Positions 1 through 64,000 of a stretch of 64,000 nt of DNA are shown in pieces. The notes beneath the pieces were generated by a model. The model was not told where the DNA came from. It saw nothing but the letters and a program-made list of their open reading frames with translations, and made no database searches. The number at the start of each line of letters is the position of its first letter. Within the stretch, counting starts at the first letter, position 1. Made by a program: the position numbers and the translations under genes. Location of the stretch: positions 82,213-146,212 of the forward strand of contig JBJLBO010000001.1 of assembly GCA_045568115.1 (NCBI GenBank), read 5' to 3'. This stretch comes from Candidatus Thalassarchaeaceae archaeon (GTDB lineage: Archaea; Thermoplasmatota; Poseidoniia; Poseidoniales; Thalassarchaeaceae).

Positions 1-3000
1 ACTAAGCTCTCATTTTGATCCAGCACCCCATCTCTGTTTATGTCATAACCATCGCCATCGGGATTATTGAGAGCATCTGAGCCATTCATTGGATTAATTC
101 CCTTATTCTTACTAGACCAAGAACATTGGTATCTTGCTTCCCATCCATCTGGAAGGGAGTCGCCATCAGAGTCGGGGTTATTTGGATCCGTTTTAACCCA
201 AGATTCAGCAGCACTAGCATTCTCCCCATGAGTAGGCAACCCTTCCCTGAGGACATTATCTAGTAAATTACCCCAAGAGTATTCACAAAGGTTAGACAAA
301 CCATCATTATCGGCATCCAAATCGGCATCAAGTGGATTTCTTGGGTCAAGAGTCCATTCATTTCCTCCATTATATGAGACACCCACCCATCGCCTATTTT
401 CAATCTCCCAACCGTCAGGCATTCCATCACCGTCGGTATCTGGATTTGAAGGGTCAGTTGGTCCATCTGACCCACCCCCAGAATCAGCTAATATCCAACC
501 TGATGAATGAACTCGGAAGGCATTTTCTCCCTCATCCTCGTCGCAGATGTAGTTTTCATTCGAGTAAAAACAGGAAAAATCTGTAGAATCAATAAACCAG
601 CCCCAGTACTCTTCACCATCTGTTAATCCATCATCATCAGAGTCTAAATTACGAGGATCAGTTCCATTGAATCCATTTTCACTGGAATTAATAAAACGAA
701 ACTCGTCTAGATTAGTCCAGTTTCTATTTATTTCAGTACCATCAAAATAGAATCTTATGCCATCAGAATCGGCATCTCTATTCCTATCGTTTGGATCAGT
801 AGGGTCAAGCCCATAGGCAAATTCCCAACCATCTGACATACCATCTAAATCCGAATCGGAAGATTGAGGATTTATCGGCATAATATTCATGTATCTACCT
901 GGAGAAATACCAGCGAAAACATATTGAGTGCCATTTTCATTGAATGTCGTGAGCGATTTAACGAGGCCCGGGAGTCTGGTATGATTTTCCTCAATACCAA
1001 TTACTCCCACATTGTTACCTTCGAGGCTCCATGTCCCATCTACTGAGCCAAGAATTATTTCATCCTTCAGTGCTAGAATAGAATGTATATCATTTGCCCC
1101 ATCCTCCCAGCCCTCAATGTTGAACATGCGATCATTTAGGAATGCTTGTCGAGGAAGACCAACGAGCAAATCTAAATCAATGTAATGAAGCCCACCAGGA
1201 GTCCCCATCCAAACCCCAGTCACCTCTGATAATGAGCCATCAGCGACTATAGGTCCAGCGGGTTCCATAACATTAACAACTGCAGATTTAGAAGAGTTTA
1301 GGAGATCTGCAAAATGAACAAAATCTTCTGCGTCTTCAGTGGTGTATATCCAGAAAGGAGAGCCTGCAGATGTAGTTCCATCAATGGTATCCCAACGAAT
1401 AAGACCAGAATCTGTTCCAACAAGAAGCATTGGTCCACGACCTGACATTTCAATATGAATTCCAGTCGTCAATGAAGCAGATGATTCGGATAATAATTCA
1501 ATTAATGGAGATACTGGCTCAATTGAAGAAAATGACGGAGGATGACCATCCTGAGTTGATGATGTGACTGAAGTCATCCATACATTTGCTCCATTCCCGA
1601 GTAACAATAAATCTAAGTTTCCACTTCCAGTTTCCATCTTAATTATCGATTTAACCGCGCCAATATCTGAATTAGTCATGGAATCCATAACTGGAAGACC
1701 ATTATTCATAGTGATACTATGGATTCCATGATTTGTTCCTATCAGAATTATGTCGCTGGTCCCAGTAGTCCATCTAATCATCGTATTCATTTTGTATTCA
1801 ACTGGTATCTCGTATCCATGACTATCACCCGAAAATGGATTTATGATTGTGAGTCCATATGAAGAGCCGACAATTAGGCGGTCGCGCCCCTGATCTGTAA
1901 TGACTGTGTGAACACCACCATCTACTAGCGGAGTACTACTAGATTGATCAAAGAAAAGAACATCTCCATCGGATTGTCCCTTGATTGAACCTCTTAAACC
2001 TGGTTTAACCCAGTTTCCACTATCTAGATGAACTAAGTATTCCTCATAATTACTAAATGATTCACCCCAAATTGCAGTTGCAGTAGATGAATCAGGAATG
2101 ATGAATCCGTCCCTATTAATATCCCAACCATCCATATCGCTATCAATTATTGAATCACTTGCGTTACGTGGATCTAAACCATAGTGAGCCTCCCAACCAT
2201 CTGGGATTCCATCTCCTGGAATTGCCAGACTAACAGGGAGGAGTTCACTCCAAGTATAGTAATCCGAATCACTTCTACGTGGGTCAGAACCAAGCCAGCC
2301 ATCATCTCCAGTAGGTCGTTCAATCTCTTTTTGGCACGCTTCCTCATGCAGATTCGGAATTTTCCCAGCACACCACAAACCATCTCTTTCTGTAATCCAC
2401 CCCTCAGGTGCACCAAACCAATATTCCTCTGAATTAGTGTATCTCTCTCCAATGTCTATTTCACCATCTCGATTCACATCAAATCCATCGCCACATCCCC
2501 ACTGACTAGCCTGCCTAATACACAAATCAGAGTCATCGGTTAAATCGTTATCATTTAGTGGATCGAAATAATTACAAGTCCATGAATTAGTTATTTGATC
2601 TTGGAATCCAGCTCCACCTTCGGTACACATGTAAATCTCGTACCCATCTGGTAAACCATCTCCATCGGTATCAGAAACTCGAGGGTCTAGATATTCCCTA
2701 AACCCAGATTCAGTTTCATCTGGTGGTTTTCCTGTAAGTGAAAGTCTTTTTGAAAAACATGTATCTAATGTCCATGGCCAACAATATTCCATTAATGCAC
2801 TCGCACCATCATTATCCAAATCACTTACATTGTCGGTTCCGTTCATTGGATCTAGACCATTAATGATTATTTCACCAAATGGAGTTTCAATAGTTCTTGA
2901 ATCTCCGAAAATCACTTCATGGACATCAGGTATTCGATCCTCATCTTGATCAACTGCAACTAACCCCTCTCCTGTTGTATCTATCGGATCGATAGAGGAC

Positions 3001-3090
3001 ACAGGTGACTGAGGACGAGTTTGGGAGATGAAGACTAGGCTACTTAGAATAAGTAGTGTTACTAAGAATGCCGTCTGTTTGCGACGCATG
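1..3090 (-). CDS. Large secreted Ca-binding surface protein with thrombospondin type 3-like repeats (DxDxDGxxDxxD); start codon at 3088-3090, 3' end runs off the window (partial)
   Basis: Reverse-strand frame is open from the ATG at 3088-3090 to the window edge, so it is absent from the ORF track. N-terminus MRRKQTAFLVTLLILSSLVFIS has a signal-peptide shape. Many DTDGDGLPDGYE / DSDLDGMSDGWE / DPTDPNDRNRDADSDG repeats. The other minus-strand track ORFs here (260..475, 2174..2452) are in a different frame. Translated by eye, so an internal stop is not fully excluded. Confidence 0.6.
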
Positions 3091-3266
3091 ATATGACCTG
3101 GCCCTATAATATCAAGCGCTCTTGCTTGACTTATGATGGTGATGGAGCGTCGTTCGGACACAAATTAGAATTCGTAATTAATAAGCCACCTCATAATACT
3201 GGAATAATAAGTTTGGATTGATTCTATAGCGTTCAATAATCTAGTCATTTATTTAATCTATAGAGG

Positions 3267-4115
3267 TTGTTTCAAGTTGTGTATCCCTTCGGCTCTACTG
3301 ATTGGATGAGTCTAGAGATTACACATCTTGGTAGTGGCAGCCGAGGAAATTCAGTTCTATTGCAATCAGATGAGGCAAAGATCCTCATAGACTGCGGTTT
3401 CTCACTCCGGCAGATTGAATCTAGGTTAGCGAAAATTAATGTCTCGGGCGATGAAATAGATGGGATCTTTGTGAGTCATCATCATGGTGATCATTCAAAG
3501 TCTGCAGTACGGGCATCAAAAAAGTGGGAAGCAAGGCTATATTCAAATCTAGAGACAGCCATTAAACTAGGAATTAGACCCATTGAGGAGGTCAGAACCT
3601 TCTCCAATCTAGAGAGAATCCAACTATCTTCAGACCTCAGTATTCTTCCTGTTCCCGTCCCTCATGATGATGCAGAAAATGTAGCATTTATTGCAAGTAA
3701 TGGAGATGGCCAGAGAGCCGCAATAGTAACAGATCTTGGTGAGTCCACTGTTGAATTAATGAAGCACCTTCATGGTTGTGAACATATTTCAATAGAAGCA
3801 AATTATGACCTTGGAAGATTAATGTCTGGTCCTTATCCACCCTCTTTAAAGCGAAGAATCTCGGGGCGCGGTGGGCATTTATCAAACGAACAAACTGCAG
3901 ATATATTATCTGAAATATGCCACCCAAATCTTTCTAGCATTGTTCTTTGCCATCTATCTGAAAAAAACAATGCACCACACCTTGCTGAAAGTGAGGTTCT
4001 CATGGAGATTGAAGGAAGGTTCAATGGAGACTTGTCAATCTCTTTACAAGATGGACCTGAATTCTCTCATTGGATTGGACAAGAAGATTCAGTTTCAGTT
4101 AGAAATATAGATTAA
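3267..4115 (+). CDS. MBL-fold metallo-hydrolase (YycJ/WalJ-like beta-lactamase-fold protein); the real start may be the internal Met at 3306 (MSLEITHLGSGS)
   Basis: HxHxDH motif SHHHGDH. Overall colinearity with YycJ-type MBL proteins (LGSGSxGN...HxHxDH...D...H...GHLSNE). Confidence 0.75.
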   Translation: MFQVVYPFGSTDWMSLEITHLGSGSRGNSVLLQSDEAKILIDCGFSLRQIESRLAKINVSGDEIDGIFVSHHHGDHSKSAVRASKKWEARLYSNLETAIKLGIRPIEEVRTFSNLERIQLSSDLSILPVPVPHDDAENVAFIASNGDGQRAAIVTDLGESTVELMKHLHGCEHISIEANYDLGRLMSGPYPPSLKRRISGRGGHLSNEQTADILSEICHPNLSSIVLCHLSEKNNAPHLAESEVLMEIEGRFNGDLSISLQDGPEFSHWIGQEDSVSVRNID

Positions 4116-6643
4116 TAATGACCCATTATTGCTCTATGTACGGCGTTTTGGACATCTTTCATTCGGTCTACAGCACCTAATTCTCTGAAAACAGTTAGTG
4201 AACGTTGGAGATAATTCATTCTGGCCGAACGGTCTGACTCAACTTCACCCAAACGGGCTAGTAATTCACCCTGAAGTAGACGGAAATCATTTGCTTCTGC
4301 AACAACAAGACCATCGAGATAATGTTCTGCTGCCTCAGATTTTCTACCAACGTCACTCAGAACTTGTCCTAGAAGAATCTCGACCTCTACTGCACTATGA
4401 GGATCAGTTGCTTCTGAGAGAATCTCGAGGGCTGCAGAATAATGAAGAAGGGCGAGGTCATTATCCTTAATTTTAGCATAATATCTACCTAATACGGCCC
4501 TACTGCGAGCATGCAAAGATTCCTGATCATTTTCCTTAGTCTCATCATGAGCAGTCATTGCATGGTCTCTAGCTCTATCTAACTCATCCATTTCAAGGAA
4601 GGCAGCAGCTAACCTAATCCTTGCGTCCATTAACTCTGGATTCATCTCTACATCTAATAATTCTTCAACATTGCCGTACACTTCTAGAGCATGTCTAGTA
4701 TCTCTGCGTCTTCGGAAAATATACCCCATATTGATGTATGATTTTGCTGCACCAACCGCGTCTCTGCTAGATACCTGTATTTCCAGAGCTTGACTATGTA
4801 AGGCTAGGGCATCATCCATGGCACCGCGCTTTACTGCAATATCAGCACGTGCTGATAGCAAACTTGCAAGTCTGGAAATTTGCTTGTTCTTTCGTGCAAT
4901 TGGAATTGCGGCATCATATTCCTTTTCTGCCTCATCCCATCGCCCTTGTATAGATAGAATATCGCCTCTTAATTCTCGTATGAAACCCCAATTTAGTGGT
5001 TCAAATCCATCTGAATCGAGTCCTCGAAGGATTCCTAATAATTCTGTATGACCAGCCTTAACTAATCCACTACCTTCTTCCATTAGAACTTCGGCAAGTT
5101 GATCATAATCATTTGAAGCATCAAGATGGTGAATGAACTCTATCTTCTCAGCGGCAGAATTACTTCTTTTTCTATACCACTCAACCGCATTAGAATGAAG
5201 TTCCATCTTGAGAGAATCATCCATTGATCTAACTAAGAATTCTCTGACTAAATCATGCACATCATAATTTTCAGAATCGACACGGCGGGCGAGGCCTTTC
5301 TCTACCAATTCATCTAGAAGGTTAATATCAGCATTAAGTCCACTTAATGATTCAAGAGGCATGGGTTCCCTAAATACAGCGATTGCGCCCAATAGCCGCT
5401 TTTGCGAACCTGATAGTTTGCTAAAAATTTCTTTCTCAACAAATGCCTCTAAAGTGGCGTGGAAGGTCTCGCCAACGCTACCTCTATTGATTAGTTCTAG
5501 AACTAAAGGATGGCCTCGAGATAGTGTGTAAATATGCAAGAATTGTTGTAATTCAATATCTGGCATTGCTGACAGTATCTGTCTGCTAGAATCCTGATCA
5601 AGACCTTCTAACGGAATAAAGTGGGTTAACAAATTTCCTGAAGAGTCATTCTCGGGGACAATCATCCTAAATGAACGAGTGAACATTGCTAAACCAAATT
5701 CATCAGACTCAGGTACTTTGATTGCAATGGCCCTTAATATTGCAAAGAGGTTTTCATCAGCAACCTTGTGTAAATCATCAATGACAATTAATGCGGGAGA
5801 ATTATTCAGTCCTTCGATTAACATATTGGCTACAATTGTTGCCTGAGGGACTGCAGAAGATGAGATATAGTCGCCTAAATCACTACTACCAATCATTGAT
5901 AGCCATTCTGAGCAAGTCTCTAGAAAGGCTCTAGACCCTTCCCAATCTTGACATCGATGATACAGAAGATTACGACGATGTGTAAATCTTTCAATTAATT
6001 TCGCTGCTAATGCAGTCTTTCCAATTCCAGCAATTCCAGGAACAAGAAGTGTTGTGGAGCCGGCTTCCAAAATTTTAGCCATCTTTGAAATTTCATCCTC
6101 ACGCCCGTAAAATCGGCGGAGACGCGGTAAATCATTTAGTGAACTAACTAATTGTTTCTCAATATGTTTTGATAAATCTCTCTCAATTAAATCAGGAGAA
6201 AGTGAAGACAAATCAATAGTTCCGCTATCATCGATATAACGAAGAATGTCTACATGTCTGAGAGGCAACTCTGTAATTTGTAATGCTAATTGCAATTCAA
6301 CCATTTCAGATCTACCATCTGGATGGATTATTTTTACTGGTTGCTCACTTACTTTAGACCAGATTTGATCAGCTAGTTTAACACCCTCTGCAGTTAGAAA
6401 GTATGCTTTCCTCTTCCTTGAAACTCCAGACACATGGGCCTGCCTCTCAATAAGATGACCGGTTTCCTTCATGCCTGAAATTGCTCGGGGAACATTTGAC
6501 CTTGCAATAGCTACGGCATTAGCAATTCCCATTTGCGAAATAGCAAATGGAACTTCCACCTTGTCGGCATAATCAGCATAGTCTCTAAGATGAAGAAGAA
6601 TCCTTTCCTGAACCCCTGGTCGAGGCACAGCCATGCTAGTCAT
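4112..6643 (-). CDS. STAND-class P-loop NTPase with N-terminal winged-HTH (MarR/ArsR-like) and C-terminal TPR-like repeats; putative signal-transducing regulator
   Basis: Walker A GIAGIGKTALAAK and Walker B ALIVIDDLH in the middle of the protein. N-terminal about 100 aa looks like a wHTH. C-terminal third has repeated TPR-like A/L/Y-rich helices (AAKSYINMGYIF..., LGRYYAKIKDNDLALLHYSAALEI). Confidence 0.65.
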   Translation of the reverse strand: MTSMAVPRPGVQERILLHLRDYADYADKVEVPFAISQMGIANAVAIARSNVPRAISGMKETGHLIERQAHVSGVSRKRKAYFLTAEGVKLADQIWSKVSEQPVKIIHPDGRSEMVELQLALQITELPLRHVDILRYIDDSGTIDLSSLSPDLIERDLSKHIEKQLVSSLNDLPRLRRFYGREDEISKMAKILEAGSTTLLVPGIAGIGKTALAAKLIERFTHRRNLLYHRCQDWEGSRAFLETCSEWLSMIGSSDLGDYISSSAVPQATIVANMLIEGLNNSPALIVIDDLHKVADENLFAILRAIAIKVPESDEFGLAMFTRSFRMIVPENDSSGNLLTHFIPLEGLDQDSSRQILSAMPDIELQQFLHIYTLSRGHPLVLELINRGSVGETFHATLEAFVEKEIFSKLSGSQKRLLGAIAVFREPMPLESLSGLNADINLLDELVEKGLARRVDSENYDVHDLVREFLVRSMDDSLKMELHSNAVEWYRKRSNSAAEKIEFIHHLDASNDYDQLAEVLMEEGSGLVKAGHTELLGILRGLDSDGFEPLNWGFIRELRGDILSIQGRWDEAEKEYDAAIPIARKNKQISRLASLLSARADIAVKRGAMDDALALHSQALEIQVSSRDAVGAAKSYINMGYIFRRRRDTRHALEVYGNVEELLDVEMNPELMDARIRLAAAFLEMDELDRARDHAMTAHDETKENDQESLHARSRAVLGRYYAKIKDNDLALLHYSAALEILSEATDPHSAVEVEILLGQVLSDVGRKSEAAEHYLDGLVVAEANDFRLLQGELLARLGEVESDRSARMNYLQRSLTVFRELGAVDRMKDVQNAVHRAIMGHY

Positions 6644-6703
6644 ATCAGTCGAGCATTACGATTTACTCAAGAACATTCGTACTGAATGAGATGTAATGCA
6701 TCA

Positions 6704-9700
6704 TCACTCAACATAATCTGGGTCGGGAATCCATTCTTGCTTCTGAGAGTCCCATAACCAACCGGGATGTTCTGAGGATTCTCCAACATCTTGTTCAGAT
6801 TCCCCTCCTGAGACTTCCTCTTCGAACTCCTCATCATTTTCAACTTCCAATGAAACTAATCCAGAAAGGTAAAGTCCAGCTCCAATTAACACGATTACCA
6901 CAATCGCAATAATTCCAATTACAGAAATATCCATGCCCTCGCTCTTTATTGACGGAGATATTGGAGTGCCTTCGATTGGAGATGAGCCACTAACCGAGAA
7001 AGTAGGGGCAATAGTTTTTGTAATCATTGAACCTGGAATTCCAATTATCCAAGTTGAATCATTACTAACCACAGTAGAATTTACCTGAATGCCGCCCAAC
7101 TTGACAGTTATCGCTTTCCCAGGAAGTCCTGTCCCTGTAAATACAGCAACTTCATCCGAAGAGAAAGTGGTCTTTTCTGGTTCATTAACTGTGAAAGACA
7201 TTGCCACAATTTCAAAGGATACTGGAGAAGAAATTTCTTTCGAGCCATGCTCATCTGTAGCTACAAATATCACATTATCAAGGGCCCAATTTGCCATATT
7301 ATCGTCATAGAAACGCATTGAGACCGGATCAAATACAGTCTCACCGTCAATTCCTACATTGATTACAACTCCGAACAGATCGTCAGCAGTACCCTCCACT
7401 CCATCATCGTATACAGATACGTAGAGATTTTCTATACCATCTAAGTCATCAAAATAATCGTACAAATTGAATCGAGCCTTTGTACATTGATCAAGAGATT
7501 GTGAATCAATTTCGCAATACAGAGTGTGCTGAGAAACCCAATTCGAATTGTCAAATGTTGGCTGATTATTATTTATTATCAGAGGATTGTCGGCAGTAAT
7601 CTGAATCTCCAACCAATCACTATAATCATAACCATCGTACGACCTTACTCTAATGTCATATTGATGATTATGATCCATATACATTCCAGAGTTCCATTCT
7701 AATATCCAAGAATCATCACTTTCAATATCGCTAACTACTCCATTGTAAACAATAATATTTCCATCTGTGACATCTATTACTTCTATATCCACTCTAGTAA
7801 TTTCTCCATCAAAATCAACAGCTGCACCCTCAATCGTTGTCAGTGGACCTGCAGAGTAGATTTGTCCATCCTGAGGAGAAATGAGGCTGACATATGGCGC
7901 AGAATTCCTATTATCAATTGTCAAGTCAATAACTACCGGAGTGCATTCATCAATTACGCCTAAACAGAAATCAGAGTCTGAAGCCCAAAAAAGGAATGAA
8001 TAATCAGATGATATCCTCGGCATCCCAGAAAAGTCCCATGACCAAGACCACTGAGTCCCACCCTCGGTTTCAGTTACAACGTGATAGTTCGGGCCTTGAA
8101 TTTCAACAAAAATACTAGAGATATCGACTCCACAGTTTGAAGGACATCCATACGAATCCTGAGCAAAACCGTCAAAGTTCACTACACCATCTGAATGTGT
8201 TGAACCCGAACTTGGAGAATTTACACTAATCGCTGGAGCAATTGTGTTCAATTTTATGGTGACACTGATGGTATCTGAGTAAACTAAACCATCAAATGAT
8301 CTAACCTGAAATGTGTAGTCGCCTTCTTGCATATTACTCATATCAATCTCGTAAGACCAACTGCTGAACGGATGATTATTTCTTGATACATGACCAAACT
8401 CAGAACCACTTGTATCTGTAGCAATTCCGGCTTGGCTCCATTCACTAGTAAGTGGATCCTTGACTTCAACAGAGTGGACATAACCTTGTTGATCCCACTG
8501 AGCGAGTTCGTCATTTTCGTAAATCCCTGCCCATTGACCATCAAAAGCAGATCCAGTCAGAGAAACTATTCTCCTAAACGATTTGCCATCATCTTGAGTT
8601 ACTGAAATTGAAGGAGGGAGGTTGACTAATGAAATGGTATCTTGATATGTTTGATCGGAGAGAGTGAATTGCCCCGAATCATAACCAAAACCAAATTTAT
8701 ATGCAGTAAATCTGTAAAGTGATAATTCCCGAGTTCCTGCCGAATGATCACAGTCGGGATCATCAGTATCTAGTAGTAAATCTCCATCATTATCTTCACC
8801 ATCAGAACACGAATCTTCATATTCATCATCTGCAAATCCATCGGGATTGTCTCCCCCTTGAAGTCCTCTAAAGTCAAGATGGAAATTCGAGGCTAGGGCA
8901 AACCACGGAGTATATCCGTCACTATCAGTTTCAAGACTGTAAAGATCATTTCCTAGAGCATCTTCGATCAGAATATTAGCATCCTCAACCCTTTCACCAT
9001 TAACAAGTGTTTGGAATCTTACTAATTCAGCTCTCTGAACTTGGACTGAATATTTAGTAGGTTGAGTGTTTATCTTTATATGAGACAAACTAATCTCTCC
9101 CGATAGATTTGAGAACGTGAAAACAGTAGAATTGTTGTCCATGTTCAAAGCCAATGGGAAGTCTCTTGGAGTATAATCAGGACAAGAGGCACATGCCTTG
9201 ACTTCAGTAGGTATAATTCCATTCTGCCAATTGTTCCCATAATGTGCTTCCTGATCATCCCAACTCAAAATCACAGGAGATTCCCCAGACTGTGGTGTAG
9301 AGATATACTCGGATTGCACTGTAACCGAAGATTTGGAAACATTATATGTTACGTCAACACCATTCCATTCATTATTAGAAAAGAATGCTAATGTCCCATA
9401 CTGCTGTGAACCAGCCTGACCATTGTTGTAATGCTGAAGAATCGCGCCGACACCCGATACATTGAATTCGTTCCGTCTAACATCTAAGATTCCGCCAGTC
9501 GATCTTATGGCGCCGGCTTCTCCAGTTGCACTTATCGCATTGTCGACTATTGTCGCTCCGGTTCTATGGACCATTATGGCAGGACACGGGAAATTCCCAC
9601 CCCACCAAGCATTACTCTGACAAACACTTGAACCATCCATCTCAATTGTGTTATTTGCGAAGTACAGGCGAGCGATACTAGGGGAACCGCCACTGCCATA

Positions 9701-10948
9701 TCTTCCTGCCACAACAGGTTCACGGCCCGTTTGCAGAATCGTATTGTTCTCCGCAACGACATCATATTCATCGAATAACCAAAGGCCATTCCAACCATCG
9801 ATTGGCCCAATTGTATTATTGTGAATATTTGCTATTGAACCCTTAATTGCAATTCCGGAACTATCTCCAGATCCTGAAATCTGATTATTATTTATGTTTA
9901 CAAGCGCATTATCATAGCCAGTTATTCCAGCACCTTCTATGGTTTCAATCAAATTATTTTCGATTTCGACGGTGTATTTTGCCCCACCAACAGATTTCGC
10001 ACCATAAACGTCAATCCCATTACAATTTACGTTAAACGTTACATTAGATACGACTCCGGCAGAACTTCGAATACTAAATCCATAATCGCCACTAATTACT
10101 GCAGAGTCCTCAATCCGAATAAAAGTCTCAGAGGCCCAAATCGCTGAACGTCCACCATCTCTCTGCCCGCATCCATTGTTTGTACTTTGGAAGTGTGAAT
10201 CTCGGAAAATCATAGGAGAAATTGGAGTTCCACCGCCATAAACTTGCACTGCTTGGCCGGCAACATCATTCTCTACGTCATTCCCAGCAATATAATCTCC
10301 ACCTAAAAATATAGGCTGAGCGAGATTAGTTGCTAGAACACTTGATGTTGCAATATTTTCGAAAGTCATCTCTTCCAATGTTGGACTAGCTCCATCAAGA
10401 ATTAGTGCTGCAAATTTATACTGATTTACAAGTTGGACATAAAATGGAATCCCCCAAGCACCTTGAAAGTGTAAATGCTGCATTCCAGACTGTGAAAGAT
10501 CCATTGAATCACGGAGAATAATACCCTCGCCACAAGAAGGATCTTCAATCCAAACCTTATTGCTTCCAGAACCTAACCCATAACATTCACCAGTGGCGCT
10601 TTCATTTTCGGGTTCTTGCCAATCTAGCAAGATAAAAGAAGATTGATCTGCATTAGAACTGGCTCCACAAGCTTGGAGACCAGCACATAGATTCCCACGT
10701 ATATCAAGAGATGTCCCATTAGGGAAGGAGATAATAGAACCCGGTTCTATTATCAGCTTAGCACCAGGAGATACTGTTACATCGCCTGTTAACTGATGTT
10801 GGCCACTCCAGACCTCAGTTCCTGTGATTGTACCGCTAGCAGTCTCATTTGCTGCCATTACTGGATAGGTGGGCCCTAATAGGGCCACCATAGTACTAGA
10901 AATCATCAGAAAAACAAGCATCTGACTTCGTGTTCTATCACCGAACAT
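6704..10948 (-). CDS. Cell-surface protein with right-handed parallel beta-helix (pectin-lyase-fold) repeats, N-terminal signal peptide, C-terminal TM anchor and acidic cytoplasmic tail; rich in N-x-S/T sequons
   Basis: Signal-like N-terminus MLVFLMISSTMVALLG. Repeated NNTI/NNQISGSGDSSGIAIKGS.../IHNNTIGPIDG beta-helix motifs. TM ISVIGIIAIVVIVLIGAGLYL followed by an ~55-aa acidic tail. Confidence 0.6.
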   Translation of the reverse strand: MFGDRTRSQMLVFLMISSTMVALLGPTYPVMAANETASGTITGTEVWSGQHQLTGDVTVSPGAKLIIEPGSIISFPNGTSLDIRGNLCAGLQACGASSNADQSSFILLDWQEPENESATGECYGLGSGSNKVWIEDPSCGEGIILRDSMDLSQSGMQHLHFQGAWGIPFYVQLVNQYKFAALILDGASPTLEEMTFENIATSSVLATNLAQPIFLGGDYIAGNDVENDVAGQAVQVYGGGTPISPMIFRDSHFQSTNNGCGQRDGGRSAIWASETFIRIEDSAVISGDYGFSIRSSAGVVSNVTFNVNCNGIDVYGAKSVGGAKYTVEIENNLIETIEGAGITGYDNALVNINNNQISGSGDSSGIAIKGSIANIHNNTIGPIDGWNGLWLFDEYDVVAENNTILQTGREPVVAGRYGSGGSPSIARLYFANNTIEMDGSSVCQSNAWWGGNFPCPAIMVHRTGATIVDNAISATGEAGAIRSTGGILDVRRNEFNVSGVGAILQHYNNGQAGSQQYGTLAFFSNNEWNGVDVTYNVSKSSVTVQSEYISTPQSGESPVILSWDDQEAHYGNNWQNGIIPTEVKACASCPDYTPRDFPLALNMDNNSTVFTFSNLSGEISLSHIKINTQPTKYSVQVQRAELVRFQTLVNGERVEDANILIEDALGNDLYSLETDSDGYTPWFALASNFHLDFRGLQGGDNPDGFADDEYEDSCSDGEDNDGDLLLDTDDPDCDHSAGTRELSLYRFTAYKFGFGYDSGQFTLSDQTYQDTISLVNLPPSISVTQDDGKSFRRIVSLTGSAFDGQWAGIYENDELAQWDQQGYVHSVEVKDPLTSEWSQAGIATDTSGSEFGHVSRNNHPFSSWSYEIDMSNMQEGDYTFQVRSFDGLVYSDTISVTIKLNTIAPAISVNSPSSGSTHSDGVVNFDGFAQDSYGCPSNCGVDISSIFVEIQGPNYHVVTETEGGTQWSWSWDFSGMPRISSDYSFLFWASDSDFCLGVIDECTPVVIDLTIDNRNSAPYVSLISPQDGQIYSAGPLTTIEGAAVDFDGEITRVDIEVIDVTDGNIIVYNGVVSDIESDDSWILEWNSGMYMDHNHQYDIRVRSYDGYDYSDWLEIQITADNPLIINNNQPTFDNSNWVSQHTLYCEIDSQSLDQCTKARFNLYDYFDDLDGIENLYVSVYDDGVEGTADDLFGVVINVGIDGETVFDPVSMRFYDDNMANWALDNVIFVATDEHGSKEISSPVSFEIVAMSFTVNEPEKTTFSSDEVAVFTGTGLPGKAITVKLGGIQVNSTVVSNDSTWIIGIPGSMITKTIAPTFSVSGSSPIEGTPISPSIKSEGMDISVIGIIAIVVIVLIGAGLYLSGLVSLEVENDEEFEEEVSGGESEQDVGESSEHPGWLWDSQKQEWIPDPDYVE

Positions 10949-10971
10949 GGCTTTGGGGATACTACAGCGGA

Positions 10972-10980
10972 TTTAATTAC
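10972..10980 (-). promoter_or_regulatory. TATA-like element (TAATTAAAT on the minus strand) about 25-30 nt upstream of the 6704..10948 start codon; suggests a leaderless or short-leader archaeal transcript
   Basis: AT-rich octamer at the expected archaeal TATA distance from the ATG. The sequence alone cannot confirm it. Confidence 0.25.
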
Positions 10981-11043
10981 AGTGGTGACAAGTGTGTGGA
11001 ACACAATGATGAGCATTTGGAAATTAAAAGAAAAATAAGAAAG

Positions 11044-12267
11044 TTATTGCTCTAATTCGAATCCAACATTTTCAGACCATCTAACGACATTTAATTCGCC
11101 ATATCCATTTTTCAGGTCATGAGAAGAATCAGAATTCATAGCAGAATTTGCTAGGGCACGCTTAACAAGAAACATCCCCTCTTGATCAATTTCTCCATTA
11201 TCGCCACGAAGTTTTTCACCATGAATTTCAAGAATTATTGCTAAAGCTGATGATACAAGAACCGTTGAATCCGAAGTCCCACTAGAATAAGCATAAGATG
11301 GTTTTATTGATGTAGAAACCGTCGAAAAAATCATCACACCTGGTGCTGTCACCTCTGGCTTTTGATTTGGATATTGGCGAAGTTCTCCGGTACTAGGATC
11401 CTGTTCTGAACCCATTGAACTATTTCTCCATACTTCACCGTTTCTTGTTGTCGCACCAACTGCAATTACGCGCTCAATATTAGCAGGAGTAGATACATCA
11501 CTAACCGAAGATTCAATTCCATTATTTCCTGCAGCAGCCACAACAAATACTCCTGCATCCAGTGCTTCATTAACGGCCACTGAAGTTTCAGACTCAAAAC
11601 CTCCTGTACTTCCATCTGGATCACCTCCAAGACTTAGGCTGATTATATCGACATTCTGAGAAATCCAGCACCAACGAATAGCACTTGCAACGCTATCAAT
11701 CTGCCCTGCAGATCCATCTGGCCCTAAAGCAATTGCAATTGATACGGAAACTTCGGGTGCAGCACCAACATAGGTACTATTCGCTAACATCAATCCTGCC
11801 ATTTGAGTCCCATGATAATTTTGACCTACATCTCTAACTTCATCATTCTTCTCAACATAAAAATCACGGAAACCCACGAGATTTACTCCAGAAAATTCAG
11901 GATGATTTATGTCAATCCCAGTGTCTACAATGCATACATGTACCCCTTCTCCAAAGTAGCCCTCAGATTGTATTTCTCTAAATCCTGAATTTTCATAGGC
12001 CCACTCTGAGTCAGGTAGAATCGGAGCAATATAGGCTTGTATCCAGGGCCATGAAATAAGCAGTAAAATAGTTCCAATTGAGAACGACACTGCACCCCAA
12101 GGCCAAAGAAATTCTTTCATCTGACCTACTGGCCATCTCAACTCCCTAGCTTCTTGATCACTGATCCCATAGGCAGCACCAAGATAACCTGGTGCATCGG
12201 GGTCAACTGCAGTCAGAAGCCTAGTGTCTTCAGGCTCTGGCATCAACTCAAGATGTTCTATGACCAT
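11044..12267 (-). CDS. Subtilisin-like serine protease (peptidase S8) with N-terminal signal-anchor
   Basis: Catalytic-triad contexts HVCIVDTGID (Asp), HGTQMAG (His), GTSDST-like Ser region. TM FLWPWGAVSFSIGTILLLISWPW near the N-terminus. Confidence 0.75.
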   Translation of the reverse strand: MVIEHLELMPEPEDTRLLTAVDPDAPGYLGAAYGISDQEARELRWPVGQMKEFLWPWGAVSFSIGTILLLISWPWIQAYIAPILPDSEWAYENSGFREIQSEGYFGEGVHVCIVDTGIDINHPEFSGVNLVGFRDFYVEKNDEVRDVGQNYHGTQMAGLMLANSTYVGAAPEVSVSIAIALGPDGSAGQIDSVASAIRWCWISQNVDIISLSLGGDPDGSTGGFESETSVAVNEALDAGVFVVAAAGNNGIESSVSDVSTPANIERVIAVGATTRNGEVWRNSSMGSEQDPSTGELRQYPNQKPEVTAPGVMIFSTVSTSIKPSYAYSSGTSDSTVLVSSALAIILEIHGEKLRGDNGEIDQEGMFLVKRALANSAMNSDSSHDLKNGYGELNVVRWSENVGFELEQ

Positions 12268-12322
12268 GTCCTCGCCGATTCGCCTGCTACTCTACTAATG
12301 AGAATTTGTGTTAATATAACTC

Positions 12323-15300
12323 TCAGAATGGAGCACCGGGTCGTCGGGAACCGCCCCTTGTAAGATACCAACCCGCTAGAAGAAGCATTGCAACAAGAAC
12401 CCACATAATTGAACTAGTAGCAGTAGAGTCATCTACTGCTGGAGATTTCATAGTATACCTCTTTGGATCAAATTTATCAGATTCCTCGTTGACATCATCG
12501 CCCTCTAGGATAAAATCAACCCAAATATCATCAGGTTGGTCGAATGAAGTCATATCAAGATCTATGAAAACGAACTCTTCATTTCCAGCAGCAACATCTA
12601 CGGTTCTCGTAGTATTTATCGAAGTTCCTCTAATTGTAGCATTTACAGTGATTTGAGAAGCATCAACTAAGCCATTATTCTCAACAGTAACAATGAATGA
12701 ATTATACTGACCAAAGATGACATCAGAAGAAGAAACATCTGTGATTTCGGGATTTGGTAAGGATGTTTGCACATGAATAGGGATAGCTGGGTAACTACCT
12801 CCATTCTTATCTGTCACAGATACGCTAATTGTGAAATCCTCGTCTCCAGTCGCATTAAGAGGTGCTTTCACCTTAACTGTATGAGTCGTATCGGAAAAAG
12901 CACCCAAAGTATGGCTTGTAGAACCGGTCCTAAGCCAATTAGTTGGTAATTGACTATCATCAAATTCAAACTCAAACTTTTCATCACCGTTTCCGGTATT
13001 GGTAAACATAATTGGGATTTCTAATTCCTGCCCAGGTCGTATTCCATAAACTTCTAGCATTTCCTCTGTTAACTCAAATCCATGATGTTGCGGCACTCTC
13101 AATTTCAACTCGTGCTGGACCATATATCCGTCCTGTGAGCTGAATTTGATTGCAACCATATGTCCGTCAGATAGAGACCGGGCAGTAGACCAATTTGCAG
13201 GCTCAATTCTAACCTTGAGTTCCAAAGAAGTATTATCATTTTGTAGACCTAAGTTGAATGAGAATTGATTCTGCCATGACTCTCCTGTACTATTGTAGAA
13301 ACTTACATTCCAAAAATCGCCATCAGATCCAGGGACACTGCCTAATACTGAATATGTAGAAACAGTTTCGTGGCCTAGATAATCTAACAAGATTGTGAAC
13401 TCAACAGGGGTGTATTCTTCATCAATAAACAATATTTCTACATCTGAAATATCTCCATCCGATGCATTTCCACCAATCATAACAGTAGTATGTGTGTCAA
13501 TCTCATGGCTCGAACTTCGAGTGAAAGTAAGTTCATTGCTTACGGATGCAATGATACCAGTACTTGAAGATGGAATATTGATATTATTTGCTGCTTCATA
13601 ACTCATATCCCTATCCATTTGAGGCGACAGGAACTCACTATTTATTTCAGCAGAACCTGATGGCAGAAGAATTGAGAACCCTCCACTATCATCTAATATT
13701 GCATCCCACTCAAGACCATTACCAAGCGAAATTGTGAATTCAAGCTCAAAGACACCTTCAGAAGATAGATTATGAGATGAACCATCATAATCAATCCATT
13801 GAGAGACTAAGTCTAACCATCCTCCAAAGATAAGTTCAGAATCAACAGAACCACCTTCAGAAATATCAGCATCAACAATAGACATTGCTACAAGATTCAA
13901 ACTTTCTACAGAAGCTGAGATAATCCACTCTCCTGGCTCAACGGATGCATACCAAGCACCGTGCCAAGCACCATTTTCCATTACTAGTGTTGGAGTTACA
14001 CGATCCCTAACCAATCCCTGAGTTGGAATTAATTCCAGAACAATTTCAGAAGCAAAATCGTGGATATTGGAGTGTGTAATGTTTCCAAATATCTCAACTT
14101 GTCCTGCTGTAAGCTCAATTTCAACAGAGTTTGGTGCACTCATTGATATTGATTCACTCTCGTCTGAAAACCCTAATCTATTGGTTAAAACAAGCCAACT
14201 TGTGTTCACTGGGACATAGACATTCCAATCTCCAGCACTATCAGTTACTAAAGAAATATTATCTAAGCCATCACTAGTCATTATTACAGTAGCATTAGGC
14301 ACCCCTTCACCTACATCGGCATCATCATCGTCATCATGATCCCAGAAAATAGTCCCCGACATCTCAACCAATGTTGAAACAGACAAGTTTATCTGACCAT
14401 TCTGGCCTCTTTGTAGACCATCTTGAATAAGTTCTATTGATTCAACTAAGTATCTTGTTCGTTCAACTGTTTGGTTAACTTCAACATTCCACGAACCAGG
14501 ATAAAGGATTCCCTCAGAAAGACCTGATGCATCAGATAAATCGAGATGGACTTTACCAAGTCCTTCATTTGACGTTAAAGTAATATCCAAATTATCAACT
14601 GGGTTATTTTCCTCATCGGACATAAGCACTGTGAATGTTGCCATCTCACTTGTAGAAAGAGTGTGGTTCAGGTTAGCATTTGCCTCGGAGACTGTAAGTA
14701 ATGTACGCAACCCTTCCTCTACACCTTCATCTGAAGTAATTGAATCAATAACAACAATCCATTCACCCTCTGGAAGATGGTCTATGATTGAACCACTGGA
14801 ATCTGTTACTCGAGAAAGAATCCATCCAGTTTCTGAATTAATAAATTTGACATTCTGACTGACTAATTCAGAGCCTACATAATCTGTAATATTCAGACTG
14901 ACTCGCCATTCAGGTTCAAAACCGATATATCTAGATACGGAATCATCGGAGAAGCCAACATCGACACTTGTATCTCCAGTGAGTATCATAGTTCCAAACA
15001 ATTCATACAATTCTGGATCTGACAATTGAACGTCAATCCTGTAAGAGCCTGCCTCTATTGGAACCAAAGCATGCCCGAAGGAAGTCCAAACTAATTCATC
15101 AGAAGAAGAGATATTGTAATCCATACCTGCGTTGTTTAGTGATATTAATGAGAAATCATATTGCACAGGAGAACCATTACTAACATTATTGTCGCCACTG
15201 TAATCAAGGAAGAAATCAATTTCAACGTAAGAATTTTCAGGGAATGAAAGCAAATCGATAGTATCATTCTCGCCATCAACAATTAGGTGAGTTTCTGAAA

Positions 15301-18300
15301 TATTAAGCCAAGTCACATCTGTTGTGAAGGACCATTCACCAGGAGGTAGATCCGAGCTGAATGTACCATCTTCAAGTAATTCCATTACCCATATTGCCTC
15401 ATAAGTATCATGTGTCGCGAAAACAGTAGTGGGTTCCCAACCAATAAGATCGGAGGAGAATAAATTTCCGACTCTATTGACATTGATTGCGCCATTGACT
15501 TCGAATCCAGATTTAGCAACCATACTGATGTTTTCCATACCATCAGTAACGGTAAATCTAGTACCATTGACTTTATTCTGAACTCCAGCAAAAACGAAAG
15601 CATCTACGGTGACACCAATTGGTAATTCTACGTTGAATACTCCTTCGCTACCAGTAGTAGTAGTTGTAGAAAATCCATCCCAATAAAACTCAACGGTTCC
15701 GCCTTCAATAGGAACTAAAACACTGGTCTCTTCTGTTTCATTTGTTTGTACATTAATTGCTTCTTCAATTGATTCGTACTCAACTGACCCAGTCACAGTA
15801 GTAGATTCATGGAAAGTGAAATTATATTCAGAATCGGACTCAACAACAATTCTCTCCCAAAGTTGCATCATGGAATCGGATATATCTGAACTCAATACCC
15901 ATTCGCCTTCAATTAATTCAACATAGTAATGTCCATGCTCTGAATCATAAATTGCTATAACATCAGAATTAGAACCATCAACACTAGTCATTGTAACGTT
16001 AGCATCGATGACATTTACCTCTGTACCATTATCCATCCTGTCAAGATTGAAAGAAATGTCGTAAGTAACGGGTATTGGGGTTGGGAATTCAACAGAGGTT
16101 CCTTCCTCAGCGTCGAACACATGAGATATTTCGGCTTCACTGAAGCCATCCGAATCCATGTCTAGAACTACTGTGTAGTTTCCAGGAATAACAGGCCCAT
16201 AGCTGAACAAACCAGAATCGTCAGAAGAAATTGTGCAAGGAGCGAAGTAAACTTCTGAGCACTCACCATTTGTAATTACCGTGGTGTTATTAGCATGATA
16301 TAAGATTACAGAATCGACTAAATTATTACCATTAGAATCAACTAGCGTACCGTTAACAAATCCTCCAGATACATCAATCTCATTTGGAGCTATAGTACCA
16401 GAATATGGCACAGTGAATCCATCAAGAATATCAATCTTAGAGCCATCAGAAAATACAACTGAGACATCATATTTACCAGGAATAGCGCCCATAAGATGGA
16501 AAGTGCCTTCATTGACCATCTCTCCACTAAAGTGTCCCTCTCCACTAAACATTCCAGTTCCATTTATTGTACCATATGACTCTAGTGAATCATCACTTGA
16601 ATCGACTACAAATATCCCCGAGCCAGAAAGAGAGGAACCATTCAATGTCTGTGTAAAAGACGAGGTCCCATTGGATGTGAACTTTCCAGTAGCATTCACG
16701 ATTCCCTCAATTAGGTAATTATCTAATGATAATGAACAAATGCTGTGATTTTCAAGCATTGTTCCATTTTGGTTACAATTTTCGACTTCAATGGTGTCAT
16801 CAATTGTACCCACTAGTGTCCCGATTCCATTGAATTCACCATCTCCAGAAAGGCTGTGGCCATTGAGGATATTTTGTGTATATGTACCAACAAAATTTTC
16901 AATTGTTGCAATTTCTGTTGTTGTCACAGAGCCTGCGCCGGTAAATGTGACCTCACCAGAACCTTGGAATGTCAAATCAGAACCAGAAACTGTTCCCGTA
17001 GATGTTTCGAGAGTAATTGGAGGAAGAGAAATTTTATCCCATGAAGGAGATAATTCTACAACTGCGTTTGTGATAGCTTCTCCTGAAAATTGATCATGGC
17101 CATCCCATGTTAATAGTCCAGTTGCAAACGATGGCGCCACAAGTATGTCTGCATCAATATGGGATTCGCCATTACTATGACCATCTAAGCCAGATATATT
17201 GACTATTGTTTCCGCTAACCACTGTGAGCCGGAAACGTTTCCAAGGATTCCTGTTATTGGATTTATGCGACGTTCATCTGAGTAAGATTCTGTGGCGACA
17301 TCTTGTAGCATCCCCACTGACCCACCAGATAACTGAGATCGTGCAATGTCTAAATCAGGTTCACCAAAGAAAGCACTAACTCGAATTTTTCCAGCTGGAG
17401 CAATAAAGGAGTAAGCGCCGTTTTCATCCGCATCTACTGTACCTATTGGGATCCAATAAGTTCGCTGATCTCTATCAATTACATTTCCATCAGCATCAGC
17501 AATTTCTTCGCCACTAAAGGCATCTCTCTCTATTAAGATACGAGCGTTAGGGATTGGTCCTATTCCATCTAATTCAACAGTTCCTTCAATAGTCGCACCA
17601 CTGTAGTACTTGACAACCTTGACATTAGTATTTGCACGTCCAATTGCTGAGTACCCACCATCAAAGACATCCGGGATGCTGTTATTATCCTCATCAGGAG
17701 AATCGGAACCATCGTCATACCAATTTGCAATTACGAAATGATTCATCATTGCTCCAGGGAGTGGATATGCATTCTGAAGAGCTGAATTTGGAGTTCCAGT
17801 TGTACCCCAAGTAGGACCGGGTTGCACCACATCTCCAGATAGGCCTAAACTAGTACTGCCATAACCAACGTAAATTCTAGCAATCATTGTTTCGAAGAAG
17901 TCTTCAGTATGAGTGTATCGTATATCATTTAGACGTATGATTTGAGAGGAATCAGTTAGAGAACCTGATTGTTGTGCAACGATATCGGCCAAGTATGCTT
18001 TTTCATATGCTTCAGCGGACATTATTATTTCTGGATCAGAGCCTTTCTGAGTAATATATTCAGAAATCATATAGTCATTTGGATCAAGGCCAGACAAAGT
18101 AGTTGGCGCATAGAAAATCCCTGTAGTTTGGCCACGGTGATAACTTGAATCCTCGTAATACTTTCCACCTAGAGGATACAATCTGTCATCTACTGCGAAA
18201 TAACGGATATCATTAGTTCGAACTATTGTCTCGCCTGTTTGTCCCTCATAATCCTGTACCTCATACTCTATAGAAGTGCTCAAATCATGATAAAGATCCA

Positions 18301-21300
18301 CGATTTGATCAAGTGATAGAATCGTATTCAAGAATAAACGTGACAAGGCAAGGCGAGAATTGGCTCGGTGGAGGTGAGTGGAGATATCATCGAATTCTTC
18401 AATTAAGTCACTAGTATACCTATAATCTCCTATGTAATAGTGAGATATATCAAAAGAAATATCTTGGATGTTTTGGCACCGACCACCTGTCGATACAAAA
18501 GATGCGGCATCACATGGTAATGAATCGTTAAATGAATTCCTTGCAGCAGACTCATCATTCGTTTTGTTCCCAATTATAATACCGTTTTCTGTAACTTGCC
18601 AACTTGGCTCCATTGGAAGTCCATTCGAATCTATTTCAGAACCATATAATATCTCTAGAGAAACTGATTCACCAAATTGATTCACACCAGCAGCATGCGA
18701 ATATACAGCCAATGAGCGTGCTTCAACGAAAGAAGAGTCACCCATTCCGTAAGACATTATTGCTTCAAACTCACCTTTCTGCTCCTCAGTCATATATTCA
18801 TCAAGTATTCCTGAGAATTCATTCGTGAAGCCTGAGTCTGATTGATCATAACTCCTGTCGCCTTGAGCAAGGGTAGTGATGAATAAGGCAAGCGTATCCT
18901 CCTGACCAGAGGACAGTAACATACCTCCACTTTGTGGAATCCCTGTCTGGAAGTTATCTGCTACAGTTGGATGTTCTCCTGAATCAAGAGCTTGGAAACC
19001 ATAGTCCCACCATGAAACAAATGCAGGACGATTACCAAAGGGAACTTCAGAGTCCTGCTCAGATAGCCACTCATAGGCTAAATTCCATCCTCCGCCATTG
19101 AAACCAGGGCCAAATGTCCCCATGTACCAACAACCGTTTCCACATGATTCCGAGGGATTATGGTCAGAACTATCGAATAGAGAAAGACCTAAGGCCTCAT
19201 ATCTAAATATATCAGGAGTGAAATCATAAATGGTTTGGTCAACATCACTCGATGCAGTTTCTCCTCTAGGAATTCCTGAATCCAGCCCATAAGTTAGATG
19301 CTGAGAAGCAATTAACATGAAAACAAGCATTAATGCAGGAATCATTGGATGCTTCTGGCTAGCAGGACGAATTGAATTGAAGCGAGTACGCGGAGTACCA
19401 ATACCTGATCGGCGCCACTCCTTGACAAAGCCAGAGAAATTTGCCATCTTCCATAAAGACGAAATTCCTAGAGCACCTACTATTGCAATAGCAGGTGTTG
19501 CATTGAAGATAAATCGACCTGCAGACCATGCCATATAGATGGATATCAGAACCCAAAGACCAAGAAGGGATTTACCTTGTTTTTCATCTCGAGCCCCTCT
19601 CCAGAGAAGTATGAATGAATAACCCACTGCTATGAGAGCAACTACGGGTCCGTATGAAGCAAATAAAACCCCGCGACTAGGTGCCTGTGCTTCACCAATT
19701 GTTCCAAAAATCTTGTTCTTTGAGAAATAGAATCCACCGGTAAACAAAATGTCCCAGCCATCATAAATCTCTGCTTCTTGGAGTATCCATAGAATTGAAA
19801 GAATTCCTCCAAATAGAGCAATTCCACTACCTAGAATCAACAACCAAGGTTTATCTCGGAAAGAACAAGAAACCCATCCGAGAGCAAAGGTGAATCCTAC
19901 AATGTAAAACATTGGTTGGAAACCACTAGGAGCCATAAGAAGATTCATCTCAGGCCATATGTAGAATGGTAATGGCATAATGAATGTAGTTAGCATCATC
20001 TGCAAAGCTACAGAAGTCAATGGGAGGCTGTCCCTCCTGCGGAACATATTAAGTAGAATTTGGACTGAAAATGCAAGAAAGAGAATTCCTGGACCGTAAA
20101 CAAATCCTTTCCAACCTAGTGCAACAGTTGAGAAACTAATTCCAGCCAAAGTTGCATTTGCCATCGATTGAGGATTTCTGCGCCACATCTCTCGTATTCC
20201 TGCAATCAAATACAGTGGATTTGGGCTTGGATTTATGAAAAGCCTCTCATTACTAATTTTATCAATTGCAGTAACCCAGAAGTAAAAGGCTAGCGTAAGG
20301 AAAAGTAGAGCAAATGAATCGTGATCTGCAAGAGCAAATGTGGAATGACTAATGTGTCCTGGCATTAAAGCCATTAACCAAGCAGCTATAATTCCAGCCT
20401 GATTACTGTGCAAACGACGAGAAAGCCCAGATACAGGTAGGACAATCAAGGCACCAAATATAGCGGGGAATAACGCTACTGACCACCAAACTGACTCATC
20501 AGTTGACATTCCAGTGACCCACTCAATTGCGATTCCTCCAAGAGCTAAACACCAAGAGAAAAGAGGGGGTCGTGGATTAATTCCACCCATAGGATAAGCT
20601 CTATCTGCATCAAAAATCAAATGTGTTTGATTAGCTACTATGTAGTCGACTACCCGCTTCATGTACCAAGGGTCAGAACCCCCAGTCATATCCCACAAAC
20701 CAGTAATATTAGCATTCATTGCTGGAAGAACATTCCATCCGGTTCGAACTAAGAATCCGACTATCAAGGCAGAACCAACTAGTATGGAATAACTGTTGGC
20801 TTGCCACCATTGTCTAAACTTACTGGGTTCCCTTCGCGGAGAAATATCACCGAAATAACCTCTTGAAGCTATTAATGCAGCACCGACATTCAACCAAAAG
20901 GTTAGGCCAAACCATGTCCAAGTGCTAGCCGTATCGTTATTACCAAGGAATGTTAGACTAGTAGGTAGGTTGTTTCCAATCTCCACTAGGTGTGCCATTG
21001 TATAAATCACCCAGTTTATTGCAACAATAGATCCGATTACGTGCCATCTTTCAGTTCTACAGAATGCGACAAAAAGAATCACAATTGATGTTGCTAGTGC
21101 CCAGACAGAACCTAGGTAATGATGAGACTCGAATATATCAGCTTCAGTAATTCCTGAAAGCCATAATACAGGGACTAGATTTACAACAAATAGACTGATA
21201 GACGTTGCAATAAATTCTGTACTGGTTTTCCACTCAATAGACTCAGGAATTGCTGAAAATAGATTGTTTTTCCCTGATTCATCCAAATATCCACGAAATA

Positions 21301-21856
21301 GTATTGTTAGGATAGTCCCTAAAACTATTGAAAGGATCCAGAATGCGAAGAAATTCGCCCCTATTCCGGCTCTCTGAATATCGATTAATTGATTACTCTG
21401 CAAGACTGCTTCCTCGGCAAGAGATAGCTCTGGCATCCCTGCAGCATAAGATACTGCAAGATGGAATCCAACTACAATAGATAGCAAAATAGTAGCTTCT
21501 TCATTCCGATTAGCTTGAATCAAGAATGTTGTAGAAATACCCATGAAAGCAAAGGTCGAAATTACAATCGGATCGACCAATGAAAAGAAGTCCATTACCA
21601 CGGCCACAGCAACAAAAGCGAATGAATAAACTAAGAATTTGTTTGGTGTTGCAATTATTCCAATCCTTCCCAAAGCAGCTGCAGTAGCAGCTGCAACGGG
21701 GAGGACGACTAACTTTCCAATATCAATCATCACATCGTCAGCGAAGGCAGTTACTCCAAAGAACAAGACCAGAAGTCCTGCAAGTACCAAAGGAGCTGTT
21801 GCGACACTCTTCATTGAGTTCGCAGCGGCCTCCGCATTTCCTTTTTCATACGACAT
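12323..21856 (-). CDS. aglB: Giant (3177 aa) AglB/STT3-type oligosaccharyltransferase fusion: extra N-terminal polytopic membrane domain + STT3 core + ~1900 aa of CarboxypepD_reg/Ig-like beta-sandwich repeats + C-terminal TM
   Basis: STT3 signatures: the WWDYG motif inside PAFVSWWDYGFQ, and the EL1 DPWY motif inside SDPWYMKRVVDY, which resembles the eukaryotic STT3 motif EFDPWFNYR. More than 20 predicted TM helices lie in the first ~880 aa. Downstream are repeated DADGNxxxRDQRTYWIPIGTVDADENGAYSFIAPAGKIRVSA-type CarboxypepD_reg-like units. C-terminal TM IMWVLVAMLLLAGWYL. Confidence 0.7.
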   Translation of the reverse strand: MSYEKGNAEAAANSMKSVATAPLVLAGLLVLFFGVTAFADDVMIDIGKLVVLPVAAATAAALGRIGIIATPNKFLVYSFAFVAVAVVMDFFSLVDPIVISTFAFMGISTTFLIQANRNEEATILLSIVVGFHLAVSYAAGMPELSLAEEAVLQSNQLIDIQRAGIGANFFAFWILSIVLGTILTILFRGYLDESGKNNLFSAIPESIEWKTSTEFIATSISLFVVNLVPVLWLSGITEADIFESHHYLGSVWALATSIVILFVAFCRTERWHVIGSIVAINWVIYTMAHLVEIGNNLPTSLTFLGNNDTASTWTWFGLTFWLNVGAALIASRGYFGDISPRREPSKFRQWWQANSYSILVGSALIVGFLVRTGWNVLPAMNANITGLWDMTGGSDPWYMKRVVDYIVANQTHLIFDADRAYPMGGINPRPPLFSWCLALGGIAIEWVTGMSTDESVWWSVALFPAIFGALIVLPVSGLSRRLHSNQAGIIAAWLMALMPGHISHSTFALADHDSFALLFLTLAFYFWVTAIDKISNERLFINPSPNPLYLIAGIREMWRRNPQSMANATLAGISFSTVALGWKGFVYGPGILFLAFSVQILLNMFRRRDSLPLTSVALQMMLTTFIMPLPFYIWPEMNLLMAPSGFQPMFYIVGFTFALGWVSCSFRDKPWLLILGSGIALFGGILSILWILQEAEIYDGWDILFTGGFYFSKNKIFGTIGEAQAPSRGVLFASYGPVVALIAVGYSFILLWRGARDEKQGKSLLGLWVLISIYMAWSAGRFIFNATPAIAIVGALGISSLWKMANFSGFVKEWRRSGIGTPRTRFNSIRPASQKHPMIPALMLVFMLIASQHLTYGLDSGIPRGETASSDVDQTIYDFTPDIFRYEALGLSLFDSSDHNPSESCGNGCWYMGTFGPGFNGGGWNLAYEWLSEQDSEVPFGNRPAFVSWWDYGFQALDSGEHPTVADNFQTGIPQSGGMLLSSGQEDTLALFITTLAQGDRSYDQSDSGFTNEFSGILDEYMTEEQKGEFEAIMSYGMGDSSFVEARSLAVYSHAAGVNQFGESVSLEILYGSEIDSNGLPMEPSWQVTENGIIIGNKTNDESAARNSFNDSLPCDAASFVSTGGRCQNIQDISFDISHYYIGDYRYTSDLIEEFDDISTHLHRANSRLALSRLFLNTILSLDQIVDLYHDLSTSIEYEVQDYEGQTGETIVRTNDIRYFAVDDRLYPLGGKYYEDSSYHRGQTTGIFYAPTTLSGLDPNDYMISEYITQKGSDPEIIMSAEAYEKAYLADIVAQQSGSLTDSSQIIRLNDIRYTHTEDFFETMIARIYVGYGSTSLGLSGDVVQPGPTWGTTGTPNSALQNAYPLPGAMMNHFVIANWYDDGSDSPDEDNNSIPDVFDGGYSAIGRANTNVKVVKYYSGATIEGTVELDGIGPIPNARILIERDAFSGEEIADADGNVIDRDQRTYWIPIGTVDADENGAYSFIAPAGKIRVSAFFGEPDLDIARSQLSGGSVGMLQDVATESYSDERRINPITGILGNVSGSQWLAETIVNISGLDGHSNGESHIDADILVAPSFATGLLTWDGHDQFSGEAITNAVVELSPSWDKISLPPITLETSTGTVSGSDLTFQGSGEVTFTGAGSVTTTEIATIENFVGTYTQNILNGHSLSGDGEFNGIGTLVGTIDDTIEVENCNQNGTMLENHSICSLSLDNYLIEGIVNATGKFTSNGTSSFTQTLNGSSLSGSGIFVVDSSDDSLESYGTINGTGMFSGEGHFSGEMVNEGTFHLMGAIPGKYDVSVVFSDGSKIDILDGFTVPYSGTIAPNEIDVSGGFVNGTLVDSNGNNLVDSVILYHANNTTVITNGECSEVYFAPCTISSDDSGLFSYGPVIPGNYTVVLDMDSDGFSEAEISHVFDAEEGTSVEFPTPIPVTYDISFNLDRMDNGTEVNVIDANVTMTSVDGSNSDVIAIYDSEHGHYYVELIEGEWVLSSDISDSMMQLWERIVVESDSEYNFTFHESTTVTGSVEYESIEEAINVQTNETEETSVLVPIEGGTVEFYWDGFSTTTTTGSEGVFNVELPIGVTVDAFVFAGVQNKVNGTRFTVTDGMENISMVAKSGFEVNGAINVNRVGNLFSSDLIGWEPTTVFATHDTYEAIWVMELLEDGTFSSDLPPGEWSFTTDVTWLNISETHLIVDGENDTIDLLSFPENSYVEIDFFLDYSGDNNVSNGSPVQYDFSLISLNNAGMDYNISSSDELVWTSFGHALVPIEAGSYRIDVQLSDPELYELFGTMILTGDTSVDVGFSDDSVSRYIGFEPEWRVSLNITDYVGSELVSQNVKFINSETGWILSRVTDSSGSIIDHLPEGEWIVVIDSITSDEGVEEGLRTLLTVSEANANLNHTLSTSEMATFTVLMSDEENNPVDNLDITLTSNEGLGKVHLDLSDASGLSEGILYPGSWNVEVNQTVERTRYLVESIELIQDGLQRGQNGQINLSVSTLVEMSGTIFWDHDDDDDADVGEGVPNATVIMTSDGLDNISLVTDSAGDWNVYVPVNTSWLVLTNRLGFSDESESISMSAPNSVEIELTAGQVEIFGNITHSNIHDFASEIVLELIPTQGLVRDRVTPTLVMENGAWHGAWYASVEPGEWIISASVESLNLVAMSIVDADISEGGSVDSELIFGGWLDLVSQWIDYDGSSHNLSSEGVFELEFTISLGNGLEWDAILDDSGGFSILLPSGSAEINSEFLSPQMDRDMSYEAANNINIPSSSTGIIASVSNELTFTRSSSHEIDTHTTVMIGGNASDGDISDVEILFIDEEYTPVEFTILLDYLGHETVSTYSVLGSVPGSDGDFWNVSFYNSTGESWQNQFSFNLGLQNDNTSLELKVRIEPANWSTARSLSDGHMVAIKFSSQDGYMVQHELKLRVPQHHGFELTEEMLEVYGIRPGQELEIPIMFTNTGNGDEKFEFEFDDSQLPTNWLRTGSTSHTLGAFSDTTHTVKVKAPLNATGDEDFTISVSVTDKNGGSYPAIPIHVQTSLPNPEITDVSSSDVIFGQYNSFIVTVENNGLVDASQITVNATIRGTSINTTRTVDVAAGNEEFVFIDLDMTSFDQPDDIWVDFILEGDDVNEESDKFDPKRYTMKSPAVDDSTATSSIMWVLVAMLLLAGWYLTRGGSRRPGAPF

Positions 21857-21978
21857 TATTTCTCACCGTCATTTGTGCAGCCTAAAGGCTCAGCAGCGCG
21901 GCGACCTGAAGTCCTGTTATAACCGTTCGCGGTGGTCTCACTACTACGTAGTGTCGCTACATACCAATAATCTAATTT

Positions 21979-23259
21979 TCAAAGTGCTCGATGACCTATG
22001 TCAGAACGGTAGTGAGAACCCTCAAGTTCGATTTCATTCATTAGAGCATAAGAGCACTCTAAAGCCAAGTGTAAATTAGGAGCAATTGCTGTTGCTGCTA
22101 GCACCCTACCTCCAGTTGACAATAGGCTCCCATCATCTAGTAATTCAGCACCGGCGTAATGAACAAATCCTACAATATCTCCTTCCTCAATCCTTGATTT
22201 AGCACCTTTAATCTCGCGGCCAGTCTCAGAAGATGTAGGGTAACCTTCTGATGCTAGAACTACTGTAACTGCCGATTTATTGCTGAATTTTGGACTAATA
22301 CCTGAAAGATTACCTTCGGCCGTAGCCAGAAGTAACTCACCGAGATCATTCTCAATTAATGGAATAGTCACCTGTGTTTCAGGATCTCCAAAACGAACAT
22401 TATACTCAACAACGTTAGGTGCTCCATTTTCATCTATCATCAATCCAACATACAAAACTCCACGATACGGAATCTGCTGGTTTCGAAGGTAGTGGTGCAT
22501 AGGCTCAACAATCTCATCGATTGCTCTTTGACGGACGGCAGGAGTAACTACTGGAGCTGGAGCGTATGCTCCCATGCCGCCAGTGTTTGGACCAGTATCT
22601 CCTTCACCTACTCTTTTGTGATCTTGGCTCGCCGGCAAACAAAGATAGCCCGATTCATCCATTAGAACAAGCATTGAAGCCTCTTCACCAGAAAGAAATT
22701 CCTCGAGTAAAACAAAACCATCCGTTTTTATTGAGTTGGAAATGAACTCAGATGCTTCAACATCATCTGAAGTAACCACGACTCCTTTTCCTGCAGCTAA
22801 TACATCTCTCTTGATTACCCAAGGCGATTCAAAAGTCGCAAGAGCTTTTTTGATATCAGATTCTGCATCAAGAACTAGAACACCTCCAGTTGGAATTCCA
22901 AGATTCTGCATCACTCTCTTAGCGTGAAGTTTTGATCCCTCGAGTGCAGCCCCCTGACTGTGAGGCCCGAAACTTGGAATTCCAATATCTCGTAGATGAT
23001 CAGACAAACCTGCTACTAAAGGGGCCTCGGGTCCAATGACGACAAGGTCTGCACTAATTTCGGAAGCTAATTCTCCAACTGCTACAACGTCTGTAACACT
23101 CACATCGTGATTGATGCCGACTAAAGCAGTTCCAGCATTTCCAGGACAAGCATGCACATCTCCAACTGATTCACTTTCTACAAGACCTATGGCAAGAGCG
23201 TGTTCACGACCACCGCCTCCTACAATGAGTACAGTCATACCTGCCATGTTTGCCCGCAT
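21979..23259 (-). CDS. purD: Phosphoribosylamine--glycine ligase (GAR synthetase); the likely true start is MTVLIVGGGGREHA at 23238
   Basis: N-terminal LIVGGGGREHAL signature. ATP-grasp body. Full-length colinearity with PurD. Confidence 0.9.
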   Translation of the reverse strand: MRANMAGMTVLIVGGGGREHALAIGLVESESVGDVHACPGNAGTALVGINHDVSVTDVVAVGELASEISADLVVIGPEAPLVAGLSDHLRDIGIPSFGPHSQGAALEGSKLHAKRVMQNLGIPTGGVLVLDAESDIKKALATFESPWVIKRDVLAAGKGVVVTSDDVEASEFISNSIKTDGFVLLEEFLSGEEASMLVLMDESGYLCLPASQDHKRVGEGDTGPNTGGMGAYAPAPVVTPAVRQRAIDEIVEPMHHYLRNQQIPYRGVLYVGLMIDENGAPNVVEYNVRFGDPETQVTIPLIENDLGELLLATAEGNLSGISPKFSNKSAVTVVLASEGYPTSSETGREIKGAKSRIEEGDIVGFVHYAGAELLDDGSLLSTGGRVLAATAIAPNLHLALECSYALMNEIELEGSHYRSDIGHRAL

Positions 23260-23305
23260 AGGTGCTAAGGAGATAATGAATTCCGAAAGAAAATCTCAAG
23301 AATAA

Positions 23306-23983
23306 TTAATATGGGACTGATTTCAAACCTAGTTTGTATCCTAAGATATTGAAAGACCGGTGGATAATTGGAGTGAGGACCAATATCGCGACTATAGGTG
23401 CCTTCAGACCATCATCCATTATGATTTCTTCACTGAATAATACTGCTGCTGCTGCGAAAATGAACAAGGCAAAAGGCATCGTATCCAATAGAGGTGCTTC
23501 TGAACTTTCATCACCTTCTCTCTTCAAGCCTCTCCTACGCTTGAAAAATGAACCAGTCATATCTCCCAACATACAAGCAAATCCTAATGTGAATCCTAAA
23601 ATGAATGCAGCGCCATATTCGCCGCCAATCCAATACCAATCGGAACTATTCGCATCAAAAAGAGGATCGATGAATGGACGGGCATCGGAATTAATCCGGC
23701 CTCTCCAAATCACATGAGCTAAAATCATTAGAAGACCTGAAAAAGTAGCTCCACCAAACAAACCCTCCCAAGATTTGCCATCCCCCAATAAGCGATAGCC
23801 ATCTGAATAATTACGCCCTCCATCGATCTTATGATTTACAAATTCAAATTTGTCAGGTAGCCATTTACCGAATAACATAGCACCAGTATTTGCTAGGTAG
23901 GCTGGACCATAAATCATTAGCACAGTAAGTACATTGAAGAAGAAACCTAGTGGTTCTGATGACTCAAAAAGTGTATCACTCAT
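23306..23983 (-). CDS. carS: CDP-archaeol synthase-like (CarS/CdsA-family CTP transferase) integral membrane protein
   Basis: Several TM helices. Motifs DGKSWEG and GDMTGSFFKRRRG match the CarS/CdsA cytidylyltransferase signature (GxxKTxEG ... GDxxxSFxKRR). Confidence 0.55.
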   Translation of the reverse strand: MSDTLFESSEPLGFFFNVLTVLMIYGPAYLANTGAMLFGKWLPDKFEFVNHKIDGGRNYSDGYRLLGDGKSWEGLFGGATFSGLLMILAHVIWRGRINSDARPFIDPLFDANSSDWYWIGGEYGAAFILGFTLGFACMLGDMTGSFFKRRRGLKREGDESSEAPLLDTMPFALFIFAAAAVLFSEEIIMDDGLKAPIVAILVLTPIIHRSFNILGYKLGLKSVPY

Positions 23984-24109
23984 GTTATCCCATAGGCAAC
24001 GAGAGACACATCAGCAATGAACTCTCTCTCAGAGATATATGTGAAAACAGGGAATAAATTAACCATGCCGCCGATTCGTTAATTTGGCACTTATTATTGT
24101 CGAATCATT

Positions 24110-25792
24110 ATGAGTAAGGGCCAATCCCTAACTATGACGATTATTCTGCTGTTTTCACTGATTATTGGTATTCCTCAAGTTGTAAATGCAGAAGACGGAG
24201 AAATCTTGATTGATTCTGCAGTAGAATGGGTTGACGATCAAACCTTCTCGGACAATTTACGGATTGTTAACGGAGGGTCATTAACAATTTCAAGTGCAGT
24301 AATTAGTATGGAAGATGATGCGAAGATTATCGTTGAAGAGGGGGGCGAATTGAATATAGATTCATCAGAAGTAAATGCACTTAACCCCCCAACGGAACTC
24401 AGAGGATACGGGTACTCAGATGAAGAAAATAGATCCGCGATTCTAATCCCCGGTTCAGATTACGATAGTGATTTTTCTGTTACTTTCCATGCACCAGAGG
24501 GCGAGTCATTTTACGGAGGACTTGCTTATATTGGCGTAAACGAGCAAGTTGACATAGATGGTTCAGAATTTACAATTGAATTCAACGATTCAACTAATGA
24601 TATTTGGATAGGCCTGATAGGGATTGGTAACAAACAAGTATGTGTTTCTTCAATAACAATTGCTCCAGATCTGGGAACTGAAATTACATACGATGCAGTA
24701 GAAATGCAATTTAGAAATATGATGGCTAAAGGGGATGCGGGATTTTCAATATCAATTAGTGGAAATTTAGATATCCAAGATTCAACAATATATGGCGGCG
24801 AAATAATTGTTGACGGCTCTGCCTTAATACATAATTCTAACATTGCATTTACCGGGCCTATAATTGCTGAATCAATAGATTCTAATGTATCAATAACGGG
24901 AACTACTGAATTCAGCATGAGTAAAGATGATCATGATGTCCGTTTACACGCAAAATCACAATTTCACTGGGGTGATGAAGCTACAGGGAGTGGGGGGCAT
25001 ACCGATAGATGGGAACGACGTGTTTCTAATCAGCAAGTTGAGTTTGATGCAATTAATGTATTATTTAGAGTAATAAACATGGGCCCTGATGAAGTGACAT
25101 CTCCAACATATATTAGTGATGAAAATGGAATTGGTAATATTAACTCAGGCAATGAAAGAGTTGTAGAGATTGGTTGGGCTGATGGCAGTGTTTGGACTGA
25201 GAATGCTGAAATTGAGATTGTAGAATATCGAACGGGATGGAATATGGACCTAGATTTAGATAATTATGGAGGAGTCTACATCCCATTATCTTGGGAACCA
25301 ATAATCGTTATTGATTCAAATATCCCTTACCTCGAATGGCTCACCTTAGAAATCAATAATACAGAAGAACAAGCAGCTCTTGACTTAGGTGTGCAAATGG
25401 CTGCAACTATTACAAATCAAGGGACTGCTTCTGCAGTATTTTTCCTCAGTTGTGAAATTACCGAAACCGGAGTTTCTACTAGTGTAACGCCAACATTTCC
25501 GGGAGGAGAAAAAATAGATCCAGGGACAGAAGTAACAATTTATTTTACATGGAGGCACAATACAGAGGGAGATGCAGGGATTACTTGCAATATACTCACC
25601 CCATCACAACTAGTAGATGACGATGCATTTGGCGGAGGCTCAGCTAGTTCTGCCTCGATAAATTGGTATCAACCAGATGACGATGAGGAGGGGTCAGCAA
25701 TTCCTATCCTAATTGCACTCTTAGTCGGTGCAGCCATCACAGGGTTTGCATCCTACAGAATGATGCAACGAACTAGTTCTGATGAAGAATAA
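24110..25792 (+). CDS. Secreted surface protein with signal peptide and C-terminal TM anchor plus a short acidic tail; function unknown
   Basis: N-terminus MTIILLFSLIIGIPQVVNA (signal peptide). C-terminus AIPILIALLVGAAITGFASYRMMQRTSSDEE. Confidence 0.5.
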   Translation: MSKGQSLTMTIILLFSLIIGIPQVVNAEDGEILIDSAVEWVDDQTFSDNLRIVNGGSLTISSAVISMEDDAKIIVEEGGELNIDSSEVNALNPPTELRGYGYSDEENRSAILIPGSDYDSDFSVTFHAPEGESFYGGLAYIGVNEQVDIDGSEFTIEFNDSTNDIWIGLIGIGNKQVCVSSITIAPDLGTEITYDAVEMQFRNMMAKGDAGFSISISGNLDIQDSTIYGGEIIVDGSALIHNSNIAFTGPIIAESIDSNVSITGTTEFSMSKDDHDVRLHAKSQFHWGDEATGSGGHTDRWERRVSNQQVEFDAINVLFRVINMGPDEVTSPTYISDENGIGNINSGNERVVEIGWADGSVWTENAEIEIVEYRTGWNMDLDLDNYGGVYIPLSWEPIIVIDSNIPYLEWLTLEINNTEEQAALDLGVQMAATITNQGTASAVFFLSCEITETGVSTSVTPTFPGGEKIDPGTEVTIYFTWRHNTEGDAGITCNILTPSQLVDDDAFGGGSASSASINWYQPDDDEEGSAIPILIALLVGAAITGFASYRMMQRTSSDEE

Positions 25793-25803
25793 TCTCAGAC
25801 CTA

Positions 25804-27021
25804 TCAACAAGAGTTGACTTGAGTCCAAGCCTCTTCGTTCGCAGGAGATGGATTGTCTGGATCATTTGATGCGCCTTCTTCAGAGTATTCATAGAATGTT
25901 GTTGCAGTGTGTGCAGTACTAACGTCCCATGGTATAGATTGAGTTACAGTCACAGTAAATTCATAGCACCCATAATCGCTTTCCACCCAATCATCCTTTG
26001 GGATGTAGAAAATATTGTTCTCAATGTCTTCAATAGACCCAGAAAGAACTAATTCGGATCCAAAGTCTCCTACCATAGCATAACCGGAGCCGTATTCACC
26101 GCTTTGGGAATCCCAAGAAGCCTCGCCGTTTACGACATTAACATGAGGAAACTCAATTGCATTAGAGCCATCCTTCGATAGAATAGCATCCAATTCAAAA
26201 TCTGCATGAGCTAGTGGCGCAGGAGGATTTCCTACTAATGTCTGTAAACCAATCCATGATTTTAGCCCTACACCGATAACACAATTGTCCTTGTTATTAT
26301 CACAGTCGTTCCCCTCGCCCATAATAGGGATAGTGCCACTCTTTACGTCAGTAACTGTTCGCTCAAGGTGAGTGGGATTCAAGATGAATGTGTCACTAGA
26401 ACTACCTGTGTCAATTATGATCTTGTATTGATTATTATCATCGGCATTACCATTATAGAAATCTACTATATTTAGTGTCAATAATCCATATTTTCCATAA
26501 CCATCTTCTCGATTAATTGAAAATGACATAGAAGTACTCCAAACCTCATCTCCATCGTATGTTACTGAAATGTCAGCATCACCAGATGAAGAGCCAAAGA
26601 GACCACCAGATTCACGAAGTGTTAGTTCAATCGTTTGAGCATCTGAAGACAATTCACTATCTGTAATTGTGATTGAACTAGATGTGACACTCATGGCCAA
26701 AAATGGAGAAGATAGGAGCAATATTAGAACTACTGCTATCGGTCCTGCGAATTTCTTACCTGTGGCATTAAAAATGAACCAGAATGAAACTCCTGCAAGA
26801 ATTATAGGGACAATCAGAATCAAGGCGAAATCACTCTGAATAGATGGATCTGAAAAAACCCACATCAGAATTACAGATAATAGGCCGGACACTAAACCAA
26901 TCTTCGAAGAGTTACCAAGATTAATGACTCCTGATTTTTCATCTGAAACACTTGTTGCAACAATCTCATCATTTGTCTCTTGAGCTTCCATTGCCTTCTG
27001 AAGTAGTCCACCATTGCTCAT
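25804..27021 (-). CDS. Membrane protein with about 3 N-terminal TM helices and a large extracellular domain; hypothetical
   Basis: Hydrophobic segments LVSGLLSVILMWVF, LILIVPIILAGVSFWFIF, IAVVLILLLSSPFLAM. No recognisable catalytic motif. Confidence 0.45.
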   Translation of the reverse strand: MSNGGLLQKAMEAQETNDEIVATSVSDEKSGVINLGNSSKIGLVSGLLSVILMWVFSDPSIQSDFALILIVPIILAGVSFWFIFNATGKKFAGPIAVVLILLLSSPFLAMSVTSSSITITDSELSSDAQTIELTLRESGGLFGSSSGDADISVTYDGDEVWSTSMSFSINREDGYGKYGLLTLNIVDFYNGNADDNNQYKIIIDTGSSSDTFILNPTHLERTVTDVKSGTIPIMGEGNDCDNNKDNCVIGVGLKSWIGLQTLVGNPPAPLAHADFELDAILSKDGSNAIEFPHVNVVNGEASWDSQSGEYGSGYAMVGDFGSELVLSGSIEDIENNIFYIPKDDWVESDYGCYEFTVTVTQSIPWDVSTAHTATTFYEYSEEGASNDPDNPSPANEEAWTQVNSC

Positions 27022-27115
27022 CTGTATAGCCTCTCTAGTAGCCTAGGCGTCGTCACACCTCGGTTATCAACCCGTTGCCAACATACGTTAACAATGATTC
27101 ATTGAATTGTAGTTG

Positions 27116-28054
27116 TCAGAAAATGCGAGAGTCTAATTCGACTAATTCTGATTCGTCATCAGATTCCCTAGAGGTGCGCCCAGCAAATGCAGCAGCGGCC
27201 AATGCGGTCATCATCATAGTTCCAATTAATTCAAACCCAGGCAGATAAACACCCCTAATGTATACAGTCATTGTTTGAATTTGGTAATTTGGGATACCTT
27301 CAGTTCTAACCGAATACTCTGAAGTGGCCTTAAATTGTAAAGAGAAATATTTGTCAGTCCAACCTTGATTTTTCGGAGTTCTCATTTGAACTCTTATCTT
27401 TTCAGGGGGAGCCATGGATTCAATTTCAACACTAACTAATGGGATACTGAGTTGGAACCCTTCATCGTTTAGTTCGTCATAATTTTGAACCTCGATATTG
27501 AATCGATCCATGGCGTTTCCATCATTGTATACATCAAAAATCAAATTATAATCAACCTTTGGTCTCAATTGCAAAAACGCAACTTCTGAAGCAACTCTCA
27601 ATCGACTAAACTGACGAATAATTGCCATGATGTTGTAAGAAGTTGGATCACTCGTTACAGGTATCCCATTCGCCATTGTCACTTCCGCAGAGATACTTAC
27701 TTGGTGCTGTCCTTCAGGGGCTCTCAATTCAGCACGTATACTGACTTGGAATGCAACCTCTGAACCACTACCTACAGTTAATGAGGCAGGGCCAGATACT
27801 GCAAGAACTCCGGCTTGAATGGTAATCCTTACCTTCTCTTGATGGACAGTTGGATTTTCAACTCTACAATTAATGATAGATGAACGGGTTGCTCCAGGAT
27901 AAACATCAATTGGTTGAGGTTGATCACATGATAAACTGACGTCAGGAACTGGACCAGTCTGAGCCTGTACTGCTGCTACTCCTGCCCATGTACTCAAGAA
28001 GTAAACTGCCAGCATCATCAGGGCAGGTCGAACAGAACGTGCGGCACTCATCAC
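27116..28054 (-). CDS. Secreted protein with signal peptide and a PGF-CTERM-like C-terminal anchor (PGF + TM + basic residues) extended by an acidic tail
   Basis: N-terminus RPALMMLAVYFLSTWAGVAAVQAQ. C-terminus LPGFELIGTMMMTALAAAAFAGRTSRESDDESELVELDSRIF. Confidence 0.5.
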   Translation of the reverse strand: MMSAARSVRPALMMLAVYFLSTWAGVAAVQAQTGPVPDVSLSCDQPQPIDVYPGATRSSIINCRVENPTVHQEKVRITIQAGVLAVSGPASLTVGSGSEVAFQVSIRAELRAPEGQHQVSISAEVTMANGIPVTSDPTSYNIMAIIRQFSRLRVASEVAFLQLRPKVDYNLIFDVYNDGNAMDRFNIEVQNYDELNDEGFQLSIPLVSVEIESMAPPEKIRVQMRTPKNQGWTDKYFSLQFKATSEYSVRTEGIPNYQIQTMTVYIRGVYLPGFELIGTMMMTALAAAAFAGRTSRESDDESELVELDSRIF

Positions 28055-28168
28055 AGTAAGGCCGACTCAGGCCGTATTTGAGTATTAGCCTGAAAGGCTT
28101 CGATAAGTTGCTGGATTCGTTAGTTTACGGAATAATGCAATTCTCTAACTAAAGTAAGTATATTTCAC

Positions 28169-28176
28169 AAAAAAAA
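28169..28176 (-). terminator. T8 tract (minus strand) about 18 nt downstream of the tRNA-Met 3' end; archaeal oligo-T terminator candidate
   Basis: Plus-strand A8 run at 28169-28176, directly 3' of the minus-strand tRNA. Confidence 0.4.
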
Positions 28177-28193
28177 GCGAAATATGTGAATTT

Positions 28194-28270
28194 TGGTGGA
28201 CCCGACCGGATTTGAACCGATGGCCACTCGGTTATGAGCCGAGCGCTCTAACCAACTGAGCTACGGGTCC
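28194..28270 (-). tRNA. tRNA-Met (anticodon CAU), encoded 3' CCA
   Basis: The reverse complement gives GGACCCGTAGCTCAGTTGGTTAGAGCGCTCGGCTCATAACCGAGTGGCCATCGGTTCAAATCCGGTCGGGTCCACCA. 7-bp acceptor stem, GTTCAAATC T-loop, anticodon loop CT-CAT-AA. Confidence 0.9.
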
Positions 28271-28402
28271 TGATGATGTCTCGAAGGTGATTGAGGGATG
28301 AACCTTGTTCTCAAGGAAGGTGAAATGTATCAGCGGCTTTGCTACATTTTCGGGGGTTGGCTTCAGTGAATGTTCAAGGGTAGGTTAACTATCGCGTAAC
28401 AC

Positions 28403-29971
28403 ATGGCGAAGCTTTGGGTAATGTTCTTCACTTCTCTACTACTTGTTTCAACAATGAATTTCTATGCTGTTATTCGCGAACCCGATATGATTGAGATCGA
28501 TGAGATTCATGAATACCCAAGAGAAACTGTCAAGGTTTTAGGAGTACTAACTAGTTTCGTTGTTGACCCGTATGGTGAACAATCAGATAGGATTGATTTA
28601 CAAATCCGCGAAGTTGATGGACATTCAATGGCAGAAGTACGATGGTATGTTGATAGAGACATTGACGTGCCGCCAATAGGAACAATTGTTACAGTTGAAG
28701 GAGAAGTAACTGAGTGGAATGGGAGAATTTGGTTATCGTCCAACGGGTATGGGGCAATTCATTGTGCAGACTCAAAATGTGATGGTGTTGAATATACTGC
28801 AGTTCAAATTGTGGAAGTCGCAATGAACCCTGCAGATTATGCAAATATGTCGGTTAGAGTTGATGGGTTCCTAAGTGAAGCTCTAGAGCCTGATGTGACT
28901 TACCACTCATTGAGCCTGATGGATAATCCATCCTATGGCAACGCCGACCATTTACTGTATATGCAAATTGAAGGACGTGTGATGGAGTGGGTAGAAGCGG
29001 GAAGTCATGTAGAAATTTCTGGTTGGCTACAATATGACCAGCGATCTCTACGCTGGCGCCTTTTGGTTCAAGCTACTGCTATCGAAGTTCTTAATCAAGG
29101 GTCAACCGTTGATTTGTCTTGGGAATTAGAGCCATACTCTCTATCATATGAAGTAGGGAAATTAGTTGCAATCGAAGGTGATGTGACTAAACATAATGAT
29201 GGTTGGTGGTTATTAGGCCCCTCTCCAAATGATGTGCTTTGCTTTTTACCCTCTCCTGAAGACCTCGGAGATGACATAGAAGGAGTCAACAAAGTTTGGA
29301 CTGGGAGGCTAATGTGGTCAACTGATGAAGCCATAATTTGTCTTGATAGAGGGTTCAATGCTTCGGCCATAACACCAGTAGTTGAAGAAGGGGAAGCATC
29401 GCTTCTTGATGTCGCCCAATCACCTTTTGATCACATCAATATCCATTGCATCGATGGATGTACATTTAGTGGCTGGGTCACTGACCCTATTTCTCCTGAC
29501 TATGACAAGGGTTATGTCGGCGATGGGCCCGATTATTATTCACGCTCAACAAAACTCAGATTCCAATTGATTGGAGAACACGCTGAGTGGATTGAAGGCG
29601 GACAAGAAATTCTATTCAACGCTACAATCACTTGGTCTGAAAGTGAGGGAAGAGTCATCCTAGAAGCACGAACTTGGACTCTAGTAGGAGATGCGCCGGA
29701 ACCTAACCGTCTTAATTGGGGTGATGGTTACAACTCATGGAAATGGGATATAGGGAAGTTGGTTGTGATTAATGGAGAAGCAGCGATGGACGAGGATGGA
29801 AATCAGTGGATTGAGCGTTCGGGTTCAGATGAGCATTTGTGCCTTCTAGGAGATGGCACTGAGGCCAGCCAACAACAATCGATTGGAGAACCTATTGACT
29901 GGACTGGAAGACTTTCGACAGCAGAAGAAAGTGTTGGAAATACAATGCAATTCTGCTTAGATATTCGTTGA
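28403..29971 (+). CDS. Secreted protein (signal peptide) built from 4-5 degenerate ~90-100-aa repeats; no C-terminal anchor; function unknown
   Basis: N-terminus MAKLWVMFFTSLLLVSTMNFYA. Repeats share (V/I)GKLV(A/V)I(E/N)G(D/E)...W...C(F/L)L...WTGRL...C; for example VGKLVAIEGDVTKHNDGWWLLG...WTGRLMWS and IGKLVVINGEAAMDEDGNQWIE...WTGRLSTA. Confidence 0.5.
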   Translation: MAKLWVMFFTSLLLVSTMNFYAVIREPDMIEIDEIHEYPRETVKVLGVLTSFVVDPYGEQSDRIDLQIREVDGHSMAEVRWYVDRDIDVPPIGTIVTVEGEVTEWNGRIWLSSNGYGAIHCADSKCDGVEYTAVQIVEVAMNPADYANMSVRVDGFLSEALEPDVTYHSLSLMDNPSYGNADHLLYMQIEGRVMEWVEAGSHVEISGWLQYDQRSLRWRLLVQATAIEVLNQGSTVDLSWELEPYSLSYEVGKLVAIEGDVTKHNDGWWLLGPSPNDVLCFLPSPEDLGDDIEGVNKVWTGRLMWSTDEAIICLDRGFNASAITPVVEEGEASLLDVAQSPFDHINIHCIDGCTFSGWVTDPISPDYDKGYVGDGPDYYSRSTKLRFQLIGEHAEWIEGGQEILFNATITWSESEGRVILEARTWTLVGDAPEPNRLNWGDGYNSWKWDIGKLVVINGEAAMDEDGNQWIERSGSDEHLCLLGDGTEASQQQSIGEPIDWTGRLSTAEESVGNTMQFCLDIR

Positions 29972-29980
29972 GGTGATTCT

Positions 29981-31636
29981 GTGGACCCCTGGTTATTGGA
30001 CTTCGCTTGGCTCATCGCTTCGTTCATCTTCGGGATTTTTCTTGGCTGTCTAACTGGTTTGATTCCTGGATTCCACGTTAACAATGTTGCATTGATTGCT
30101 CTTTCACTCTCACCTGTCGCAGTAGGGATTGGGATTCCACTGGATGCCGTTGCAGGGATTATCGTAGCCTGTGGAACTGTACACACTTTCCTGAATTATA
30201 TCCCAAGCGCCTTGGTCGGTGCACCTGATGACAACATGGCTCTTGCTTTACTGCCAGGGCATAGAATGTTGATTTCAGGTCAAGCCGCGCAGGGTGTTGC
30301 TTATTCGGCACGTGGCTCACAAATGGGAATGCTGATGTCAATTCCTCTTCTAATAGTAGCTCGACTACTTTTCGGAGACAATCCAGGGCTAGGATTGTAT
30401 GAGGCTAGTCGAGACCAATTGCCTTGGCTTTTACTATTCATCTCAGTCTTCCTTATTCTAACCGAAACCACACGGCTACCTTGGCCTGAATGGTCTCAAA
30501 AGATAACTCAAAAACTAAATTTCCCTCTCAAAAAGAGAATCGAATTCAATATTCCTCTCGGCAAATTTAGCATCCGTAGGCGCTATGATTCCATTGACTT
30601 ACGCCTCGGTGCAAGCTCTAGAACCGCAGGTATTCTAGTTGCTACCTCTTATTTCCTATTAACCGGATTTTATGGCTGGGCTGTATTCGAATTGCCCGCC
30701 CGCTCACCTGTTGGAATTCCCTCAGCATCCTTACTGTTCCCAAGCCTTGCAGGTCTATTCGGTATTGCTAATCTTATTGACATATATGTTACAACTAGTG
30801 AGATTCCACCTCAAGAAAACAATTGGGATATGCCGCCTTGGAAACCACTTGCAGTACCTACTTTCCTTTCAGCGGTTGTTTCCTCGGTAATGGCTATCCT
30901 TCCTGGAATGACGGCCGCTCAGGCCACCGTAGTGGTGATGAGTGCGCGAAACTTTTGGGGCAAACTAACAGACCCAAATTACATCCCAGCTGATTTTGAA
31001 CATGGAACTCAACCTGGCTTTGAGAACATGCCTCAAATGATTGCTTTCGAAGGCATGGATGAACTAGAAACTGAAGAACGTCAACTATTCCAAGAGGCCC
31101 TTGCAGAAGCAGGTGCAAGCCCTGATCTCGATCTCGTAAACAATAACCAACAGAGGGACCTAGAAATAATTGCAATTCTCTCATCAGTCAACACAGCAGT
31201 CACAGTAATGGTTCTAGGTTTCCTATACATGGTAGGAAGGCCGCGTTCGGGTGCCGCTCTAGCTCTCAATATGATGTACCCCATAGACATCTGGAATGCT
31301 GTAGAACCTCCAGCCGATTTCATCCGATTATTAGCGATTACAGTGGCCGCTGGATTATTCGCAGTACCTGTAATGATAGAGGTTGGAAAAGGTATGCTGA
31401 AAGTGCACGAACTAGTTCCATTAAGGACACTGGTTCTCTCTGTGTGTATTTTTATCACGATTCTTGTTTACATCTCAACCGATTGGATTGGAGTCGGTAC
31501 ACTTGTGATTGGTACAATGATTGGTTTGATGGCTCCAAGAATTGGGATTAGGCGCTCTCATGGGATGGGCGTGATTCTAGTTCCAATCATGATATACACG
31601 TTTGCGCGTGAATTAGACGCCTTTGGATTTGCCTGA
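29981..31636 (+). CDS. Polytopic membrane protein, possibly TctA/DUF112-family transporter subunit
   Basis: About 12+ TM helices. LTGLIPGFHV and FLNYIPSALVGAPDDNMALALLPGHRM resemble the TctA PGxGP / LNxPGE motifs. Weak assignment. Confidence 0.35.
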   Translation: MDPWLLDFAWLIASFIFGIFLGCLTGLIPGFHVNNVALIALSLSPVAVGIGIPLDAVAGIIVACGTVHTFLNYIPSALVGAPDDNMALALLPGHRMLISGQAAQGVAYSARGSQMGMLMSIPLLIVARLLFGDNPGLGLYEASRDQLPWLLLFISVFLILTETTRLPWPEWSQKITQKLNFPLKKRIEFNIPLGKFSIRRRYDSIDLRLGASSRTAGILVATSYFLLTGFYGWAVFELPARSPVGIPSASLLFPSLAGLFGIANLIDIYVTTSEIPPQENNWDMPPWKPLAVPTFLSAVVSSVMAILPGMTAAQATVVVMSARNFWGKLTDPNYIPADFEHGTQPGFENMPQMIAFEGMDELETEERQLFQEALAEAGASPDLDLVNNNQQRDLEIIAILSSVNTAVTVMVLGFLYMVGRPRSGAALALNMMYPIDIWNAVEPPADFIRLLAITVAAGLFAVPVMIEVGKGMLKVHELVPLRTLVLSVCIFITILVYISTDWIGVGTLVIGTMIGLMAPRIGIRRSHGMGVILVPIMIYTFARELDAFGFA

Positions 31637-31707
31637 AAAAAAAGCGTTGAAAATCACTTCGCACGGATAGAATCTCTTATCTCTCATACACGTGCGTGCA
31701 ACGCTGA

Positions 31708-34461
31708 GTGATAACTATGGATGGCAGGCAGAAAGCAACAGCACTAATTGTAACAGGAATTATTCTTCTAGGATTGAACTATGTGGCATTGGCCGGTTTT
31801 GTTGCTGGTCAAGTCGAGGCAGGAGTTGCAGACCAAATTGCAACAGGATATGATGAAGAAAGCGATTATACCAATGATGATTGGAATAATAGCACTGAAG
31901 AAAGGGTGTATTTCGCCTATTCAATGACCAATTCTGAGGACCTGACTGAGAACTCAGCAATTGGTGCAGAGTTTGAGAAGATGGGGCCATTCATCTACGA
32001 AGTTACTACTCATCGCGAACTCTTAGATTTCGATGAATCTGCAGGCACTGTAACTTATTCTGAATACAATGTTTTCGATTGGTGCGCTAATTGTACTTGG
32101 GCTGATGATGATGGAAATGAGCACCCCTCACTTCCAGGGACTACCAATGTCACAAATGCCAATATCTTATGGAATACACAGAGAATTGCTGGTATTTCTA
32201 CTGGAATCATCTACGGAGAAATTTTCGCTAAGGCAGGATTCTCTAACCAAATGATTGCTAATGATCTTTCAAATAAGGCTCCAAGCATTTGGGCTGCTGA
32301 AGATATTTCAGACATGCAATTAGGAGCAGCATCTCAACTTGAATTAGCCGGATATGATGCTGCGACTGCTGCTGCCATGGCTCCAGCCGCAGTATTATCC
32401 GGTGCTTATGATAACTGGAATGCCTCTGCTGGAGGCGCAGGATCAATGAATCCAGATTTCTCTGCTTCTGCTGATTCAATTCTCAATACTGCAGTCGATC
32501 CATCTACTGGAATCTGTATCGCTCTATCTTGTGAGATAGGGCCAATGCTAGTAGCTGGAATGGGAGAGCCAAGTGAATCGGTAACTCCTATTCGTGCTGC
32601 TCTGCTGGGATATGGTTCGACTGACCCCGTTGAAACTACACTAATGGATTGGGCAGTGTATGGACTGGCTGGTACAACGTTCCTTGCTAATGGCGGAGGA
32701 GAAGAGCTAACTCGAGGCATGGATGACCTTCGAGATAGATTGAGGGCAGTTTCCGGTATTGATATTTCAAATTCTGATGCACTGAACAATGTGATATTTG
32801 GTGTAGATGGAGAAGAACTTGGAAATGGAATGCTTTCAGAAACTGATTACAATGGAATTCCTCTACATGGAGTGGCTTTATTCCTCCTAGGAGCTCAAAG
32901 TGATGCATTCACAACAATGGTCCAGTATGGAATTGGCTTGACTCAATTACTCGACCTATCGGATTATGCTGGCGGATGGATTGGCATGGTTGGAACACCA
33001 ATAGACTTCCCAATGATTCTTGTGGGAGGCTCAGGGACAATGAATGCAGACCAATGGTGGCAAGTTGCATTTGGTAGCGAGGAACCACTAGCTGGAGGAT
33101 ATTTCTCTATTGGACTGAATCAAGGACCTTACGAAGGAACTGTTGATCTCTCGGTTGAGAAAGTGCAAGAAATTCTGTATAATGGCCCTTGGGCACTAAC
33201 TGGAGATTTCGCTAGCGTGTTTATGTACAACGAATTAGCAGGAACTACAATGCCAATGAATGAAGACTGGACTGGATTTGTAATGGGTGGAGAAGTAGTA
33301 GATTGGGATGATACATTTGTTGCAAATGCCTATGACATTTCTGAATCTGATGCCGCGGCTCTACGTAGTTGGGTGAAGAACTTCATGTTCTCAAACGTCA
33401 TCGGGTCCCTACTTGGATTCCAATATGGTGGGACACCTTACACTACGCAATCAATGGATAACTGGCTTTATGGTTGGAGAGATTCTATCGTTGCAGATGT
33501 AGTCTACGGAGACATCTCAAACATGGAAGTAGGCTGGGTTAGCCTTGAAACAAATGAGACATATTTCGGCTCTGATAATGTAAGTACTGGTGACTTCTCG
33601 GTCTATGTAGCAAGTACTGGAACTGGAGCGCATGCAGATGATGGGACATTGGGTCAGAGATTGATGGAAGGATACATCAATTCGGATGGTAATGGATATT
33701 GTGACTTCAAGTTGAACGCAGATGGAACTGAAGCTGATGCAGACTCAGATGGCATGTACCCATGTGAAGAAGGAGAAATCTATGGACTAACAGGGCACCT
33801 TCCTTGGAGAGCACCACATCGTGAGGCGAGCACGTATGGATTACTAACTGACCATGTTGGAAACGATGTTACTGAATTGGCAGGAACCATAGGTGATATT
33901 GGAAGTGCAGATGAACCATTCAAGTACAATCTTGTTGGATATTCAATTACCGACACAGTCCCTGGTGAAATGGGTGAATTCAATGGTGTTCCAATGCGTC
34001 ACCATACCATTACTCTAGATCCGGCTGAGAACCAGATTCAAGCCAAACTGATAGGATCTGGGACCTACGTCGATGTACTCCCTGGTGCATTACCAGTATA
34101 CTTCGGTTCAGATGTTGAAATTATGGTCGAACCTATAACAAATATGCCAATGTATGGAAAGTCGATTTCAATGTTCCACTTAGACCTACGAGGAGCTGGT
34201 AACATGAATCCTGAGTTCGGAGTAGACACCCATCCTGTCTTTGAAATACATACACTTTCGGAATTACCTGAGGACTCGGCTGAGACTCTCAAATGTAGGG
34301 TGCTAAAGAATACTGACCCTATGTATTGGACTGATTTTGGTGGTGAAGGAGACTGTGCCCTTGAGGGAACAGCAGTCCTCGATTACATAACCGCTAGCCT
34401 ATACGTGGCATCGATTGCAATGATTGCATTTGGTGGAGTCCGAATGGGCACTCGAGATTGA
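31708..34461 (+). CDS. Large (917 aa) secreted protein with N-terminal signal-anchor and C-terminal TM; hypothetical surface protein
   Basis: N-terminus ALIVTGIILLGLNYVALAGFVAG. C-terminus ASLYVASIAMIAFGGVRMGTRD. Acidic, with many N-x-S/T sites. Confidence 0.5.
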   Translation: MITMDGRQKATALIVTGIILLGLNYVALAGFVAGQVEAGVADQIATGYDEESDYTNDDWNNSTEERVYFAYSMTNSEDLTENSAIGAEFEKMGPFIYEVTTHRELLDFDESAGTVTYSEYNVFDWCANCTWADDDGNEHPSLPGTTNVTNANILWNTQRIAGISTGIIYGEIFAKAGFSNQMIANDLSNKAPSIWAAEDISDMQLGAASQLELAGYDAATAAAMAPAAVLSGAYDNWNASAGGAGSMNPDFSASADSILNTAVDPSTGICIALSCEIGPMLVAGMGEPSESVTPIRAALLGYGSTDPVETTLMDWAVYGLAGTTFLANGGGEELTRGMDDLRDRLRAVSGIDISNSDALNNVIFGVDGEELGNGMLSETDYNGIPLHGVALFLLGAQSDAFTTMVQYGIGLTQLLDLSDYAGGWIGMVGTPIDFPMILVGGSGTMNADQWWQVAFGSEEPLAGGYFSIGLNQGPYEGTVDLSVEKVQEILYNGPWALTGDFASVFMYNELAGTTMPMNEDWTGFVMGGEVVDWDDTFVANAYDISESDAAALRSWVKNFMFSNVIGSLLGFQYGGTPYTTQSMDNWLYGWRDSIVADVVYGDISNMEVGWVSLETNETYFGSDNVSTGDFSVYVASTGTGAHADDGTLGQRLMEGYINSDGNGYCDFKLNADGTEADADSDGMYPCEEGEIYGLTGHLPWRAPHREASTYGLLTDHVGNDVTELAGTIGDIGSADEPFKYNLVGYSITDTVPGEMGEFNGVPMRHHTITLDPAENQIQAKLIGSGTYVDVLPGALPVYFGSDVEIMVEPITNMPMYGKSISMFHLDLRGAGNMNPEFGVDTHPVFEIHTLSELPEDSAETLKCRVLKNTDPMYWTDFGGEGDCALEGTAVLDYITASLYVASIAMIAFGGVRMGTRD

Positions 34462-34495
34462 GACTCTAAACACGAAAAATGAGACTGTACTACTT

Positions 34496-34516
34496 ACGGC
34501 CGGCTTTGCCGGCCGT
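34496..34516 (+). other. Perfect 9-bp stem / 3-nt loop hairpin (ACGGCCGGC-TTT-GCCGGCCGT) in the intergenic region between 31708..34461 and the LTD-PLD gene
   Basis: Read directly from the sequence. No T-tract follows it. Confidence 0.4.
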
Positions 34517-34546
34517 GTGCACGCTCGCGCGAAGGGTTCAACCGTA

Positions 34547-37500
34547 ATGCGCAGAGGGATTCGCATTATGAACGAGGCTACCGCTAGGTCGGCAGCCCTC
34601 ATTGGGCTGATTCTTCTTGTCAGTAGTTTAGTGTCTCCAATGACTCTCCTGGATAATATCCAAGAAAGGGCTGAATCAAGTGAACATGGGTGTGTAGTTT
34701 GCATCAACGAAGTGATGGCAGATGCTGATGGTTCAGACAAAGGAATATTTCCACAAGGCGAATGGGTCGAACTTTGGAACTCTGGAGATAGTGCTGTAAA
34801 TTTACAAGGTTGGACAATTGTAGATATTGGAGGCTGGACTCACCCCATAGATGAGAATTCCTGGGTTGAGTTTGACCAACTAATAACGCCCTATTCGATT
34901 GAGCCAGGGAACTATGCTGTGATTGCTGAAAATGACATTGGCACCCTTAGACTAAACAATGCTGGTGAAACCATCTATCTCAAAGACTCTGCAAATACAA
35001 CTGTTGATACTGTGGTAACAAGTCCTTCAAGCAATGGCATATCTAAGATAGCAGATCCAAATAACTCCAATTCAGAATGGATAGATGCTGAATCCCCATC
35101 CCCAGGACAAGTCAATGTGAATGGAGGTGGAGGCTCTGGCTCTGGAGGAGGGGGCTCGGATTGGGTAGATTCGGGAAGTTCGCCATGGGATGGTGAATAT
35201 GATATCAAGTTCACTAGAATTATGCCAGGTGAAGTTCCAGATAGAGATAATGATTGGCTAGAAATAACTAATTTCGGAGATGAAGAGGCAAATATTACCG
35301 GTTGGAGTATAGAACGTATTCGATCTACTACTCCGTGGGTCTCTAAGTTTGGTCTTTTCACGATACCAGCAGGTGAATCAGTAGTCCTATCGGAAAATCC
35401 TGCAAACCTACTAGCTGATGGAGGAATCAGTTCATTAGATGGAAATTCCGTTTTGGATAATATGCCATGGTTAGTAGATTCCGGCGCTGCTTTTCAGCTA
35501 AAGGAGCCGGCAGGAACGGTAGTTGATGCTCTTGTCTACAATGGAGGTGATGCTGAAATTGAAGGATGGACAGGAAGTGCAATTTCAGTACCAGGAGACG
35601 GGTCTCCGGGGTTGATACTAATGCGTGGAGATGGTTGTTCACCTGGTGGAGATTCTGATTCTGCTACAGAATGGGAGATTCGCTGGATTCGTATTGGAGC
35701 TTCGACTTTCTGTGATGGGGGTTTGATTGAAGCACACTCTGGGATGAGTGCTACGGCCTCATTTAGCCCAGAAACCGGGCTTGAAGATTTACTAGGTTGG
35801 ATTGCGGATGCAGATACTTCTCTTCACGTACACATGTATGAATTCCTTCACCCTGACCTAACTCATGCCTTGATTGCTGCTCTAGACAGAGATGTCAGCG
35901 TCACAATTCTTCTAGAGGAAGGGATTCTAGACGATTCTTCAACAAAAAATGATCAGCGCGGACATGCTCAATCTATTTCTGATGCTGGAGGTACTGTCTA
36001 TTGGATGGTTGATCCAACAGTAATTAGTTCTCCATATCAATTCATTCACAGTAAGGTTGCCGTCAAAGATTCTCAGAGTGTTTGGATTTCATCCGGTAAT
36101 TGGAAGGAGTCAAGTCTACCTACTGTTGATGAATCAGGAAATAGAGAATGGTCCTTATTCATAGACTCTACCGAAGTTGCAATAAAGGCACTAGAAAGGA
36201 TGGTTTTTGATGAGAATTCTAATCACCTTCATATTGACTCGCACTCTAGTTATTATGCTCCATCTGATGATTGGGAATTACCTCAACCTTCGAATACATT
36301 GCCAAATGAGTCTCCTAATCCAGATACAACAACTCCATTCCGTACCAGAATACTAACTTGTCCTGATGACTGTGTCACCGGTATTGTTTCCGAGATAAAT
36401 GAAGCAGATTCGAACATTCGGCTTTCCTTACAGTATCTTGATCTAGATTGGTATTGGGGATTCGGTGCGGAAAATCCAATTTTAGAATCTCTACATCAGG
36501 CCGCTTCAAGAGGAGTAAGAATTGAATTAATGATTAATGCATTCTATGCTGATTGGGACGATGATGTCCGTGATGCTGTAAATTTATTCAATACAGATTG
36601 GAATGCGACTCAGGGACTTGATGTTAATGCTAGATTAATGTCAACCGCCCCTGATATTTGGAAGTTGCATAACAAGGGAATGATTGTTGATGATGATACT
36701 GTACTAGTAGGCAGTATGAACTGGGGTTCAAACTCAATGCTACGTAATCGAGAGATGGGGATAATTAGCGAATCTTCTGAGTTAACTGCAGTTTTTCTCT
36801 CTAAATTTAATGACGATTGGAATCGGCTAGATGATGATACTGATTCGGATGGAGATTTACTGCCCGATTCATGGGAAGAACTGCATGGATTAGACAGGCA
36901 TAATGCTGCAGTTTTGGGTACTGCATTATCTGAACAATCATTAGATGGTGATGACGATGGATTGAATAATCTAAATGAATACTTACTTAATGGAAATCCA
37001 AATGATAACGACACTGATGACGACTGTATCCTCGATGGTGACGAAGAAGCGTTTGCTCAATCAGTAATGCGGTCGCCGGGTATCTCAATGGTTTCAGCGG
37101 ATGTCGATCAAAATGGTATTCCGGATGGTGAACAATTTGGATGTGAAAACAACACTGAAACTAATGATTCCGGAAGTGAAAATGAAAACAATACCAATGA
37201 AACTGATAATCAGGGAGGGATCGAAATTCCGATTATTAATGTTAGAGAGGACCCCTTATCCACCCCTGGTGCAAAGTTCCTGCTTGGTTTGACAGTAATT
37301 GCCGGGATCTCTGTAATTGGAGCAGGGGTGTCAATAATCCGTCGTCCAAAAACTAAAGCAGAAGAGAAACTGATTGATGATTCAGGGTATAGTTTTGATG
37401 AAGCTGATGTGCAAAAAGCAATACTATCTGGAACGCGTTTTGACGAATCATCAGAAGATACAAGGCAATGGACTGAAGGAAAGGATGATGGTAAACATGG

Positions 37501-37621
37501 TTCAATCGTTCTAGATGGATTTGGATTTGAAGAACTCAGTCGAGATGAGGTTCAGTGGAGACTAGACCAAGGAATCTCGATTGAAGAACTACGTGACGAA
37601 TTCGGTGAGGACGAGGTATGA
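34547..37621 (+). CDS. Membrane-anchored secreted enzyme: 2 lamin-tail domains (LTD) + phospholipase-D-superfamily domain with two HKD motifs + TSP3-like acidic repeats + TM + ~110-aa cytoplasmic tail. The track ORF starts at 34424; the likely start is 34547 (MRRGIRIMNEATARSAALIGLILLVSS)
   Basis: LTD-like blocks INEVMAD..GEWVELWNSGDSAVNLQGWTIVD..GNYAVI..LNNAGETIYLKD and IMPGEV..NDWLEITNFGDEEANITGWSIERI. HKD motif 1 is HSKVAVKDSQSVWISSGNWKESS (about 36047-36115). HKD motif 2 is HNKGMIVDDDTVLVGSMNWGSNS (about 36668-36736). TM LLGLTVIAGISVIGAGVSII. Confidence 0.7.
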   Translation: MRRGIRIMNEATARSAALIGLILLVSSLVSPMTLLDNIQERAESSEHGCVVCINEVMADADGSDKGIFPQGEWVELWNSGDSAVNLQGWTIVDIGGWTHPIDENSWVEFDQLITPYSIEPGNYAVIAENDIGTLRLNNAGETIYLKDSANTTVDTVVTSPSSNGISKIADPNNSNSEWIDAESPSPGQVNVNGGGGSGSGGGGSDWVDSGSSPWDGEYDIKFTRIMPGEVPDRDNDWLEITNFGDEEANITGWSIERIRSTTPWVSKFGLFTIPAGESVVLSENPANLLADGGISSLDGNSVLDNMPWLVDSGAAFQLKEPAGTVVDALVYNGGDAEIEGWTGSAISVPGDGSPGLILMRGDGCSPGGDSDSATEWEIRWIRIGASTFCDGGLIEAHSGMSATASFSPETGLEDLLGWIADADTSLHVHMYEFLHPDLTHALIAALDRDVSVTILLEEGILDDSSTKNDQRGHAQSISDAGGTVYWMVDPTVISSPYQFIHSKVAVKDSQSVWISSGNWKESSLPTVDESGNREWSLFIDSTEVAIKALERMVFDENSNHLHIDSHSSYYAPSDDWELPQPSNTLPNESPNPDTTTPFRTRILTCPDDCVTGIVSEINEADSNIRLSLQYLDLDWYWGFGAENPILESLHQAASRGVRIELMINAFYADWDDDVRDAVNLFNTDWNATQGLDVNARLMSTAPDIWKLHNKGMIVDDDTVLVGSMNWGSNSMLRNREMGIISESSELTAVFLSKFNDDWNRLDDDTDSDGDLLPDSWEELHGLDRHNAAVLGTALSEQSLDGDDDGLNNLNEYLLNGNPNDNDTDDDCILDGDEEAFAQSVMRSPGISMVSADVDQNGIPDGEQFGCENNTETNDSGSENENNTNETDNQGGIEIPIINVREDPLSTPGAKFLLGLTVIAGISVIGAGVSIIRRPKTKAEEKLIDDSGYSFDEADVQKAILSGTRFDESSEDTRQWTEGKDDGKHGSIVLDGFGFEELSRDEVQWRLDQGISIEELRDEFGEDEV

Positions 37622-38895
37622 GTAATTCCATGCAAGAAATTGTCGACGGAATAGTCACTGGTTCTTTGGATGACGCAGAAGTTCTAGAATGGCTAAGTTT
37701 TGTTTTTGAAAATGGTTTGAATAATAATGAAGTTGTCGATTTGACAAAATCAATGAGAGACTCAGGAGAAGTTCTTGAATGGCCAGAAGAGTCGGCTAAT
37801 CTTGTTGTTGACAAGCATTCTACAGGTGGAGTTGGAGACAAAGTTTCGATTGTCCTGGCCCCCGCCCTAGCCGCTTGTGGGCTCAAGGTTCCGATGATTT
37901 CTGGACGAGGACTAGGCCATACTGGAGGCACTTTGGATAAACTAGAGAGTATTCCAGGATTCAATATAGAACTCGCCTCAAAACAAATTCAAACCCAGGT
38001 TGGAAAGATAGGAATTGCAATGGTAGGACAGAGTGAAAACCTTGTTCCAGCCGACCGCAGAATGTATGCTCTAAGAGACATTAGCGGCACCATTGCTTCA
38101 ATTCCTCTAATTACTTCTTCGATCGTCTCAAAAAAAACTGCTGAAGGATTGTCTGCTCTAATTCTAGACGTCAAATACGGACGTGCGGCCTTCATGCAAG
38201 AACGAGAAGATGCTGCGGCATTAGCAAGCTCAATGGTTGATGCTGCAAATGGCATGGGCATTAGTACCACAGCCGTTCTGACCACAATGGATCAGCCCCT
38301 AGGTTGTGCTGTTGGAAATGCTTTGGAAATCGTAGAGAGTGTGGAGACCCTATGTGGCCGTGGACCTCATGATTTAGAAGAATTAGTCTGTGTTCAAGGA
38401 GGGTTACTTTTGACCTCTACAGGGATTTCAGAAAATATGGAAGAAGGGGCCTTAATGATTCATAATTCACTCAATGATGGTTCTGCATTAGAGAAGTTCA
38501 TCGCTATGGTTGATGAACAAGGAGGAGATGGCAATATTTTTGATTCTGATATGTCTATGCTTAGGGGGCTAGGTCTTCTTGATTCACAATTGAAAAACAC
38601 AGAAATATTCTCCGAAAAGAGTGGTTTTGTATCAGATATAGATGCAATGGTCATTGCTCTAGCATGTTGTGAATTAGGATCTGGACGGAAAAAACTTGGA
38701 GACTCAATAGATCATTCCGTTGGTGTAATAATCGAAGCTCAGGTTGGAGATGAATTGGAAGTAGGAGACTCGCTCCTAGTAATCTACCACCGAGAAAACC
38801 TACCTATTGGAATGTCTAAGTCACTAGAATCAGCATTTACCATTTCAGATGATTCGATTGAAGTTCTTTCGAAGGTGAGCGAAATTATCAGGTGA
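37618..38895 (+). CDS. Thymidine / pyrimidine-nucleoside phosphorylase family protein (glycosyltransferase family 3); 4-nt ATGA overlap with the upstream PLD-like gene
   Basis: Conserved DKHSTGGVGDKVS motif. Length 425 aa. Full colinearity with DeoA/Pdp. Confidence 0.8.
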   Translation: MSNSMQEIVDGIVTGSLDDAEVLEWLSFVFENGLNNNEVVDLTKSMRDSGEVLEWPEESANLVVDKHSTGGVGDKVSIVLAPALAACGLKVPMISGRGLGHTGGTLDKLESIPGFNIELASKQIQTQVGKIGIAMVGQSENLVPADRRMYALRDISGTIASIPLITSSIVSKKTAEGLSALILDVKYGRAAFMQEREDAAALASSMVDAANGMGISTTAVLTTMDQPLGCAVGNALEIVESVETLCGRGPHDLEELVCVQGGLLLTSTGISENMEEGALMIHNSLNDGSALEKFIAMVDEQGGDGNIFDSDMSMLRGLGLLDSQLKNTEIFSEKSGFVSDIDAMVIALACCELGSGRKKLGDSIDHSVGVIIEAQVGDELEVGDSLLVIYHRENLPIGMSKSLESAFTISDDSIEVLSKVSEIIR

Positions 38896-38899
38896 TAGC

Positions 38900-39964
38900 A
38901 TGAGACTGAACCATATCGATCAAATGAAAGCTATTGCAGTTCTCTGTATGGTTGAAGTTCACACAGCTGCGATTATTCCTCCTGAGGGGATCTCAGTAGG
39001 ACATCCAGCAGCCTTTGTCGCAGCAGCATTTGGAGGAATGGCTGCACCTTTATTCGTGACATTATCTGGTTGGGGAATCCATAGGGGTGCACAACGTAGA
39101 TTTGCAGATAATTTCAACAACAGTGCGTGGATTGACTGGGTGCTACCTCGTGTTATACTACTAACTATGTGCCAGTTCCTAGTCAATATTCTGTTGAATG
39201 TGGAAAGAGGTGGCAGATTTGAGTGGCAGACTCCAGGAGTCCTCACATTACTAGCAATAGCTGCACTATTGGCACCATTACTTTCGAGATTTAGTACAGC
39301 AAATCGCGGCATAATGATGACATTTTTGATGGTTACGCCACTAGCTCTTGGAAACCTAGCAGGTCCTGAATTAGGATGGTTTGCGAGAGTGGATTCAATT
39401 GGTCTTGTGGAATGGCTTGAGAGACTCATTCTGAATGGAACATATCCCGCCCTTCCATGGCTTGCATTTGTTCTCCTTGGATCTCTAATTAGTGATTTAG
39501 AAAATAATCCTAAGCAACGCGATAGCATGATAGCTCTAGGGTTTGCAATTACTACTGCTACCATTGCTTACTCGGTCTACAACAATATGGATTGGGCACT
39601 AACAGAAGGTGATGCCGTGCTTACATTCTTCCCTGCAACTATGGCTTTCATTATTGTTGCATCAACTTTCGTCCTATTAGCAGAAAAGTTACTTTCAGCA
39701 TATTCATCCACTGGAAGTGAGAAACTATCTTTCTTGGAGCCAGCAGGAAAATTGACTTTGACCATATACATCTCTCATTTCGCAGTATTAGGTATTGCAG
39801 CAATGTACATGGAAGGTGAGCCCCGTCTAGAATTAATTCCAGCCTTCTTAGTAACTATCGGACACACATTAATTTGGATTCCTTTGGCGGTGTTACACCA
39901 GAAATATATCTCTGAAATTTCCTTTGAAAATTTACTGAGAAGAATAAGTCAGTCGGCAAGATAA
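38900..39964 (+). CDS. Polytopic membrane protein, possibly DUF1624 / acyltransferase-3-like
   Basis: N-terminal RLNHIDQMKAIAVLCMVEVH resembles the R..LD..RG.A....H start of the DUF1624/OpgC-like families. About 9 TM helices. Weak. Confidence 0.3.
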   Translation: MRLNHIDQMKAIAVLCMVEVHTAAIIPPEGISVGHPAAFVAAAFGGMAAPLFVTLSGWGIHRGAQRRFADNFNNSAWIDWVLPRVILLTMCQFLVNILLNVERGGRFEWQTPGVLTLLAIAALLAPLLSRFSTANRGIMMTFLMVTPLALGNLAGPELGWFARVDSIGLVEWLERLILNGTYPALPWLAFVLLGSLISDLENNPKQRDSMIALGFAITTATIAYSVYNNMDWALTEGDAVLTFFPATMAFIIVASTFVLLAEKLLSAYSSTGSEKLSFLEPAGKLTLTIYISHFAVLGIAAMYMEGEPRLELIPAFLVTIGHTLIWIPLAVLHQKYISEISFENLLRRISQSAR

Positions 39965-42900
39965 TCCGTTGTCCAATTTAATGGTCCAAACCAAACTGAG
40001 TTTTCCTCATTCGAGGCCTGTATTCTGCCGTAATAATTGGTTCCGCAGCAGGTCAGCCCAGAAACAATTTGTGAATCATTACCAACTGTTGTACTCCCAA
40101 AACTAGTGCTACTATCCCAACCTGAAGTTTGGTTACCCATGTCAGTTGTACCGTAATAGAATGTCAGAGTTGTATTCGTTCCATTATCATAAGTCTCCCA
40201 TGATATTGTAGTAGAAGTAGCATCAGATGGATCTGGTGAAGAAAGATTACGAAGAATGGCATCGTAAACGAAATATTCTCCTCGTAATGGATCATCAACC
40301 CAAACTGGAAGATGAGAAAGAGAATCAAAAGTGTTCTGTGTAAGTGGGAAGCCCCAAGCTGAGTGATATGGGGCTAGATTGTATCCTGTGGCGTTAGATA
40401 GGTGCATAACCCAGGCATTGAACTCTTCAGTGTCATTCGTAGGCACTTGTAAAGATGGTAGTGTGTAGTAGACAGATAGTGCTTCGGTAATTGGGTCCCA
40501 CCCCCATTCCTCCTTAATCAGAATGTAAGTATCCAAAGCTATCCAAACAGACCAGTTGGAGATATTTGAACCATCATCGAAGTAAGATTCCATCCTAGTA
40601 GCCCTCTGTTCGGGATCAACAGCGCTATGGCCCTCTACACCGACCAAATCCTCCATAAGATGGACACTAGCAAAATTGCAACCAGTCTCGGTAGTCCCAG
40701 GTAGAGTTGAAGGCATCCACTGATGATTATGTCCTAATTCATGGAACATTCCCCAATCTCCGTTCTCACTCATGTGATCATAATCTACTACATCGGCTAC
40801 AGATAAATCATGAGCCATGAATGGATAACCTGAATGCATCCAACCTGCTGATATTTGGGCATCGAAAACCGCTCTCTCAACTCTTGGCCAAGGGGTGAAA
40901 CCGTAGAGTTCGTGTTCCATATCTAGAGCATCATCCCACCACTGCATTAATTGAAATGGATTATTGAGATTACGTATTTCATCGCTTGGAACGGTCAAAA
41001 TGAAATTATCGCTAACTAATTCCGCCCAAGGTGCTGGTTGATCTCTCTCAGAGTATAACCACTCAAAATCAGAGGTCACGCCCAATGTATACATAGGAGC
41101 TCTGACTGCTCCAGAAATTGTTATTTCGAATAAACCAAAGTCAGAACCTGCGGGAATCGAAGCATAGATGGGACCACCAAATGCGTTACCAACTTCTGTA
41201 GTAGTATTGTCAATCGACCATGTTCGATAAATTTTCGAGTGCCTTTTGATCACATCTTTGTGCCATAGTCCATCTGTATGTGCTCCAATCAAAATATCAA
41301 ATCCCAGTTCTGAGACTTGTTGGGTTACTGAAATAGTAATTATTTCGCCGGGTGGAGCATAGAGACCTGTTGACATCCTTAGAGCACTTCTTGCACCAGA
41401 ATAACCGAAATTACTTGGAAGGCCACTTTGAGTTCCATTGATGAAAACTATTTCCGAAACTCGAGTCGCGTCTGCTGGCACTTCACCTGGGAATTCTACA
41501 TGGCTAGGGTGTACGGGTAACTCATCAGCAGGTAGTCCAGACATCAGTGCTTCTTCCAGACGTAAAATTATGTCTGCAACAGAATCTTCACCTAGTTCAT
41601 GACCGGTGGAGCTCCAAAGTGTGGAATAGGGGATCACTGTATATCCTGTTTGGTTCACCAAGTGACGTAAAGGACTCCAAAAATCAGTATAATCAAGAGT
41701 CACGATTCCTGTGCAATGTGAAAGTGCCGAGTAGGCAGTCGCCGCATTGTCAGCATCCATATCTACACCATCTACTCGGTCTGCAAGCACGCCAGCAATG
41801 GCATTACTAATTGTTGAGTACTCATCAGGCATGTTTTGGAAATATACATCATTGTCACCCCAATCGCTGGAGACAAAAAGGCCAGTAGTTTTTGCAATCT
41901 TATTTCCGGGATAATTGTGAGCAACATCGGAATTTGAATAGGACCAATACCAAGCATGACCACCCATTATCAGACCGCCGCCGGCAAGCATGAATTCAGT
42001 CAATGCAGCATTGTCGGAATCATCATGACCATTCCAAAATTCATCAAGTAAGCAATCGATGCCACCGAGATCAGCAGGTGTAATGGAAAAGTGAACATTA
42101 TGCCCTGCGTCTCGCAATTCATCCTCAAAGCCATCAAAGCCAGCACCATAGGCTAATCCAACTTCGGCATTCTCACCGCAAACCCAATCAACTGCCCTTA
42201 GAGAGAAGGGGTGATCGGTGGAGTCAACCCAACTTTCGTGTCCATAACCCAACATCTTGCCTTTTCCAACATGTCCAGCAGATACTACAGGAATGCCACT
42301 TGACTCAAAGGCTACTGGGAATGCCCATTCACCAATAGGTAAGATTGGTGAAGGCCAGCCACCCCAATCGGCCTCAGTCATCCCCCTCAGTAAGTCACTC
42401 TGATCAGCGCGTAAATCGTGAACCACAATCCAAATATTGAGAGCCACACTACCCCCTGTGTTGGTTGCTGTAATTGTATATTCAGTCCAATCTGTACGAT
42501 ATGCAGGAGTGCCAGAAATGCTGCCATTTTCCAATAATAGCATCCCCTGAGGGAGGGGTGGCTCGATTGACCATGATTCAATATCTGGCCCATCATTTGT
42601 TACCTGAATAAATATTGACTCATTCGAAGCAAAAGCAAAATCATTTCCTTCCCAATAAATAAGATCAGGTGGTGCACTGGTAATTTTGAATCGGACTGTT
42701 GTATAGGTTGAACCACCGGTGTTGTTAGCCCAGATATTATGGGTTGACCAATCCTGAATATTTTCAGCGGTTCCTGAAATTGTTCCATTATAGACATCAA
42801 AAATGAATCCTGAAGGAAGAACTGGTTCAATTTGCCAAGAATCTGGTGTACCACCTGAATAATTGGGTTCTATCCAACCAATACTTTGGTCTATCTCTAA

Positions 42901-43953
42901 GTCAATTTCGTAAGGTGAATATTGAATATTAGATACAGCAATGTCTGAAACGCTAATCAATACCTCAACATTGATTGAACCTGCTGTGTTTGTTGCTGTA
43001 ACAAGATAAGTAGTGAGAGATTGTACAATACTTGGCGTCCCCCTAATCGAACCATCTATCTGATGAAGAGTCAGTCCATCTGGCAAGGGAGGTTCAACAG
43101 ACCAAGACACTATCTCTCCACCACTGGTGAAAGGAATCTGCTGGAAGCTACTTCCTATCCTAAGTTCAAACCGATTCGCGTCATAACTCAGCCCCATGGG
43201 CGGGTCATGCAAAATAATAATTCGAATAATAACGCTTTCTTCACCAGCCTGATTGCTAGCAGTAATGGTATGGTTAGAATCGCCTAAGTGTGAAGGAGAA
43301 CCCTCAATCGATCCATCTTGCAGCAGAATTATTCCATGAGGTAGTGAAGGGGACACACTCCAACTTTCGACATTTCCTCCACCTACAGAAGGAGGTAGAA
43401 GAGAGCAATACTTGTCTAACACACAATCAATTATAATGGAAGAATATTCAATATTAGAGGGAGGGGGTGAAATGATTTCAATATCTATTGAGGTACTTAT
43501 TGAACCCATGAAATTTGAGGCAACAATTGTGTATTTGGTATTCTGGGAAGGCGCAGTAGGAACTCCGAAAATAACACCTGTTTCTCTATCTATAACAAGA
43601 CCATTGGGTAAATTTGGATTGATGAGCCACGTATCAGGGCCATCTCCGAGAAATGATGGAGTCAGGGCCTGCATTTCATTTGCAACTTGTAATGTGATAG
43701 ATTCTTCTCCATACGTCAAATCACTGGGTTTCGTCATTTGTCGACAAGAATCACCTGTGAATATCTCGTCTATGCGACAATCATCAGCAGTTATCGAGTC
43801 ATCTACACAATCCGAATGATTAGGTTGTACGACACAATCAACAATATCTGGAAGTTCTTCCTGTTGGTCAAAAAGACCCATGCAACCCGAACTTAGCATC
43901 AAAAATGTAAGGAGAATTGCACAGTTGGCCTTAGTGCTCATAGTTCCGACCAC
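39949..43953 (-). CDS. Giant (1334 aa) putative lipoprotein: 5 putative-Ig (He_PIG-like) domains followed by an HEXXH zinc-metallopeptidase domain, possibly M60/enhancin-like
   Basis: N-terminus AILLTFLMLSSGCMG is lipobox-like. Repeats LPNGLVIDRETGVIFGVPT..YTIVASN, LPHGIILLQDGSIEGSPS..ITASNQAG, LPDGLTLHQIDGSIRGTPS..VTATNTAG and others. Metal site MFHELGHNHQW with a downstream Glu (HLMED). Confidence 0.5.
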   Translation of the reverse strand: MVGTMSTKANCAILLTFLMLSSGCMGLFDQQEELPDIVDCVVQPNHSDCVDDSITADDCRIDEIFTGDSCRQMTKPSDLTYGEESITLQVANEMQALTPSFLGDGPDTWLINPNLPNGLVIDRETGVIFGVPTAPSQNTKYTIVASNFMGSISTSIDIEIISPPPSNIEYSSIIIDCVLDKYCSLLPPSVGGGNVESWSVSPSLPHGIILLQDGSIEGSPSHLGDSNHTITASNQAGEESVIIRIIILHDPPMGLSYDANRFELRIGSSFQQIPFTSGGEIVSWSVEPPLPDGLTLHQIDGSIRGTPSIVQSLTTYLVTATNTAGSINVEVLISVSDIAVSNIQYSPYEIDLEIDQSIGWIEPNYSGGTPDSWQIEPVLPSGFIFDVYNGTISGTAENIQDWSTHNIWANNTGGSTYTTVRFKITSAPPDLIYWEGNDFAFASNESIFIQVTNDGPDIESWSIEPPLPQGMLLLENGSISGTPAYRTDWTEYTITATNTGGSVALNIWIVVHDLRADQSDLLRGMTEADWGGWPSPILPIGEWAFPVAFESSGIPVVSAGHVGKGKMLGYGHESWVDSTDHPFSLRAVDWVCGENAEVGLAYGAGFDGFEDELRDAGHNVHFSITPADLGGIDCLLDEFWNGHDDSDNAALTEFMLAGGGLIMGGHAWYWSYSNSDVAHNYPGNKIAKTTGLFVSSDWGDNDVYFQNMPDEYSTISNAIAGVLADRVDGVDMDADNAATAYSALSHCTGIVTLDYTDFWSPLRHLVNQTGYTVIPYSTLWSSTGHELGEDSVADIILRLEEALMSGLPADELPVHPSHVEFPGEVPADATRVSEIVFINGTQSGLPSNFGYSGARSALRMSTGLYAPPGEIITISVTQQVSELGFDILIGAHTDGLWHKDVIKRHSKIYRTWSIDNTTTEVGNAFGGPIYASIPAGSDFGLFEITISGAVRAPMYTLGVTSDFEWLYSERDQPAPWAELVSDNFILTVPSDEIRNLNNPFQLMQWWDDALDMEHELYGFTPWPRVERAVFDAQISAGWMHSGYPFMAHDLSVADVVDYDHMSENGDWGMFHELGHNHQWMPSTLPGTTETGCNFASVHLMEDLVGVEGHSAVDPEQRATRMESYFDDGSNISNWSVWIALDTYILIKEEWGWDPITEALSVYYTLPSLQVPTNDTEEFNAWVMHLSNATGYNLAPYHSAWGFPLTQNTFDSLSHLPVWVDDPLRGEYFVYDAILRNLSSPDPSDATSTTISWETYDNGTNTTLTFYYGTTDMGNQTSGWDSSTSFGSTTVGNDSQIVSGLTCCGTNYYGRIQASNEENSVWFGPLNWTTDYLAD

Positions 43954-43992
43954 CTATGGTGGTCGAAATAAATATACTCCAAGTCATCAATA

Positions 43993-45274
43993 TTACAGAC
44001 TAGGGTATGCAGGCCCCTCTTCAAGACAATAATGAACAATTTGGAATTGTGACTTAAACTCTGCAACATCAGCACGCACACTTGCAGAATCCTCTTCTGC
44101 AATCAATGAACGGGCAAAGAAATGGGCAACATCTTGCATCTCATCTACACCCATACCAACTCTAGTCAACTCAGGCACACCAAGCCGCAAACCACTAGGT
44201 CCTGACATAGCCTTGGTGTCTCCTGGAAGCATATTCATGTTAGTAATAATTCCACAGTCCTCAAGAATTTGGGCTGCTCGCATTCCGGCACCTGAATCAG
44301 GACCTCCATGACGAGTTAGCACCTGATGACTTTCTGTGAAGCCACGTTCCTCGGCGAGTACATCAAATCCTTCTGCAGATAATGCTGTACCCAATGCCTT
44401 AGCATTCTCCACAATGTCACGAGCATAATCAACACCGTGGGCTTCAAACTCTGCTAGTGCAACAGCCTTTCCAGCCACATGATGAAGATGGTATGATGAA
44501 CAAGTCCCTGGGAATATCGAATTGTTTAGTTTCTTGTGGAAGGGCCTCGTCTTCCGAATCAGAAAGAACGAATCCACCCTGGGGTCCTGGGAAGGTTTTG
44601 TGGCTTGAACCAGTCATCACATCCGCACCCTCGTGTAGAGGGTCTTGGAATTGACCACCGGCAATTAGACCTAGAACATGCGCCCCGTCATACATAACTT
44701 TGGCACCTACCTCGTGAGCTGCATCAGATAGTTCTCGCAAGGGTGTAGGGAATAGGAATACCGATTGGCCAAAAAGAGCCAATTGAGGCTTGGTTTCTCT
44801 TATCAATTTACAGGCGGCATCAACATCAGGTTCCATTCGCTCTTCATCCCATGGATAAGTTACGAGATCAAGTCCTCGGAGCCCTACAGCACCCATTCGT
44901 GCGTGAGAAATATGTCCTCCATCTGCAGTTGAAACTGCTGTAATTGTGTCACCAGGTTTAACCAGTGCTTTCAGAGCACCAATATTTGATACGGTTCCCG
45001 ATGTTGACTGAATGTTAGCAAATCTGCAGTTGAATACACGCCTAGCAGATTCGATACCAATGCTCTCAATCGTATCAAAATCATCACAACCTTGGTAGTA
45101 GCGTTTCCCAGGCAGGCCTTCTGCATATCTGCCATGAAGGTCCGAATTAACAGCTTTCGCGACGAGAGGAGATAGTATGTTTTCGCTGGCTATCATTGGT
45201 AAAGAATCTCGATAGTGGCGGCCCGAAGCCTCGACCGCTTCTTGAACTGCAGTAGCTTGTTCATGAGGATTCAT
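43993..45274 (-). pseudogene. glyA: Serine hydroxymethyltransferase split into two overlapping ORFs (44444..45274 and 43993..44577) by a single-nucleotide frameshift near 44538-44545
   Basis: The upstream ORF carries the SHMT N-terminus through SSHKTFPGPQGGFVLSDSEDEAL. The other frame continues PFHKKLNNSIFPGTCSSYHLHHVAGKAVAL (= [28 protein letters not shown]). The switch falls in a GGAAGGG run (plus strand). Confidence 0.85.
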
Positions 45275-45341
45275 ACCCTCTGCTTGAGCATTAGGTCAAA
45301 GAGGATGTTGGTTCAACCTTCAGGGAAATTACAGAGTCAAT

Positions 45342-48164
45342 GTGGGTGAATTATTTCAATCCCGCCTCACTTCCTCGCCCATGAACGGTTCTGCGAAGCC
45401 CCTGACTCTACTAATTGCCTTACTTCTAGTGATGATTCCACCAACTGTTTTGGCGGATGATTCGGATGGGGATGGGGTAGACGATTCAAACGATGCTTTT
45501 CCCAATGACCCTTGTGCAGATACTGACACAGATGGTGATGGAATGCCTGATTCGATTAGTTGCCCCGGGTCTGGAGGAGTAGTATCATACACTTCTTTTG
45601 AAGACCCGTTTACAATCTCCAATGTGTATTATACAGACACTGGTGACCAGAGTGTGGACCGATATCTCTGGAATAATATCAACGAACCTCATGTCGCTCA
45701 TAACCAATCCACTGGCTCTGAAATGGGTTTCTCACTGTACTACGAGTCCACCGGTGGAGTGGGATTGACTGATGGCGACTACTTTGGAACGGTGAACTAC
45801 ACTGGAACGGTTGGGAATTTCAGTCAAGGAACACAAGGATACCAGATGAGTGATGTTGATGGAACTGCAACCTTGACTCTTGACGATGTTACAGCGGATT
45901 CAATGACTTTCGATGTTTATGTTCAAGGTACAGGTAGCGGTAGTAATCCCAATAGCTACGAGAACGCAGACAATCTAATCATCAGATTTGTAGGAGGTTC
46001 CTCGACACTTGAGCTGGTAAATGTAACCGGCGCTACTGGATCCAGCAATAACGGTGGTTTTGCTCCCTACATGGGAATTTGGACTAGCTTCACTTCGAAC
46101 ATTAGCTCGCTTGGCCAGGGTAATTTAGAATTTGAATTCACTTCTAATTCAGGCAGTGAATCAGTCTACATCGATAATGTTACTTTCTCAAGCAGTAGCG
46201 GGGGTGGAACTGGAAGTACTACTCTAACTGAGGATTTAGATGATGATGATGATGGATGGAGTGACTTAGATGAAGCTGCATGTAATACTAATTCTCTAGA
46301 TAATTCATCAACTCCAGTTGACACAGATACCGATGGAACATGCAATGCCCTCGATAATGATGATGACGGAGATGGAGTAGACGATTCTAGTGATTGCGCA
46401 CCTCTTGACTCAAGTGAGAGTTCGGACAATGATGGTGACGGAATCTGTGATGGTCAAGACACTGATGATGACAATGATGGCTCATCCGACTCAACTGAAA
46501 TTGCCTGTGGAAGTGACCCCATGGATGGAAGCAGTATTCCTATGGATACCGACAATGATGGGAATTGTGATGCCTTGGATGATGATGATGACGGAGATGG
46601 CACCATTGACGCTAACGATTGTGCACCCTTAGACGGAAGTAAGGCAATTGATACAGATAATGATGGAATTTGCGACGTTGATGATGATGATGACGATGGT
46701 GACTCGTGGACTGATCTAGAAGAAGCAGATTGTGGAACTGATCCGCTAGATGGAAACAGCATTCCAGCAGATTCTGACGGAGATGGAATTTGTGATGTAC
46801 TAGATCAGGATGATGATGGAGATGGATACATCAACTCACAGGATGCTTTTCCTTCTGACCCTACTGAATGGAATAACACAGATGCATCCTGTACAACTGA
46901 ATGTATTGCAGATGCAATCGGTGACAACCAAGATACTGATGACGATGGTGATGGAGTACTCGATACAATCGATGCATTCCCACGTGACTACACAGAATCT
47001 GCAGATACTGACGGTGATGGCATTGGAAACAATGCTGACACCGACGACGATGGAGATGGTGTAGAAGATACTATGGAAACTAATTGTGGTAGCGACCCTC
47101 GAGATGGAAGTAGTATTCCAGCAGATTATGATAATGATGGACTGTGTGATGTTCTAGATGATGATGATGATAACGACAACGTTCCCGATTTGGATGATGC
47201 TTTCCCTCTAGACAATACTGAAGATACCGATACTGACGATGATGATATTGGAAATAATGCTGACACTGACGATGATGGAGATGGCGTAGAAGATAGTGTC
47301 GATTGTGCGCCTCTAGATGCCAGCGATTGGGATGATACTGACAACGACCAAATTTGTGACGGCCAAGATGACGATGATGATGGTGACGGGGTAGACGACA
47401 GTGTCGATTGCGCACCTCTAGATGTCAGCGATTGGGATGATACTGACAACGACCAAATTTGTGACGGTCAAGATGACGATGATGATGGAGATGGTGTTTC
47501 AGATGTTAACGAAATTGCTTGTGCATCGGATCCAAAAGATAGTTCCTCATTACCATTAGACTCAGACACGGATGGAGAATGTGACTCAACTGACGAAGAC
47601 GATGATGGAGATGGTATAGAAGATAGTGTCGATTGTGCTCCTCAAGACTCAAATGATTGGCTTGATACTGACAACGATGATTTGTGTGATTCACAAGATA
47701 GCGATGACGATGGCGACTTGTGGCCTGATGATATAGAAACAAACTGCGGATCTGATACTCTTGATAGCAATTCTATTCCCGATGACTTGGATAATGATGG
47801 AATGTGTGATCTGCAAGATCCTGATGATGATGGAGATGGATTCGGAGATGCTGACGACGCATTTGAAAGAGATTCTACAGAATGGAGTGACTTCGACTCA
47901 GATGGCACAGGAGATAATGCAGATACAGATGATGATAACGATTCTTGGAGTGATTCAGATGAAGATTCCTGTGGGTCAAATTCACTGGATTCATCATCCA
48001 TCCCAGATGACATTGATGGTGATGGAATTTGTGATTCTTTAGATTCAGACAATACAGATGGACCTGATTATGTAGCCCCAGATGAGACTCCTGGATTTGG
48101 GGCTATTCTAGGCACTCTAGCAATATTGTCAGCTATGCTAGTAGCTAGAAGACGAATTGAATGA
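45342..48164 (+). CDS. Hyper-acidic secreted protein made of >25 thrombospondin type 3-like Ca-binding repeats, ending in a canonical PGF-CTERM sorting signal (archaeosortase target). The likely start is MNGSAKPLTLLIALLLV at about 45381
   Basis: Repeated DTDNDGICDVLDDDDDGDG / DxDxDGxxDxxDxCAP units throughout. C-terminus ETPGFGAILGTLAILSAMLVARRRIE. Confidence 0.7.
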   Translation: MGELFQSRLTSSPMNGSAKPLTLLIALLLVMIPPTVLADDSDGDGVDDSNDAFPNDPCADTDTDGDGMPDSISCPGSGGVVSYTSFEDPFTISNVYYTDTGDQSVDRYLWNNINEPHVAHNQSTGSEMGFSLYYESTGGVGLTDGDYFGTVNYTGTVGNFSQGTQGYQMSDVDGTATLTLDDVTADSMTFDVYVQGTGSGSNPNSYENADNLIIRFVGGSSTLELVNVTGATGSSNNGGFAPYMGIWTSFTSNISSLGQGNLEFEFTSNSGSESVYIDNVTFSSSSGGGTGSTTLTEDLDDDDDGWSDLDEAACNTNSLDNSSTPVDTDTDGTCNALDNDDDGDGVDDSSDCAPLDSSESSDNDGDGICDGQDTDDDNDGSSDSTEIACGSDPMDGSSIPMDTDNDGNCDALDDDDDGDGTIDANDCAPLDGSKAIDTDNDGICDVDDDDDDGDSWTDLEEADCGTDPLDGNSIPADSDGDGICDVLDQDDDGDGYINSQDAFPSDPTEWNNTDASCTTECIADAIGDNQDTDDDGDGVLDTIDAFPRDYTESADTDGDGIGNNADTDDDGDGVEDTMETNCGSDPRDGSSIPADYDNDGLCDVLDDDDDNDNVPDLDDAFPLDNTEDTDTDDDDIGNNADTDDDGDGVEDSVDCAPLDASDWDDTDNDQICDGQDDDDDGDGVDDSVDCAPLDVSDWDDTDNDQICDGQDDDDDGDGVSDVNEIACASDPKDSSSLPLDSDTDGECDSTDEDDDGDGIEDSVDCAPQDSNDWLDTDNDDLCDSQDSDDDGDLWPDDIETNCGSDTLDSNSIPDDLDNDGMCDLQDPDDDGDGFGDADDAFERDSTEWSDFDSDGTGDNADTDDDNDSWSDSDEDSCGSNSLDSSSIPDDIDGDGICDSLDSDNTDGPDYVAPDETPGFGAILGTLAILSAMLVARRRIE
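47292..47501 (+). repeat. Near-perfect 105-nt (35-aa) coding tandem duplication inside the TSP3-repeat gene; a more diverged third copy sits near 47616
   Basis: GATAGTGTCGATTGTGCGCCTCTAGATGCCAGCGATTGGGATGATACTGACAACGACCAAATTTGTGACGGCCAAGATGACGATGATGATGG... is repeated from 47397 with about 6 mismatches. Confidence 0.8.
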
Positions 48165-48240
48165 TGGCGCCGACAGCAGGACTCGAACCTGCGACCTGTG
48201 GATTAACAGTCCACCGCTCCACCAACTAAGCTATGTCGGC
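48165..48240 (-). tRNA. tRNA-Asn (anticodon GUU), encoded CCA; its 3' end abuts the stop codon of the convergent TSP3-repeat gene
   Basis: The reverse complement gives GCCGACATAGCTTAGTTGGTGGAGCGGTGGACTGTTAATCCACAGGTCGCAGGTTCGAGTCCTGCTGTCGGCGCCA. Anticodon loop CT-GTT-AA. Confidence 0.9.
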
Positions 48241-48287
48241 CCAGCCCTGCGCCGGTTCTCCCCTTCATGAACGAATCGGCTGTAATG

Positions 48288-48572
48288 TCAAGACTCAGAA
48301 TCGAGTAATCGCTGTTTGGCAGCAATTCCGCCCTCAGCACTGTATCCACCCAATGTGCCATCGCTACGAATTACTCTATGGCACGGTACATCAGGAGCAT
48401 CGGGGTTAGCAGCGCACGCATTTGCCACCGCTCTAGCTGAATTTGGATGACCAATTGCCTCGGCGATTTGCTTGTAGGTTCGAGTCTCTCCACGTGGAAT
48501 CAACGTAAGTTGTTCCCAAACCTTTAGTTGGAAAGCTGTACCTTCCATCTCGATGTAATCACTCCCACTCAA
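48288..48572 (-). CDS. ogt: Methylated-DNA--protein-cysteine methyltransferase (short, DNA-binding/active-site domain only)
   Basis: Active-site PCHRVI motif. HTH YKQIAEAIGHPNSARAVANAC. Confidence 0.8.
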   Translation of the reverse strand: MSGSDYIEMEGTAFQLKVWEQLTLIPRGETRTYKQIAEAIGHPNSARAVANACAANPDAPDVPCHRVIRSDGTLGGYSAEGGIAAKQRLLDSES

Positions 48573-49503
48573 TTGTGCCGGGTGGTTTGTGAGTTATGTC
48601 ATATACAACTCTGTTGACCTGCCCCTTCAAGGTATTGGAAATCTCAGTACTGATTCTCGTAAGAACATCATGAGGGATTGGGGAATATCTGGCACTCATG
48701 CCATCTAGACTGGCGACTGCTCGTACAACAATAGTCTCACCATGCACACGGGCATCTCCATGAACTCCGACTGATCTGACTGGCAATAAAGCAGCAAAAT
48801 ATTGCCACGGCAAGTCACATTCCCCCTCTGCTGCCGCCTCTTGAAGATGAGTTTCAACAATATGGCAGGCTTCACGGCAGGCTTCTACTCGTGGACGAGT
48901 TAAGTCGCCCAAAACACGTACGGCAAGACCAGGGCCAGGAAATGGCTGGCGTTCACTAGACTTGATATTCAATTCACGTGCGATTTCTCTGACTTCATCC
49001 TTGTAGAATTCGTGCAGTGGTTCGACAATAGTCAAGTCTACATCTTCAGGAAGGCCACCAACATTGTGATGACTCTTGATAACATCTCTTTCGCCACCTC
49101 CAGATTCAATCCAGTCTGGTGCGATAGTTCCCTGAACTAGGAATTTAGCTCCGCAATAAGACTGCTCTTCTTCGAAAACCCGAATGAATTGTTCACCGAT
49201 TACCATGCGCTTGGCCTCTGGCTCAGTTACACCCTCTAAATGAGTGAAGAAACGTTCTGAGGCATCAACTACTTTGAGTTCTATTCCCATTTCAGCGAAC
49301 ATTTCTCTTACTTCTTCTGTTTCACCCTTACGCATGAATCCAGTATCAACATAGACGCAGTGTAGCAGACTGCCGACAGCACGGTGAGCCAAGATTGCAG
49401 CAACCGTGCTGTCTATTCCTCCTGAACAAGCAATGATTGCAGTATCATCTATCTTAGACTGTAAGGCCTCTATAGCCTCATCAATGAGCATCTGGGTTTG
49501 CAT
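48559..49503 (-). CDS. guaA: GMP synthase (glutamine-hydrolysing) subunit B (ATP pyrophosphatase), archaeal split form
   Basis: PP-loop SGGIDSTV. C-terminal KPPGTIEWE. 14-nt overlap with ogt. Confidence 0.9.
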   Translation of the reverse strand: MQTQMLIDEAIEALQSKIDDTAIIACSGGIDSTVAAILAHRAVGSLLHCVYVDTGFMRKGETEEVREMFAEMGIELKVVDASERFFTHLEGVTEPEAKRMVIGEQFIRVFEEEQSYCGAKFLVQGTIAPDWIESGGGERDVIKSHHNVGGLPEDVDLTIVEPLHEFYKDEVREIARELNIKSSERQPFPGPGLAVRVLGDLTRPRVEACREACHIVETHLQEAAAEGECDLPWQYFAALLPVRSVGVHGDARVHGETIVVRAVASLDGMSARYSPIPHDVLTRISTEISNTLKGQVNRVVYDITHKPPGTIEWE

Positions 49504-49509
49504 TTGGCT

Positions 49510-50040
49510 TCATCCCTGTATTGATTCATCATCAGCGATAACTTTCGCAGTCATTTTGGCTCTGTATTCTGAATAAGCTGAAGCAAGGGTTGAATCATTA
49601 ACTGCCAAAATCTGCACAGCCAATGCTCCTGCATTGTCTCCCCGATCGACACCTACGGTAGCAACTGGCATTCCGGGTGGCATCTGAACTATCGAAAGTA
49701 GAGAATCAAGAGGGACCTTGCCACCAACTGGAACTCCTATTACAGGTAGATTAGTCATTGAGGCAATCACCCCTGGAAGTGCTGCTGCAACTCCGGCCAT
49801 CCCAATGAAAACTTTGCAGCCAGAAGACTCTGCCGACTCAACAATTCCTTCGAGATACTTCGGTGCTCGGTGAGCGGAAGCAACTCTGATTTCATAATCT
49901 ACATCGAATTGATCTAGTACAGAACGGCACTTCTCAGCAATGGGTAAGTCGGACTTCGAACCTAGAACAACACAGATGTCCATGCTTCGGCGGATTGCGG
50001 CCGGTACAAATGCCTGCCGTAGGCAGTAACTCAAAATCAC
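49510..50040 (-). CDS. purE: N5-carboxyaminoimidazole ribonucleotide mutase / AIR carboxylase catalytic subunit; the probable start is the internal MDICVVLGS at 49983
   Basis: [10 protein letters not shown] ... ASAHRAP ... [17 protein letters not shown] ... PVIGVP signature blocks. Confidence 0.85.
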
Positions 50041-50069
50041 ATAGCAATTTTAGACGCAAAAAAGGATAA

Positions 50070-50933
50070 TCACTCTTCCTCATCCATATCTAGAAAACGT
50101 GTCGGCCACATCTCTCCTGAGATTTTTACAGGGGGGTTTTCAATAATTGACGCAAATCTCTCGTCAGATACAATTTCTTCAGAGAAAAGGTCGTGAAGAG
50201 TACCACCCCTATGCTTCAAAGTGAAGGCGATGAATGAGTCCTTTCCTCTTGTAACTCCAACTAAGGTAGCGGCGTATCCGGGAAGGAGTAATTCCCAATG
50301 TGCAATTGGTCCATTTCGGAATGTTCTAGAATCTCTTTCCCAACCATCACCAAGGAAATCTTCCGAGATGTCTTTACGATTTATTGGAAGTAACCAACGG
50401 GCTGAATTATGGCCTACACATTCTGTGATATTGGAAATTGTTCTATACTGAGCAAATCCAAAAATAAGATAGGCCAACCAACCAACGAGAGGGTCAATTA
50501 AGACATGAAGGAAGAACACTACAGTACCCAATATAATCAGATGAAATTCAAATGGAAACGTATCAAAGAATCCAGAACGTGCACGATTAACTAAGCCGTC
50601 TCTAAGACGAGAAAATGGTACTATGAGTAACAACCAACTAATTAGAAATAGAACCAAGGCTACATTCTGATCATCAGGAGTTCGTCCAGGAAATGCAAGA
50701 GGAAATGACGAAGCGATAAGGAAAAATGGCGCCCAAGCCGTTGTGTAGAGAATCATTGGTCCGAGAGGAGAGAGGCGTTGACGAATCCAACCACGACCGC
50801 CTTTTCGATTAGTAGTAGAACTCCAAGAAGAGGGTGGTTCTACCTCTCCTTTGATGTAGTCAGGAGCGGAATCGTGATTAGGAAACCAGTGTGATTCACC
50901 ACACAACCATTCTGAATCGCGAGCCGCTTGCAC
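50070..50933 (-). CDS. Hypothetical membrane protein (about 4 TM)
   Basis: Hydrophobic helices (MILYTTAWAPFFLIASSF, VALVLFLISWLLLIVPF, LIILGTVVFFLHVLIDPLVGWLAYLIFGF). No motif recognised. Confidence 0.4.
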   Translation of the reverse strand: MQAARDSEWLCGESHWFPNHDSAPDYIKGEVEPPSSWSSTTNRKGGRGWIRQRLSPLGPMILYTTAWAPFFLIASSFPLAFPGRTPDDQNVALVLFLISWLLLIVPFSRLRDGLVNRARSGFFDTFPFEFHLIILGTVVFFLHVLIDPLVGWLAYLIFGFAQYRTISNITECVGHNSARWLLPINRKDISEDFLGDGWERDSRTFRNGPIAHWELLLPGYAATLVGVTRGKDSFIAFTLKHRGGTLHDLFSEEIVSDERFASIIENPPVKISGEMWPTRFLDMDEEE

Positions 50934-50975
50934 ATATTGTCGGTAAGCCTGCTCATATTTGGTTGGAAGTACTCA

Positions 50976-52460
50976 TCAGTCAGTAAGTGGATGGCGAAGC
51001 ACTAAACTTCTAGCAGCTAGAACTTCATCAACTCTACGAACCTTAGTGTCGTGTGGTGCTGTTGTGACAATTTCTGGATCTTCTGCCAGAATTGTGAGAA
51101 AATCTTTCGCGAATTTGTCTAAAACTTCCTTTGATTCAGTCTCAGTTGGTTCAATCATTAGGCACTCCGGAACTATCATTGGGAAATACAGAGTTGGAGA
51201 CATGTAGCCATAATCGAGCAATCTTTTTGCTACATCTTTACCTGAAACTCCTACAGCATCCTTCAGAGGAGTCATGGACAACGTGAATTCATGTTTCACT
51301 ACATCTGCTGGCGCTCCATCTAATGGCATTGCATGGACTCCTTCAGCGCCCTGCATTATCCGGTGACGGAGGTAATTCGCATTGAGGACAGCATGTTCGC
51401 TCATCTTCTCTAGTTCACGTCCATACCTACGATAGAAGGCCCAAGAACGGATTACTGCGCCGGCATTCCCATGCCATTGTTGAACCTTGCCGATGCTTTT
51501 TTCAGGAGTTCTCCAGAAGTAACGGAACCCATCTCCAACAATACCCCCTCCTTCAGTCTCCTCACGATCAGCCACAGGAGCAGGTAGGTATGCTGCGAGA
51601 TGTGACTTGACACCTATCGGTCCACTACCAGGACCACCTCCTCCGTGAGGCTGACTGAAGGTTTTGTGAAGATTGTAGTGTACCGCATCGAATCCCATCC
51701 GGCCGGGATCTGTTTTGCCAAGTATCGCATTGAAGTTGGCTCCGTCGTAATACATTTGACCACCGGCAGCGTGAACTATCTCAGCAGCTTGTGCAATCTC
51801 AGGCTCAAATATCCCTAATGTGTTAGGATTGGTAACCATCATCGCGGCAGTATCATCCCCAACTGCAGCTCCCAAAGCATCCAAGTCTAACCGGCCATCA
51901 GATCCACTTGGTATCTCAATTACCTCATATCCGCACATTGCTGCAGATGCGGGATTAGTTCCGTGAGCAGAATCAGGAACGATGACTTTGTCTCTATGAC
52001 CCTCACCAATGTCACGGTGGTATTCTTGAATACATCTAATTGCAGCAAACTCGCCTTGAGCGCCAGCAACTGGTTGCAACGTGACTTGATCCATTCCAGC
52101 ACATATCTCAAGCATCTCTTGCATCTCAAAGAAGATAGCGAGCAAACCTTGGATTTGATGCTCTGGTTGTAATGGATGAATCCGATCAATACCTGGAAGG
52201 TTAACAATTCTCTCGTTAACTCTGGGGTTGTGTTTCATTGTGCACGAACCCAATGGATAGAAACCTGTATCTATTCCGAAGTTTCTCTGTGAAAGCCATG
52301 TATAGTGCCTGACGAGTTCCGGTTCACTAGCCCTTGGCCATTCAGGAAGTTTTGATCTGCGTAGAGAAATTGGGATTGTTTTTTCTGCGCCTTCAAACAT
52401 AGGAGGGGGCTGAGACCACCCACTTCCAGCCGCTCCATTGAATTCGTAGATATCGCTCAA
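50976..52460 (-). CDS. gcvPB: Glycine dehydrogenase (decarboxylating) subunit 2 (P-protein C-terminal half)
   Basis: GSCTMKHNP motif. PLP-fold colinearity. 4-nt ATGA overlap with gcvPA. Confidence 0.9.
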   Translation of the reverse strand: MSDIYEFNGAAGSGWSQPPPMFEGAEKTIPISLRRSKLPEWPRASEPELVRHYTWLSQRNFGIDTGFYPLGSCTMKHNPRVNERIVNLPGIDRIHPLQPEHQIQGLLAIFFEMQEMLEICAGMDQVTLQPVAGAQGEFAAIRCIQEYHRDIGEGHRDKVIVPDSAHGTNPASAAMCGYEVIEIPSGSDGRLDLDALGAAVGDDTAAMMVTNPNTLGIFEPEIAQAAEIVHAAGGQMYYDGANFNAILGKTDPGRMGFDAVHYNLHKTFSQPHGGGGPGSGPIGVKSHLAAYLPAPVADREETEGGGIVGDGFRYFWRTPEKSIGKVQQWHGNAGAVIRSWAFYRRYGRELEKMSEHAVLNANYLRHRIMQGAEGVHAMPLDGAPADVVKHEFTLSMTPLKDAVGVSGKDVAKRLLDYGYMSPTLYFPMIVPECLMIEPTETESKEVLDKFAKDFLTILAEDPEIVTTAPHDTKVRRVDEVLAARSLVLRHPLTD

Positions 52461-53824
52461 GAAACCACCTCCTCAATCCAAGAACTGAGTGCATCAACTA
52501 ATGCATCAATATCTGACTTACTAGTTCTTTCATCGCAACCAATTAGAAGGTGTGAAGACTTCGAGTTCCACCATTCTCCAATATCGAAGCCACCCAGAAC
52601 TCCTCTATCATCCATGAATAATAGAGCATCACTGGCGAGACCTGGTAATTTGACAGAAAATTCTCTGAAATTAGGCATACTAGGAGATACTAGTTCGACA
52701 TTTTCAATTGAAGAAATTGCTTTCTTTGCTGCCTCTGTGGATGCTGCCACACGTAATGCTAGACGCTCTAGACCTTCGGGTCCTAAGAGAGCCATGTGCA
52801 TAGCACCCATCAAAGCGATTAATGTTTCATTAGAACAAATGTTTGAAGTTGCACGATGACGACGAATATGTTGTTCACGTGTTGAAAGAGTCAGTGTGAA
52901 AGCATCACGTCCATCCTCATCCAGAGTCTTTCCAACAATACGACCGGGCATCTGGCGAAGGTACTCCATATTACAGGCGAATAATCCGTAAATTGGCCCA
53001 CCAGCGGTTGGACCGATTCCGAAAGGCTGGCCCTCTCCAACAACAATATCCGCCCCATAATTCCCAGGTGCCTCAACAATACCTAGCGATACCGCATCAA
53101 CACCAACGATTAACGCGGTATGCTCTCCTATGATTTCCTTCAATTGTGTGATTCCCTCATCTAACTGGCCAAAGGCATTGGGCTGCTCAACATATACAGC
53201 GCAAGCACCGGCTGCAACATGTGCAGCCTCAAGATCAATTTGGCCGTCTTCGCCATGCTCAAGAATACGCAATTCAATTCCACCGCCTTGTGTGTAATTC
53301 TCAATCACTGAAAATCGGTGAGGTGGTACAAACTGTGAAACATAAACAACTCCTTTTTGCTCGGCCTTACGACCCTTGACTCTGACCGCACAGGTGATTG
53401 CTTCTGCGGCTGATGTGCTGGCATCATACATCGAGACATTGGATACAGGAAGAGCAACTAATTCTGAAATCATTGTTTGGAACTCCCACATAGCCTGTAG
53501 CATTCCTTGAGATACTTCTGGTTGGTAAGGAGTGTAAGCCGTAAGGAACTCTCCTCTAGTGGCTAACATCCCAACCATAGTAGGAACAAAGTTTCGAGCC
53601 AATCCAGTTGATAGAAATGATGGGCGTGAATCTAAGTCGATGTTTACCCCCAACAAACGTTGTGCATCAGCTAGAATTTCCTCCTCTGATTGAGGCTCGG
53701 GTAATGGAAGAACTTCAGTTCTGCGAACCTCCTCAGGGATGTCCGAGAATAAATCATCAATGGATGAAAGACCCATCTCTTTCAGCATCTCATTCTCGCG
53801 ACCTAGATTCGGAAGTTGGTCCAT
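52457..53824 (-). CDS. gcvPA: Glycine dehydrogenase (decarboxylating) subunit 1 (P-protein N-terminal half)
   Basis: FLGAG-like region LSTGLARNFVPTMV ... TAYTPYQPEVSQGMLQAMWEFQTMI, typical of GcvPA. Confidence 0.9.
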   Translation of the reverse strand: MDQLPNLGRENEMLKEMGLSSIDDLFSDIPEEVRRTEVLPLPEPQSEEEILADAQRLLGVNIDLDSRPSFLSTGLARNFVPTMVGMLATRGEFLTAYTPYQPEVSQGMLQAMWEFQTMISELVALPVSNVSMYDASTSAAEAITCAVRVKGRKAEQKGVVYVSQFVPPHRFSVIENYTQGGGIELRILEHGEDGQIDLEAAHVAAGACAVYVEQPNAFGQLDEGITQLKEIIGEHTALIVGVDAVSLGIVEAPGNYGADIVVGEGQPFGIGPTAGGPIYGLFACNMEYLRQMPGRIVGKTLDEDGRDAFTLTLSTREQHIRRHRATSNICSNETLIALMGAMHMALLGPEGLERLALRVAASTEAAKKAISSIENVELVSPSMPNFREFSVKLPGLASDALLFMDDRGVLGGFDIGEWWNSKSSHLLIGCDERTSKSDIDALVDALSSWIEEVVS

Positions 53825-53954
53825 GAGAGAGCACCTGAGCGCCTTAGGCGAGTCCTCTGTGGCATAACGAGTGCTTCAATAGTTCTACGAGCAAATCAAC
53901 ACCTTCACCAGAAACACTCTTAGGTCTGAAGAAGGAGAGAGTATTAGTGATGGA

Positions 53955-54800
53955 ATGAAGGTAGCAGTCAGCGCCCCCGACCACTTTGTTGCTCCGTACA
54001 TCATGGAGATGCTTGGAGACTCTGCCGTTCCAATCACTGCAGAGGCAATGGAAAACACTCTTGTTCTAGATGCATTGCTCACTTCTTGTAATGCGATTAT
54101 CCACATTAACTCAAAGCCAGCAGATGGCTCACTTGGTAGAGATGACCGAGAAATTCTTCTGAAAATGAGAGAACAATCACGGCCTATTCTTGAAGCAGTA
54201 AACAGGCATGGTGAGTTGCACCTAATCATCGTTGGAACACTCAGAGTTCACCCACAATGGACACCTGGCGAACCCTACTATGGTTACGACTCAACCCTTG
54301 CACCACGAGATGTAGCAGCCGAGGGACAATTATGGATGGAAGAAGCGGCTCTCGAGAGAGCACAGGCAGAACGGCCAGTTAGTATCATTCGGGCATCAAA
54401 TGTACAAGGAGTATTATTGGATGGCTCTGAGGCTAATGGACTTCTGCACAGATGGTCTATGGAATCAATGATGGGATGGGTAAATGTCCCTGGTGACGGA
54501 AACGGAATCAAAGATTTTGTTCATGTACAAGATTTGGTTGCAGTTATTGGTGCCGTCTTAGAAAACCCCCCTCCTACTAGAGAGAGCATGTCTGTTGGTT
54601 CTGGAAAAGGAATATCAATGCTAGATCTAGCGGCAATTTACAATCAAAAAACCGGCTGTGAAACCGAATTAGCACAGGACGAGTCACAAGAGGTTTTCGG
54701 AGTTGTTGACGCTAGAGATTTAGAAATGAGATTGGGGTTCTCCCCTCAGATTAGTCTCGATGAAATGATTGAAGAAGCATTTGAATTCGCAGGTCACTGA
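53955..54800 (+). CDS. NAD-dependent epimerase/dehydratase-like Rossmann protein, apparently degenerate (no GxxGxxG, catalytic YxxxK Lys missing)
   Basis: IIRASNVQG (~ LRxxNVYG) and DFVHVQDLVAVI (~ DFIHVDDLVEAI) blocks. The N-terminus reads MKVAVSAPDHFVAPYI instead of a glycine loop. Confidence 0.4.
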   Translation: MKVAVSAPDHFVAPYIMEMLGDSAVPITAEAMENTLVLDALLTSCNAIIHINSKPADGSLGRDDREILLKMREQSRPILEAVNRHGELHLIIVGTLRVHPQWTPGEPYYGYDSTLAPRDVAAEGQLWMEEAALERAQAERPVSIIRASNVQGVLLDGSEANGLLHRWSMESMMGWVNVPGDGNGIKDFVHVQDLVAVIGAVLENPPPTRESMSVGSGKGISMLDLAAIYNQKTGCETELAQDESQEVFGVVDARDLEMRLGFSPQISLDEMIEEAFEFAGH

Positions 54801-56740
54801 GCGTTAAGCTCTAGTCTTTTGCGAATCCCATTCCATTTGTGAACACTAACAACTATTGCAAGTTCACTATGTGAGCGAATATCACTGACGTCATAATCTG
54901 GTTTCAAGTGAATCTCGACTTCACCCACTCCGTCTATCTTTCCAATAACAGTTTGACCGCCTCGATATGCATCATCAAGACCAATTGAAAAGGTCCTCTC
55001 TATTTTTTCAACTTGTAACATAACAGAAGTTTCCTTACCTTCTGTTTCAGCAATAATTGCCTGTTGGTCATTCAAGAATCTAGCTTCATTGAGGATAGTA
55101 GAAACTTGTGAAAGGTCCAGTGAAGAGGCCTCAGATACTACAGAAGTGGAGGGATCAGGTGTTTCAGAAATTACAGAACTTGATACAGAAGAACCCGTGA
55201 CTTCTTGTCTCGATTTGCTGCGAGAATAAACCTCGGGAGAATCGGGAACCGAAACGCGATCAGGGACATTGACTCGATCTGGAGTTTCTACGTGATGTTT
55301 ATTATGCCACTCAGATGATGATTCCTGACTCGGAGTTTCTACCTTATGAGTATCATGCCATTCCTGAGAGGATTGATATCTAGATTCCGCGCTGCCTCTG
55401 ATTTCTCCGACTGCTGTTTCAACAGTTCGATCAGCAACATTTCTAATCACAGCATCAACTGCAGCTTCCTGAGGCGTCTGCATGTCTATGCTTGTCGAAT
55501 TCGCAACAATCGCCGCAGTTGTCCCTCCAACAAGACCCGCTACTGCGGCCCCCTTAGCCAAATCTGCCGCTTCGGGTATATGAGCTCGCGTAGCCAATAC
55601 CATTTCTTCTGCCTTTTCAGCCCAAATATTCCGTGCTGATGCTTGCATAAAGAAGGGGAGTTTTTGGATTCTTTCTTCGACATGGAAATCAGCAACTTGC
55701 CTCGCCTCTTGTATGGTTAATTCAGGATTATTAGCCACTGCCTCCACTCTTAATGCAATATCACTGACAAAATTCTCTTCGGAAAAATTCTCATTCAATG
55801 ATTCAACTGGAGCAAGAAGAGGCACCACATTGAATTCCACATATGCCAACTCACTCCCACCCTCATCCTTGTCATGAAGTCTAATAGTCCAATCACCCAA
55901 CCCTGGATTAGGGAATGAAAATTCTCCAATTGTTGCCCCTTGAAGGTACTTGTAACTAACATCATGCTCGTCATTCACAGCCTCATCACCATGTGGAATT
56001 TCAGCAGGAATGACCCCAATCCAAGCATCATGAGACATCTCAGGGACTGTGAAATCAAGGACTATTTCTTCATTAGAATAAAAGTTAGATTTGGCGATTT
56101 CAAGGCGAATTGCGGATGTATTTTCATCACTAGCCTCTGAGGGGCTGACGGTTGGCTCATCTCCAGTCATACTAATTGTTAATTGTCCAACTCCAACCCA
56201 TCTTCTAGTTCCAATTGGAATTTTTCCACCTGATGCTCTAGTCCATCCACCACGATACCAATCGTTGTGGCCATCTTGTTCACGGTCATCAAGATTCCAA
56301 GAACTGGCTGAAGTATTAGCATTTGTGAAATACATTCGATTACCATTTGATTTCTTGAACCACGGCATGCCATTTATCAGGTCTGATTGTCTCGAATAAG
56401 AACCATTGTAGGCCGGATTAGAATGACCTGAAATTTGTATGCCGCCAACTTCTCCTTCAGCCACAGGAGAATCCCCCCGATCGATTAATGCGTACAATTC
56501 TGCTAATTCTAGAGAACCATTATTGTCACCATCTAGAACACCAAATACAGCACGAATTATTGGTTCTGGAGCACTTTGTCCTGTAATCGCAGATAATGCT
56601 GTTCGAAATTCTTGAAGATCTAGAGAACCGTTTCCATCGGCATCATACTTTTCAAATACCATTTCTGCAGTATATCCCTTATCTGCTAGAATTTCCTGAA
56701 GCTTTTTGATAGCAACTGCTTCGAAATTTCGGCTTGCCAT
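54794..56740 (-). CDS. Cytoplasmic protein with an N-terminal EF-hand pair, a low-complexity region with short tandem repeats, and a conserved-looking C-terminal ~90-aa domain
   Basis: Two canonical 12-residue EF loops, DADGNGSLDLQE and DGDNNGSLELAE (DxDxNGxLxxxE). Repeats SQEWHDTHKVETP / SSEWHNKHHVETP and DRVNVPDRVSVPD. No signal peptide. Confidence 0.6.
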   Translation of the reverse strand: MASRNFEAVAIKKLQEILADKGYTAEMVFEKYDADGNGSLDLQEFRTALSAITGQSAPEPIIRAVFGVLDGDNNGSLELAELYALIDRGDSPVAEGEVGGIQISGHSNPAYNGSYSRQSDLINGMPWFKKSNGNRMYFTNANTSASSWNLDDREQDGHNDWYRGGWTRASGGKIPIGTRRWVGVGQLTISMTGDEPTVSPSEASDENTSAIRLEIAKSNFYSNEEIVLDFTVPEMSHDAWIGVIPAEIPHGDEAVNDEHDVSYKYLQGATIGEFSFPNPGLGDWTIRLHDKDEGGSELAYVEFNVVPLLAPVESLNENFSEENFVSDIALRVEAVANNPELTIQEARQVADFHVEERIQKLPFFMQASARNIWAEKAEEMVLATRAHIPEAADLAKGAAVAGLVGGTTAAIVANSTSIDMQTPQEAAVDAVIRNVADRTVETAVGEIRGSAESRYQSSQEWHDTHKVETPSQESSSEWHNKHHVETPDRVNVPDRVSVPDSPEVYSRSKSRQEVTGSSVSSSVISETPDPSTSVVSEASSLDLSQVSTILNEARFLNDQQAIIAETEGKETSVMLQVEKIERTFSIGLDDAYRGGQTVIGKIDGVGEVEIHLKPDYDVSDIRSHSELAIVVSVHKWNGIRKRLELNAQ

Positions 56741-56812
56741 GACTACTTCTCCGATGTTCTGTATACCCTTCTACCCAATAGCATTACGCCGTCACCGTTG
56801 TAAAAATAATTA

Positions 56813-57964
56813 CTAAACAAAAGGAGGTTGTACGACTTCAGCCCTTACTCTACGGCGAGAACTGGCCTGAATCCAAACTTCATCGCCCACTTGCACATCA
56901 TCAAGATATGCCATAGCAATCCCAGTTCTGGATAAAGATGGAGACGGCCCTCCACTTGTTACATACCCAACTAGTATTGAATCATCAGAATCGGATTTTA
57001 AAACGCGATGGCCAAGGCGTGGAGAAGGACCTCTATCAAGGCATTTCAGACCACGCCAACGTGAGCCAGATTCAAGAGATTCTGCAACGCGTTGACGGCC
57101 TACAAAATCATGCTCCATATCCAAACCGAATGGAACAGCGGTCTCAGCTGTGTCACGAGATAGGAAATTACTGGGCAGAGATTCGTCTTCATGTAATCCC
57201 AAACCGGGCCAGAGAAAATCTTGCCCCGATAGTAAATATCCCTTTTCTAACCGAAGAGTATCTCTTGCTCCAAGTCCTACAGGAACAAGCCCATGTGACT
57301 TTCCACCCTCAATTAAAGCACTCCAGAGTTTAGGGGCCTGTTCATTTGGAACAAAAATCTCAACACCCTTCTCACCCGTATATCCAGTACCCTGAATCCA
57401 TCCACTTACACCCAAATCATTAACCATAATCTCACTACATTTGAATCGGCCAACCATATTTTCTTGGCCAAGGACTTCACCAATTATAGCAGGTGCTGTA
57501 GGGCCTTGGACTGCGATGATACTGGTTTGATCTGACAAATCAACAATCTCAACAGAGCCATCCTTTGGTAGTAATTTTTGAAACCAATCCCACATAGTAG
57601 ATATCATCGAGGCATTTGGAACCCCAAGTATTTCTGAATCCGATTTCACAGCGAATATCATATCGTCAATTATTCGACCATCATGATCGAGGAAATGTGT
57701 ATAGCCACAACGAGAAGGAGTGAAGGAAGATATTCGCTGAGTTGAAATATCCTCAAGCCAATCAGAGACTTTGGAGCCTTTGAATGCGAAGAAACCCATA
57801 TGCGACACATCAAACATCCCTGCAGCAGAACGGCAAGAGAGATGTTCTTCCTGGATTGAAGAATACCAAATCGGCAATTCAAAACCATGGAAATCTACGA
57901 GCTTCGCACCCGCTTCCACATGGCAATCAAACAATGCTGTGCGCACCGGGTTACCGCTCGTCAC
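56813..57964 (-). CDS. gcvT: Aminomethyltransferase (glycine cleavage system T protein)
   Basis: N-terminal RTALFDCHVEAGAKLVDFHGFELPIWYSSIQEEHLSCRSAAGMFDVSHMG, typical of GcvT. Confidence 0.9.
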   Translation of the reverse strand: MTSGNPVRTALFDCHVEAGAKLVDFHGFELPIWYSSIQEEHLSCRSAAGMFDVSHMGFFAFKGSKVSDWLEDISTQRISSFTPSRCGYTHFLDHDGRIIDDMIFAVKSDSEILGVPNASMISTMWDWFQKLLPKDGSVEIVDLSDQTSIIAVQGPTAPAIIGEVLGQENMVGRFKCSEIMVNDLGVSGWIQGTGYTGEKGVEIFVPNEQAPKLWSALIEGGKSHGLVPVGLGARDTLRLEKGYLLSGQDFLWPGLGLHEDESLPSNFLSRDTAETAVPFGLDMEHDFVGRQRVAESLESGSRWRGLKCLDRGPSPRLGHRVLKSDSDDSILVGYVTSGGPSPSLSRTGIAMAYLDDVQVGDEVWIQASSRRRVRAEVVQPPFV

Positions 57965-58031
57965 GAACTAAACCAACCACAACAGGTGCAAGAATGGTTC
58001 GGGAAGACAACTTCGGTTCAATATCATTATT

Positions 58032-59129
58032 TTGAAGACAAGAGGAATAAACATGAGGGAGTTAGTATTAAATAATAGAAGCCCTACTATACAACTGCGA
58101 GTTGATAAGATGGAAAGACGTACTAAGAGCCGGGGCGCACGAAAGAAGAGCACTTCTACAGCCACTAATAGGAGAGAAGAGTTCTCTCCTAGTTCTAGGC
58201 CATCTCGTGCACGAAACACCGAAGCTGTGTCTGGTGCATGCAAAATTTGTGCAAGTGATGAATGGGATACTGATGTCACCCGTGGTGAAACCACATGTTC
58301 AGTTTGCGGATATGTTGCTGCAGAGAATATGATTGACCCCGGTGCTGAATGGGTCAACCACTCACAAGGTACAGATCGTAGCCGGGTTGGAGCGCCCACG
58401 ACACTTACTCTCTCAGACAAAGGCCTCTCAAGTGAAATTAGTCGAATTGACCTGACTTCAGGTGCTGCCAAGCGTCATGGAATGAGTGGGAAGCAAGCTA
58501 GAGAGTGGAGGCGACGTCAGCGAATTGATCAGCGTAGTAAGACTCGTGATTCAAGGGCACGTAATTTGACGAAGGCTATGCAATTTATCCGCGATCGTGG
58601 AAACTTACCGCCTCAAATCGAACAGCAGGCGGCTTCTCTATATCGGAAATCGGTAGAAAATGGCTTAGTTACTGGGAGAAGTATTCGTGGAGTTTCTGCT
58701 GCTTGTGTTTACATTGCTGCTAGAGAAGCGAAAATCCCGAGGCGTATTGAAGACATTGGCGAAGCATTTGACATGCGAAGTGAAGTCGAAGAAAAGGAAT
58801 TGAAGCGGACTATTCGATTGGTTGCCCGTAATTTAGGGACACATCACATAACTGGTCCTGAAGAATACTTTGAGAGATTTCACTCAGAATTGCAGCTACC
58901 TCCTTCAGTTTTAGGAGCTACTCGAGACATTTGGAAGAAAGTCGGAGAGAATCTTTCTTGGCAAGGCAAAAAGCCCTCCGGTATTGCTGGTGTGATTCTT
59001 TACAGAGCTTCACAAGAAAGTACATCACCACGTACTCAAAGTGAAGTATGCAAGGTTTCTGGGATTAGTGAAGTCACCCTTAGAGGGCTGCTCAAGATTC
59101 TCAATGAATTATACCCTTCAGCAGTCTAG
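58032..59129 (+). CDS. tfb: Transcription initiation factor IIB (TFB) with a 40-67-aa basic Ser/Arg-rich N-terminal extension before the Zn-ribbon
   Basis: Zn-ribbon CKICASDEW...TTCSVCG. B-reader/linker. Two cyclin-fold repeats (QFIRDRGNLP..., SGIAGVILYRASQES...). Confidence 0.9.
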   Translation: MKTRGINMRELVLNNRSPTIQLRVDKMERRTKSRGARKKSTSTATNRREEFSPSSRPSRARNTEAVSGACKICASDEWDTDVTRGETTCSVCGYVAAENMIDPGAEWVNHSQGTDRSRVGAPTTLTLSDKGLSSEISRIDLTSGAAKRHGMSGKQAREWRRRQRIDQRSKTRDSRARNLTKAMQFIRDRGNLPPQIEQQAASLYRKSVENGLVTGRSIRGVSAACVYIAAREAKIPRRIEDIGEAFDMRSEVEEKELKRTIRLVARNLGTHHITGPEEYFERFHSELQLPPSVLGATRDIWKKVGENLSWQGKKPSGIAGVILYRASQESTSPRTQSEVCKVSGISEVTLRGLLKILNELYPSAV

Positions 59130-59145
59130 TTATGGCATTGACGTC

Positions 59146-60690
59146 TCAATTATAAGATGGTTTTCGGATTTCATCAAACCAAGTGTTAACACCATTCCAA
59201 TCTGGTTCAACGCCCATATCCGCACAAATCATCTTAGCAGAGATTCGGCCACTTTCAAAAATAGTTGGAAGGCCGCTGCCTGGATGAGTGCCACCACCTA
59301 CTAGATACAATTGATTTAATTCTTCAAATTTATTCTGCGGGCGACGCCATAACATCTGATCAAGCCCATGTGCGAGATTGAAAACAGCACCTTTGTAGAT
59401 ATCTCTAGATGCCCAATCATCAGGAGTAATGATGGTTTCAGAAATAATATGTTGATTGAGATTTGGGAAACCCAATTTCTCCATCTGCCTGATTATTAAA
59501 TCTCTATATTCATGCTTAATTTCTTTCCAATTTATAGTAGGATGTGTGTTACAAATCGGTACTAGAACATAGAGGGTAGAATGGCCTTCTGGAGCTAGGG
59601 ATGAGTCAGTGACACATGCGTTTTGAACGTATAAGGAAGGGTCATCCCAAGTGACTTTATGCTCAGTAATATCTTGCAAATTTCCTTGGTAATCCTTAGA
59701 GGCATATATCTGATGGTGAGGTGTGTCAAACTTCTTGTCTATCCCCAAATAAAGCATAAATGTAGAACAGGAATATGACTTCTGTTCCAATTTTTCATCA
59801 GACCATCGACGACGAAGGGCATCTGGAATCAAACCTTTCATCCCAGTCGCAAAATCAACATTCATGACAAATCTATCAGCAGTATAATCACCATTATCAG
59901 TTCTTGCTCCGATTACCTTCTTACCATCAAAAATGAATTTTGTAACAGGTTCATTCAGTATTATTTCAACACCCATGTCTCGCGCGATTTTAGCCATTTT
60001 TTCAGTGATTGTACCTAGCCCTCCCTTTGCATGAAATATTCCATGTTCATATTCAAGATAGGCTAGAATTGTGAATAAACTAGGAGCTTGGAATGGACTC
60101 ATGCCTAGATATTTTGTTTGGAATGACATCGCTAACTGAAGTCTCTCATCGGTGAATGATTTGGAAAGGTCAGATGAAACACTTCTCCATGGCCTTAGTA
60201 CCTTTGAGACACGTAATGCCCTACGGCTAAGTAAATCGGAAGGGCCACTCCAAGGAGTGTTAAGGCAATTCTTCGATAATCGAAGTTTCCTTCTATTATC
60301 CTCAATATATGATAGGAACCCATTAGCCTCTTTTTCCCCACACAACTGGCTTATCTGTTCAGTCATCGAATCTAGATTTGTGGTTGCGTCAAGGCTTCCT
60401 CCTGCACCGAAAATAATTCGATAATTTGGATCAAGAGGAATAAGTCCCAATTCATCATGGGCATCAAGACCTATTGCTTGAAATATTTCTTCAATGATTT
60501 CTGTATAGTGAAAGAATGTAGGCCCTGTGTCAAACCTATAATTATCCTTCTCAAATACTCGTGTCCGACCACCGACGCCATCTGATTTCTCAAGTATAGT
60601 CACCTTGATACCTGCTTTCGCTAAGAGTAATGAGCAAGCCAGACCACCAGGTCCTGCTCCAACAATCAACACATCACGGCTCGTGGACAC
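59146..60690 (-). CDS. Phytoene-desaturase-family FAD-dependent oxidoreductase (CrtI/CrtD-like); apparent GTG start
   Basis: N-terminal dinucleotide-binding VLIVGAGPGGLACSLLLAKAGIKVTILEKSDGVGGR...FDTGPT. 514 aa, the length typical of CrtI. Confidence 0.7.
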   Translation of the reverse strand: MSTSRDVLIVGAGPGGLACSLLLAKAGIKVTILEKSDGVGGRTRVFEKDNYRFDTGPTFFHYTEIIEEIFQAIGLDAHDELGLIPLDPNYRIIFGAGGSLDATTNLDSMTEQISQLCGEKEANGFLSYIEDNRRKLRLSKNCLNTPWSGPSDLLSRRALRVSKVLRPWRSVSSDLSKSFTDERLQLAMSFQTKYLGMSPFQAPSLFTILAYLEYEHGIFHAKGGLGTITEKMAKIARDMGVEIILNEPVTKFIFDGKKVIGARTDNGDYTADRFVMNVDFATGMKGLIPDALRRRWSDEKLEQKSYSCSTFMLYLGIDKKFDTPHHQIYASKDYQGNLQDITEHKVTWDDPSLYVQNACVTDSSLAPEGHSTLYVLVPICNTHPTINWKEIKHEYRDLIIRQMEKLGFPNLNQHIISETIITPDDWASRDIYKGAVFNLAHGLDQMLWRRPQNKFEELNQLYLVGGGTHPGSGLPTIFESGRISAKMICADMGVEPDWNGVNTWFDEIRKPSYN

Positions 60691-60721
60691 CCCCCCTCTG
60701 AAGCATGGCGAGAGAGGGGGG
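60691..60721 (-). other. GC-rich hairpin (CCCCCCTCT ... AGAGGGGGG, 9-bp stem, 13-nt loop) between the tRNA-Ala 3' end and the GTG start of the CrtI-like gene
   Basis: Read directly from the sequence. Confidence 0.4.
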
Positions 60722-60732
60722 ATTTGTAATCA

Positions 60733-60809
60733 TGGTGGACGCTGGGGGATTTGAACCCCCGGCCACCTGGTTGCAAACCAGGTGCTCTTCCAAGCTGAGC
60801 TAAGCGCCC
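60733..60809 (-). tRNA. tRNA-Ala (anticodon UGC), G3:U70 identity pair present, encoded CCA
   Basis: The reverse complement gives GGGCGCTTAGCTCAGCTTGGAAGAGCACCTGGTTTGCAACCAGGTGGCCGGGGGTTCAAATCCCCCAGCGTCCACCA. Confidence 0.9.
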
Positions 60810-60867
60810 TTTGTGAAGCGGCCGAGAGGCAAGGGGTTCTTGAGTTCAACCGTTAAGACGCAAGGAA

Positions 60868-61479
60868 TCAATCATCGTTTTTGTGGTTAGTTAGTTTAAC
60901 GATTAATAGAAGGGAGACAAAGACTGAAAACAGAATTACAGCCCTTAGATTTGAATCTCGAGAAGATTTTGTGTTGTCATCAGTCGTTGAAGGAGTTCCT
61001 GGTTCTGAATTTACTGAATGATCGTCCAGTGCAAAATTAGCATAGAATGAATATTCTTCAACCACGCCATCAAAATCAATTTGGTGCATCATAGAAATAT
61101 TTCCAGGTAGTAACCCATTAGACGCTGAGAGTTCAATGAATGCGGCTGTTTTACAATCACTATCAACAAGAGCACCAGTTTCATTCTTCTCACAATTTGT
61201 ATTTAGCCAGCCAGAGTCAAAATCATCGACACCCCCGAATTCGTCATCAGAGTTGGCATCGACTAAGATACGATGCATTGCGCCATCTCTAGAATCATGA
61301 TTTCTGAAGAAAAGTGAATCAGTATCCACCAATATCCCTTCATTCACACCGTCTGGATTAGAGCCCTCTGAGTGTAGAATTATTGTGTATTCTTTTTGGT
61401 CATGGGCATAGGCAGAGGGGCTAAACAATATCCCGATTAACAGGATTCCAGCAAGCAGGTGCGCTCTCGCCATGTCCAT
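60868..61479 (-). CDS. Small secreted/anchored protein (signal peptide MDMARAHLLAGILLIGILFSPSAYA, C-terminal TM); the track ORF extends to 61740 but the upstream part is probably non-coding
   Basis: The signal peptide begins at an internal Met (61479). C-terminus AVILFSVFVSLLLIVKL. The longer ORF would overlap the divergent gene start at 61529. Confidence 0.45.
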   Translation of the reverse strand: MDMARAHLLAGILLIGILFSPSAYAHDQKEYTIILHSEGSNPDGVNEGILVDTDSLFFRNHDSRDGAMHRILVDANSDDEFGGVDDFDSGWLNTNCEKNETGALVDSDCKTAAFIELSASNGLLPGNISMMHQIDFDGVVEEYSFYANFALDDHSVNSEPGTPSTTDDNTKSSRDSNLRAVILFSVFVSLLLIVKLTNHKNDD

Positions 61480-61528
61480 TCGTAGCGCAGCAAAGACTTC
61501 AACATGACTCGCAGACACGAAGAACAGT

Positions 61529-63277
61529 ATGGATACCGAGCGGGCTGTCATCGCAGGGGCACTCGCCTTGACTCTCTTGATTGGTGGAGTCGCAATGATG
61601 ATGTTATCATCAGAAGATTCACTCGATTCGAACTCCTCTGAAATTATGGTCGACCCTCTAATCGATGTAGAGGGGCATGACCATAGAAATGCTAGCCAAC
61701 ATGAATTGTATACTGAGAACTTGGTTCCAGTTTCATTCAATCCATTAACTGCACCAGGGAATGCCGAAATTCAAGTCGCAGACTCTCCTGATGGCAATAC
61801 CTATGCTTACATTGCTGGATGGTCCGAATTACACATTGTCGATGTCACAAACCCAGCTAATACTACCGTTACCGGAGTCTACATTGACCCCAATACTCAA
61901 GTTTTGGATGTGAAGTATCTTGAATACAATGGACGAGAATATGTTATTGTTCAAAATCAATTAGTAGATCCGGGTAGTGCTGATCCAAACGTAGGTGAAT
62001 GGGGAGACCCTGCTCAAGTCACCGTGACTTTAGTAGATGTTACAGACAAGACTGACCCTCAATTTGTAGATGCTTGGTATGATGCAGACCACCCAAGCGG
62101 ACCTCACAATCTCTACACACATATGATTGACAATGAATGGTACATCTTTGTGGCCAACCCCGACTACGAACAATGTGATGTTGGTCAAGGAGATGCTTGT
62201 GGTGGTATCACAATTGCTCACCTCAACTTCGCCGCTTATGGGGATCTTCCTCGAATCGTCAAAGTGGGCGAGGCCGAAGTCAGTTGGGAGACTACTTTGG
62301 GAGGCTGGATTTACATTCACGACATGACCGTTCAGACTTGGCCTGGAGAAGATCAAAATGACCCACGTTTTGGACGCACCTACGTTTACGGCGCCTACTG
62401 GGAAGCAGGGCTAAGGATTTTCGATGTTTCAGATGTCCCTCATCCGGGTAATGACATGGTAGAGTACCTAACAGTGGCAGCTGCTTGCAGAGGGTCATTT
62501 GGAACCCAATTGGGATGCAACTGGAGAGCACCTGAAGTAGGACTTTGGATGGAATTCGCTGATTTAGATGGAGATGGCGAAATGGATTGTGGCTGCACTA
62601 GTAATGAGAATGGAGGCCGTGCCTCATACATTCATTATGCAGAACCAATCGATGAGATGGTTGATGCATCACATCTAGGATATCCTACTGGAAAAATGCA
62701 TCTGACATTCCTTGCAACTGAAGTTCTAGAAACTAGTGTAGGAACTGGAATGGGGTACTTACTTGACACAACTGAATATGAAAGTGTAAATGGAAAGGTC
62801 ACATTCAAACCAAAATTGATTCATGGTTATGAGTTGCCTTTCGCAGAACTACACCACATCCCTGGTGGTGAGGAATGGTTGCTTTTCAGCCCTCACAATG
62901 CGGATACTCAGATCTTCCAAACTGGGTTACCTGGCCTTCCCGACAATAGTTACGGAGGAGCTTGGGATGGCCGAATCTACCTCTCAAGTTACCACGCTGG
63001 AGTATGGGTTGTTGATATCGAGACACTGATGGCGCTTGGATTAGAAGAAGATATGAATCGAACAGTAGCTCATATGCAGGCCACAATAGGTTACAACCTA
63101 CCACACGGAATGGATGGAGTCCCTCTAGATAGTTCATACTATGAATTCGGATGGACTCCTTTCATTTGGGCGGCAGAATACCATGAAGGATACACCTATC
63201 TCTCTTGCATTACCTCAGGACTCTATATCGTGCAACTCGATATTGATTCCCCATATGGAATGCCTTTAGAGTCCTAA
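61529..63277 (+). CDS. Secreted LVIVD-repeat (beta-propeller-like) protein with N-terminal signal-anchor
   Basis: NTYAYIAGWSELHIVDVTNPANTTVTGVY and later YVYGAYWEAGLRIFDVSDVPHP resemble LVIVD repeats. N-terminus ALALTLLIGGVAMMML. Confidence 0.45.
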   Translation: MDTERAVIAGALALTLLIGGVAMMMLSSEDSLDSNSSEIMVDPLIDVEGHDHRNASQHELYTENLVPVSFNPLTAPGNAEIQVADSPDGNTYAYIAGWSELHIVDVTNPANTTVTGVYIDPNTQVLDVKYLEYNGREYVIVQNQLVDPGSADPNVGEWGDPAQVTVTLVDVTDKTDPQFVDAWYDADHPSGPHNLYTHMIDNEWYIFVANPDYEQCDVGQGDACGGITIAHLNFAAYGDLPRIVKVGEAEVSWETTLGGWIYIHDMTVQTWPGEDQNDPRFGRTYVYGAYWEAGLRIFDVSDVPHPGNDMVEYLTVAAACRGSFGTQLGCNWRAPEVGLWMEFADLDGDGEMDCGCTSNENGGRASYIHYAEPIDEMVDASHLGYPTGKMHLTFLATEVLETSVGTGMGYLLDTTEYESVNGKVTFKPKLIHGYELPFAELHHIPGGEEWLLFSPHNADTQIFQTGLPGLPDNSYGGAWDGRIYLSSYHAGVWVVDIETLMALGLEEDMNRTVAHMQATIGYNLPHGMDGVPLDSSYYEFGWTPFIWAAEYHEGYTYLSCITSGLYIVQLDIDSPYGMPLES

Positions 63278-63280
63278 ATA

Positions 63281-63298
63281 CGCCCTCTTTAGAGGGCG
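63281..63298 (+). terminator. Hairpin CGCCCTC-TTTA-GAGGGCG 3 nt after the stop of 61529..63277
   Basis: Perfect 7-bp inverted repeat, read directly. No obvious T-tract. Confidence 0.3.
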
Positions 63299-63359
63299 CT
63301 ACGGACCGCTGCATTGAATTGCTGTGCTAGGTCAGCGGGAGCGCTACCAAGGTGTTTGC

Positions 63360-64000
63360 ATGACCAGAACTACTCAATTTCCAATGCTAATTATGGTTTT
63401 TCTGATGGTTGCTGCACCGATGAGTGGCTGTATTGCTATTTTCAAACCAGATAGTTCAGATTCGATTAACGAAGGATGGGTAGACCCTGTTATGGAAATT
63501 GAAAATGAGAACCACTCTCATAGCGACCTATTTTCTCATAGACTATCAACATCTAATACCAAACTTATTGATTATCATAACCTAAACTGTGATGGAGAAG
63601 TCAAACCTCCTGCTGAATTTGACGACACAATGGGTAGGCCGTGTCTTGAATCCTCAAAGAACACTGGACCAACACCCGGAGATAACTCAGAGATAGCGAT
63701 AGAAGGAAACTTCGACGAAGATTGTGAAATCTATGCTGACGGAACAGGAGGTTGCTATGCTTATGTTTCAAGTTACAATCAATTTGAGATTCTCGATATC
63801 AGTTCACCTAACAATATCCAGATGCTCTCAACATATTATGCCGAAGTTGCCAGAATAATCGACATCAAAGTCACCCCGGACAACAACTGGGTTTTGATTA
63901 ACCACGAACTTACCAATAGTGAGTTGGATCCAATTCCTAATGACGACGATGCTAACAGTGGTACGAATCGACTAGATGTCATCTATGTTGGGGATAAAAC
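63360..64000 (+). CDS. Putative lipoprotein with LVIVD-like repeat, 3'-truncated by the window edge; paralogous to the upstream gene
   Basis: ATG at 63360. N-terminus MLIMVFLMVAAPMSGCIA (lipobox-like SGC). CYAYVSSYNQFEILDISSPNNIQMLSTY is an LVIVD-like block. Frame is open to the window end. Confidence 0.5.
   Translation, partial: MTRTTQFPMLIMVFLMVAAPMSGCIAIFKPDSSDSINEGWVDPVMEIENENHSHSDLFSHRLSTSNTKLIDYHNLNCDGEVKPPAEFDDTMGRPCLESSKNTGPTPGDNSEIAIEGNFDEDCEIYADGTGGCYAYVSSYNQFEILDISSPNNIQMLSTYYAEVARIIDIKVTPDNNWVLINHELTNSELDPIPNDDDANSGTNRLDVIYVGDK

Follow-up and report, generated by a model that had tools for sequence, protein, structure and literature searches.

The source of the 64-kb window, that is, the whole stretch of DNA that was analyzed, is an archaeon of Marine Group II (MGIIb, family Thalassarchaeaceae). 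The window contained three consecutive minus-strand genes encoding a predicted oligosaccharyltransferase (AglB), a subtilase (S8), and a beta-helix (BH) protein, with spacers of 55 nt (aglB-S8) and 95 nt (S8-BH). These open reading frames and spacers agreed with an earlier sequence-only reading, which had regarded the three genes as a self-contained unit for glycosylation and proteolytic processing, with the BH protein as a sequon-rich substrate. A fourth gene, encoding a wHTH-STAND-TPR protein (STAND), was located downstream of BH and thus beyond the interval considered in that reading (6704-21856). The features of the locus were as follows.

21857-21978, minus strand: aglB promoter and 5' leader, strongly conserved
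21939-21953, minus strand: palindrome CACTAC-GTA-GTAGTG in the aglB leader
21917-21922, minus strand: TTATAA of the BRE/TATA-like element GAACGGTTATAACAG in the aglB leader
21878-21891, minus strand: palindrome GAGCCTTTAGGCTG in the aglB leader
21862-21867, minus strand: Shine-Dalgarno-like GGTGAG in the aglB leader
12323-21856, minus strand: aglB ORF, 3177 aa
20807-21856, minus strand: AglB aa 1-350, extra N-terminal membrane domain of ~10 helices, Poseidoniales-specific
18977-20806, minus strand: AglB aa 351-960, STT3/AglB catalytic membrane core (Pfam STT3, E 2.7e-20)
17513-18976, minus strand: AglB aa 961-1448, extracytoplasmic globular region (conservation profile of 18 orthologues)
12446-17512, minus strand: AglB aa 1449-3137, extracellular stalk of transthyretin-like/Ig-like beta-sandwich domains
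12326-12445, minus strand: AglB aa 3138-3177, C-terminal TM anchor and short basic cytoplasmic tail RRPGAPF (hydropathy)
12268-12322, minus strand: aglB-S8 spacer, 55 nt, with GAGG 4 nt before the S8 ATG
11044-12267, minus strand: S8 ORF, 407 aa, type II membrane-anchored subtilase without propeptide (Peptidase_S8, E 6.4e-41)
12097-12267, minus strand: S8 aa 1-57, cytoplasmic N-terminus
12028-12096, minus strand: S8 aa 58-80, TM segment
11047-12018, minus strand: S8 aa 84-407, outward-facing catalytic domain
10949-11043, minus strand: S8-BH spacer
11021-11043, minus strand: T-rich terminator-like tract directly after the S8 stop codon
10971-10979, minus strand: TATA-like TAATTAAAT box, 22 nt before the BH ATG
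6704-10948, minus strand: BH ORF, 1414 aa, type I membrane protein (Pfam Beta_helix and Big_7)
6719-6769, minus strand: BH aa 1394-1410, tail motif HPGWLWD-x5-W[VI]PDP
4112-6643, minus strand: STAND gene, 843 aa, winged-HTH, AAA_16 STAND NTPase, and TPR (MalT/AfsR-like architecture)

The assignment of AglB as an oligosaccharyltransferase was upheld by its match to Pfam STT3 (PF02516; 73.7 bits, gathering cut-off 24.5 bits) and by its alignment to A. fulgidus AglB-L (3WAJ, E 1.4e-10). At the level of its motifs, the catalytic core was shown to be intact: GGSDPWY (approximately aa 392-398), LADHDSF (aa 509-515), TIGE (aa 719-722), and WWDYG (aa 949-953) were invariant or conservatively kept in 18 orthologues, with TIGE appearing as TVAE in MGIIa. 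A large insert follows WWDYG, and no unambiguous DxxK of the DK/MI motif could be placed by eye. The score against TIGR04154 (168.8 bits) was under the 450-bit cut-off, so AglB was not assigned to the archaeosortase-A-associated subfamily. Only one COG1287 (STT3) gene was present in the part of an MGIIb MAG annotation table that was covered, and AglB looks like the general oligosaccharyltransferase of the lineage rather than a dedicated one.

The MGII AglB shares with A. fulgidus AglB-L (PDB 3WAJ/5GMY, 868-875 aa) the STT3 core, the first-Asp, DxD-type, TIXE, and WWDYG motifs, and an extracytoplasmic domain, but is ~3.6 times longer. Three additions set it apart from AglB-L: the 350-aa, 10-helix N-terminal domain, which has no detectable relative outside Poseidoniales AglB; a variable ~200-aa insert after WWDYG; and a ~1,690-aa stalk of beta-sandwich domains that is enriched in sequons and anchored separately by a C-terminal TM helix. 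The N-terminal domain had no Pfam match at E<=1, and its AF2 model (10 long helices, pLDDT 75.8, pTM 0.74) had no fold match in the PDB (best E 0.46). An origin by duplication of the STT3 membrane domain was rejected, as no profile similarity was found (hhalign probability 0.8%). A search of 1.84 billion representatives with the domain profile yielded 97 matches; of the long ones, 11 measured 3146-3228 aa and carried the domain from residue 1 to ~370, and the remainder were truncated AglB pieces or short fragments; no stand-alone homologue was present among these representatives. The first catalytic Asp motif was located at aa 386-424 in Poseidoniales AglBs, in contrast to aa 79-81 in AglBs of outgroup Thermoplasmatota.

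Within the globular region of AglB, the variable insert spans approximately aa 1001-1200, and the conserved part covers aa 1361-1500. The stalk matched CarboxypepD_reg in seven of eight orthologues (best E 6e-16), along with SpaA and SdrD_B, as well as CARDB, NEW3, and Big_1 weakly; it contained no DNA tandem repeats. The C-terminal tail was invariant in MGIIb and ended in a basic ...SRF in MGIIa. The AglBs at the three outgroup loci (L030-L032; 1842 aa, and ~2,360 aa split by frameshifts) likewise join the core to CarboxypepD_reg/CARDB beta-sandwich domains, are anchored by a C-terminal TM segment, and have an extension that is enriched in sequons, although their stalks are shorter and they lack the extra N-terminal membrane domain.

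The sequons (N-x-S/T) were counted against the number expected from each protein's own composition, with the reversed sequon [ST]-x-N as the control. The AglB stalk carried 40 sequons as opposed to 20.7 +/- 4.0 expected (z = 4.8; 2.37 per 100 aa), whereas aa 1-1448 of the same protein were at expectation (9 vs. 9.0). The stalk exceeded both the composition expectation and the reversed-motif control: z ranged from 4.0 to 7.0 in all 18 orthologues, which together harbored 666 forward and 320 reversed sequons, with NxT more frequent than NxS. The outgroup stalks were also enriched (L030, 33 vs. 12.1, z = 7; L032, 26 vs. 16.2). This twofold excess and the preference for NxT suggest that AglB may glycosylate its own stalk or the stalks of neighboring copies. 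As a point against this view, the positions of the stalk sequons turn over: only 20% are shared by the two families, a rate no higher than that of Asn residues outside sequons. Such turnover fits selection for density, albeit indirectly.

The BH protein, described as sequon-rich in the sequence-only reading, contained 14 sequons compared with 14.6 +/- 3.4 expected (z = -0.2), i.e., no more than chance. The z values of its 18 orthologues were around -0.3 (range, -1.3 to +0.2), and the sum of 234 forward vs. 200 reversed sequons gave no enrichment. The proposed background comparison did hold in its raw form, as BH carried 0.99 sequons per 100 aa and the pooled density was 0.36 in 12 cytoplasmic proteins and 0.89 in 10 other surface or secreted proteins of the window. 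However, BH was denser than the cytoplasmic proteins only because it is rich in N, S, and T, similar to every secreted protein here. Six of its 14 sequons were kept between families, including N34 (N-E-T) immediately after the signal-peptide cleavage site, which suggests that BH is probably an N-glycoprotein. The notion of a glycosylation unit is partly supported: all three products face the outside of one membrane and BH is a probable client, whereas the enriched polypeptide is the AglB stalk.

S8 scored 141 bits against Peptidase_S8 (PF00082, cut-off 21.8 bits), and its single hydrophobic helix is directly followed by the subtilisin domain, in agreement with the membrane-anchored subtilisin proposed earlier. 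Asp115, His152, Asn248, and Ser332 were kept in 21 orthologues. In the alignment with mature subtilisin BPN', residue 16 of the latter is matched by S8 residue 99, which leaves no room for a prodomain; S8 had no match to the I9 propeptide and differs from classical secreted subtilisins, which combine I9 with a cleavable signal peptide. The cytoplasmic segment contained the motif LPEPxxxR[IL]L[TS]A[VI]DP, which was conserved in both families. The best NCBIfam profiles were processing subtilases, namely, mycosin (1.3e-27), PatA/G, and QhpE, all below their cut-offs (mycosin TIGR03921, 96.9 bits against 278.75). S8 resembles these enzymes (mycosin of type VII secretion, PatA/PatG, QhpE) in being membrane-tethered without a classical I9 prodomain, and shares the S8 fold and full catalytic tetrad with them and with BPN'. 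It differs in its N-terminal (type II) anchor and conserved cytoplasmic segment, and its NCBIfam scores were far below the cut-offs.

The BH protein consists of a signal peptide (aa 1-32), a right-handed beta-helix (approximately aa 33-560), an acidic double-disulfide/Ca-binding-type repeat (approximately aa 711-735; weak NF033662 match), Ig-like domains up to aa 1333, a TM helix (aa 1334-1370), and a 44-aa cytoplasmic tail (aa 1371-1414). The description of a beta-helix protein with a C-terminal TM anchor was therefore accurate, with Beta_helix (PF13229) scoring 38.9 bits against a cut-off of 25.9 bits and Big_7 also above its gathering cut-off. The AF2 model of aa 30-700 (pLDDT 86.7, pTM 0.84) displayed stacked short strands, and Foldseek matched it in the PDB to beta-helix carbohydrate-active enzymes, tailspikes, and Ag43 (E 5e-6 to 1e-3), mostly at TM <= 0.28, with probabilities up to 0.9-1.0 for beta-helix enzymes. 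The fold class, to which PL6 alginate lyases, GH28/GH110/GH136, capsule depolymerases, phage tailspikes, and Ag43 belong, could be assigned, but no specific family. PL6 alginate lyase and other CAZyme families were rejected for BH (8-12% identity, no CAZyme match in Pfam or NCBIfam); relative to beta-helix CAZymes and Ag43, identity was ~10% and no catalytic residues were identified. Unlike in those proteins, the helix of BH is part of a fusion that also includes Ig-like domains, a TM segment, and a cytoplasmic tail that is conserved. BH had 184 homologues; among the 120 matches listed, lengths were 1072-1480 aa and identities 41-90%, and those with a named source belonged to Poseidoniales or other Thermoplasmatota. 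The core of the tail motif was identical in all 18 orthologues of both families, whereas the remaining tail was variable; its G, W, W, D, and W were at least 90% conserved in an alignment of 33 sequences, and the motif occurred once in the six-frame translation of the window.

The STAND gene was always located immediately downstream of BH and, although left out of the sequence-only reading, was the tightest partner of the BH gene. BH and STAND are separated by 60 nt here, by ~58-61 nt at the majority of MGIIb loci, and by 16 nt in MGIIa, where the spacer carries a Shine-Dalgarno-like motif. No other gene of the block was as well conserved as STAND, with identities of 81-84% in MGIIb and 50% in MGIIa. 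Its TPR_12, TPR_1, TPR_2, TPR_21, and AAA_16 matches were above family cut-offs, other Pfam/NCBIfam matches were below, and its N-terminus was wHTH-like. The published annotation table of SIMO Bin 19-2 assigns it to arCOG03047, COG category K. STAND resembles regulators of the MalT and AfsR/SARP-LAL type, with an AAA_16 NTPase followed by a TPR sensor and a DNA-binding domain. It differs in that the wHTH is N-terminal and equivalog scores were far under the cut-offs, and in that its partner is a single-pass membrane protein instead of a known soluble ligand.

The spacers were consistent with the earlier suggestion of coupled but separable transcription. The aglB leader had a mean column identity of 83% over 14 MGIIb loci, whereas the flanking proteins were only 53-74% identical. 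Its palindromes were kept across loci, but a hairpin RNA and a dimeric protein site were indistinguishable because only one compensatory pair was found. Orthologous aglB-S8 spacers measured 54-85 nt and carried Shine-Dalgarno-like GGAGG or GGTGA without a T-tract; given the short spacer, this site, and the T-tract after S8, S8 is probably co-transcribed with aglB. The T-tract after S8 and the TATA-like box upstream of BH had been recognized previously, and both are present; TATA-like boxes (CCTATGATTAAATC) and T-rich tracts recur at this position in most of the MGIIb loci read. As would be expected of a single operon, the genes lie on one strand with short spacers; however, a T-tract follows S8, and conserved TATA-like boxes precede BH and, in MGIIb, STAND. 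Conserved promoter-like boxes precede aglB, BH, and STAND (in the latter case, TATA-like boxes in MGIIb), and Shine-Dalgarno-like sites precede S8 and the MGIIa STAND gene, which suggests two putative transcription units, aglB-S8 and BH with the wHTH-STAND-TPR gene. A palindrome, GAGCC-TAC-GGCTC, was found ~10 nt upstream of the BH TATA-like box in 14 of 17 MGIIb loci but was absent from the BH promoter of this window, in which GAGCC-N2-5-GGCT[CG] (chance expectation ~0.1 per 21 kb) occurred once in 64 kb, in the aglB leader. The related palindromes at the aglB leader and BH promoter hint at a possible co-regulation of aglB and BH, which is nearer to the sequence-only reading. In published in situ metatranscriptome data (Damashek et al. 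2021, PMC9723583), the log2FC was +2.05 for aglB (adjusted p 0.062), +1.91 for the BH orthologue, a change without significance, and -0.05 for the STAND orthologue.

Gene order and taxon were read in 23 Poseidoniales loci (L001-L024; L021 excepted for the upstream flank). As anticipated, the aglB-S8-BH order was kept in every related locus with sufficient flank, in both Poseidoniales families, and genes 303-309 of SIMO Bin 19-2 follow the same order in its published table, with aglB annotated as such. However, the order shared between families was o28403-o27116-o25804-o24110-carS-purD-aglB-S8-BH-STAND-(MBL)-TSP3. Because the three genes are embedded in a syntenic block of at least 13 genes, including the unrelated purD and carS, which are kept equally well as neighbors, their adjacency is weak evidence of coupling and is largely inherited synteny. 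At the three outgroup AglB loci, S8 was missing and no beta-helix gene lay next to aglB. The adjacency and the extra N-terminal domain of AglB arose at the same stage, in the ancestor of Poseidoniales, which could reflect a functional link. Conserved order and a raw sequon density above that of cytoplasmic proteins were therefore both observed, and neither separates a dedicated module from inherited synteny or secreted-protein composition. The ORFs scanned from position 3267 to 43953 of the window included no glycan glycosyltransferase and no flippase, and the neighbors of aglB (purD, carS, S8, BH, and STAND) did not constitute an archaeal agl gene cluster. The unit is not self-contained. No RNA genes, Rfam families, or tandem repeats were found within the aglB-S8-BH region. 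A defense system (STAND, MBL, and subtilase) was also considered and rejected, as PADLOC matches were weak and generic (<=27 bits, except for a generic subtilase model at 72.6 bits); this interpretation, including an anti-phage STAND (Avs), was further disfavored because the genes are core and syntenic and not in a variable island.

Our tentative preference, with a probability of roughly 0.45, is that aglB, S8, and BH form a conserved cell-envelope neighborhood of Poseidoniales, with a giant, stalk-glycosylated oligosaccharyltransferase at its center, and not a dedicated substrate-plus-machinery unit. AglB, as the predicted general N-oligosaccharyltransferase, has gained an orphan 10-helix N-terminal membrane domain and carries a ~1,690-aa beta-sandwich stalk that runs up to a second membrane anchor; by glycosylating this stalk, it would become a major glycan-coated, doubly anchored surface protein. 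S8, an outward-facing subtilase tethered to the membrane and lacking a prodomain, may act on proteins of the cell surface or break down protein from outside the cell. BH, judging from the sequence motifs, would start its own transcription unit and count among the ordinary N-glycosylated clients of AglB, having a few sequons that are conserved. Its role at the cell surface is probably to bind or cleave a polysaccharide, and its invariant cytoplasmic tail likely couples it to the downstream wHTH-STAND-TPR regulator. In a bolder version, the oligosaccharyltransferase is fused to its own main substrate: a ~24-helix enzyme glycosylates the doubly anchored 1,690-aa stalk as the glycan coat of planktonic archaea that have no S-layer, the subtilase made from the aglB transcript shortens the stalk or sets it free, and STAND reads the BH tail and co-regulates aglB and BH via the shared palindrome. 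We consider this combination unlikely.

The self-contained production line, in which AglB glycosylates BH and S8 matures it, appears quite improbable. Its closest known version is the S-layer maturation of Haloferax volcanii, in which AglB, the archaeosortase ArtA, and the S-layer glycoprotein combine N-glycosylation with proteolytic processing of a C-terminally anchored glycoprotein. The three H. volcanii genes do not form one cluster, and the protease is sortase-like, not a subtilase, and acts on PGF-CTERM; no PGF-CTERM-like signal was seen when the C-terminal sequences were read by eye. Gene order and orientation across Poseidoniales, the common membrane side of all three products, the six conserved BH sequons with N34 adjoining the signal-peptidase site, the palindromic element common to the aglB and BH promoter regions of most MGIIb loci, and the upward trend of aglB and the BH orthologue in the O1-active metatranscriptomes (PMC9723583) fit such a line. 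On the other hand, the sequon count of BH matches both the number expected from composition and that of the reversed motif while AglB's own stalk is enriched, purD and carS are equally conserved neighbors, outgroup stalked AglBs lack both neighbors at the three loci, a T-tract and separate promoter lie between S8 and BH, and agl pathway genes are absent nearby. S8 might instead mature AglB, cutting the core from the stalk or shedding the stalk to give a separate oligosaccharyltransferase and an anchored coat glycoprotein. This is just as doubtful, although spacer features fit aglB-S8 co-transcription in both families, the enzyme is tethered, lacks a prodomain, has a conserved cytoplasmic segment, and is closest to processing subtilases (all sub-cut-off), and the S8 neighbor and the extra N-terminal domain of AglB co-occur and are confined to Poseidoniales. 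No conserved cleavage linker or motif was evident at the core-stalk junction, which is among the better conserved stretches, and outgroup AglBs keep the stalk without an adjacent S8. In addition, the interpretation of MGII S8 genes published by Orellana et al. (2019, PMC6864105) is nutritional.

A further alternative with a rather small chance treats S8, BH, and STAND as an outside-in signaling module, with aglB as a mere neighbor, in which BH senses polysaccharide and the protease and tail signal to the STAND TPR to control transcription. The invariant motif within an otherwise variable cytoplasmic segment, the constant BH-STAND adjacency (16 nt with a Shine-Dalgarno-like site in MGIIa), the conserved wHTH, AAA_16, and MalT-like TPR of STAND, a fold class typical of glycan-binding or glycan-cleaving proteins, and the palindromes near the aglB and BH promoters are consistent with it. 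However, no characterized precedent was found for this architecture, the STAND orthologue transcript did not track that of BH (-0.05 vs. +1.91, PMC9723583), and the palindrome is missing from the BH promoter of this window. The main object of interest at the locus is the giant oligosaccharyltransferase with its probably self-glycosylated stalk, as in the preferred cell-envelope reading.

Marine Group II ranks with the most abundant archaeal groups of the surface ocean and is uncultured; to our knowledge, the cell envelope of these archaea has hardly been characterized. The open-access literature searched for giant AglB/STT3 in MGII contained nothing beyond supplementary annotation and one differential-expression row. 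A single giant AglB with a sequon-dense stalk, present order-wide, is a concrete candidate for the MGII surface glycan coat, and would represent an unusual case of an oligosaccharyltransferase that probably modifies itself. Given that the stalk is common to other Thermoplasmatota, this theme may be older than Poseidoniales.

Three consecutive minus-strand open reading frames with spacers of 55 and 95 nt were confirmed as the sequence-only reading had described them, and their products matched STT3, Peptidase_S8, and Beta_helix plus Big_7, each above the Pfam gathering threshold. The genes of the block and its flanks are:

23306-23983, carS, upstream flank beyond purD
21979-23259, purD, upstream flank of aglB
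12323-21856, minus strand, aglB, oligosaccharyltransferase (3177 aa)
11044-12267, minus strand, S8 subtilase (407 aa)
6704-10948, minus strand, beta-helix protein, BH (1414 aa)
4112-6643, minus strand, downstream flank, STAND protein (843 aa): N-terminal winged-HTH-like region, AAA_16 STAND NTPase, TPR repeats (about aa 550-843)

In tblastn searches with the window proteins, the predicted conservation of gene order was found as purD-aglB-S8-BH-STAND at all loci with flank, in both Thalassarchaeaceae (MGIIb) and Poseidoniaceae (MGIIa). This check has little discriminating power because unrelated housekeeping genes were equally well kept as neighbors. The S8 relatives, taken from one genome per species, assign the window to the Marine Group II (MGII) archaea and, within them, to Thalassarchaeaceae: the best match was 92% identical, 17 other MGIIb loci reached 63-67%, and the six Poseidoniales loci that diverged most, named MGIIa among them, 41-46%. 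The order common to both families comprised at least the window ORFs o28403, o27116, o25804, and o24110, followed by carS, purD, aglB, S8, BH, and STAND; inter-family synteny extended past STAND to an MBL-fold gene and then a large TSP3-repeat protein, with a three-gene insertion interrupting the block beyond STAND in one lineage. The same order is visible in a published annotation table, in which genes 303-309 of SIMO Bin 19-2 are carS, purD, aglB (9,538 nt), a "halolysin," an unannotated gene, a TPR protein, and an MBL-fold protein. No S8 gene lay in the 10-kb flanks of three stalked AglB loci from other Thermoplasmatota (outgroup), and none of these loci had an adjacent beta-helix gene; an unrelated NosD-type beta-helix gene lay about 4.6 kb upstream of AglB in one of them (L030), with several genes between. 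The MBL-fold hydrolase of the window (3267-4115, plus strand) converges on the STAND gene with a 4-nt overlap and showed weak matches (≤ 27 bits) to Avs1a, LmuA, and DRT MBL models. As core genes in conserved synteny, the two were judged not to be a defense system.

Seventeen other loci contained the giant AglB in full, each time as an uninterrupted ORF (3167-3211 aa). Its catalytic core could be aligned to A. fulgidus AglB-L, and the motifs GGSDPWY, LADHDSF, TIGE, and WWDYG were invariant or conservatively replaced. The first 350 residues formed an extra membrane domain with ten long helices (AF2 model, pLDDT 75.8), whereas in the outgroup AglBs the STT3 core begins directly. Searches with this domain gave no Pfam match and no fold match in the PDB, and its profile did not resemble that of the STT3 membrane domain. 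A profile search against 1.84 billion representative proteins returned only 97 matches, including 11 proteins of 3146-3228 aa with the domain at the N-terminus; the rest were truncated AglB pieces or short fragments. The stalk (aa 1449-3137) matched CarboxypepD_reg in seven of eight orthologues, as well as SpaA, SdrD_B, CARDB, and NEW3-type beta-sandwiches; its C-terminal end consisted of a TM helix followed by a short basic tail. Solved structures place the C-terminal domain of AglB on the extracytoplasmic side; the stalk is therefore expected outside the cell, with a membrane attachment at either end. An invariant poly-Asp motif, FWDHDDDDDADVGEGVP, occurred at about aa 2505-2521 (within 14294-14344) of the stalk, in moderately conserved surroundings, and may be a metal-binding site. 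The outgroup stalked AglB was split into two to three overlapping gene calls in two long-read metagenome assemblies (L031, 10001-17084; L032, 10001-17082), and AglB and S8 were likewise fragmented at the MGIIa locus L033. These splits are probably frameshift errors, and many database entries of the AglB family are consequently partial. No discussion of Poseidoniales AglB/STT3 was found in the literature searched.

The sequence-only reading had proposed a self-contained unit in which AglB glycosylates and S8 processes a sequon-rich BH. The sequon-rich label did not hold: shuffled versions of BH would carry 14.6 ± 3.4 sequons and BH itself carried 14, with z between -1.3 and +0.2 across 18 of 18 orthologues, and a reversed-motif control gave nearly equal counts (234 forward vs. 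200 reversed). Its density of 0.99 per 100 aa exceeded the 0.36 of pooled cytoplasmic proteins but was on a par with the 0.89 that the surface proteins of the window reached when pooled. Six of the 14 sequons were kept in MGIIa, among them an N-E-T that immediately follows the predicted site of signal-peptide cleavage. BH is therefore probably glycosylated at a few sites, as are many surface proteins of archaea.

Sequons were instead enriched in the AglB stalk, where 40 were found against 20.7 ± 4.0 expected (z = 4.8; 2.37 per 100 aa), whereas the count in the first 1448 residues was at expectation. All 18 AglB orthologues showed this enrichment (34-46 observed, 15-21 expected, z = 4.0-7.0), which was directional (666 forward vs. 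320 reversed) and favored NxT. Outgroup AglB extensions carried 33 sequons vs. 12.1 expected (z = 7) and 26 vs. 16.2. Individual positions turned over from family to family, as would be expected if selection acted on glycan density and not on particular sites. The only other sequon-enriched protein in the window was a secreted 1334-aa M60-like (enhancin-type) peptidase with He_PIG Ig domains (39949-43953, minus strand; 20 vs. 11.0, z = 3.0).

A T-rich tract behind the S8 stop (11021-11043) and a TATA-like box, TAATTAAAT, at 10971-10979, 22 nt ahead of the BH start codon, were both present as had been noticed earlier. The S8-BH spacer of most MGIIb loci contained, in order, T-tracts, the palindrome GAGCC-TAC-GGCTC, and a conserved CCTATGATTAAATC box. 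In 14 of the 17 MGIIb loci L002-L018 (e.g., L008, 11268-11280), the palindrome preceded the TATA-like box by about 10 nt; it was not present in the spacer of the window (10949-11043). It is related to GAGCCTT(T/C)AGGCTG of the aglB leader. The pattern GAGCC-N2-5-GGCT[CG] occurred in the 21-kb loci almost only in the aglB leader and the S8-BH spacer (about 0.1 expected by chance), and in the 64-kb window once, before aglB. The purD-aglB spacer (21857-21978, minus strand) had 83% DNA column identity in 14 MGIIb loci and contained two palindromes, a TTATAA box (21917-21922), and a Shine-Dalgarno-like GGTGA(T/G) site. This DNA was far more conserved than the flanking coding sequence at the protein level; the MGIIa aglB leader differs from it and is also conserved and hairpin-bearing. 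These signals suggest two transcription units, aglB-S8 and BH(-STAND), which are possibly co-regulated. In published metatranscriptomes, aglB was up with genus-O1 activity (log2FC 2.05, adjusted p 0.062), the BH orthologue showed the same trend (1.91, not significant), and the STAND orthologue was unmoved, in a tested set without S8 (Damashek et al., 2021; PMC9723583).

The S8 subtilase is membrane-anchored, as proposed, by a single N-proximal TM helix (hydropathy), and its catalytic Asp, His, Asn, and Ser were kept in 21 orthologues. The mature subtilisin domain starts right behind the helix, and thus there is no prodomain; the ectodomain spans aa 84-407. The best NCBIfam profiles for S8 were processing subtilases (mycosin, PatA/G, and QhpE), all far below the cut-offs. 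MGII S8 genes, one to four per genome, have been treated as extracellular nutritional peptidases (PMC6864105). That S8 matures AglB is a less likely alternative. By hydropathy, BH has a signal peptide and, near its C-terminus, a TM helix, in line with the secreted, C-terminally anchored protein proposed. Residues 30 to about 560 formed a confident right-handed beta-helix (AF2 model, pLDDT 86.7), for which Foldseek relatives indicated the general class only (PL6 lyases, GH28/110/136, depolymerases, tailspikes, and Ag43; mostly TM ≤ 0.28). Within its variable cytoplasmic tail, one motif close to the C-terminus, HPGWLWD-x5-W[VI]PDP, was invariant in the two families and occurred only once in the window (BH tail peptide, HPGWLWDSQKQEWIPDPDYVE). 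The STAND-TPR gene, the most conserved of the block, was always next after BH, and in MGIIa the gap was only 16 nt with a Shine-Dalgarno-like site. The 57-aa cytoplasmic N-terminus of S8 also carries a motif kept between families. A signaling module of S8, BH, and STAND is another less likely alternative.

Other features of the window are:

3-3164, minus strand, large secreted protein with acidic Ca-binding-type (thrombospondin type 3-like) repeats, at least 1054 aa, crossing the left window edge (L034 orthologue > 1900 aa)
28194-28270, minus strand, tRNA-Met(CAT)
31708-34461, plus strand, 917-aa protein, TM helices at both termini, CD36-family Pfam match (E 1.4e-9, above the gathering score)
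34424-37621, plus strand, 1065-aa membrane protein with two lamin-tail domains, a PLD-like phosphodiesterase domain, and a long cytoplasmic tail
45342-48164, plus strand, large secreted protein with acidic Ca-binding-type repeats like those of 3-3164, Asp+Glu 29.5%
48165-48240, minus strand, tRNA-Asn(GTT)
60733-60809, minus strand, tRNA-Ala(TGC)

CD36 is known mainly as a eukaryotic scavenger-receptor and lipid-transfer family. No Rfam family other than the three tRNAs reached the gathering score in the window.

The original observation is real, except for the sequon-rich label, and the reading of the block as a dedicated factory was only partly supported. The best reading, with a probability of roughly 0.45, is a conserved envelope neighborhood. 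Its centerpiece would be AglB as a giant general oligosaccharyltransferase with a probably self-glycosylated stalk, the tethered subtilase would probably be co-transcribed with aglB, and BH would be a separate receptor-like protein coupled to the STAND regulator.

Follow-up and report, generated by a model that had tools for sequence, protein, structure and literature searches.

The window that we analysed, a 64-kb stretch of DNA taken as a whole, comes from a Thalassarchaeaceae (MGIIb) genome and carries, at 12323..21856 (stop codon included), the gene of a predicted giant AglB/STT3 oligosaccharyltransferase (OST). Like every other feature described below, it lies on the minus strand. Its reading frame starts with ATG, has zero internal stops and encodes 3177 aa, so that both the continuous frame and the unusual size claimed in the original prediction stand; the product is roughly three to five times as long as a typical AglB. 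Of the enzymes of N-glycosylation only AglB/STT3 is universal, and the AglBs described so far have about 590-1050 aa and are viewed as simple single-subunit enzymes. Neither the window nor the 1.58 Mb of loci fetched from related genomes yielded a second STT3.

Downstream of the OST gene lie an S8 subtilase with an N-terminal transmembrane (TM) anchor at residues 53-76 (11044..12267; Pfam Peptidase_S8, E 6e-41), a 1414-aa β-helix/Big_7 surface protein that carries a signal peptide and, at residues 1341-1359, a TM helix (6704..10948), and a cytoplasmic STAND (AAA_16) ATPase with TPR repeats (4112..6643). The four genes form a block on one strand with spacers of 55-95 nt. A comparison of synteny in related genomes, which had been proposed as a check, shows that these neighbours are kept, in the order OST, S8 protease, β-helix protein and STAND ATPase, down to an OST identity of 32-36%. 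Other large surface proteins are also encoded in the window, and elsewhere in it there is a gene for a PGF-CTERM surface protein.

Domain organization of the 3177-aa protein

The chain begins with a lineage-specific module (residues 1-345; 20822..21856) in which AlphaFold2 models ten TM helices (2-38, 51-69, 74-90, 96-114, 118-140, 154-187, 213-234, 250-268, 272-292 and 309-331) with pLDDT of about 80-93, and the loops between them alternate according to the positive-inside rule. Residue 15 of Archaeoglobus fulgidus AglB-L (3waj) aligns to residue 362, which places some 345-360 residues ahead of the canonical TM1, in agreement with the roughly 360 aa of extra TM helices originally predicted. 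From this topology the N-terminus of the protein would be cytoplasmic, and the ten helices would bring the chain back to the cytoplasm before TM1 of STT3. Pfam returns nothing for the module at E<=1 and a search of PDB sequences gives no match (best E 0.47). A profile search of 1.84e9 representative proteins found it only at the N-terminus of proteins of 3146-3230 aa, plus short matches; BLAST on four of these showed each to be a piece of such a protein cut off at a contig end. The searches by sequence and by structure gave no relative that offers a clue to its function. An origin by duplication of the STT3 TM segment or by internal duplication was rejected (hhalign probabilities 0.2% and 0.4%), and so was a natural short form consisting of the N-terminal extension and STT3 only: the 948-, 996-, 848- and 557-aa matches break in mid-domain, as contig-end fragments do.

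The module is followed by a transmembrane catalytic domain of the 13-TM STT3/GT-C type (residues 346-860; 19277..20821). Pfam STT3 (PF02516) matches residues 371-653 with E 2.7e-20 and 73.7 bits (cut-off 24.5), and is detected in 15 of the 15 homologs scanned. A sequence search of the PDB retrieves AglB and STT3 structures, Foldseek on the predicted structure gives E 1e-8, and the 13-TM GT-C fold of the model superposes on solved AglB, STT3 and PglB. The NCBIfam model TIGR04154 (archaeo_STT3, archaeosortase A system-associated OST) matches residues 361-985 at 168.8 bits; its cut-off of 450 is not reached, which makes the protein a relative of that subfamily and not a member. The core is only about 17% identical to A. 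fulgidus AglB-L, and it is the most conserved segment of the chain (dN/dS 0.05).

Motif invariance was counted in 113 full-length homologs; one further alignment holds 59. The first acidic catalytic motif, GGSDPWY in external loop 1 (residues 392-398; 20663..20683), aligns with GGNDPWY of 3waj and is invariant in 113/113; SDPWYMKRVVDY spans residues 394-405. The second, DXD-type acidic motif, D511-H-D513 (20318..20326), aligns with the NDHH region of 3waj and is likewise invariant in all 113. T719-I-G-E722 in external loop 5 (19691..19702) is what we take, from general knowledge of STT3/AglB, to be the TIXE/SVSE motif; its T, I and E are invariant in 113/113, and it sits in a flexible inter-TM loop with low pLDDT over residues 698-734. 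The sequon-binding motif W949-W-D-Y-G953 (18998..19012), part of AFVSWWDYGFQ at residues 945-955, aligns to WWDYG of 3waj and never varies in the 113 homologs; its region (residues 907-981) is modelled at pLDDT <50. R781 is also invariant in the family alignment. For the DK/MI motif (+2 Ser/Thr pocket), no clear DxxK or MxxI was found by sequence downstream of WWDYG, a region modelled at low confidence. The DPWY and WWDYG hallmarks named in the original prediction are thus present, but its position near residue 375 was wrong, the catalytic Asp being D395. With PF02516 detected and all located motifs looking catalytically intact, the protein is predicted, from the known mechanism of STT3/AglB, to transfer lipid-linked glycan to N-x-S/T sequons.

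Beyond the membrane core lies an enlarged extracellular AglB C-terminal globular domain (residues 861-1380; 17717..19276), interrupted at about 1001-1200 by an insertion of low conservation, and then an array of β-sandwiches resembling transthyretin/CarboxypepD_reg, CnaB and Ig/CARDB domains (residues 1420-3140; 12437..17599), which is acidic (pI ~4) and rich in sequons. AlphaFold2 predicts an all-β fold, with 55% strand and 3% helix in the modelled β region (the model leaves out residues 2381-3177). Within the array, a Gly-rich segment with GxGxF[TS]G periodicity (residues 1622-1790; 16487..16993) is modelled as very long β strands of up to 42 residues, and its Gly and Phe columns are invariant, as are two Cys pairs of the ectodomain, C1694/C1707 and C1866/C1874. 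Pfam CarboxypepD_reg (PF13620) is borderline in the 3177-aa protein (31.9 bits, 32.3 needed) and reaches E<=0.01 in 14 of 15 homologs (lowest E 2.8e-18); CARDB and NPCBM_assoc give weak Pfam matches, and no lectin or CBM domain scores above its curated Pfam threshold in the ectodomain. The domains are weakly alike in sequence: hhalign links only seven pairs of ectodomain windows at 81-95% probability, by which we rejected recent tandem repeats. Of the original claim of about 1900 aa of β-sandwich repeats, the β-sandwich ectodomain is borne out; its length is about 1720 aa, and "repeats" holds in the structural sense only, not in the sequence sense. Sequons in the ectodomain number 38 on average for 19 expected (z ~5); some of them keep their position among homologs, and two, N1553 and N2227, never vary.

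Hydropathy places a C-terminal TM anchor at residues 3147-3165 (12362..12418), the terminal helix that had been foreseen, and this hydrophobic stretch is found in all divergent relatives. It is followed by a basic cytoplasmic tail, TRGGSRRPGAPF (residues 3166-3177; 12326..12361), which ends in '..RRxxAPF' with hardly any variation; even in the most divergent relatives the chain closes with a basic stretch and [PR]F, and dN of the tail is 0 against a 92%-identical relative. The C-terminus reads ...STATSSIMWVLVAMLLLAGWYLTRGGSRRPGAPF, in which the PGF tripeptide is missing ahead of the TM helix, and the family keeps the ..APF end. A PGF-CTERM/archaeosortase A substrate was thereby ruled out. In all, 24 TM helices (10 + 13 + 1) are predicted for the single polypeptide. 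STT3 has an N-in/C-out topology. Because about 2300 aa would lie outside the cell after TM13 and the last helix returns to the membrane, we infer a closed arch anchored at both ends; the double anchoring, also part of the original prediction, follows by topology from the positive-inside pattern of the ten N-terminal helices, the orientation of STT3 and the basic C-terminal tail.

Conservation across the Poseidoniales

Homologs of full length form more than 110 clusters of 3145-3340 aa, and the independent assemblies of Poseidoniales (MGII) that share a collinear reading frame, 3146-3340 aa long, number in the hundreds, with identities as low as 32%. Relatives are present in 424 GTDB species genomes, the best 80 of which are all from Thalassarchaeaceae or Poseidoniales. 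Even at 32-40% identity the relatives, where named, are Poseidoniales or Euryarchaeota archaeon, and remain collinear at 3146-3194 aa. The N-terminal 10-TM module, the β-sandwich array of about 1700 aa, the last TM helix and the basic tail keep their order and their length throughout the Poseidoniales, and purifying selection acts on each of them. GTDB relatives are saturated at synonymous sites, and dN/dS was therefore computed against the 92%-identical relative, a JGI contig, with values of 0.20, 0.05, 0.12, 0.11 and 0.17 for successive segments of the chain.

These data bear on whether so large a frame could arise from an assembly chimera, or from a missed stop or frameshift fusing two or three genes, as had been envisaged for the junction of the STT3 core and the β region at about 18500-19200. 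No break is seen there: the junction is collinear and poor in gaps in the 113 full-length homologs, the gap fraction is at most 0.13 over the entire protein, and the codon alignment with the 92%-identical relative is gapless over all 3177 codons. About 50 of the 83 GTDB loci fetched have a complete ORF of the same length ending in ..APF, and the independent species-level assemblies that hold this identical layout in a single ORF include single-cell genomes and a 1.6-Mb long-read contig. Every segment is under purifying selection, and the N-terminal module never occurs alone or on other proteins, apart from the short matches mentioned above. Four of the 83 loci do have shorter ORFs away from contig ends (L010, with masked bases, L035, L046 and L074), as an artefact might produce; set against the rest, we consider an artefact so improbable as to be negligible.

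Full-text searches of freely accessible papers returned no description of a giant AglB or of its architecture, which is consistent with the original remark that no precedent had been described; public databases already list the gene itself, as an STT3-domain protein. A supplementary table of PMC9723583 lists a differentially transcribed aglB gene in a MAG of MGIIb genus O1, with no size stated, and gene 305 (aglB) and gene 307 are enriched together in that MAG. Gene 305 is probably an ortholog of the 3177-aa protein.

Proposed role and alternative explanations

By its sequence the 3177-aa protein is very likely an active AglB used throughout the order Poseidoniales, and we think it probable that it is the AglB (STT3-type, GT-C fold) N-oligosaccharyltransferase of Marine Group II. 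Following the established STT3/AglB mechanism, it would take a dolichol-phosphate-linked glycan on the outer face of the membrane and move it to the Asn of N-x-S/T sequons in exported proteins. For the added parts we tentatively favour, by analogy, built-in accessory subunits of fixed architecture, which would play the part of the separate subunits of eukaryotic OST or of the TPR arrays in TMTC-type GT-C enzymes. The ectodomain, which would carry glycans on its own conserved sequons, may hold large acceptor proteins or present them to the active site and integrate the enzyme into the glycoprotein envelope, the co-encoded 1414-aa β-helix protein being a candidate acceptor, and the 10-TM module and C-terminal helix may pack against the STT3 membrane domain.

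A more far-reaching version, which we regard as rather unlikely, would make the single chain the equivalent of a whole OST holo-complex and an envelope-assembly machine as well. The 10-TM module would then be a new kind of device that handles lipid-linked oligosaccharide and supplies it to the active site of STT3, such as a flippase or a module for recycling or channelling dolichol-phosphate; the C-terminal helix would fold back to contact the membrane domain; and the glycosylated, doubly anchored β-sandwich arch would capture surface proteins as they emerge, among them the β-helix protein, whose maturation by the membrane subtilase the STAND ATPase would control. If this were true, the most abundant planktonic Euryarchaeota would have a physical link between translocation, proteolytic maturation, N-glycosylation and insertion into the envelope.

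The same chain could instead join a conventional AglB to an envelope protein, with the ectodomain a glycocalyx or S-layer-like stalk or spacer outside catalysis and the fusion serving co-localisation and stoichiometry only. We judge this unlikely. The pI of about 4 and the enrichment in sequons are those of archaeal surface glycoproteins, strict conservation of length is expected of a spacer or ruler, the C-terminus carries a membrane anchor and cell-surface genes adjoin; on the other hand, there is no sign of a lattice-forming domain, a housekeeping enzyme is usually present in far fewer copies than an envelope protein, double-end anchoring is atypical of S-layer proteins, and the PGF-CTERM protein in the window indicates that the organism has a more usual surface-anchoring route. 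Fixed length weighs against an adhesin joined to the enzyme, since adhesins tend to evolve rapidly and to differ in the number of their repeats, and here length and collinearity hold to 32% identity with dN/dS at 0.11-0.17. An ectodomain that binds particles, polymers or cells apart from glycosylation would suit MGII, which live in association with particles and degrade polymers, and bacterial adhesins and pilins are built from CnaB, transthyretin and Ig-like domains; the weak CARDB and NPCBM_assoc matches and the further large surface proteins of the window point the same way. With both ends in the membrane, however, there is no free distal tip, and with no lectin or CBM domain recognised above threshold this explanation appears distinctly unlikely.

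It is very improbable, finally, that the STT3 part is an inactive enzyme kept as a mere membrane anchor of a surface protein. The DK/MI motif that was not located and the TIGR04154 score, far under its cut-off, would agree with such a loss, but the four located catalytic motifs are invariant in every one of the 113 homologs and no segment is more conserved than STT3.

Our preferred reading is an AglB with built-in accessory parts. A conserved 24-TM AglB of 3177 aa would mean that an archaeal lineage has independently elaborated its OST in cis, to a size comparable to that of the eukaryotic multi-subunit OST, and the functions of the orphan 10-TM module and of the fixed multi-domain ectodomain are now open to testing. 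The uncultured Poseidoniales rank with the most abundant archaea in surface seawater; aglB, the membrane subtilase, the β-helix surface protein and the STAND ATPase are concrete candidates for building the MGII envelope. The 9.5-kb gene, probably single-copy, could serve as a marker, and its conserved sequons can be searched for in ocean metaproteomes.

Comparison with known glycosyltransferases and surface proteins

The MGII protein shares GGxDPWY and the DxD-type, TIXE and WWDYG motifs with A. fulgidus AglB-L (3waj/7e9s, 868 aa). It is about 3.7 times longer, with ten more TM helices before TM1 and a larger C-terminal domain, and it adds about 1700 aa of β-sandwich, another membrane anchor and a conserved tail in the cytoplasm. 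In eukaryotic OST (STT3A/B, ribophorins, OST48/Wbp1), additional TM helices surround STT3, together with β-rich domains in the lumen that hang on single C-terminal TM anchors. There these elements are separate subunits (6s7t, 6ezn), whereas in the MGII protein they belong to the same polypeptide; the likeness is one of analogy, and Pfam and structure-based searches detected no homology to OST accessory subunits.

A GT-C enzyme with a large soluble array is also seen in TMTC O-mannosyltransferases (PMT_2 + TPR) and in mycobacterial AftD (6wbx, ~1400 aa, with carbohydrate-binding modules), but these belong to other GT-C families with other acceptors and appended domains, are much smaller, and have neither an N-terminal 10-TM addition nor a second C-terminal anchor. 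β-sandwich stalks are likewise found in surface proteins such as the Sulfolobus S-layer anchor SlaB (8qox_B) and Gram-positive pilins and CnaB adhesins, to which no sequence homology of the ectodomain was detected. These surface proteins lack an enzyme domain and have a single anchored end, in contrast to the MGII protein, in which the stalk would be joined to a glycosyltransferase and held in the membrane at both ends.

An intact STT3/AglB catalytic unit

The longest ORF of the window by far (12323..21856, minus strand) starts at an ATG and runs through 3177 codons with no internal stop. Its product, which we call giant OST, contains both motif strings quoted in the original prediction of an AglB/STT3 oligosaccharyltransferase (SDPWYMKRVVDY at residues 394-405 and AFVSWWDYGFQ at residues 945-955), and the STT3 domain expected there was found by Pfam (PF02516, residues 371-653; 73.7 bits, gathering score 24.5). 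The NCBIfam model archaeo_STT3 (TIGR04154) aligns to residues 361-985 at 168.8 bits, far under its cut-off of 450, so giant OST was rejected as a member of that subfamily. By sequence, the closest solved structure is AglB-L from Archaeoglobus fulgidus, whose residue 15 aligns to residue 362 and whose WWDYG aligns to residues 949-953. Therefore about 345-360 residues lie upstream of the canonical first helix, bearing out the extra N-terminal stretch previously put at about 360 aa.

To the sequence of giant OST we aligned 112 full-length homologs. In all 113 sequences the first acidic motif (GGSD395PWY), the DXD-type motif (D511-H-D513), the TIXE motif of EL5 (T719-I-x-E722) and the WWDYG motif (W949WDYG953) are invariant, and R781, within an invariant AGRFI stretch, is likewise fixed. 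Seven of nine defining features of the STT3/AglB family were tested and are present; the remaining two are catalytic activity and the DK/MI motif, which was looked for in giant OST and not located, in a region modelled with low confidence. Judged by its sequence, the catalytic part is an STT3/AglB family member with an intact catalytic unit, and the invariance of the motifs makes a dead enzyme very unlikely.

Membrane module, ectodomain and tail

Hydropathy gives about ten hydrophobic segments upstream of residue 335, and AlphaFold2 models ten helices in this N-terminal module, with pLDDT mostly 80-93 (residues 2-38, 51-69, 74-90, 96-114, 118-140, 154-187, 213-234, 250-268, 272-292 and 309-331), followed by a long STT3 TM1 (346-379). 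The alternation of Lys and Arg in the loops exactly matches the positive-inside rule for a cytoplasmic N-terminus, the most basic loop being the one that precedes STT3 TM1 (5 K+R; family mean, 4.4). Ten helices bring the chain back to the cytoplasm and so satisfy the requirement of STT3 TM1. The module has no Pfam match even at E<=1 and no sequence relative in the PDB, and neither a duplication of the STT3 membrane domain nor an internal self-duplication was detectable; by these searches it is therefore an orphan, private to the giant-OST family.

The ectodomain (residues 1420-3140) resembles the transthyretin-like domains of carboxypeptidase D, CnaB and pilin domains (Gram-positive adhesins), DUF3823 and SlaB, the S-layer stalk of Sulfolobus. 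Pfam CarboxypepD_reg falls narrowly under threshold in giant OST (31.9 vs 32.3 bits) and is detected in 14 of 15 homologs at E<=0.01, the strongest match reaching 2.8e-18. AlphaFold2 modelling covers the ectodomain upstream of residue 2381; windows starting at 2390-2665 are linked by hhalign to the modelled domains, and weak matches to NPCBM_assoc, CARDB, DUF11 and Big_1 span residues 2760-3100. The beta-sandwich repeats of the original prediction are upheld as beta domains and not as recent repeats, the hhalign comparisons indicating that the domains are old and diverged. A Gly-rich segment with a GxGxF[TS]G rhythm (residues 1622-1790; window 16487-16993, minus strand) has Gly, Phe and Cys columns invariant across homologs, and the invariant pairs C1694/C1707 and C1866/C1874 are reported with it. 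AlphaFold2 models this segment as beta strands up to 42 residues long, perhaps a rigid beta-ribbon or solenoid-like rod.

The ectodomain is strongly acidic (pI about 4). Residues 1501-3140 hold 40 N-x-S/T sequons against about 21 expected from composition, and the mean over the 113 sequences is 38 against 19 expected (z about 5). Several of these positions are conserved, with N1553 and N2227 invariant; the catalytic globular domain shows no sequon enrichment in the same sequences.

The terminal TM helix that had been anticipated corresponds to a hydrophobic helix at residues 3147-3165 (hydropathy). After it the protein ends in a basic tail, TRGGSRRPGAPF (window 12326-12361, minus strand). Among the C-termini of relatives' fetched loci (L001-L083) the ending ..RRxxAPF-COOH is nearly invariant, and even relatives with 32% identity keep a final helix followed by a basic stretch and [PR]F. 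No other window ORF of 150 aa or more has this type of ending, which may serve in docking or sorting on the cytoplasmic side. A PGF-CTERM signal was considered for the tail and rejected; giant OST is not a PGF-CTERM protein. A classic PGF-CTERM end, PDETPGFGAILGTLAILSAMLVARRRIE, closes a protein of 940 aa that has no Pfam match and whose N-terminus looks like a signal peptide (45342..48164, plus strand), so the archaeosortase A system is in use in this organism for surface proteins other than giant OST.

Conservation and gene neighbourhood

Among 5.8 billion proteins searched, giant OST has at least 120 homolog clusters, almost all of 3145-3340 aa, with 97-100% of the query aligned and 42-92% identity in almost all. 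Some carry names such as 'uncultured marine group II/III euryarchaeote dolichyl-phosphooligosaccharide-protein glycotransferase', 'STT3 domain-containing protein' and 'Candidatus Poseidoniales archaeon hypothetical protein'. When one genome per GTDB species was scanned, 424 carried a relative; the best 80 of these are all Thalassarchaeaceae (MGIIb), Poseidoniales or unclassified 'Euryarchaeota/Methanobacteriota/Thermoplasmatota archaeon' MAGs, among them single-cell genomes (AG-404-A19) and a long-read contig of 1.6 Mb. The most divergent representatives (32-40% identity; Poseidoniales where named) are full-length and collinear at 3146-3194 aa, and the gap fraction is at most 0.13 everywhere along the alignment.

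Against a 92%-identical relative, all 3177 codons align without a gap, and dN/dS is 0.20 in the N-terminal module, 0.05 in STT3, 0.12 in 1001-1420, 0.11 in 1421-2300, 0.17 in 2301-3140 and 0 in the tail (dN = 0). At larger distances synonymous change has reached saturation, and pN is 0.12-0.31. The ORF is broken away from contig ends in 4 of the 83 loci fetched, of which 80 come from GTDB genomes, by masked bases in L010 and likely by frameshifts or assembly errors in L035, L046 and L074, pseudogenisation being possible in those lineages. With the gapless alignment and about 50 sufficiently flanked loci that carry a complete ORF of 3145-3320 aa ending in APF, the single continuous, non-chimeric ORF originally proposed holds, and comparison of these genes indicates a real fusion that is old within the order and on which selection acts as a whole.

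The closest listed relatives of the window are genomes of MGIIb genus O1 (81-83% identity in core). The gene order is CDP-archaeol synthase, PurD, giant OST, an S8 subtilase anchored by an N-terminal TM segment, a beta-helix/Big_7 protein of 1414 aa that has a signal peptide and, close to its C-terminus, a TM helix, an AAA_16-TPR STAND ATPase and a metallo-beta-lactamase-fold protein. From the OST to the STAND ATPase, four genes share one strand with 55-95-nt spacers (OST neighbours at window 4112-12267, minus strand). Synteny in related MAGs, a point raised with the original prediction, extends to this four-gene order at 61%, about 45% and 32-36% OST identity (relatives' loci L001, L003, L084, L085 and L086), the beta-helix/Big_7 surface protein measuring roughly 1414-1470 aa across them. 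Such conservation, together with the short spacers, suggests an operon for surface-protein maturation. No second STT3 gene was found within the window or 1.58 Mb of fetched MGII loci.

In an MGII metatranscriptome study (PMC9723583), gene 305 of an MGIIb-O1 MAG is listed as 'Glycosylation oligosaccharyltransferase (aglB)' and, in supplementary file 6, is enriched about 4-fold while genus O1 is transcriptionally active; unannotated gene 307 of the same MAG is enriched alongside it, also about 4-fold. Going by the gene numbers in that study, and provided that they are sequential, the beta-helix neighbour would correspond to gene 307, in which case the joint enrichment hints at co-regulation.

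Elsewhere in the window, a protein of 917 aa whose N- and C-terminal segments are hydrophobic (31708-34461, plus strand) matches Pfam CD36 (PF01130) at residues 58-128 (37.4 vs gathering 26.5 bits, E 1.4e-9), which is unexpected in an archaeon since CD36/LIMP-2 is regarded as a eukaryotic family. A 1065-aa protein (34424-37621, plus strand) has two Lamin Tail Domains and a phospholipase D (PLDc_2) domain. M60-like (enhancin-type) peptidases are associated with glycoprotein and mucin degradation, and a secreted 1334-aa member with He_PIG Ig domains (39949-43953, minus strand) fits the protein-degrading lifestyle proposed for MGII.

Possible roles and comparison with known enzymes

The active site of STT3/AglB faces outward at the membrane surface, where it accommodates both a glycan carried on dolichol phosphate and, in the WWDYG pocket, the N-x-S/T sequon; the glycan is then transferred in one piece. 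From the topology, giant OST would have 10 + 13 + 1 = 24 TM helices and two cytoplasmic termini, and about 2300 residues would span the outside as an arch with a membrane anchor at each end. Our preferred reading, held tentatively, is that the additions are built-in accessory subunits of fixed architecture. We favour it because domain number and length have stayed fixed across a degree of divergence that normally brings variation in adhesins and stalks, because selection is moderately strong everywhere in the protein, because the gene belongs to a syntenic core and not to an island, and because double anchoring returns the distal domains to the membrane near the enzyme. As accessory subunits, the ectodomain domains would themselves be glycosylated and could hold or present large acceptors, for example the co-encoded beta-helix protein.

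A purely structural ectodomain, with an envelope or spacer role, is unlikely, and an adhesin is less probable again. That STT3 is a pseudo-enzyme kept as a mere anchor is highly improbable when its motifs are fixed in every aligned sequence, and an artefact has a negligible chance beside the many complete loci.

The enzyme itself is already known, its sequences having been public for years and the gene labelled STT3/aglB. In the full-text literature (subscription papers on AglB evolution lie outside this scope) we found no description of the size or architecture of giant OST, which agrees with the absence of a described precedent supposed originally; the conserved architecture, including one orphan membrane module, is extraordinary and apparently undescribed, an earlier mention being possible. 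The AglBs described so far measure between about 590 aa (AglB-S) and about 1050 aa (Haloferax), and the STT3 of eukaryotes and PglB of bacteria about 700-850 aa; to our knowledge, neither additional helices at the N-terminus nor a second anchor occur in any of them.

Follow-up and report, generated by a model that had tools for sequence, protein, structure and literature searches.

Gene content of the locus

The window, that is, the whole stretch of 64,000 nucleotides that was analysed, comes from a marine group II (MGII) archaeon of the Thalassarchaeaceae, not from a bacterium. Three forward-strand frames in its ORF list (34424..37621, 37618..38895 and 38900..39964) had been described as an operon. 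This left out the upstream half, since genes for a tandem-OB surface protein, a TctA permease and a CD36-like protein also belong to the cluster. The OB, TctA, LTD-PLD ectoenzyme and thymidine/pyrimidine-nucleoside phosphorylase (TP) genes are co-directional and tightly spaced. The features are:

28403..29971, +, membrane-anchored tandem OB-fold protein, 522 aa, opens the co-directional cluster
29981..31636, +, TctA-family polytopic permease (Pfam), 551 aa, 9 nt past the OB gene
31708..34461, +, CD36-like protein (Pfam CD36), 917 aa, a TM helix at either end
34497..34570, +, structured leader of the PLD gene (hairpin, invariant core, second hairpin)
34497-34515, +, 8-bp GC hairpin of the leader, with compensatory changes
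34528-34543, +, invariant leader core CGCGAAGGGTTCAACC, conserved in MGII loci
34543-34551 / 34562-34570, +, 9-bp leader hairpin with the start codon in its 3' arm
34568..37621, +, LTD-LTD-PLD(2xHKD) ectoenzyme gene, 1017 aa from the ATG at 34568 (ORF open from 34424)
34694..35671, +, two lamin-tail domains (Pfam LTD), approximately 34694-35017 (LTD1) and 35192-35671 (LTD2)
35669..36856, +, two-HKD PLD-superfamily catalytic domain (PLDc_2), motif 1 at 36047-36100 and motif 2 at 36668-36721
~36842-37246, +, acidic TSP3-like Ca-binding stalk (composition, hydropathy)
~37283-37339, +, TM helix (hydropathy), within 36842..37618
~37340-37618, +, conserved 89-aa cytoplasmic tail (hydropathy, homologue conservation)
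37618..38895, +, TP, 425 aa (NF004490, TIGR02644 and PDB matches)
38900..39964, +, acyltransferase-3/HGSNAT-like polytopic membrane protein, 354 aa (Pfam, hydropathy)

Hydropathy places a TM helix at the N-terminus of the OB-fold protein. Weak matches to PF01336 (OB-fold nucleic-acid-binding) were retrieved in 28 of the 33 members of its family (best E 3.7e-6), and its AF2 model (pLDDT 80) consists of a helix followed by about five beta-barrel modules. The top Foldseek matches of this model were all tandem-OB DNA binders (p204 HIN-dsDNA at 1.9e-9, CST, Teb1, POT1, RPA and SSB). The permease (Pfam TctA, E 5.1e-42) has at least eight TM segments by hydropathy and is the strongest candidate for a transporter among the cluster's products. 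The CD36-like protein has a two-TM hairpin topology with a large predicted ectodomain. Its Pfam CD36 match (E 1.4e-9; 37.4 bits, cut-off 26.5) is confined to residues 58-128, and no match was found among PDB sequences.

The LTD-PLD ectoenzyme

An anchored ectoenzyme with two LTDs and two HKD motifs had been proposed, together with an HMM search as a check. The architecture was borne out by Pfam, the HKD motifs and hydropathy: LTD (PF00932, E 2.1e-32) and PLDc_2 (PF13091, E 8e-39) each matched the ORF in two stretches. Both HKD motifs (HSKVAVKD-x6-SSGN and HNKGMIVD-x6-GSMN) are intact, with no variation among 43 homologues, and the domain beside the two lamin-tail domains is predicted to be catalytically intact. 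The LTD-PLD part faces outward by hydropathy, which indicates an N-terminal signal/anchor and a single C-terminal TM helix followed by RRPKTK. The protein is C-terminally anchored and carried on an acidic stalk of ~135 residues. Homologues retain DTDxDxxxD repeats as well as the tail motif LDGFGF..SRDEVQ..LD.G.S.EEL. Some relatives carry five to six LTDs, and others a PhoX domain between the two LTDs, as in a sister lineage that has this cluster too (PhoX phosphomonoesterase, E 3.6e-29). The gene is a conserved chromosomal core gene, present in 354 species genomes.

The upstream gene runs to 34461 and thereby covers the TTG at 34424. The ATG at 34568 (MNEATARS, 1017 aa) is most likely the real start, since homologues begin at this position and, in a locus 96% identical to that of the window (L010), an in-frame TGA follows the equivalent of the ATG at 34547. 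Upstream of this start, each of 43 MGII loci, like the window, has a single copy of the leader core, always 25-45 nt before the PLD ATG, with no other copy in 1.64 Mb. In 25 sequences, the first hairpin shows two pairs with double compensatory changes and none broken. The RNA fold has a z of -3.1, and no match to the leader was found in Rfam. Sequestration of the start codon in this conserved leader suggests dedicated translational control of the ectoenzyme.

Phosphorylase and acyltransferase-family genes

The translational coupling proposed between the PLD and phosphorylase genes is visible in the sequence as an ATGA overlap of stop and start (37618-37621). The assignment of the second gene as a thymidine/pyrimidine-nucleoside phosphorylase also stands, with 450 bits against NF004490 (cut-off 269) and 449 bits against TIGR02644 (cut-off 409). 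PDB matches were human TP (2e-97), PyNP (6e-95) and archaeal AMP phosphorylase (1.5e-35). Identity as an archaeal AMP phosphorylase was rejected at 201 bits against a cut-off of 535.

The third gene does encode a polytopic membrane protein close downstream, with its ATG (38900) 4 nt, rather than 5 nt, after the phosphorylase TGA (38893-38895). It had been considered a possible transporter; Pfam instead assigns it to a membrane acyltransferase family (Acyl_transf_3, E 1.1e-17; HGSNAT_cat, 1.3e-11; DUF418, 1.1e-5). Hydropathy indicates at least seven TM segments, and no match was retrieved in NCBIfam or the PDB.

Conservation of the cluster

A check of operon conservation had been proposed. The downstream genes are conserved neighbours within MGII, where the phosphorylase lies downstream of PLD in 71 of 77 informative loci and the acyltransferase-family gene after PLD/TP in 63 of 69, the latter linkage being found in all three MGII sub-groups and missing in 6/13 of the most divergent loci. 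This conservation does not extend outside MGII, where three of the four LTD-PLD loci sampled have no cluster neighbours. Upstream of PLD, both OB and TctA were present in all informative MGII loci (45/45) outside the 49-54% clade. TctA lies immediately upstream of PLD, at 18-35 nt, in the most divergent MGII loci. The CD36-like gene is restricted to the group with at least 56% identity (37/37 loci) and missing from forms with at most 45%; we read it as having been inserted between TctA and PLD in that lineage only. One MGII clade keeps PLD and the acyltransferase-family gene without TP, OB or TctA nearby (6/6 loci); there, the latter gene directly follows PLD, whose stop overlaps its start. 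Gaps of 0-45 nt are kept in the cluster even where other genes intervene, and in some lineages unrelated BaxI and 2OG oxygenase genes lie between PLD and TP.

These counts are weaker evidence than they appear, because the ~40 kb surrounding the cluster are syntenic across MGII. The window and loci with 33-38% PLD identity share CarS and purD upstream and guaA, purE, gcvP and gcvT downstream. The phosphorylase gene also sits amid genes of nucleotide and one-carbon metabolism. In a distant archaeal contig (L099), a TctA gene of the orthologous type directly follows the LTD-PLD gene, in reversed order relative to MGII. Among the loci sampled outside MGII, this is the only pairing from the cluster that is retained.

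Relationships of the HKD domain

By sequence profile, the HKD domain is nearest to the Nuc, NucT, Zucchini and DrmC nucleases and not to cardiolipin or phosphatidylserine synthases, a grouping named in the preliminary description as the finding that would speak against its proposal. NCBIfam models scored 66 bits for DrmC, 35-42 for NucT, 19.5 for ClsB and 18 for Cls. The family HMM gave 57-67 bits for Nuc (66.6 despite its single HKD), 45 for ClsC, 44 for ClsA, 35 for ClsB and 19 for PssA. In PDB profile searches, Nuc (5e-15), Zucchini (1.4e-11) and NucT (6e-11) were matched well ahead of PLD2 (0.095). All these relationships are remote (at most 30% identity).

By fold, the AF2 model of the catalytic domain (pLDDT 90.1, pTM 0.91) lies nearest to PLD3/PLD4 and SpPLD (7e0m), both matched at E ~1e-21. 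The PLD3/PLD4 5'-exonucleases gave a TM of 0.66-0.69 on both lengths, against only 0.45-0.5 on target length for lipid PLDs. Foldseek E-values did not split nucleases from lipid PLDs decisively (1e-21 versus 1e-19), and the top match, SpPLD (E 5e-22), is annotated as a phospholipase D. The nearest characterised relatives are metal-independent nucleases by sequence and PLD3/PLD4 by fold, with an equally close enzyme, SpPLD, described as a phospholipase D. The loops and GS motifs of SpPLD have been called nuclease-like, and its authors leave substrate selectivity open (PMC8004604). The catalytic motifs of the ectoenzyme are SS/GS, not GG/GS. The domain is compact, without the extra elements of lipid PLDs, and strongly acidic (64 D/E versus 24 K/R, pI 4.3).

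Comparison with known systems

The best sequence-profile matches, Nuc (IncN plasmid/Salmonella), NucT (Helicobacter) and Zucchini/MitoPLD, share the HxKx4Dx6(G/S)SxN motifs as well as a compact core that lacks the insertions of lipid PLDs, and Nuc and NucT are likewise exported. However, they are dimerising single-HKD proteins of ~155-200 aa, whereas the ectoenzyme fuses two HKD halves (~390 aa) within a 1017-aa anchored protein, and the matches cover short stretches at only ~25-30% identity. The best structural matches are SpPLD and the lysosomal 5' exonucleases PLD3/PLD4. The latter are two-HKD single chains of the same size, also membrane-anchored with a non-cytoplasmic catalytic domain, but they are eukaryotic, have a type II N-terminal anchor and no LTDs, and gave no significant match in sequence and profile searches. 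SpPLD (Serratia plymuthica) is a weak sequence match (17% identity) with a compact two-HKD fold and nuclease-like loops, but this bacterial protein is soluble and 391 aa long. ClsA/B/C and PssA also carry two HKD motifs per chain, yet score lower than nuclease-type members; Cls enzymes, unlike the ectoenzyme, work on endogenous lipids from the cytoplasmic side of the membrane, have neither LTDs nor a stalk, and do not export their catalytic domain.

LTDs accompany extracellular nucleases in ExeM (Shewanella) and in the DNA-degradation loci of Izemoplasmatales, where genes for transporters and nucleoside catabolism accompany the LTD-nuclease gene (PMC6085458, PMC8289736). ExeM, Vibrio Xds and the Izemoplasmatales LTD-nuclease resemble the MGII system in combining an N-terminal LTD, an extracellular membrane-associated phosphoesterase and OB modules. 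They differ in being bacterial, in having a metal-dependent EEP catalytic domain instead of HKD, and in carrying the OB folds in the same polypeptide rather than in a separate upstream gene. The ectoenzyme would represent a previously uncharacterised form of LTD-tethered extracellular phosphodiesterase.

Possible functions

We tentatively read the cluster as an MGII cell-surface system that scavenges phosphodiesters from outside the cell, with dissolved DNA or RNA as the likeliest substrates, and consider this plausible rather than probable. It is suggested by the nuclease-type relatives, the tandem-OB partner, the PhoX fusion, the linkage of TP and of OB with TctA, the recurrence of PLD-TctA and the company that LTDs keep with extracellular nucleases. 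The OB array and LTDs would hold the polymer at the cell surface while the HKD domain cuts phosphodiester bonds via a phosphohistidine intermediate. In sister lineages, PhoX fused in the same polypeptide could strip the terminal phosphate, releasing Pi. Products might enter the cell, possibly through TctA, and the phosphorylase would convert pyrimidine (deoxy)nucleosides to base and (deoxy)ribose-1-phosphate, to be salvaged or used as carbon. The acyltransferase-3 protein would be an accessory, not the transporter. Against this reading we count the indecisive fold search, the ~40 kb synteny, the clade devoid of TP, OB and TctA, the outside loci without neighbours, the lack of a recognised nucleoside transporter in the cluster, and the gene of a lipid-handling family (CD36-like) adjoining PLD in the window lineage. 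So acidic a catalytic domain would not be expected in an enzyme that binds polyanions, though acidity is general in this proteome.

The CD36-like neighbour could instead import lipid products released by a true phospholipase D or head-group phosphodiesterase attacking membranes, vesicles or detrital phospholipids, with the phosphorylase unrelated. The fold shared with lipid PLDs, the annotation of 7e0m and the correct two-TM topology of the CD36-family protein directly upstream are consistent with such lipid harvest, and MGII genomes are reportedly rich in lipid and fatty-acid catabolism. Taken as a whole it is nevertheless unlikely: nuclease-type members outscore lipid PLDs and Cls in sequence profiles, the compact domain with its low target-length TM lacks the lipid-PLD elements, the CD36-like gene occurs in one sub-lineage only while TctA abuts PLD in the more divergent forms, and the tandem-OB partner, PhoX fusion and TP coupling are better suited to nucleic acids.

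It is similarly doubtful that the genes form no functional unit, a generic surface phosphodiesterase and a housekeeping pyrimidine-salvage phosphorylase being neighbours through MGII synteny alone. The shared flanks, the unrelated genes between PLD and TP, the PLD gene's own leader and the missing cluster outside MGII fit this explanation, but even deeply diverged lineages keep the genes co-directional, with overlaps and short gaps, and the PLD-TctA adjacency recurs, in another order, in a distant one.

Remodelling of the cell's own envelope seems improbable. Here, surface glycans, glycoproteins or archaeal lipid head groups would carry the phosphodiester-linked groups that the enzyme cleaves or transfers, and its partner would be the acyltransferase-3 protein, as an O-acyltransferase acting across the membrane. 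Their linkage spans the MGII sub-groups and is the sole one kept, with overlapping stop and start, in the TP-less clade, and the enzyme is tethered to its own membrane with a conserved cytoplasmic tail. However, the partner is missing from 6/13 of the most divergent loci, a long stalk sets the catalytic domain apart from the membrane and up to six LTDs extend it, literature searches gave no precedent, and the OB array, PhoX fusion and TP are left unexplained. An anti-phage nuclease akin to DISARM DrmC is effectively refuted by the predicted extracellular catalytic domain and the missing partner genes: DrmC models were the best NCBIfam and PADLOC matches (PADLOC retrieved only DrmC, MkoB/C and DpdK), but the DrmC score is far below its cut-off of 133 bits, no neighbour matches any PADLOC defence model and the ectoenzyme is a conserved core gene.

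The PLD ectoenzyme

The three open reading frames (ORFs) of the preliminary description, 34424..37621, 37618..38895 and 38900..39964, are all present on the + strand. Three co-directional genes absent from that description lie upstream of them. The features of the cluster are:

28403-29971, + strand: OB-array protein, 522 aa; one TM helix at the N-terminus, about five OB-like barrels
29981-31636, + strand: TctA-family permease (Pfam match), 9 nt downstream of the OB gene
31708-34461, + strand: CD36-like protein, 917 aa; large ectodomain flanked by N- and C-terminal TM helices
34497-34570, + strand: structured leader of PLD, consisting of a GC hairpin, an invariant core and a start-codon hairpin
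34568-37621, + strand: PLD, the LTD-LTD-two-HKD ectoenzyme, at its most likely start
37618-38895, + strand: thymidine/pyrimidine-nucleoside phosphorylase (TP)
38900-39964, + strand: putative acyltransferase-3/HGSNAT-like membrane protein

The two LTDs and two-HKD domain previously read in the first ORF were recovered with Pfam (two LTD matches, E 2.1e-32; both halves of PLDc_2, E 8e-39, 132.9 bits against a cut-off of 27). The TTG at 34424 still lies inside the upstream gene (end at 34461), and the ATG at 34568 is most likely the true start: homologues begin at that position, and in L010, a locus with a 96%-identical PLD from a Thalassarchaeaceae MAG, an in-frame TGA comes after the counterpart of the ATG at 34547. 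The residue numbers used here take 34547 as their origin (1024 aa).

Hydropathy places an N-terminal signal/anchor at residues 17-35 and a single TM helix at 913-931, followed by RRPKTK. From this layout and the RRPKTK after the helix, the region between anchor and helix is predicted to lie outside the cell. The order from the N-terminus is LTD1, LTD2, a two-HKD domain of ~390 residues, a very acidic stretch of ~135 residues with DTDxD TSP3-like repeats, the TM helix and a cytoplasmic tail. The tail (37340-37618, + strand, 89 residues) had no Pfam match and keeps LDGFGF..SRDEVQ..LD.G.S.EEL across the family, a conservation that hints at an intracellular partner or a signalling role for the ectoenzyme.

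The catalytic domain is itself acidic (pI 4.3). Its motifs, HSKVAVKD-x6-SSGN and HNKGMIVD-x6-GSMN, have H, K, D and N invariant in 43 homologues. Both correspond to the HxKx4Dx6G(G/S)xN pattern with catalytic His, Lys and Asp that occurs twice in the superfamily, motif 1 having S at the canonical G position. An AF2 model of the catalytic region (pLDDT 90.1, pTM 0.91) gave 142 PDB matches at E<=0.001, and all of the 50 listed belong to the PLD superfamily.

Relatives of PLD differ solely between LTD1 and the last LTD. Some have three to four extra LTDs inserted (5-6 in total), and in others a domain of the alkaline phosphatase PhoX (PF05787, E 3.6e-29) lies between the two LTDs. The PhoX fusion was seen in sister lineages, at 10001-14581 of the homologous loci L005/L006 (protein P0020) and in about 25 further clusters; it is a predicted diesterase-monoesterase of ~1525 aa in an otherwise identical gene cluster.

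Affinity of the HKD domain

Among NCBIfam models, DrmC was nearest to the HKD domain (66.4 bits, cut-off 133), followed by NucT models (35-42 bits), while ClsB (19.5 bits, cut-off 281) and bacterial cardiolipin synthase (18.2 bits, cut-off 290) scored lower, all under their family cut-offs. Against PDB sequences, the family profile matched Nuc (5e-15), Zucchini/MitoPLD (1.4e-11), NucT (6e-11), SpPLD (1e-7) and PLD2 (0.095). The family HMM gave 66.6 bits for Nuc of an IncN plasmid, which has one HKD, and 45.3, 44.0, 35.4 and 19.3 bits for ClsC, ClsA, ClsB and PssA of E. coli K-12, respectively. The clustering with cardiolipin or phosphatidylserine synthases that had been considered a possibility was thus not found. 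By these profile scores, the HKD domain is closer in sequence to the nuclease members than to the lipid-acting members, all these relationships being remote.

The best fold matches were SpPLD (7e0m) and the PLD3/PLD4 5'-exonucleases (E ~1e-21, TM ~0.66 on both lengths). Lipid PLDs came next (E 1e-19 to 1e-20), yet are much larger, and fold alone does not fix the substrate. The authors who described SpPLD noted nuclease-like loops and GS motifs and left its substrate open (PMC8004604).

Nuc-like HKD nucleases have one HKD per chain and act as homodimers, whereas a single chain of the window PLD contains both HKD halves. Known bacterial examples of LTD-tethered extracellular nucleases are ExeM and those of the Izemoplasmatales DNA-degradation loci (PMC6085458, PMC8289736). 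PLD resembles the ExeM/Xds type in joining LTDs to an exported, anchored phosphoesterase (signal/anchor and C-terminal TM helix). However, ExeM/Xds combine an EEP catalytic domain and OB folds in one polypeptide, whereas in the window the catalytic domain is of HKD type and the OB folds come from a separate gene (28403-29971).

Downstream genes

The stop codon of PLD overlaps the start of gene 2 in ATGA (37618-37621), as originally described and as read from the sequence. The assignment of gene 2 to thymidine/pyrimidine-nucleoside phosphorylases is borne out by NF004490 (450 bits, cut-off 269) and TIGR02644 (449 bits, cut-off 409), by Glycos_transf_3 and PYNP_C in Pfam and by PDB matches to TP/PyNP (1e-87 to 2e-97). 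These affinities indicate a phosphorylase of the bacterial/eukaryotic type. The archaeal AMP phosphorylase was rejected as a candidate (AMP_phos, 201 bits against a cut-off of 535).

Gene 3 starts at 38900 after a gap of 4 nt, read directly from the sequence. It matched Acyl_transf_3 (64.6 bits, cut-off 31), HGSNAT_cat (44.9 bits, cut-off 22) and DUF418 in Pfam and is polytopic, with at least seven TM segments by hydropathy, which points to an acyltransferase-3/HGSNAT-like membrane protein. The preliminary description had suggested a transporter here, a role that found no backing: there was no significant match to a transporter family in Pfam or NCBIfam and no match in PDB, and an Rnf-Nqr match was sub-threshold (E 0.0094, 16.4 bits, cut-off 23.8).

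Upstream genes and the PLD leader

No Pfam family reached threshold for the OB-array protein, which seems confined to marine group II archaea (MGII, Poseidoniales). An OB nucleic-acid-binding model matched weakly in 28 out of 33 family members, and the AF2 model (pLDDT 80) matched only tandem-OB DNA binders (HIN-200, CST, POT1, Teb1, RPA and SSB). The CD36 Pfam match of the CD36-like protein is partial (37.4 bits, cut-off 26.5, E 1.4e-9; residues 58-128, 72 of 463 profile positions). Its predicted topology fits the two-TM arrangement of CD36; no match was found among PDB sequences. Its gene, placed between TctA and PLD, is an insertion confined to one MGII sub-lineage.

Each of 43 MGII loci, like the window, carries a single copy of the motif CGCGAAGGGTTCAACC (34528-34543 in the window), which in every case lies 25-45 nt ahead of the PLD start; no other copy occurs in 1.64 Mb. 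Before the motif stands a GC hairpin of 8 bp in which, over 25 sequences, two pairs are doubly compensated and none is broken. After it, a second hairpin sequesters the start codon in its 3' arm; here L010 shows a compensatory change from A-U to G-C. The leader had no match in Rfam. Scans for promoters and terminators gave no enrichment, with bacterial models that are not applicable to archaea. In the long-form PLD lineages, the leader is absent and PLD directly abuts TctA. The leader could act as a novel cis-regulatory RNA or as an operator.

Conservation and synteny

The window is archaeal chromosome, with TFIIB, CDP-archaeol synthase, purD, purE, guaA-C and glycine-cleavage genes and three tRNAs. 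All close PLD homologues are from MGII, mostly Thalassarchaeaceae, and members of the family occur in at least 354 species-level genomes. We grouped 86 distinct MGII loci by PLD identity to the window.

Table. Genes neighbouring PLD in MGII loci, by PLD identity to the window; denominators vary by gene.
Identity >=56%: TP adjacent downstream 58/58; acyltransferase 50/50; OB, TctA and CD36-like upstream 37/37
Identity 49-54%: TP 0/6; acyltransferase 6/6, directly after PLD; OB or TctA upstream 0/6
Identity <=45% (long forms with 5-6 LTDs): TP adjacent 9/13, behind inserted genes 4/13; acyltransferase 7/13; OB and TctA upstream 8/8, without CD36-like

Spacing is tight throughout MGII, from overlaps to ~45 nt. 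In the <=45% group, TctA ends 18-35 nt before PLD, and the inserted genes encode BaxI and/or a 2OG oxygenase. The 2OG-Fe(II) oxygenase lies between PLD and TP in the loci L009 (14913-16630), L090 (15025-16692), L091 (14914-16632) and L008 (14825-15781), preceded by a Bax-inhibitor-1 family membrane protein in all except L008. A thymine-7-hydroxylase role was considered for it: thymine dioxygenase (3e-27) ranks among its better characterised PDB matches, but unrelated oxygenases scored as well, and its best matches are uncharacterised.

Whether the downstream genes are conserved neighbours of PLD was a question raised by the preliminary description. They are so within MGII, to which the cluster is specific. 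However, synteny across MGII takes in the entire region of ~40 kb, since the genes flanking the cluster are conserved as well: CarS and purD at one end, and guaA, purE, gcvP and gcvT at the other.

Proteins that combine LTDs with two HKD motifs are much more widespread: as an uncharacterised family they occur in Thermoplasmatota and in other Euryarchaeota, with 3304 clusters at E<=1e-3. Of 60 sampled relatives of ~30% identity, 48 have LTDs. When the catalytic domain alone was used in a word-indexed search, most of the hits were fragments. Outside MGII, three of the four LTD-PLD loci examined lacked all of the MGII cluster neighbours. In the fourth, the distant archaeal locus L099 (7672-12615, 34% identity), PLD is followed after 34 nt by a TctA of the orthologous type, the reverse of the MGII order. 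This recurrence, the best synteny-independent hint, suggests that PLD and TctA are a functional pair and makes TctA, not gene 3, the likelier transporter. A 794-aa protein upstream of PLD in L099, considered as a relative of the OB array, proved unrelated to that family.

Proposed function

Extracellular scavenging of phosphodiesters, most likely DNA or RNA, is the best-supported reading of the cluster, at slightly below even chances. From the observed architecture, topology, family affinities and gene linkage, we infer each substrate and flux step. The polymer would be captured at the surface by the OB array and the LTDs and cleaved by the HKD domain through a phosphohistidine intermediate, without a metal. 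Phosphate would be released by the fused PhoX in some lineages. The cleavage products would then be imported and the pyrimidine nucleosides phosphorolysed. Against this reading stand the acidity of the catalytic domain and the lack of a recognised nucleoside transporter.

The CD36-like neighbour also argues against scavenging of nucleic acids and would suit the harvesting of lipids by PLD together with that protein, which we consider unlikely given that the profile scores lean towards nucleases. The MGII clade with no TP, OB or TctA nearby and the regional synteny likewise count against scavenging. The synteny speaks for the genes forming no functional unit at all; with the PLD-TctA adjacency recurring in L099, this is about as unlikely as lipid harvesting. 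In the clade without TP the acyltransferase directly follows PLD, as might be expected if the two remodelled the cell's own envelope, a role that we regard as improbable. A defence function is rejected as extremely improbable: PADLOC matched PLD only to PLD-type defence nucleases, and identity with DISARM DrmC fails on the sub-cut-off score, the extracellular topology and the lack of any defence-model match among the neighbours (PADLOC).

The scavenging reading can be extended to a complete MGII surface apparatus for dissolved nucleic acids, with OB/LTD capture, an HKD nuclease (PhoX-fused in some lineages), a TctA-type importer, nucleoside phosphorolysis and a novel leader control; we regard this fuller version as possible but rather doubtful. 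In the surface ocean MGII rank among the most abundant archaea; they are uncultured and, to our knowledge, their substrates have been inferred only from genomes. If the proposal is true, dissolved nucleic acids or phosphodiesters would be added to the MGII diet, dissolved DNA/RNA and organic phosphorus would have a significant sink in MGII, and a metal-independent extracellular diesterase of HKD type, with its PhoX-fused form, would be a player in marine organic-phosphorus cycling. Experimental handles are the soluble ectodomain, the tandem-OB protein, an orphan archaeal TctA for which a candidate class of substrates can be named and the conserved leader RNA.

HKD nucleases as such are already known. 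The databases hold only automatic names for the archaeal LTD-HKD enzyme family, and our literature search found no description of MGII LTD-PLD proteins, an anchored archaeal LTD-HKD enzyme, the PhoX-fused form or the cluster.

Other genes in the window and in comparison loci

A gene for an M60 (enhancin-like) peptidase with He_PIG Ig repeats (39949-43953, - strand, 1334 aa) converges on gene 3, overlapping it by 16 nt. Synteny extends to this gene in most MGII loci, and it encodes another large surface hydrolase near PLD. Serine hydroxymethyltransferase (43993-45274, - strand) is split into two overlapping ORFs, 44444-45274 covering profile positions 7-246 and 43993-44577 covering 261-398; as relatives have one gene of 426-441 aa, this reflects a frameshift, either an assembly error or a pseudogene. 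In a giant ORF (12323-21856, - strand, 3177 aa), an STT3/AglB oligosaccharyltransferase domain (E 2.7e-20) lies close to the N-terminus, and most of the other ~2500 residues lack annotation.

In the E. coli K-12 comparison loci (L094 and L096), clsB has ybhL/ybhM (Bax1-I family) and ybhP (EEP domain) next to it, and clsC has opgC, which we take to be a member of the acyltransferase-3 family. The resemblance to the MGII PLD, with its own BaxI and acyltransferase-3 neighbours, is probably coincidental.
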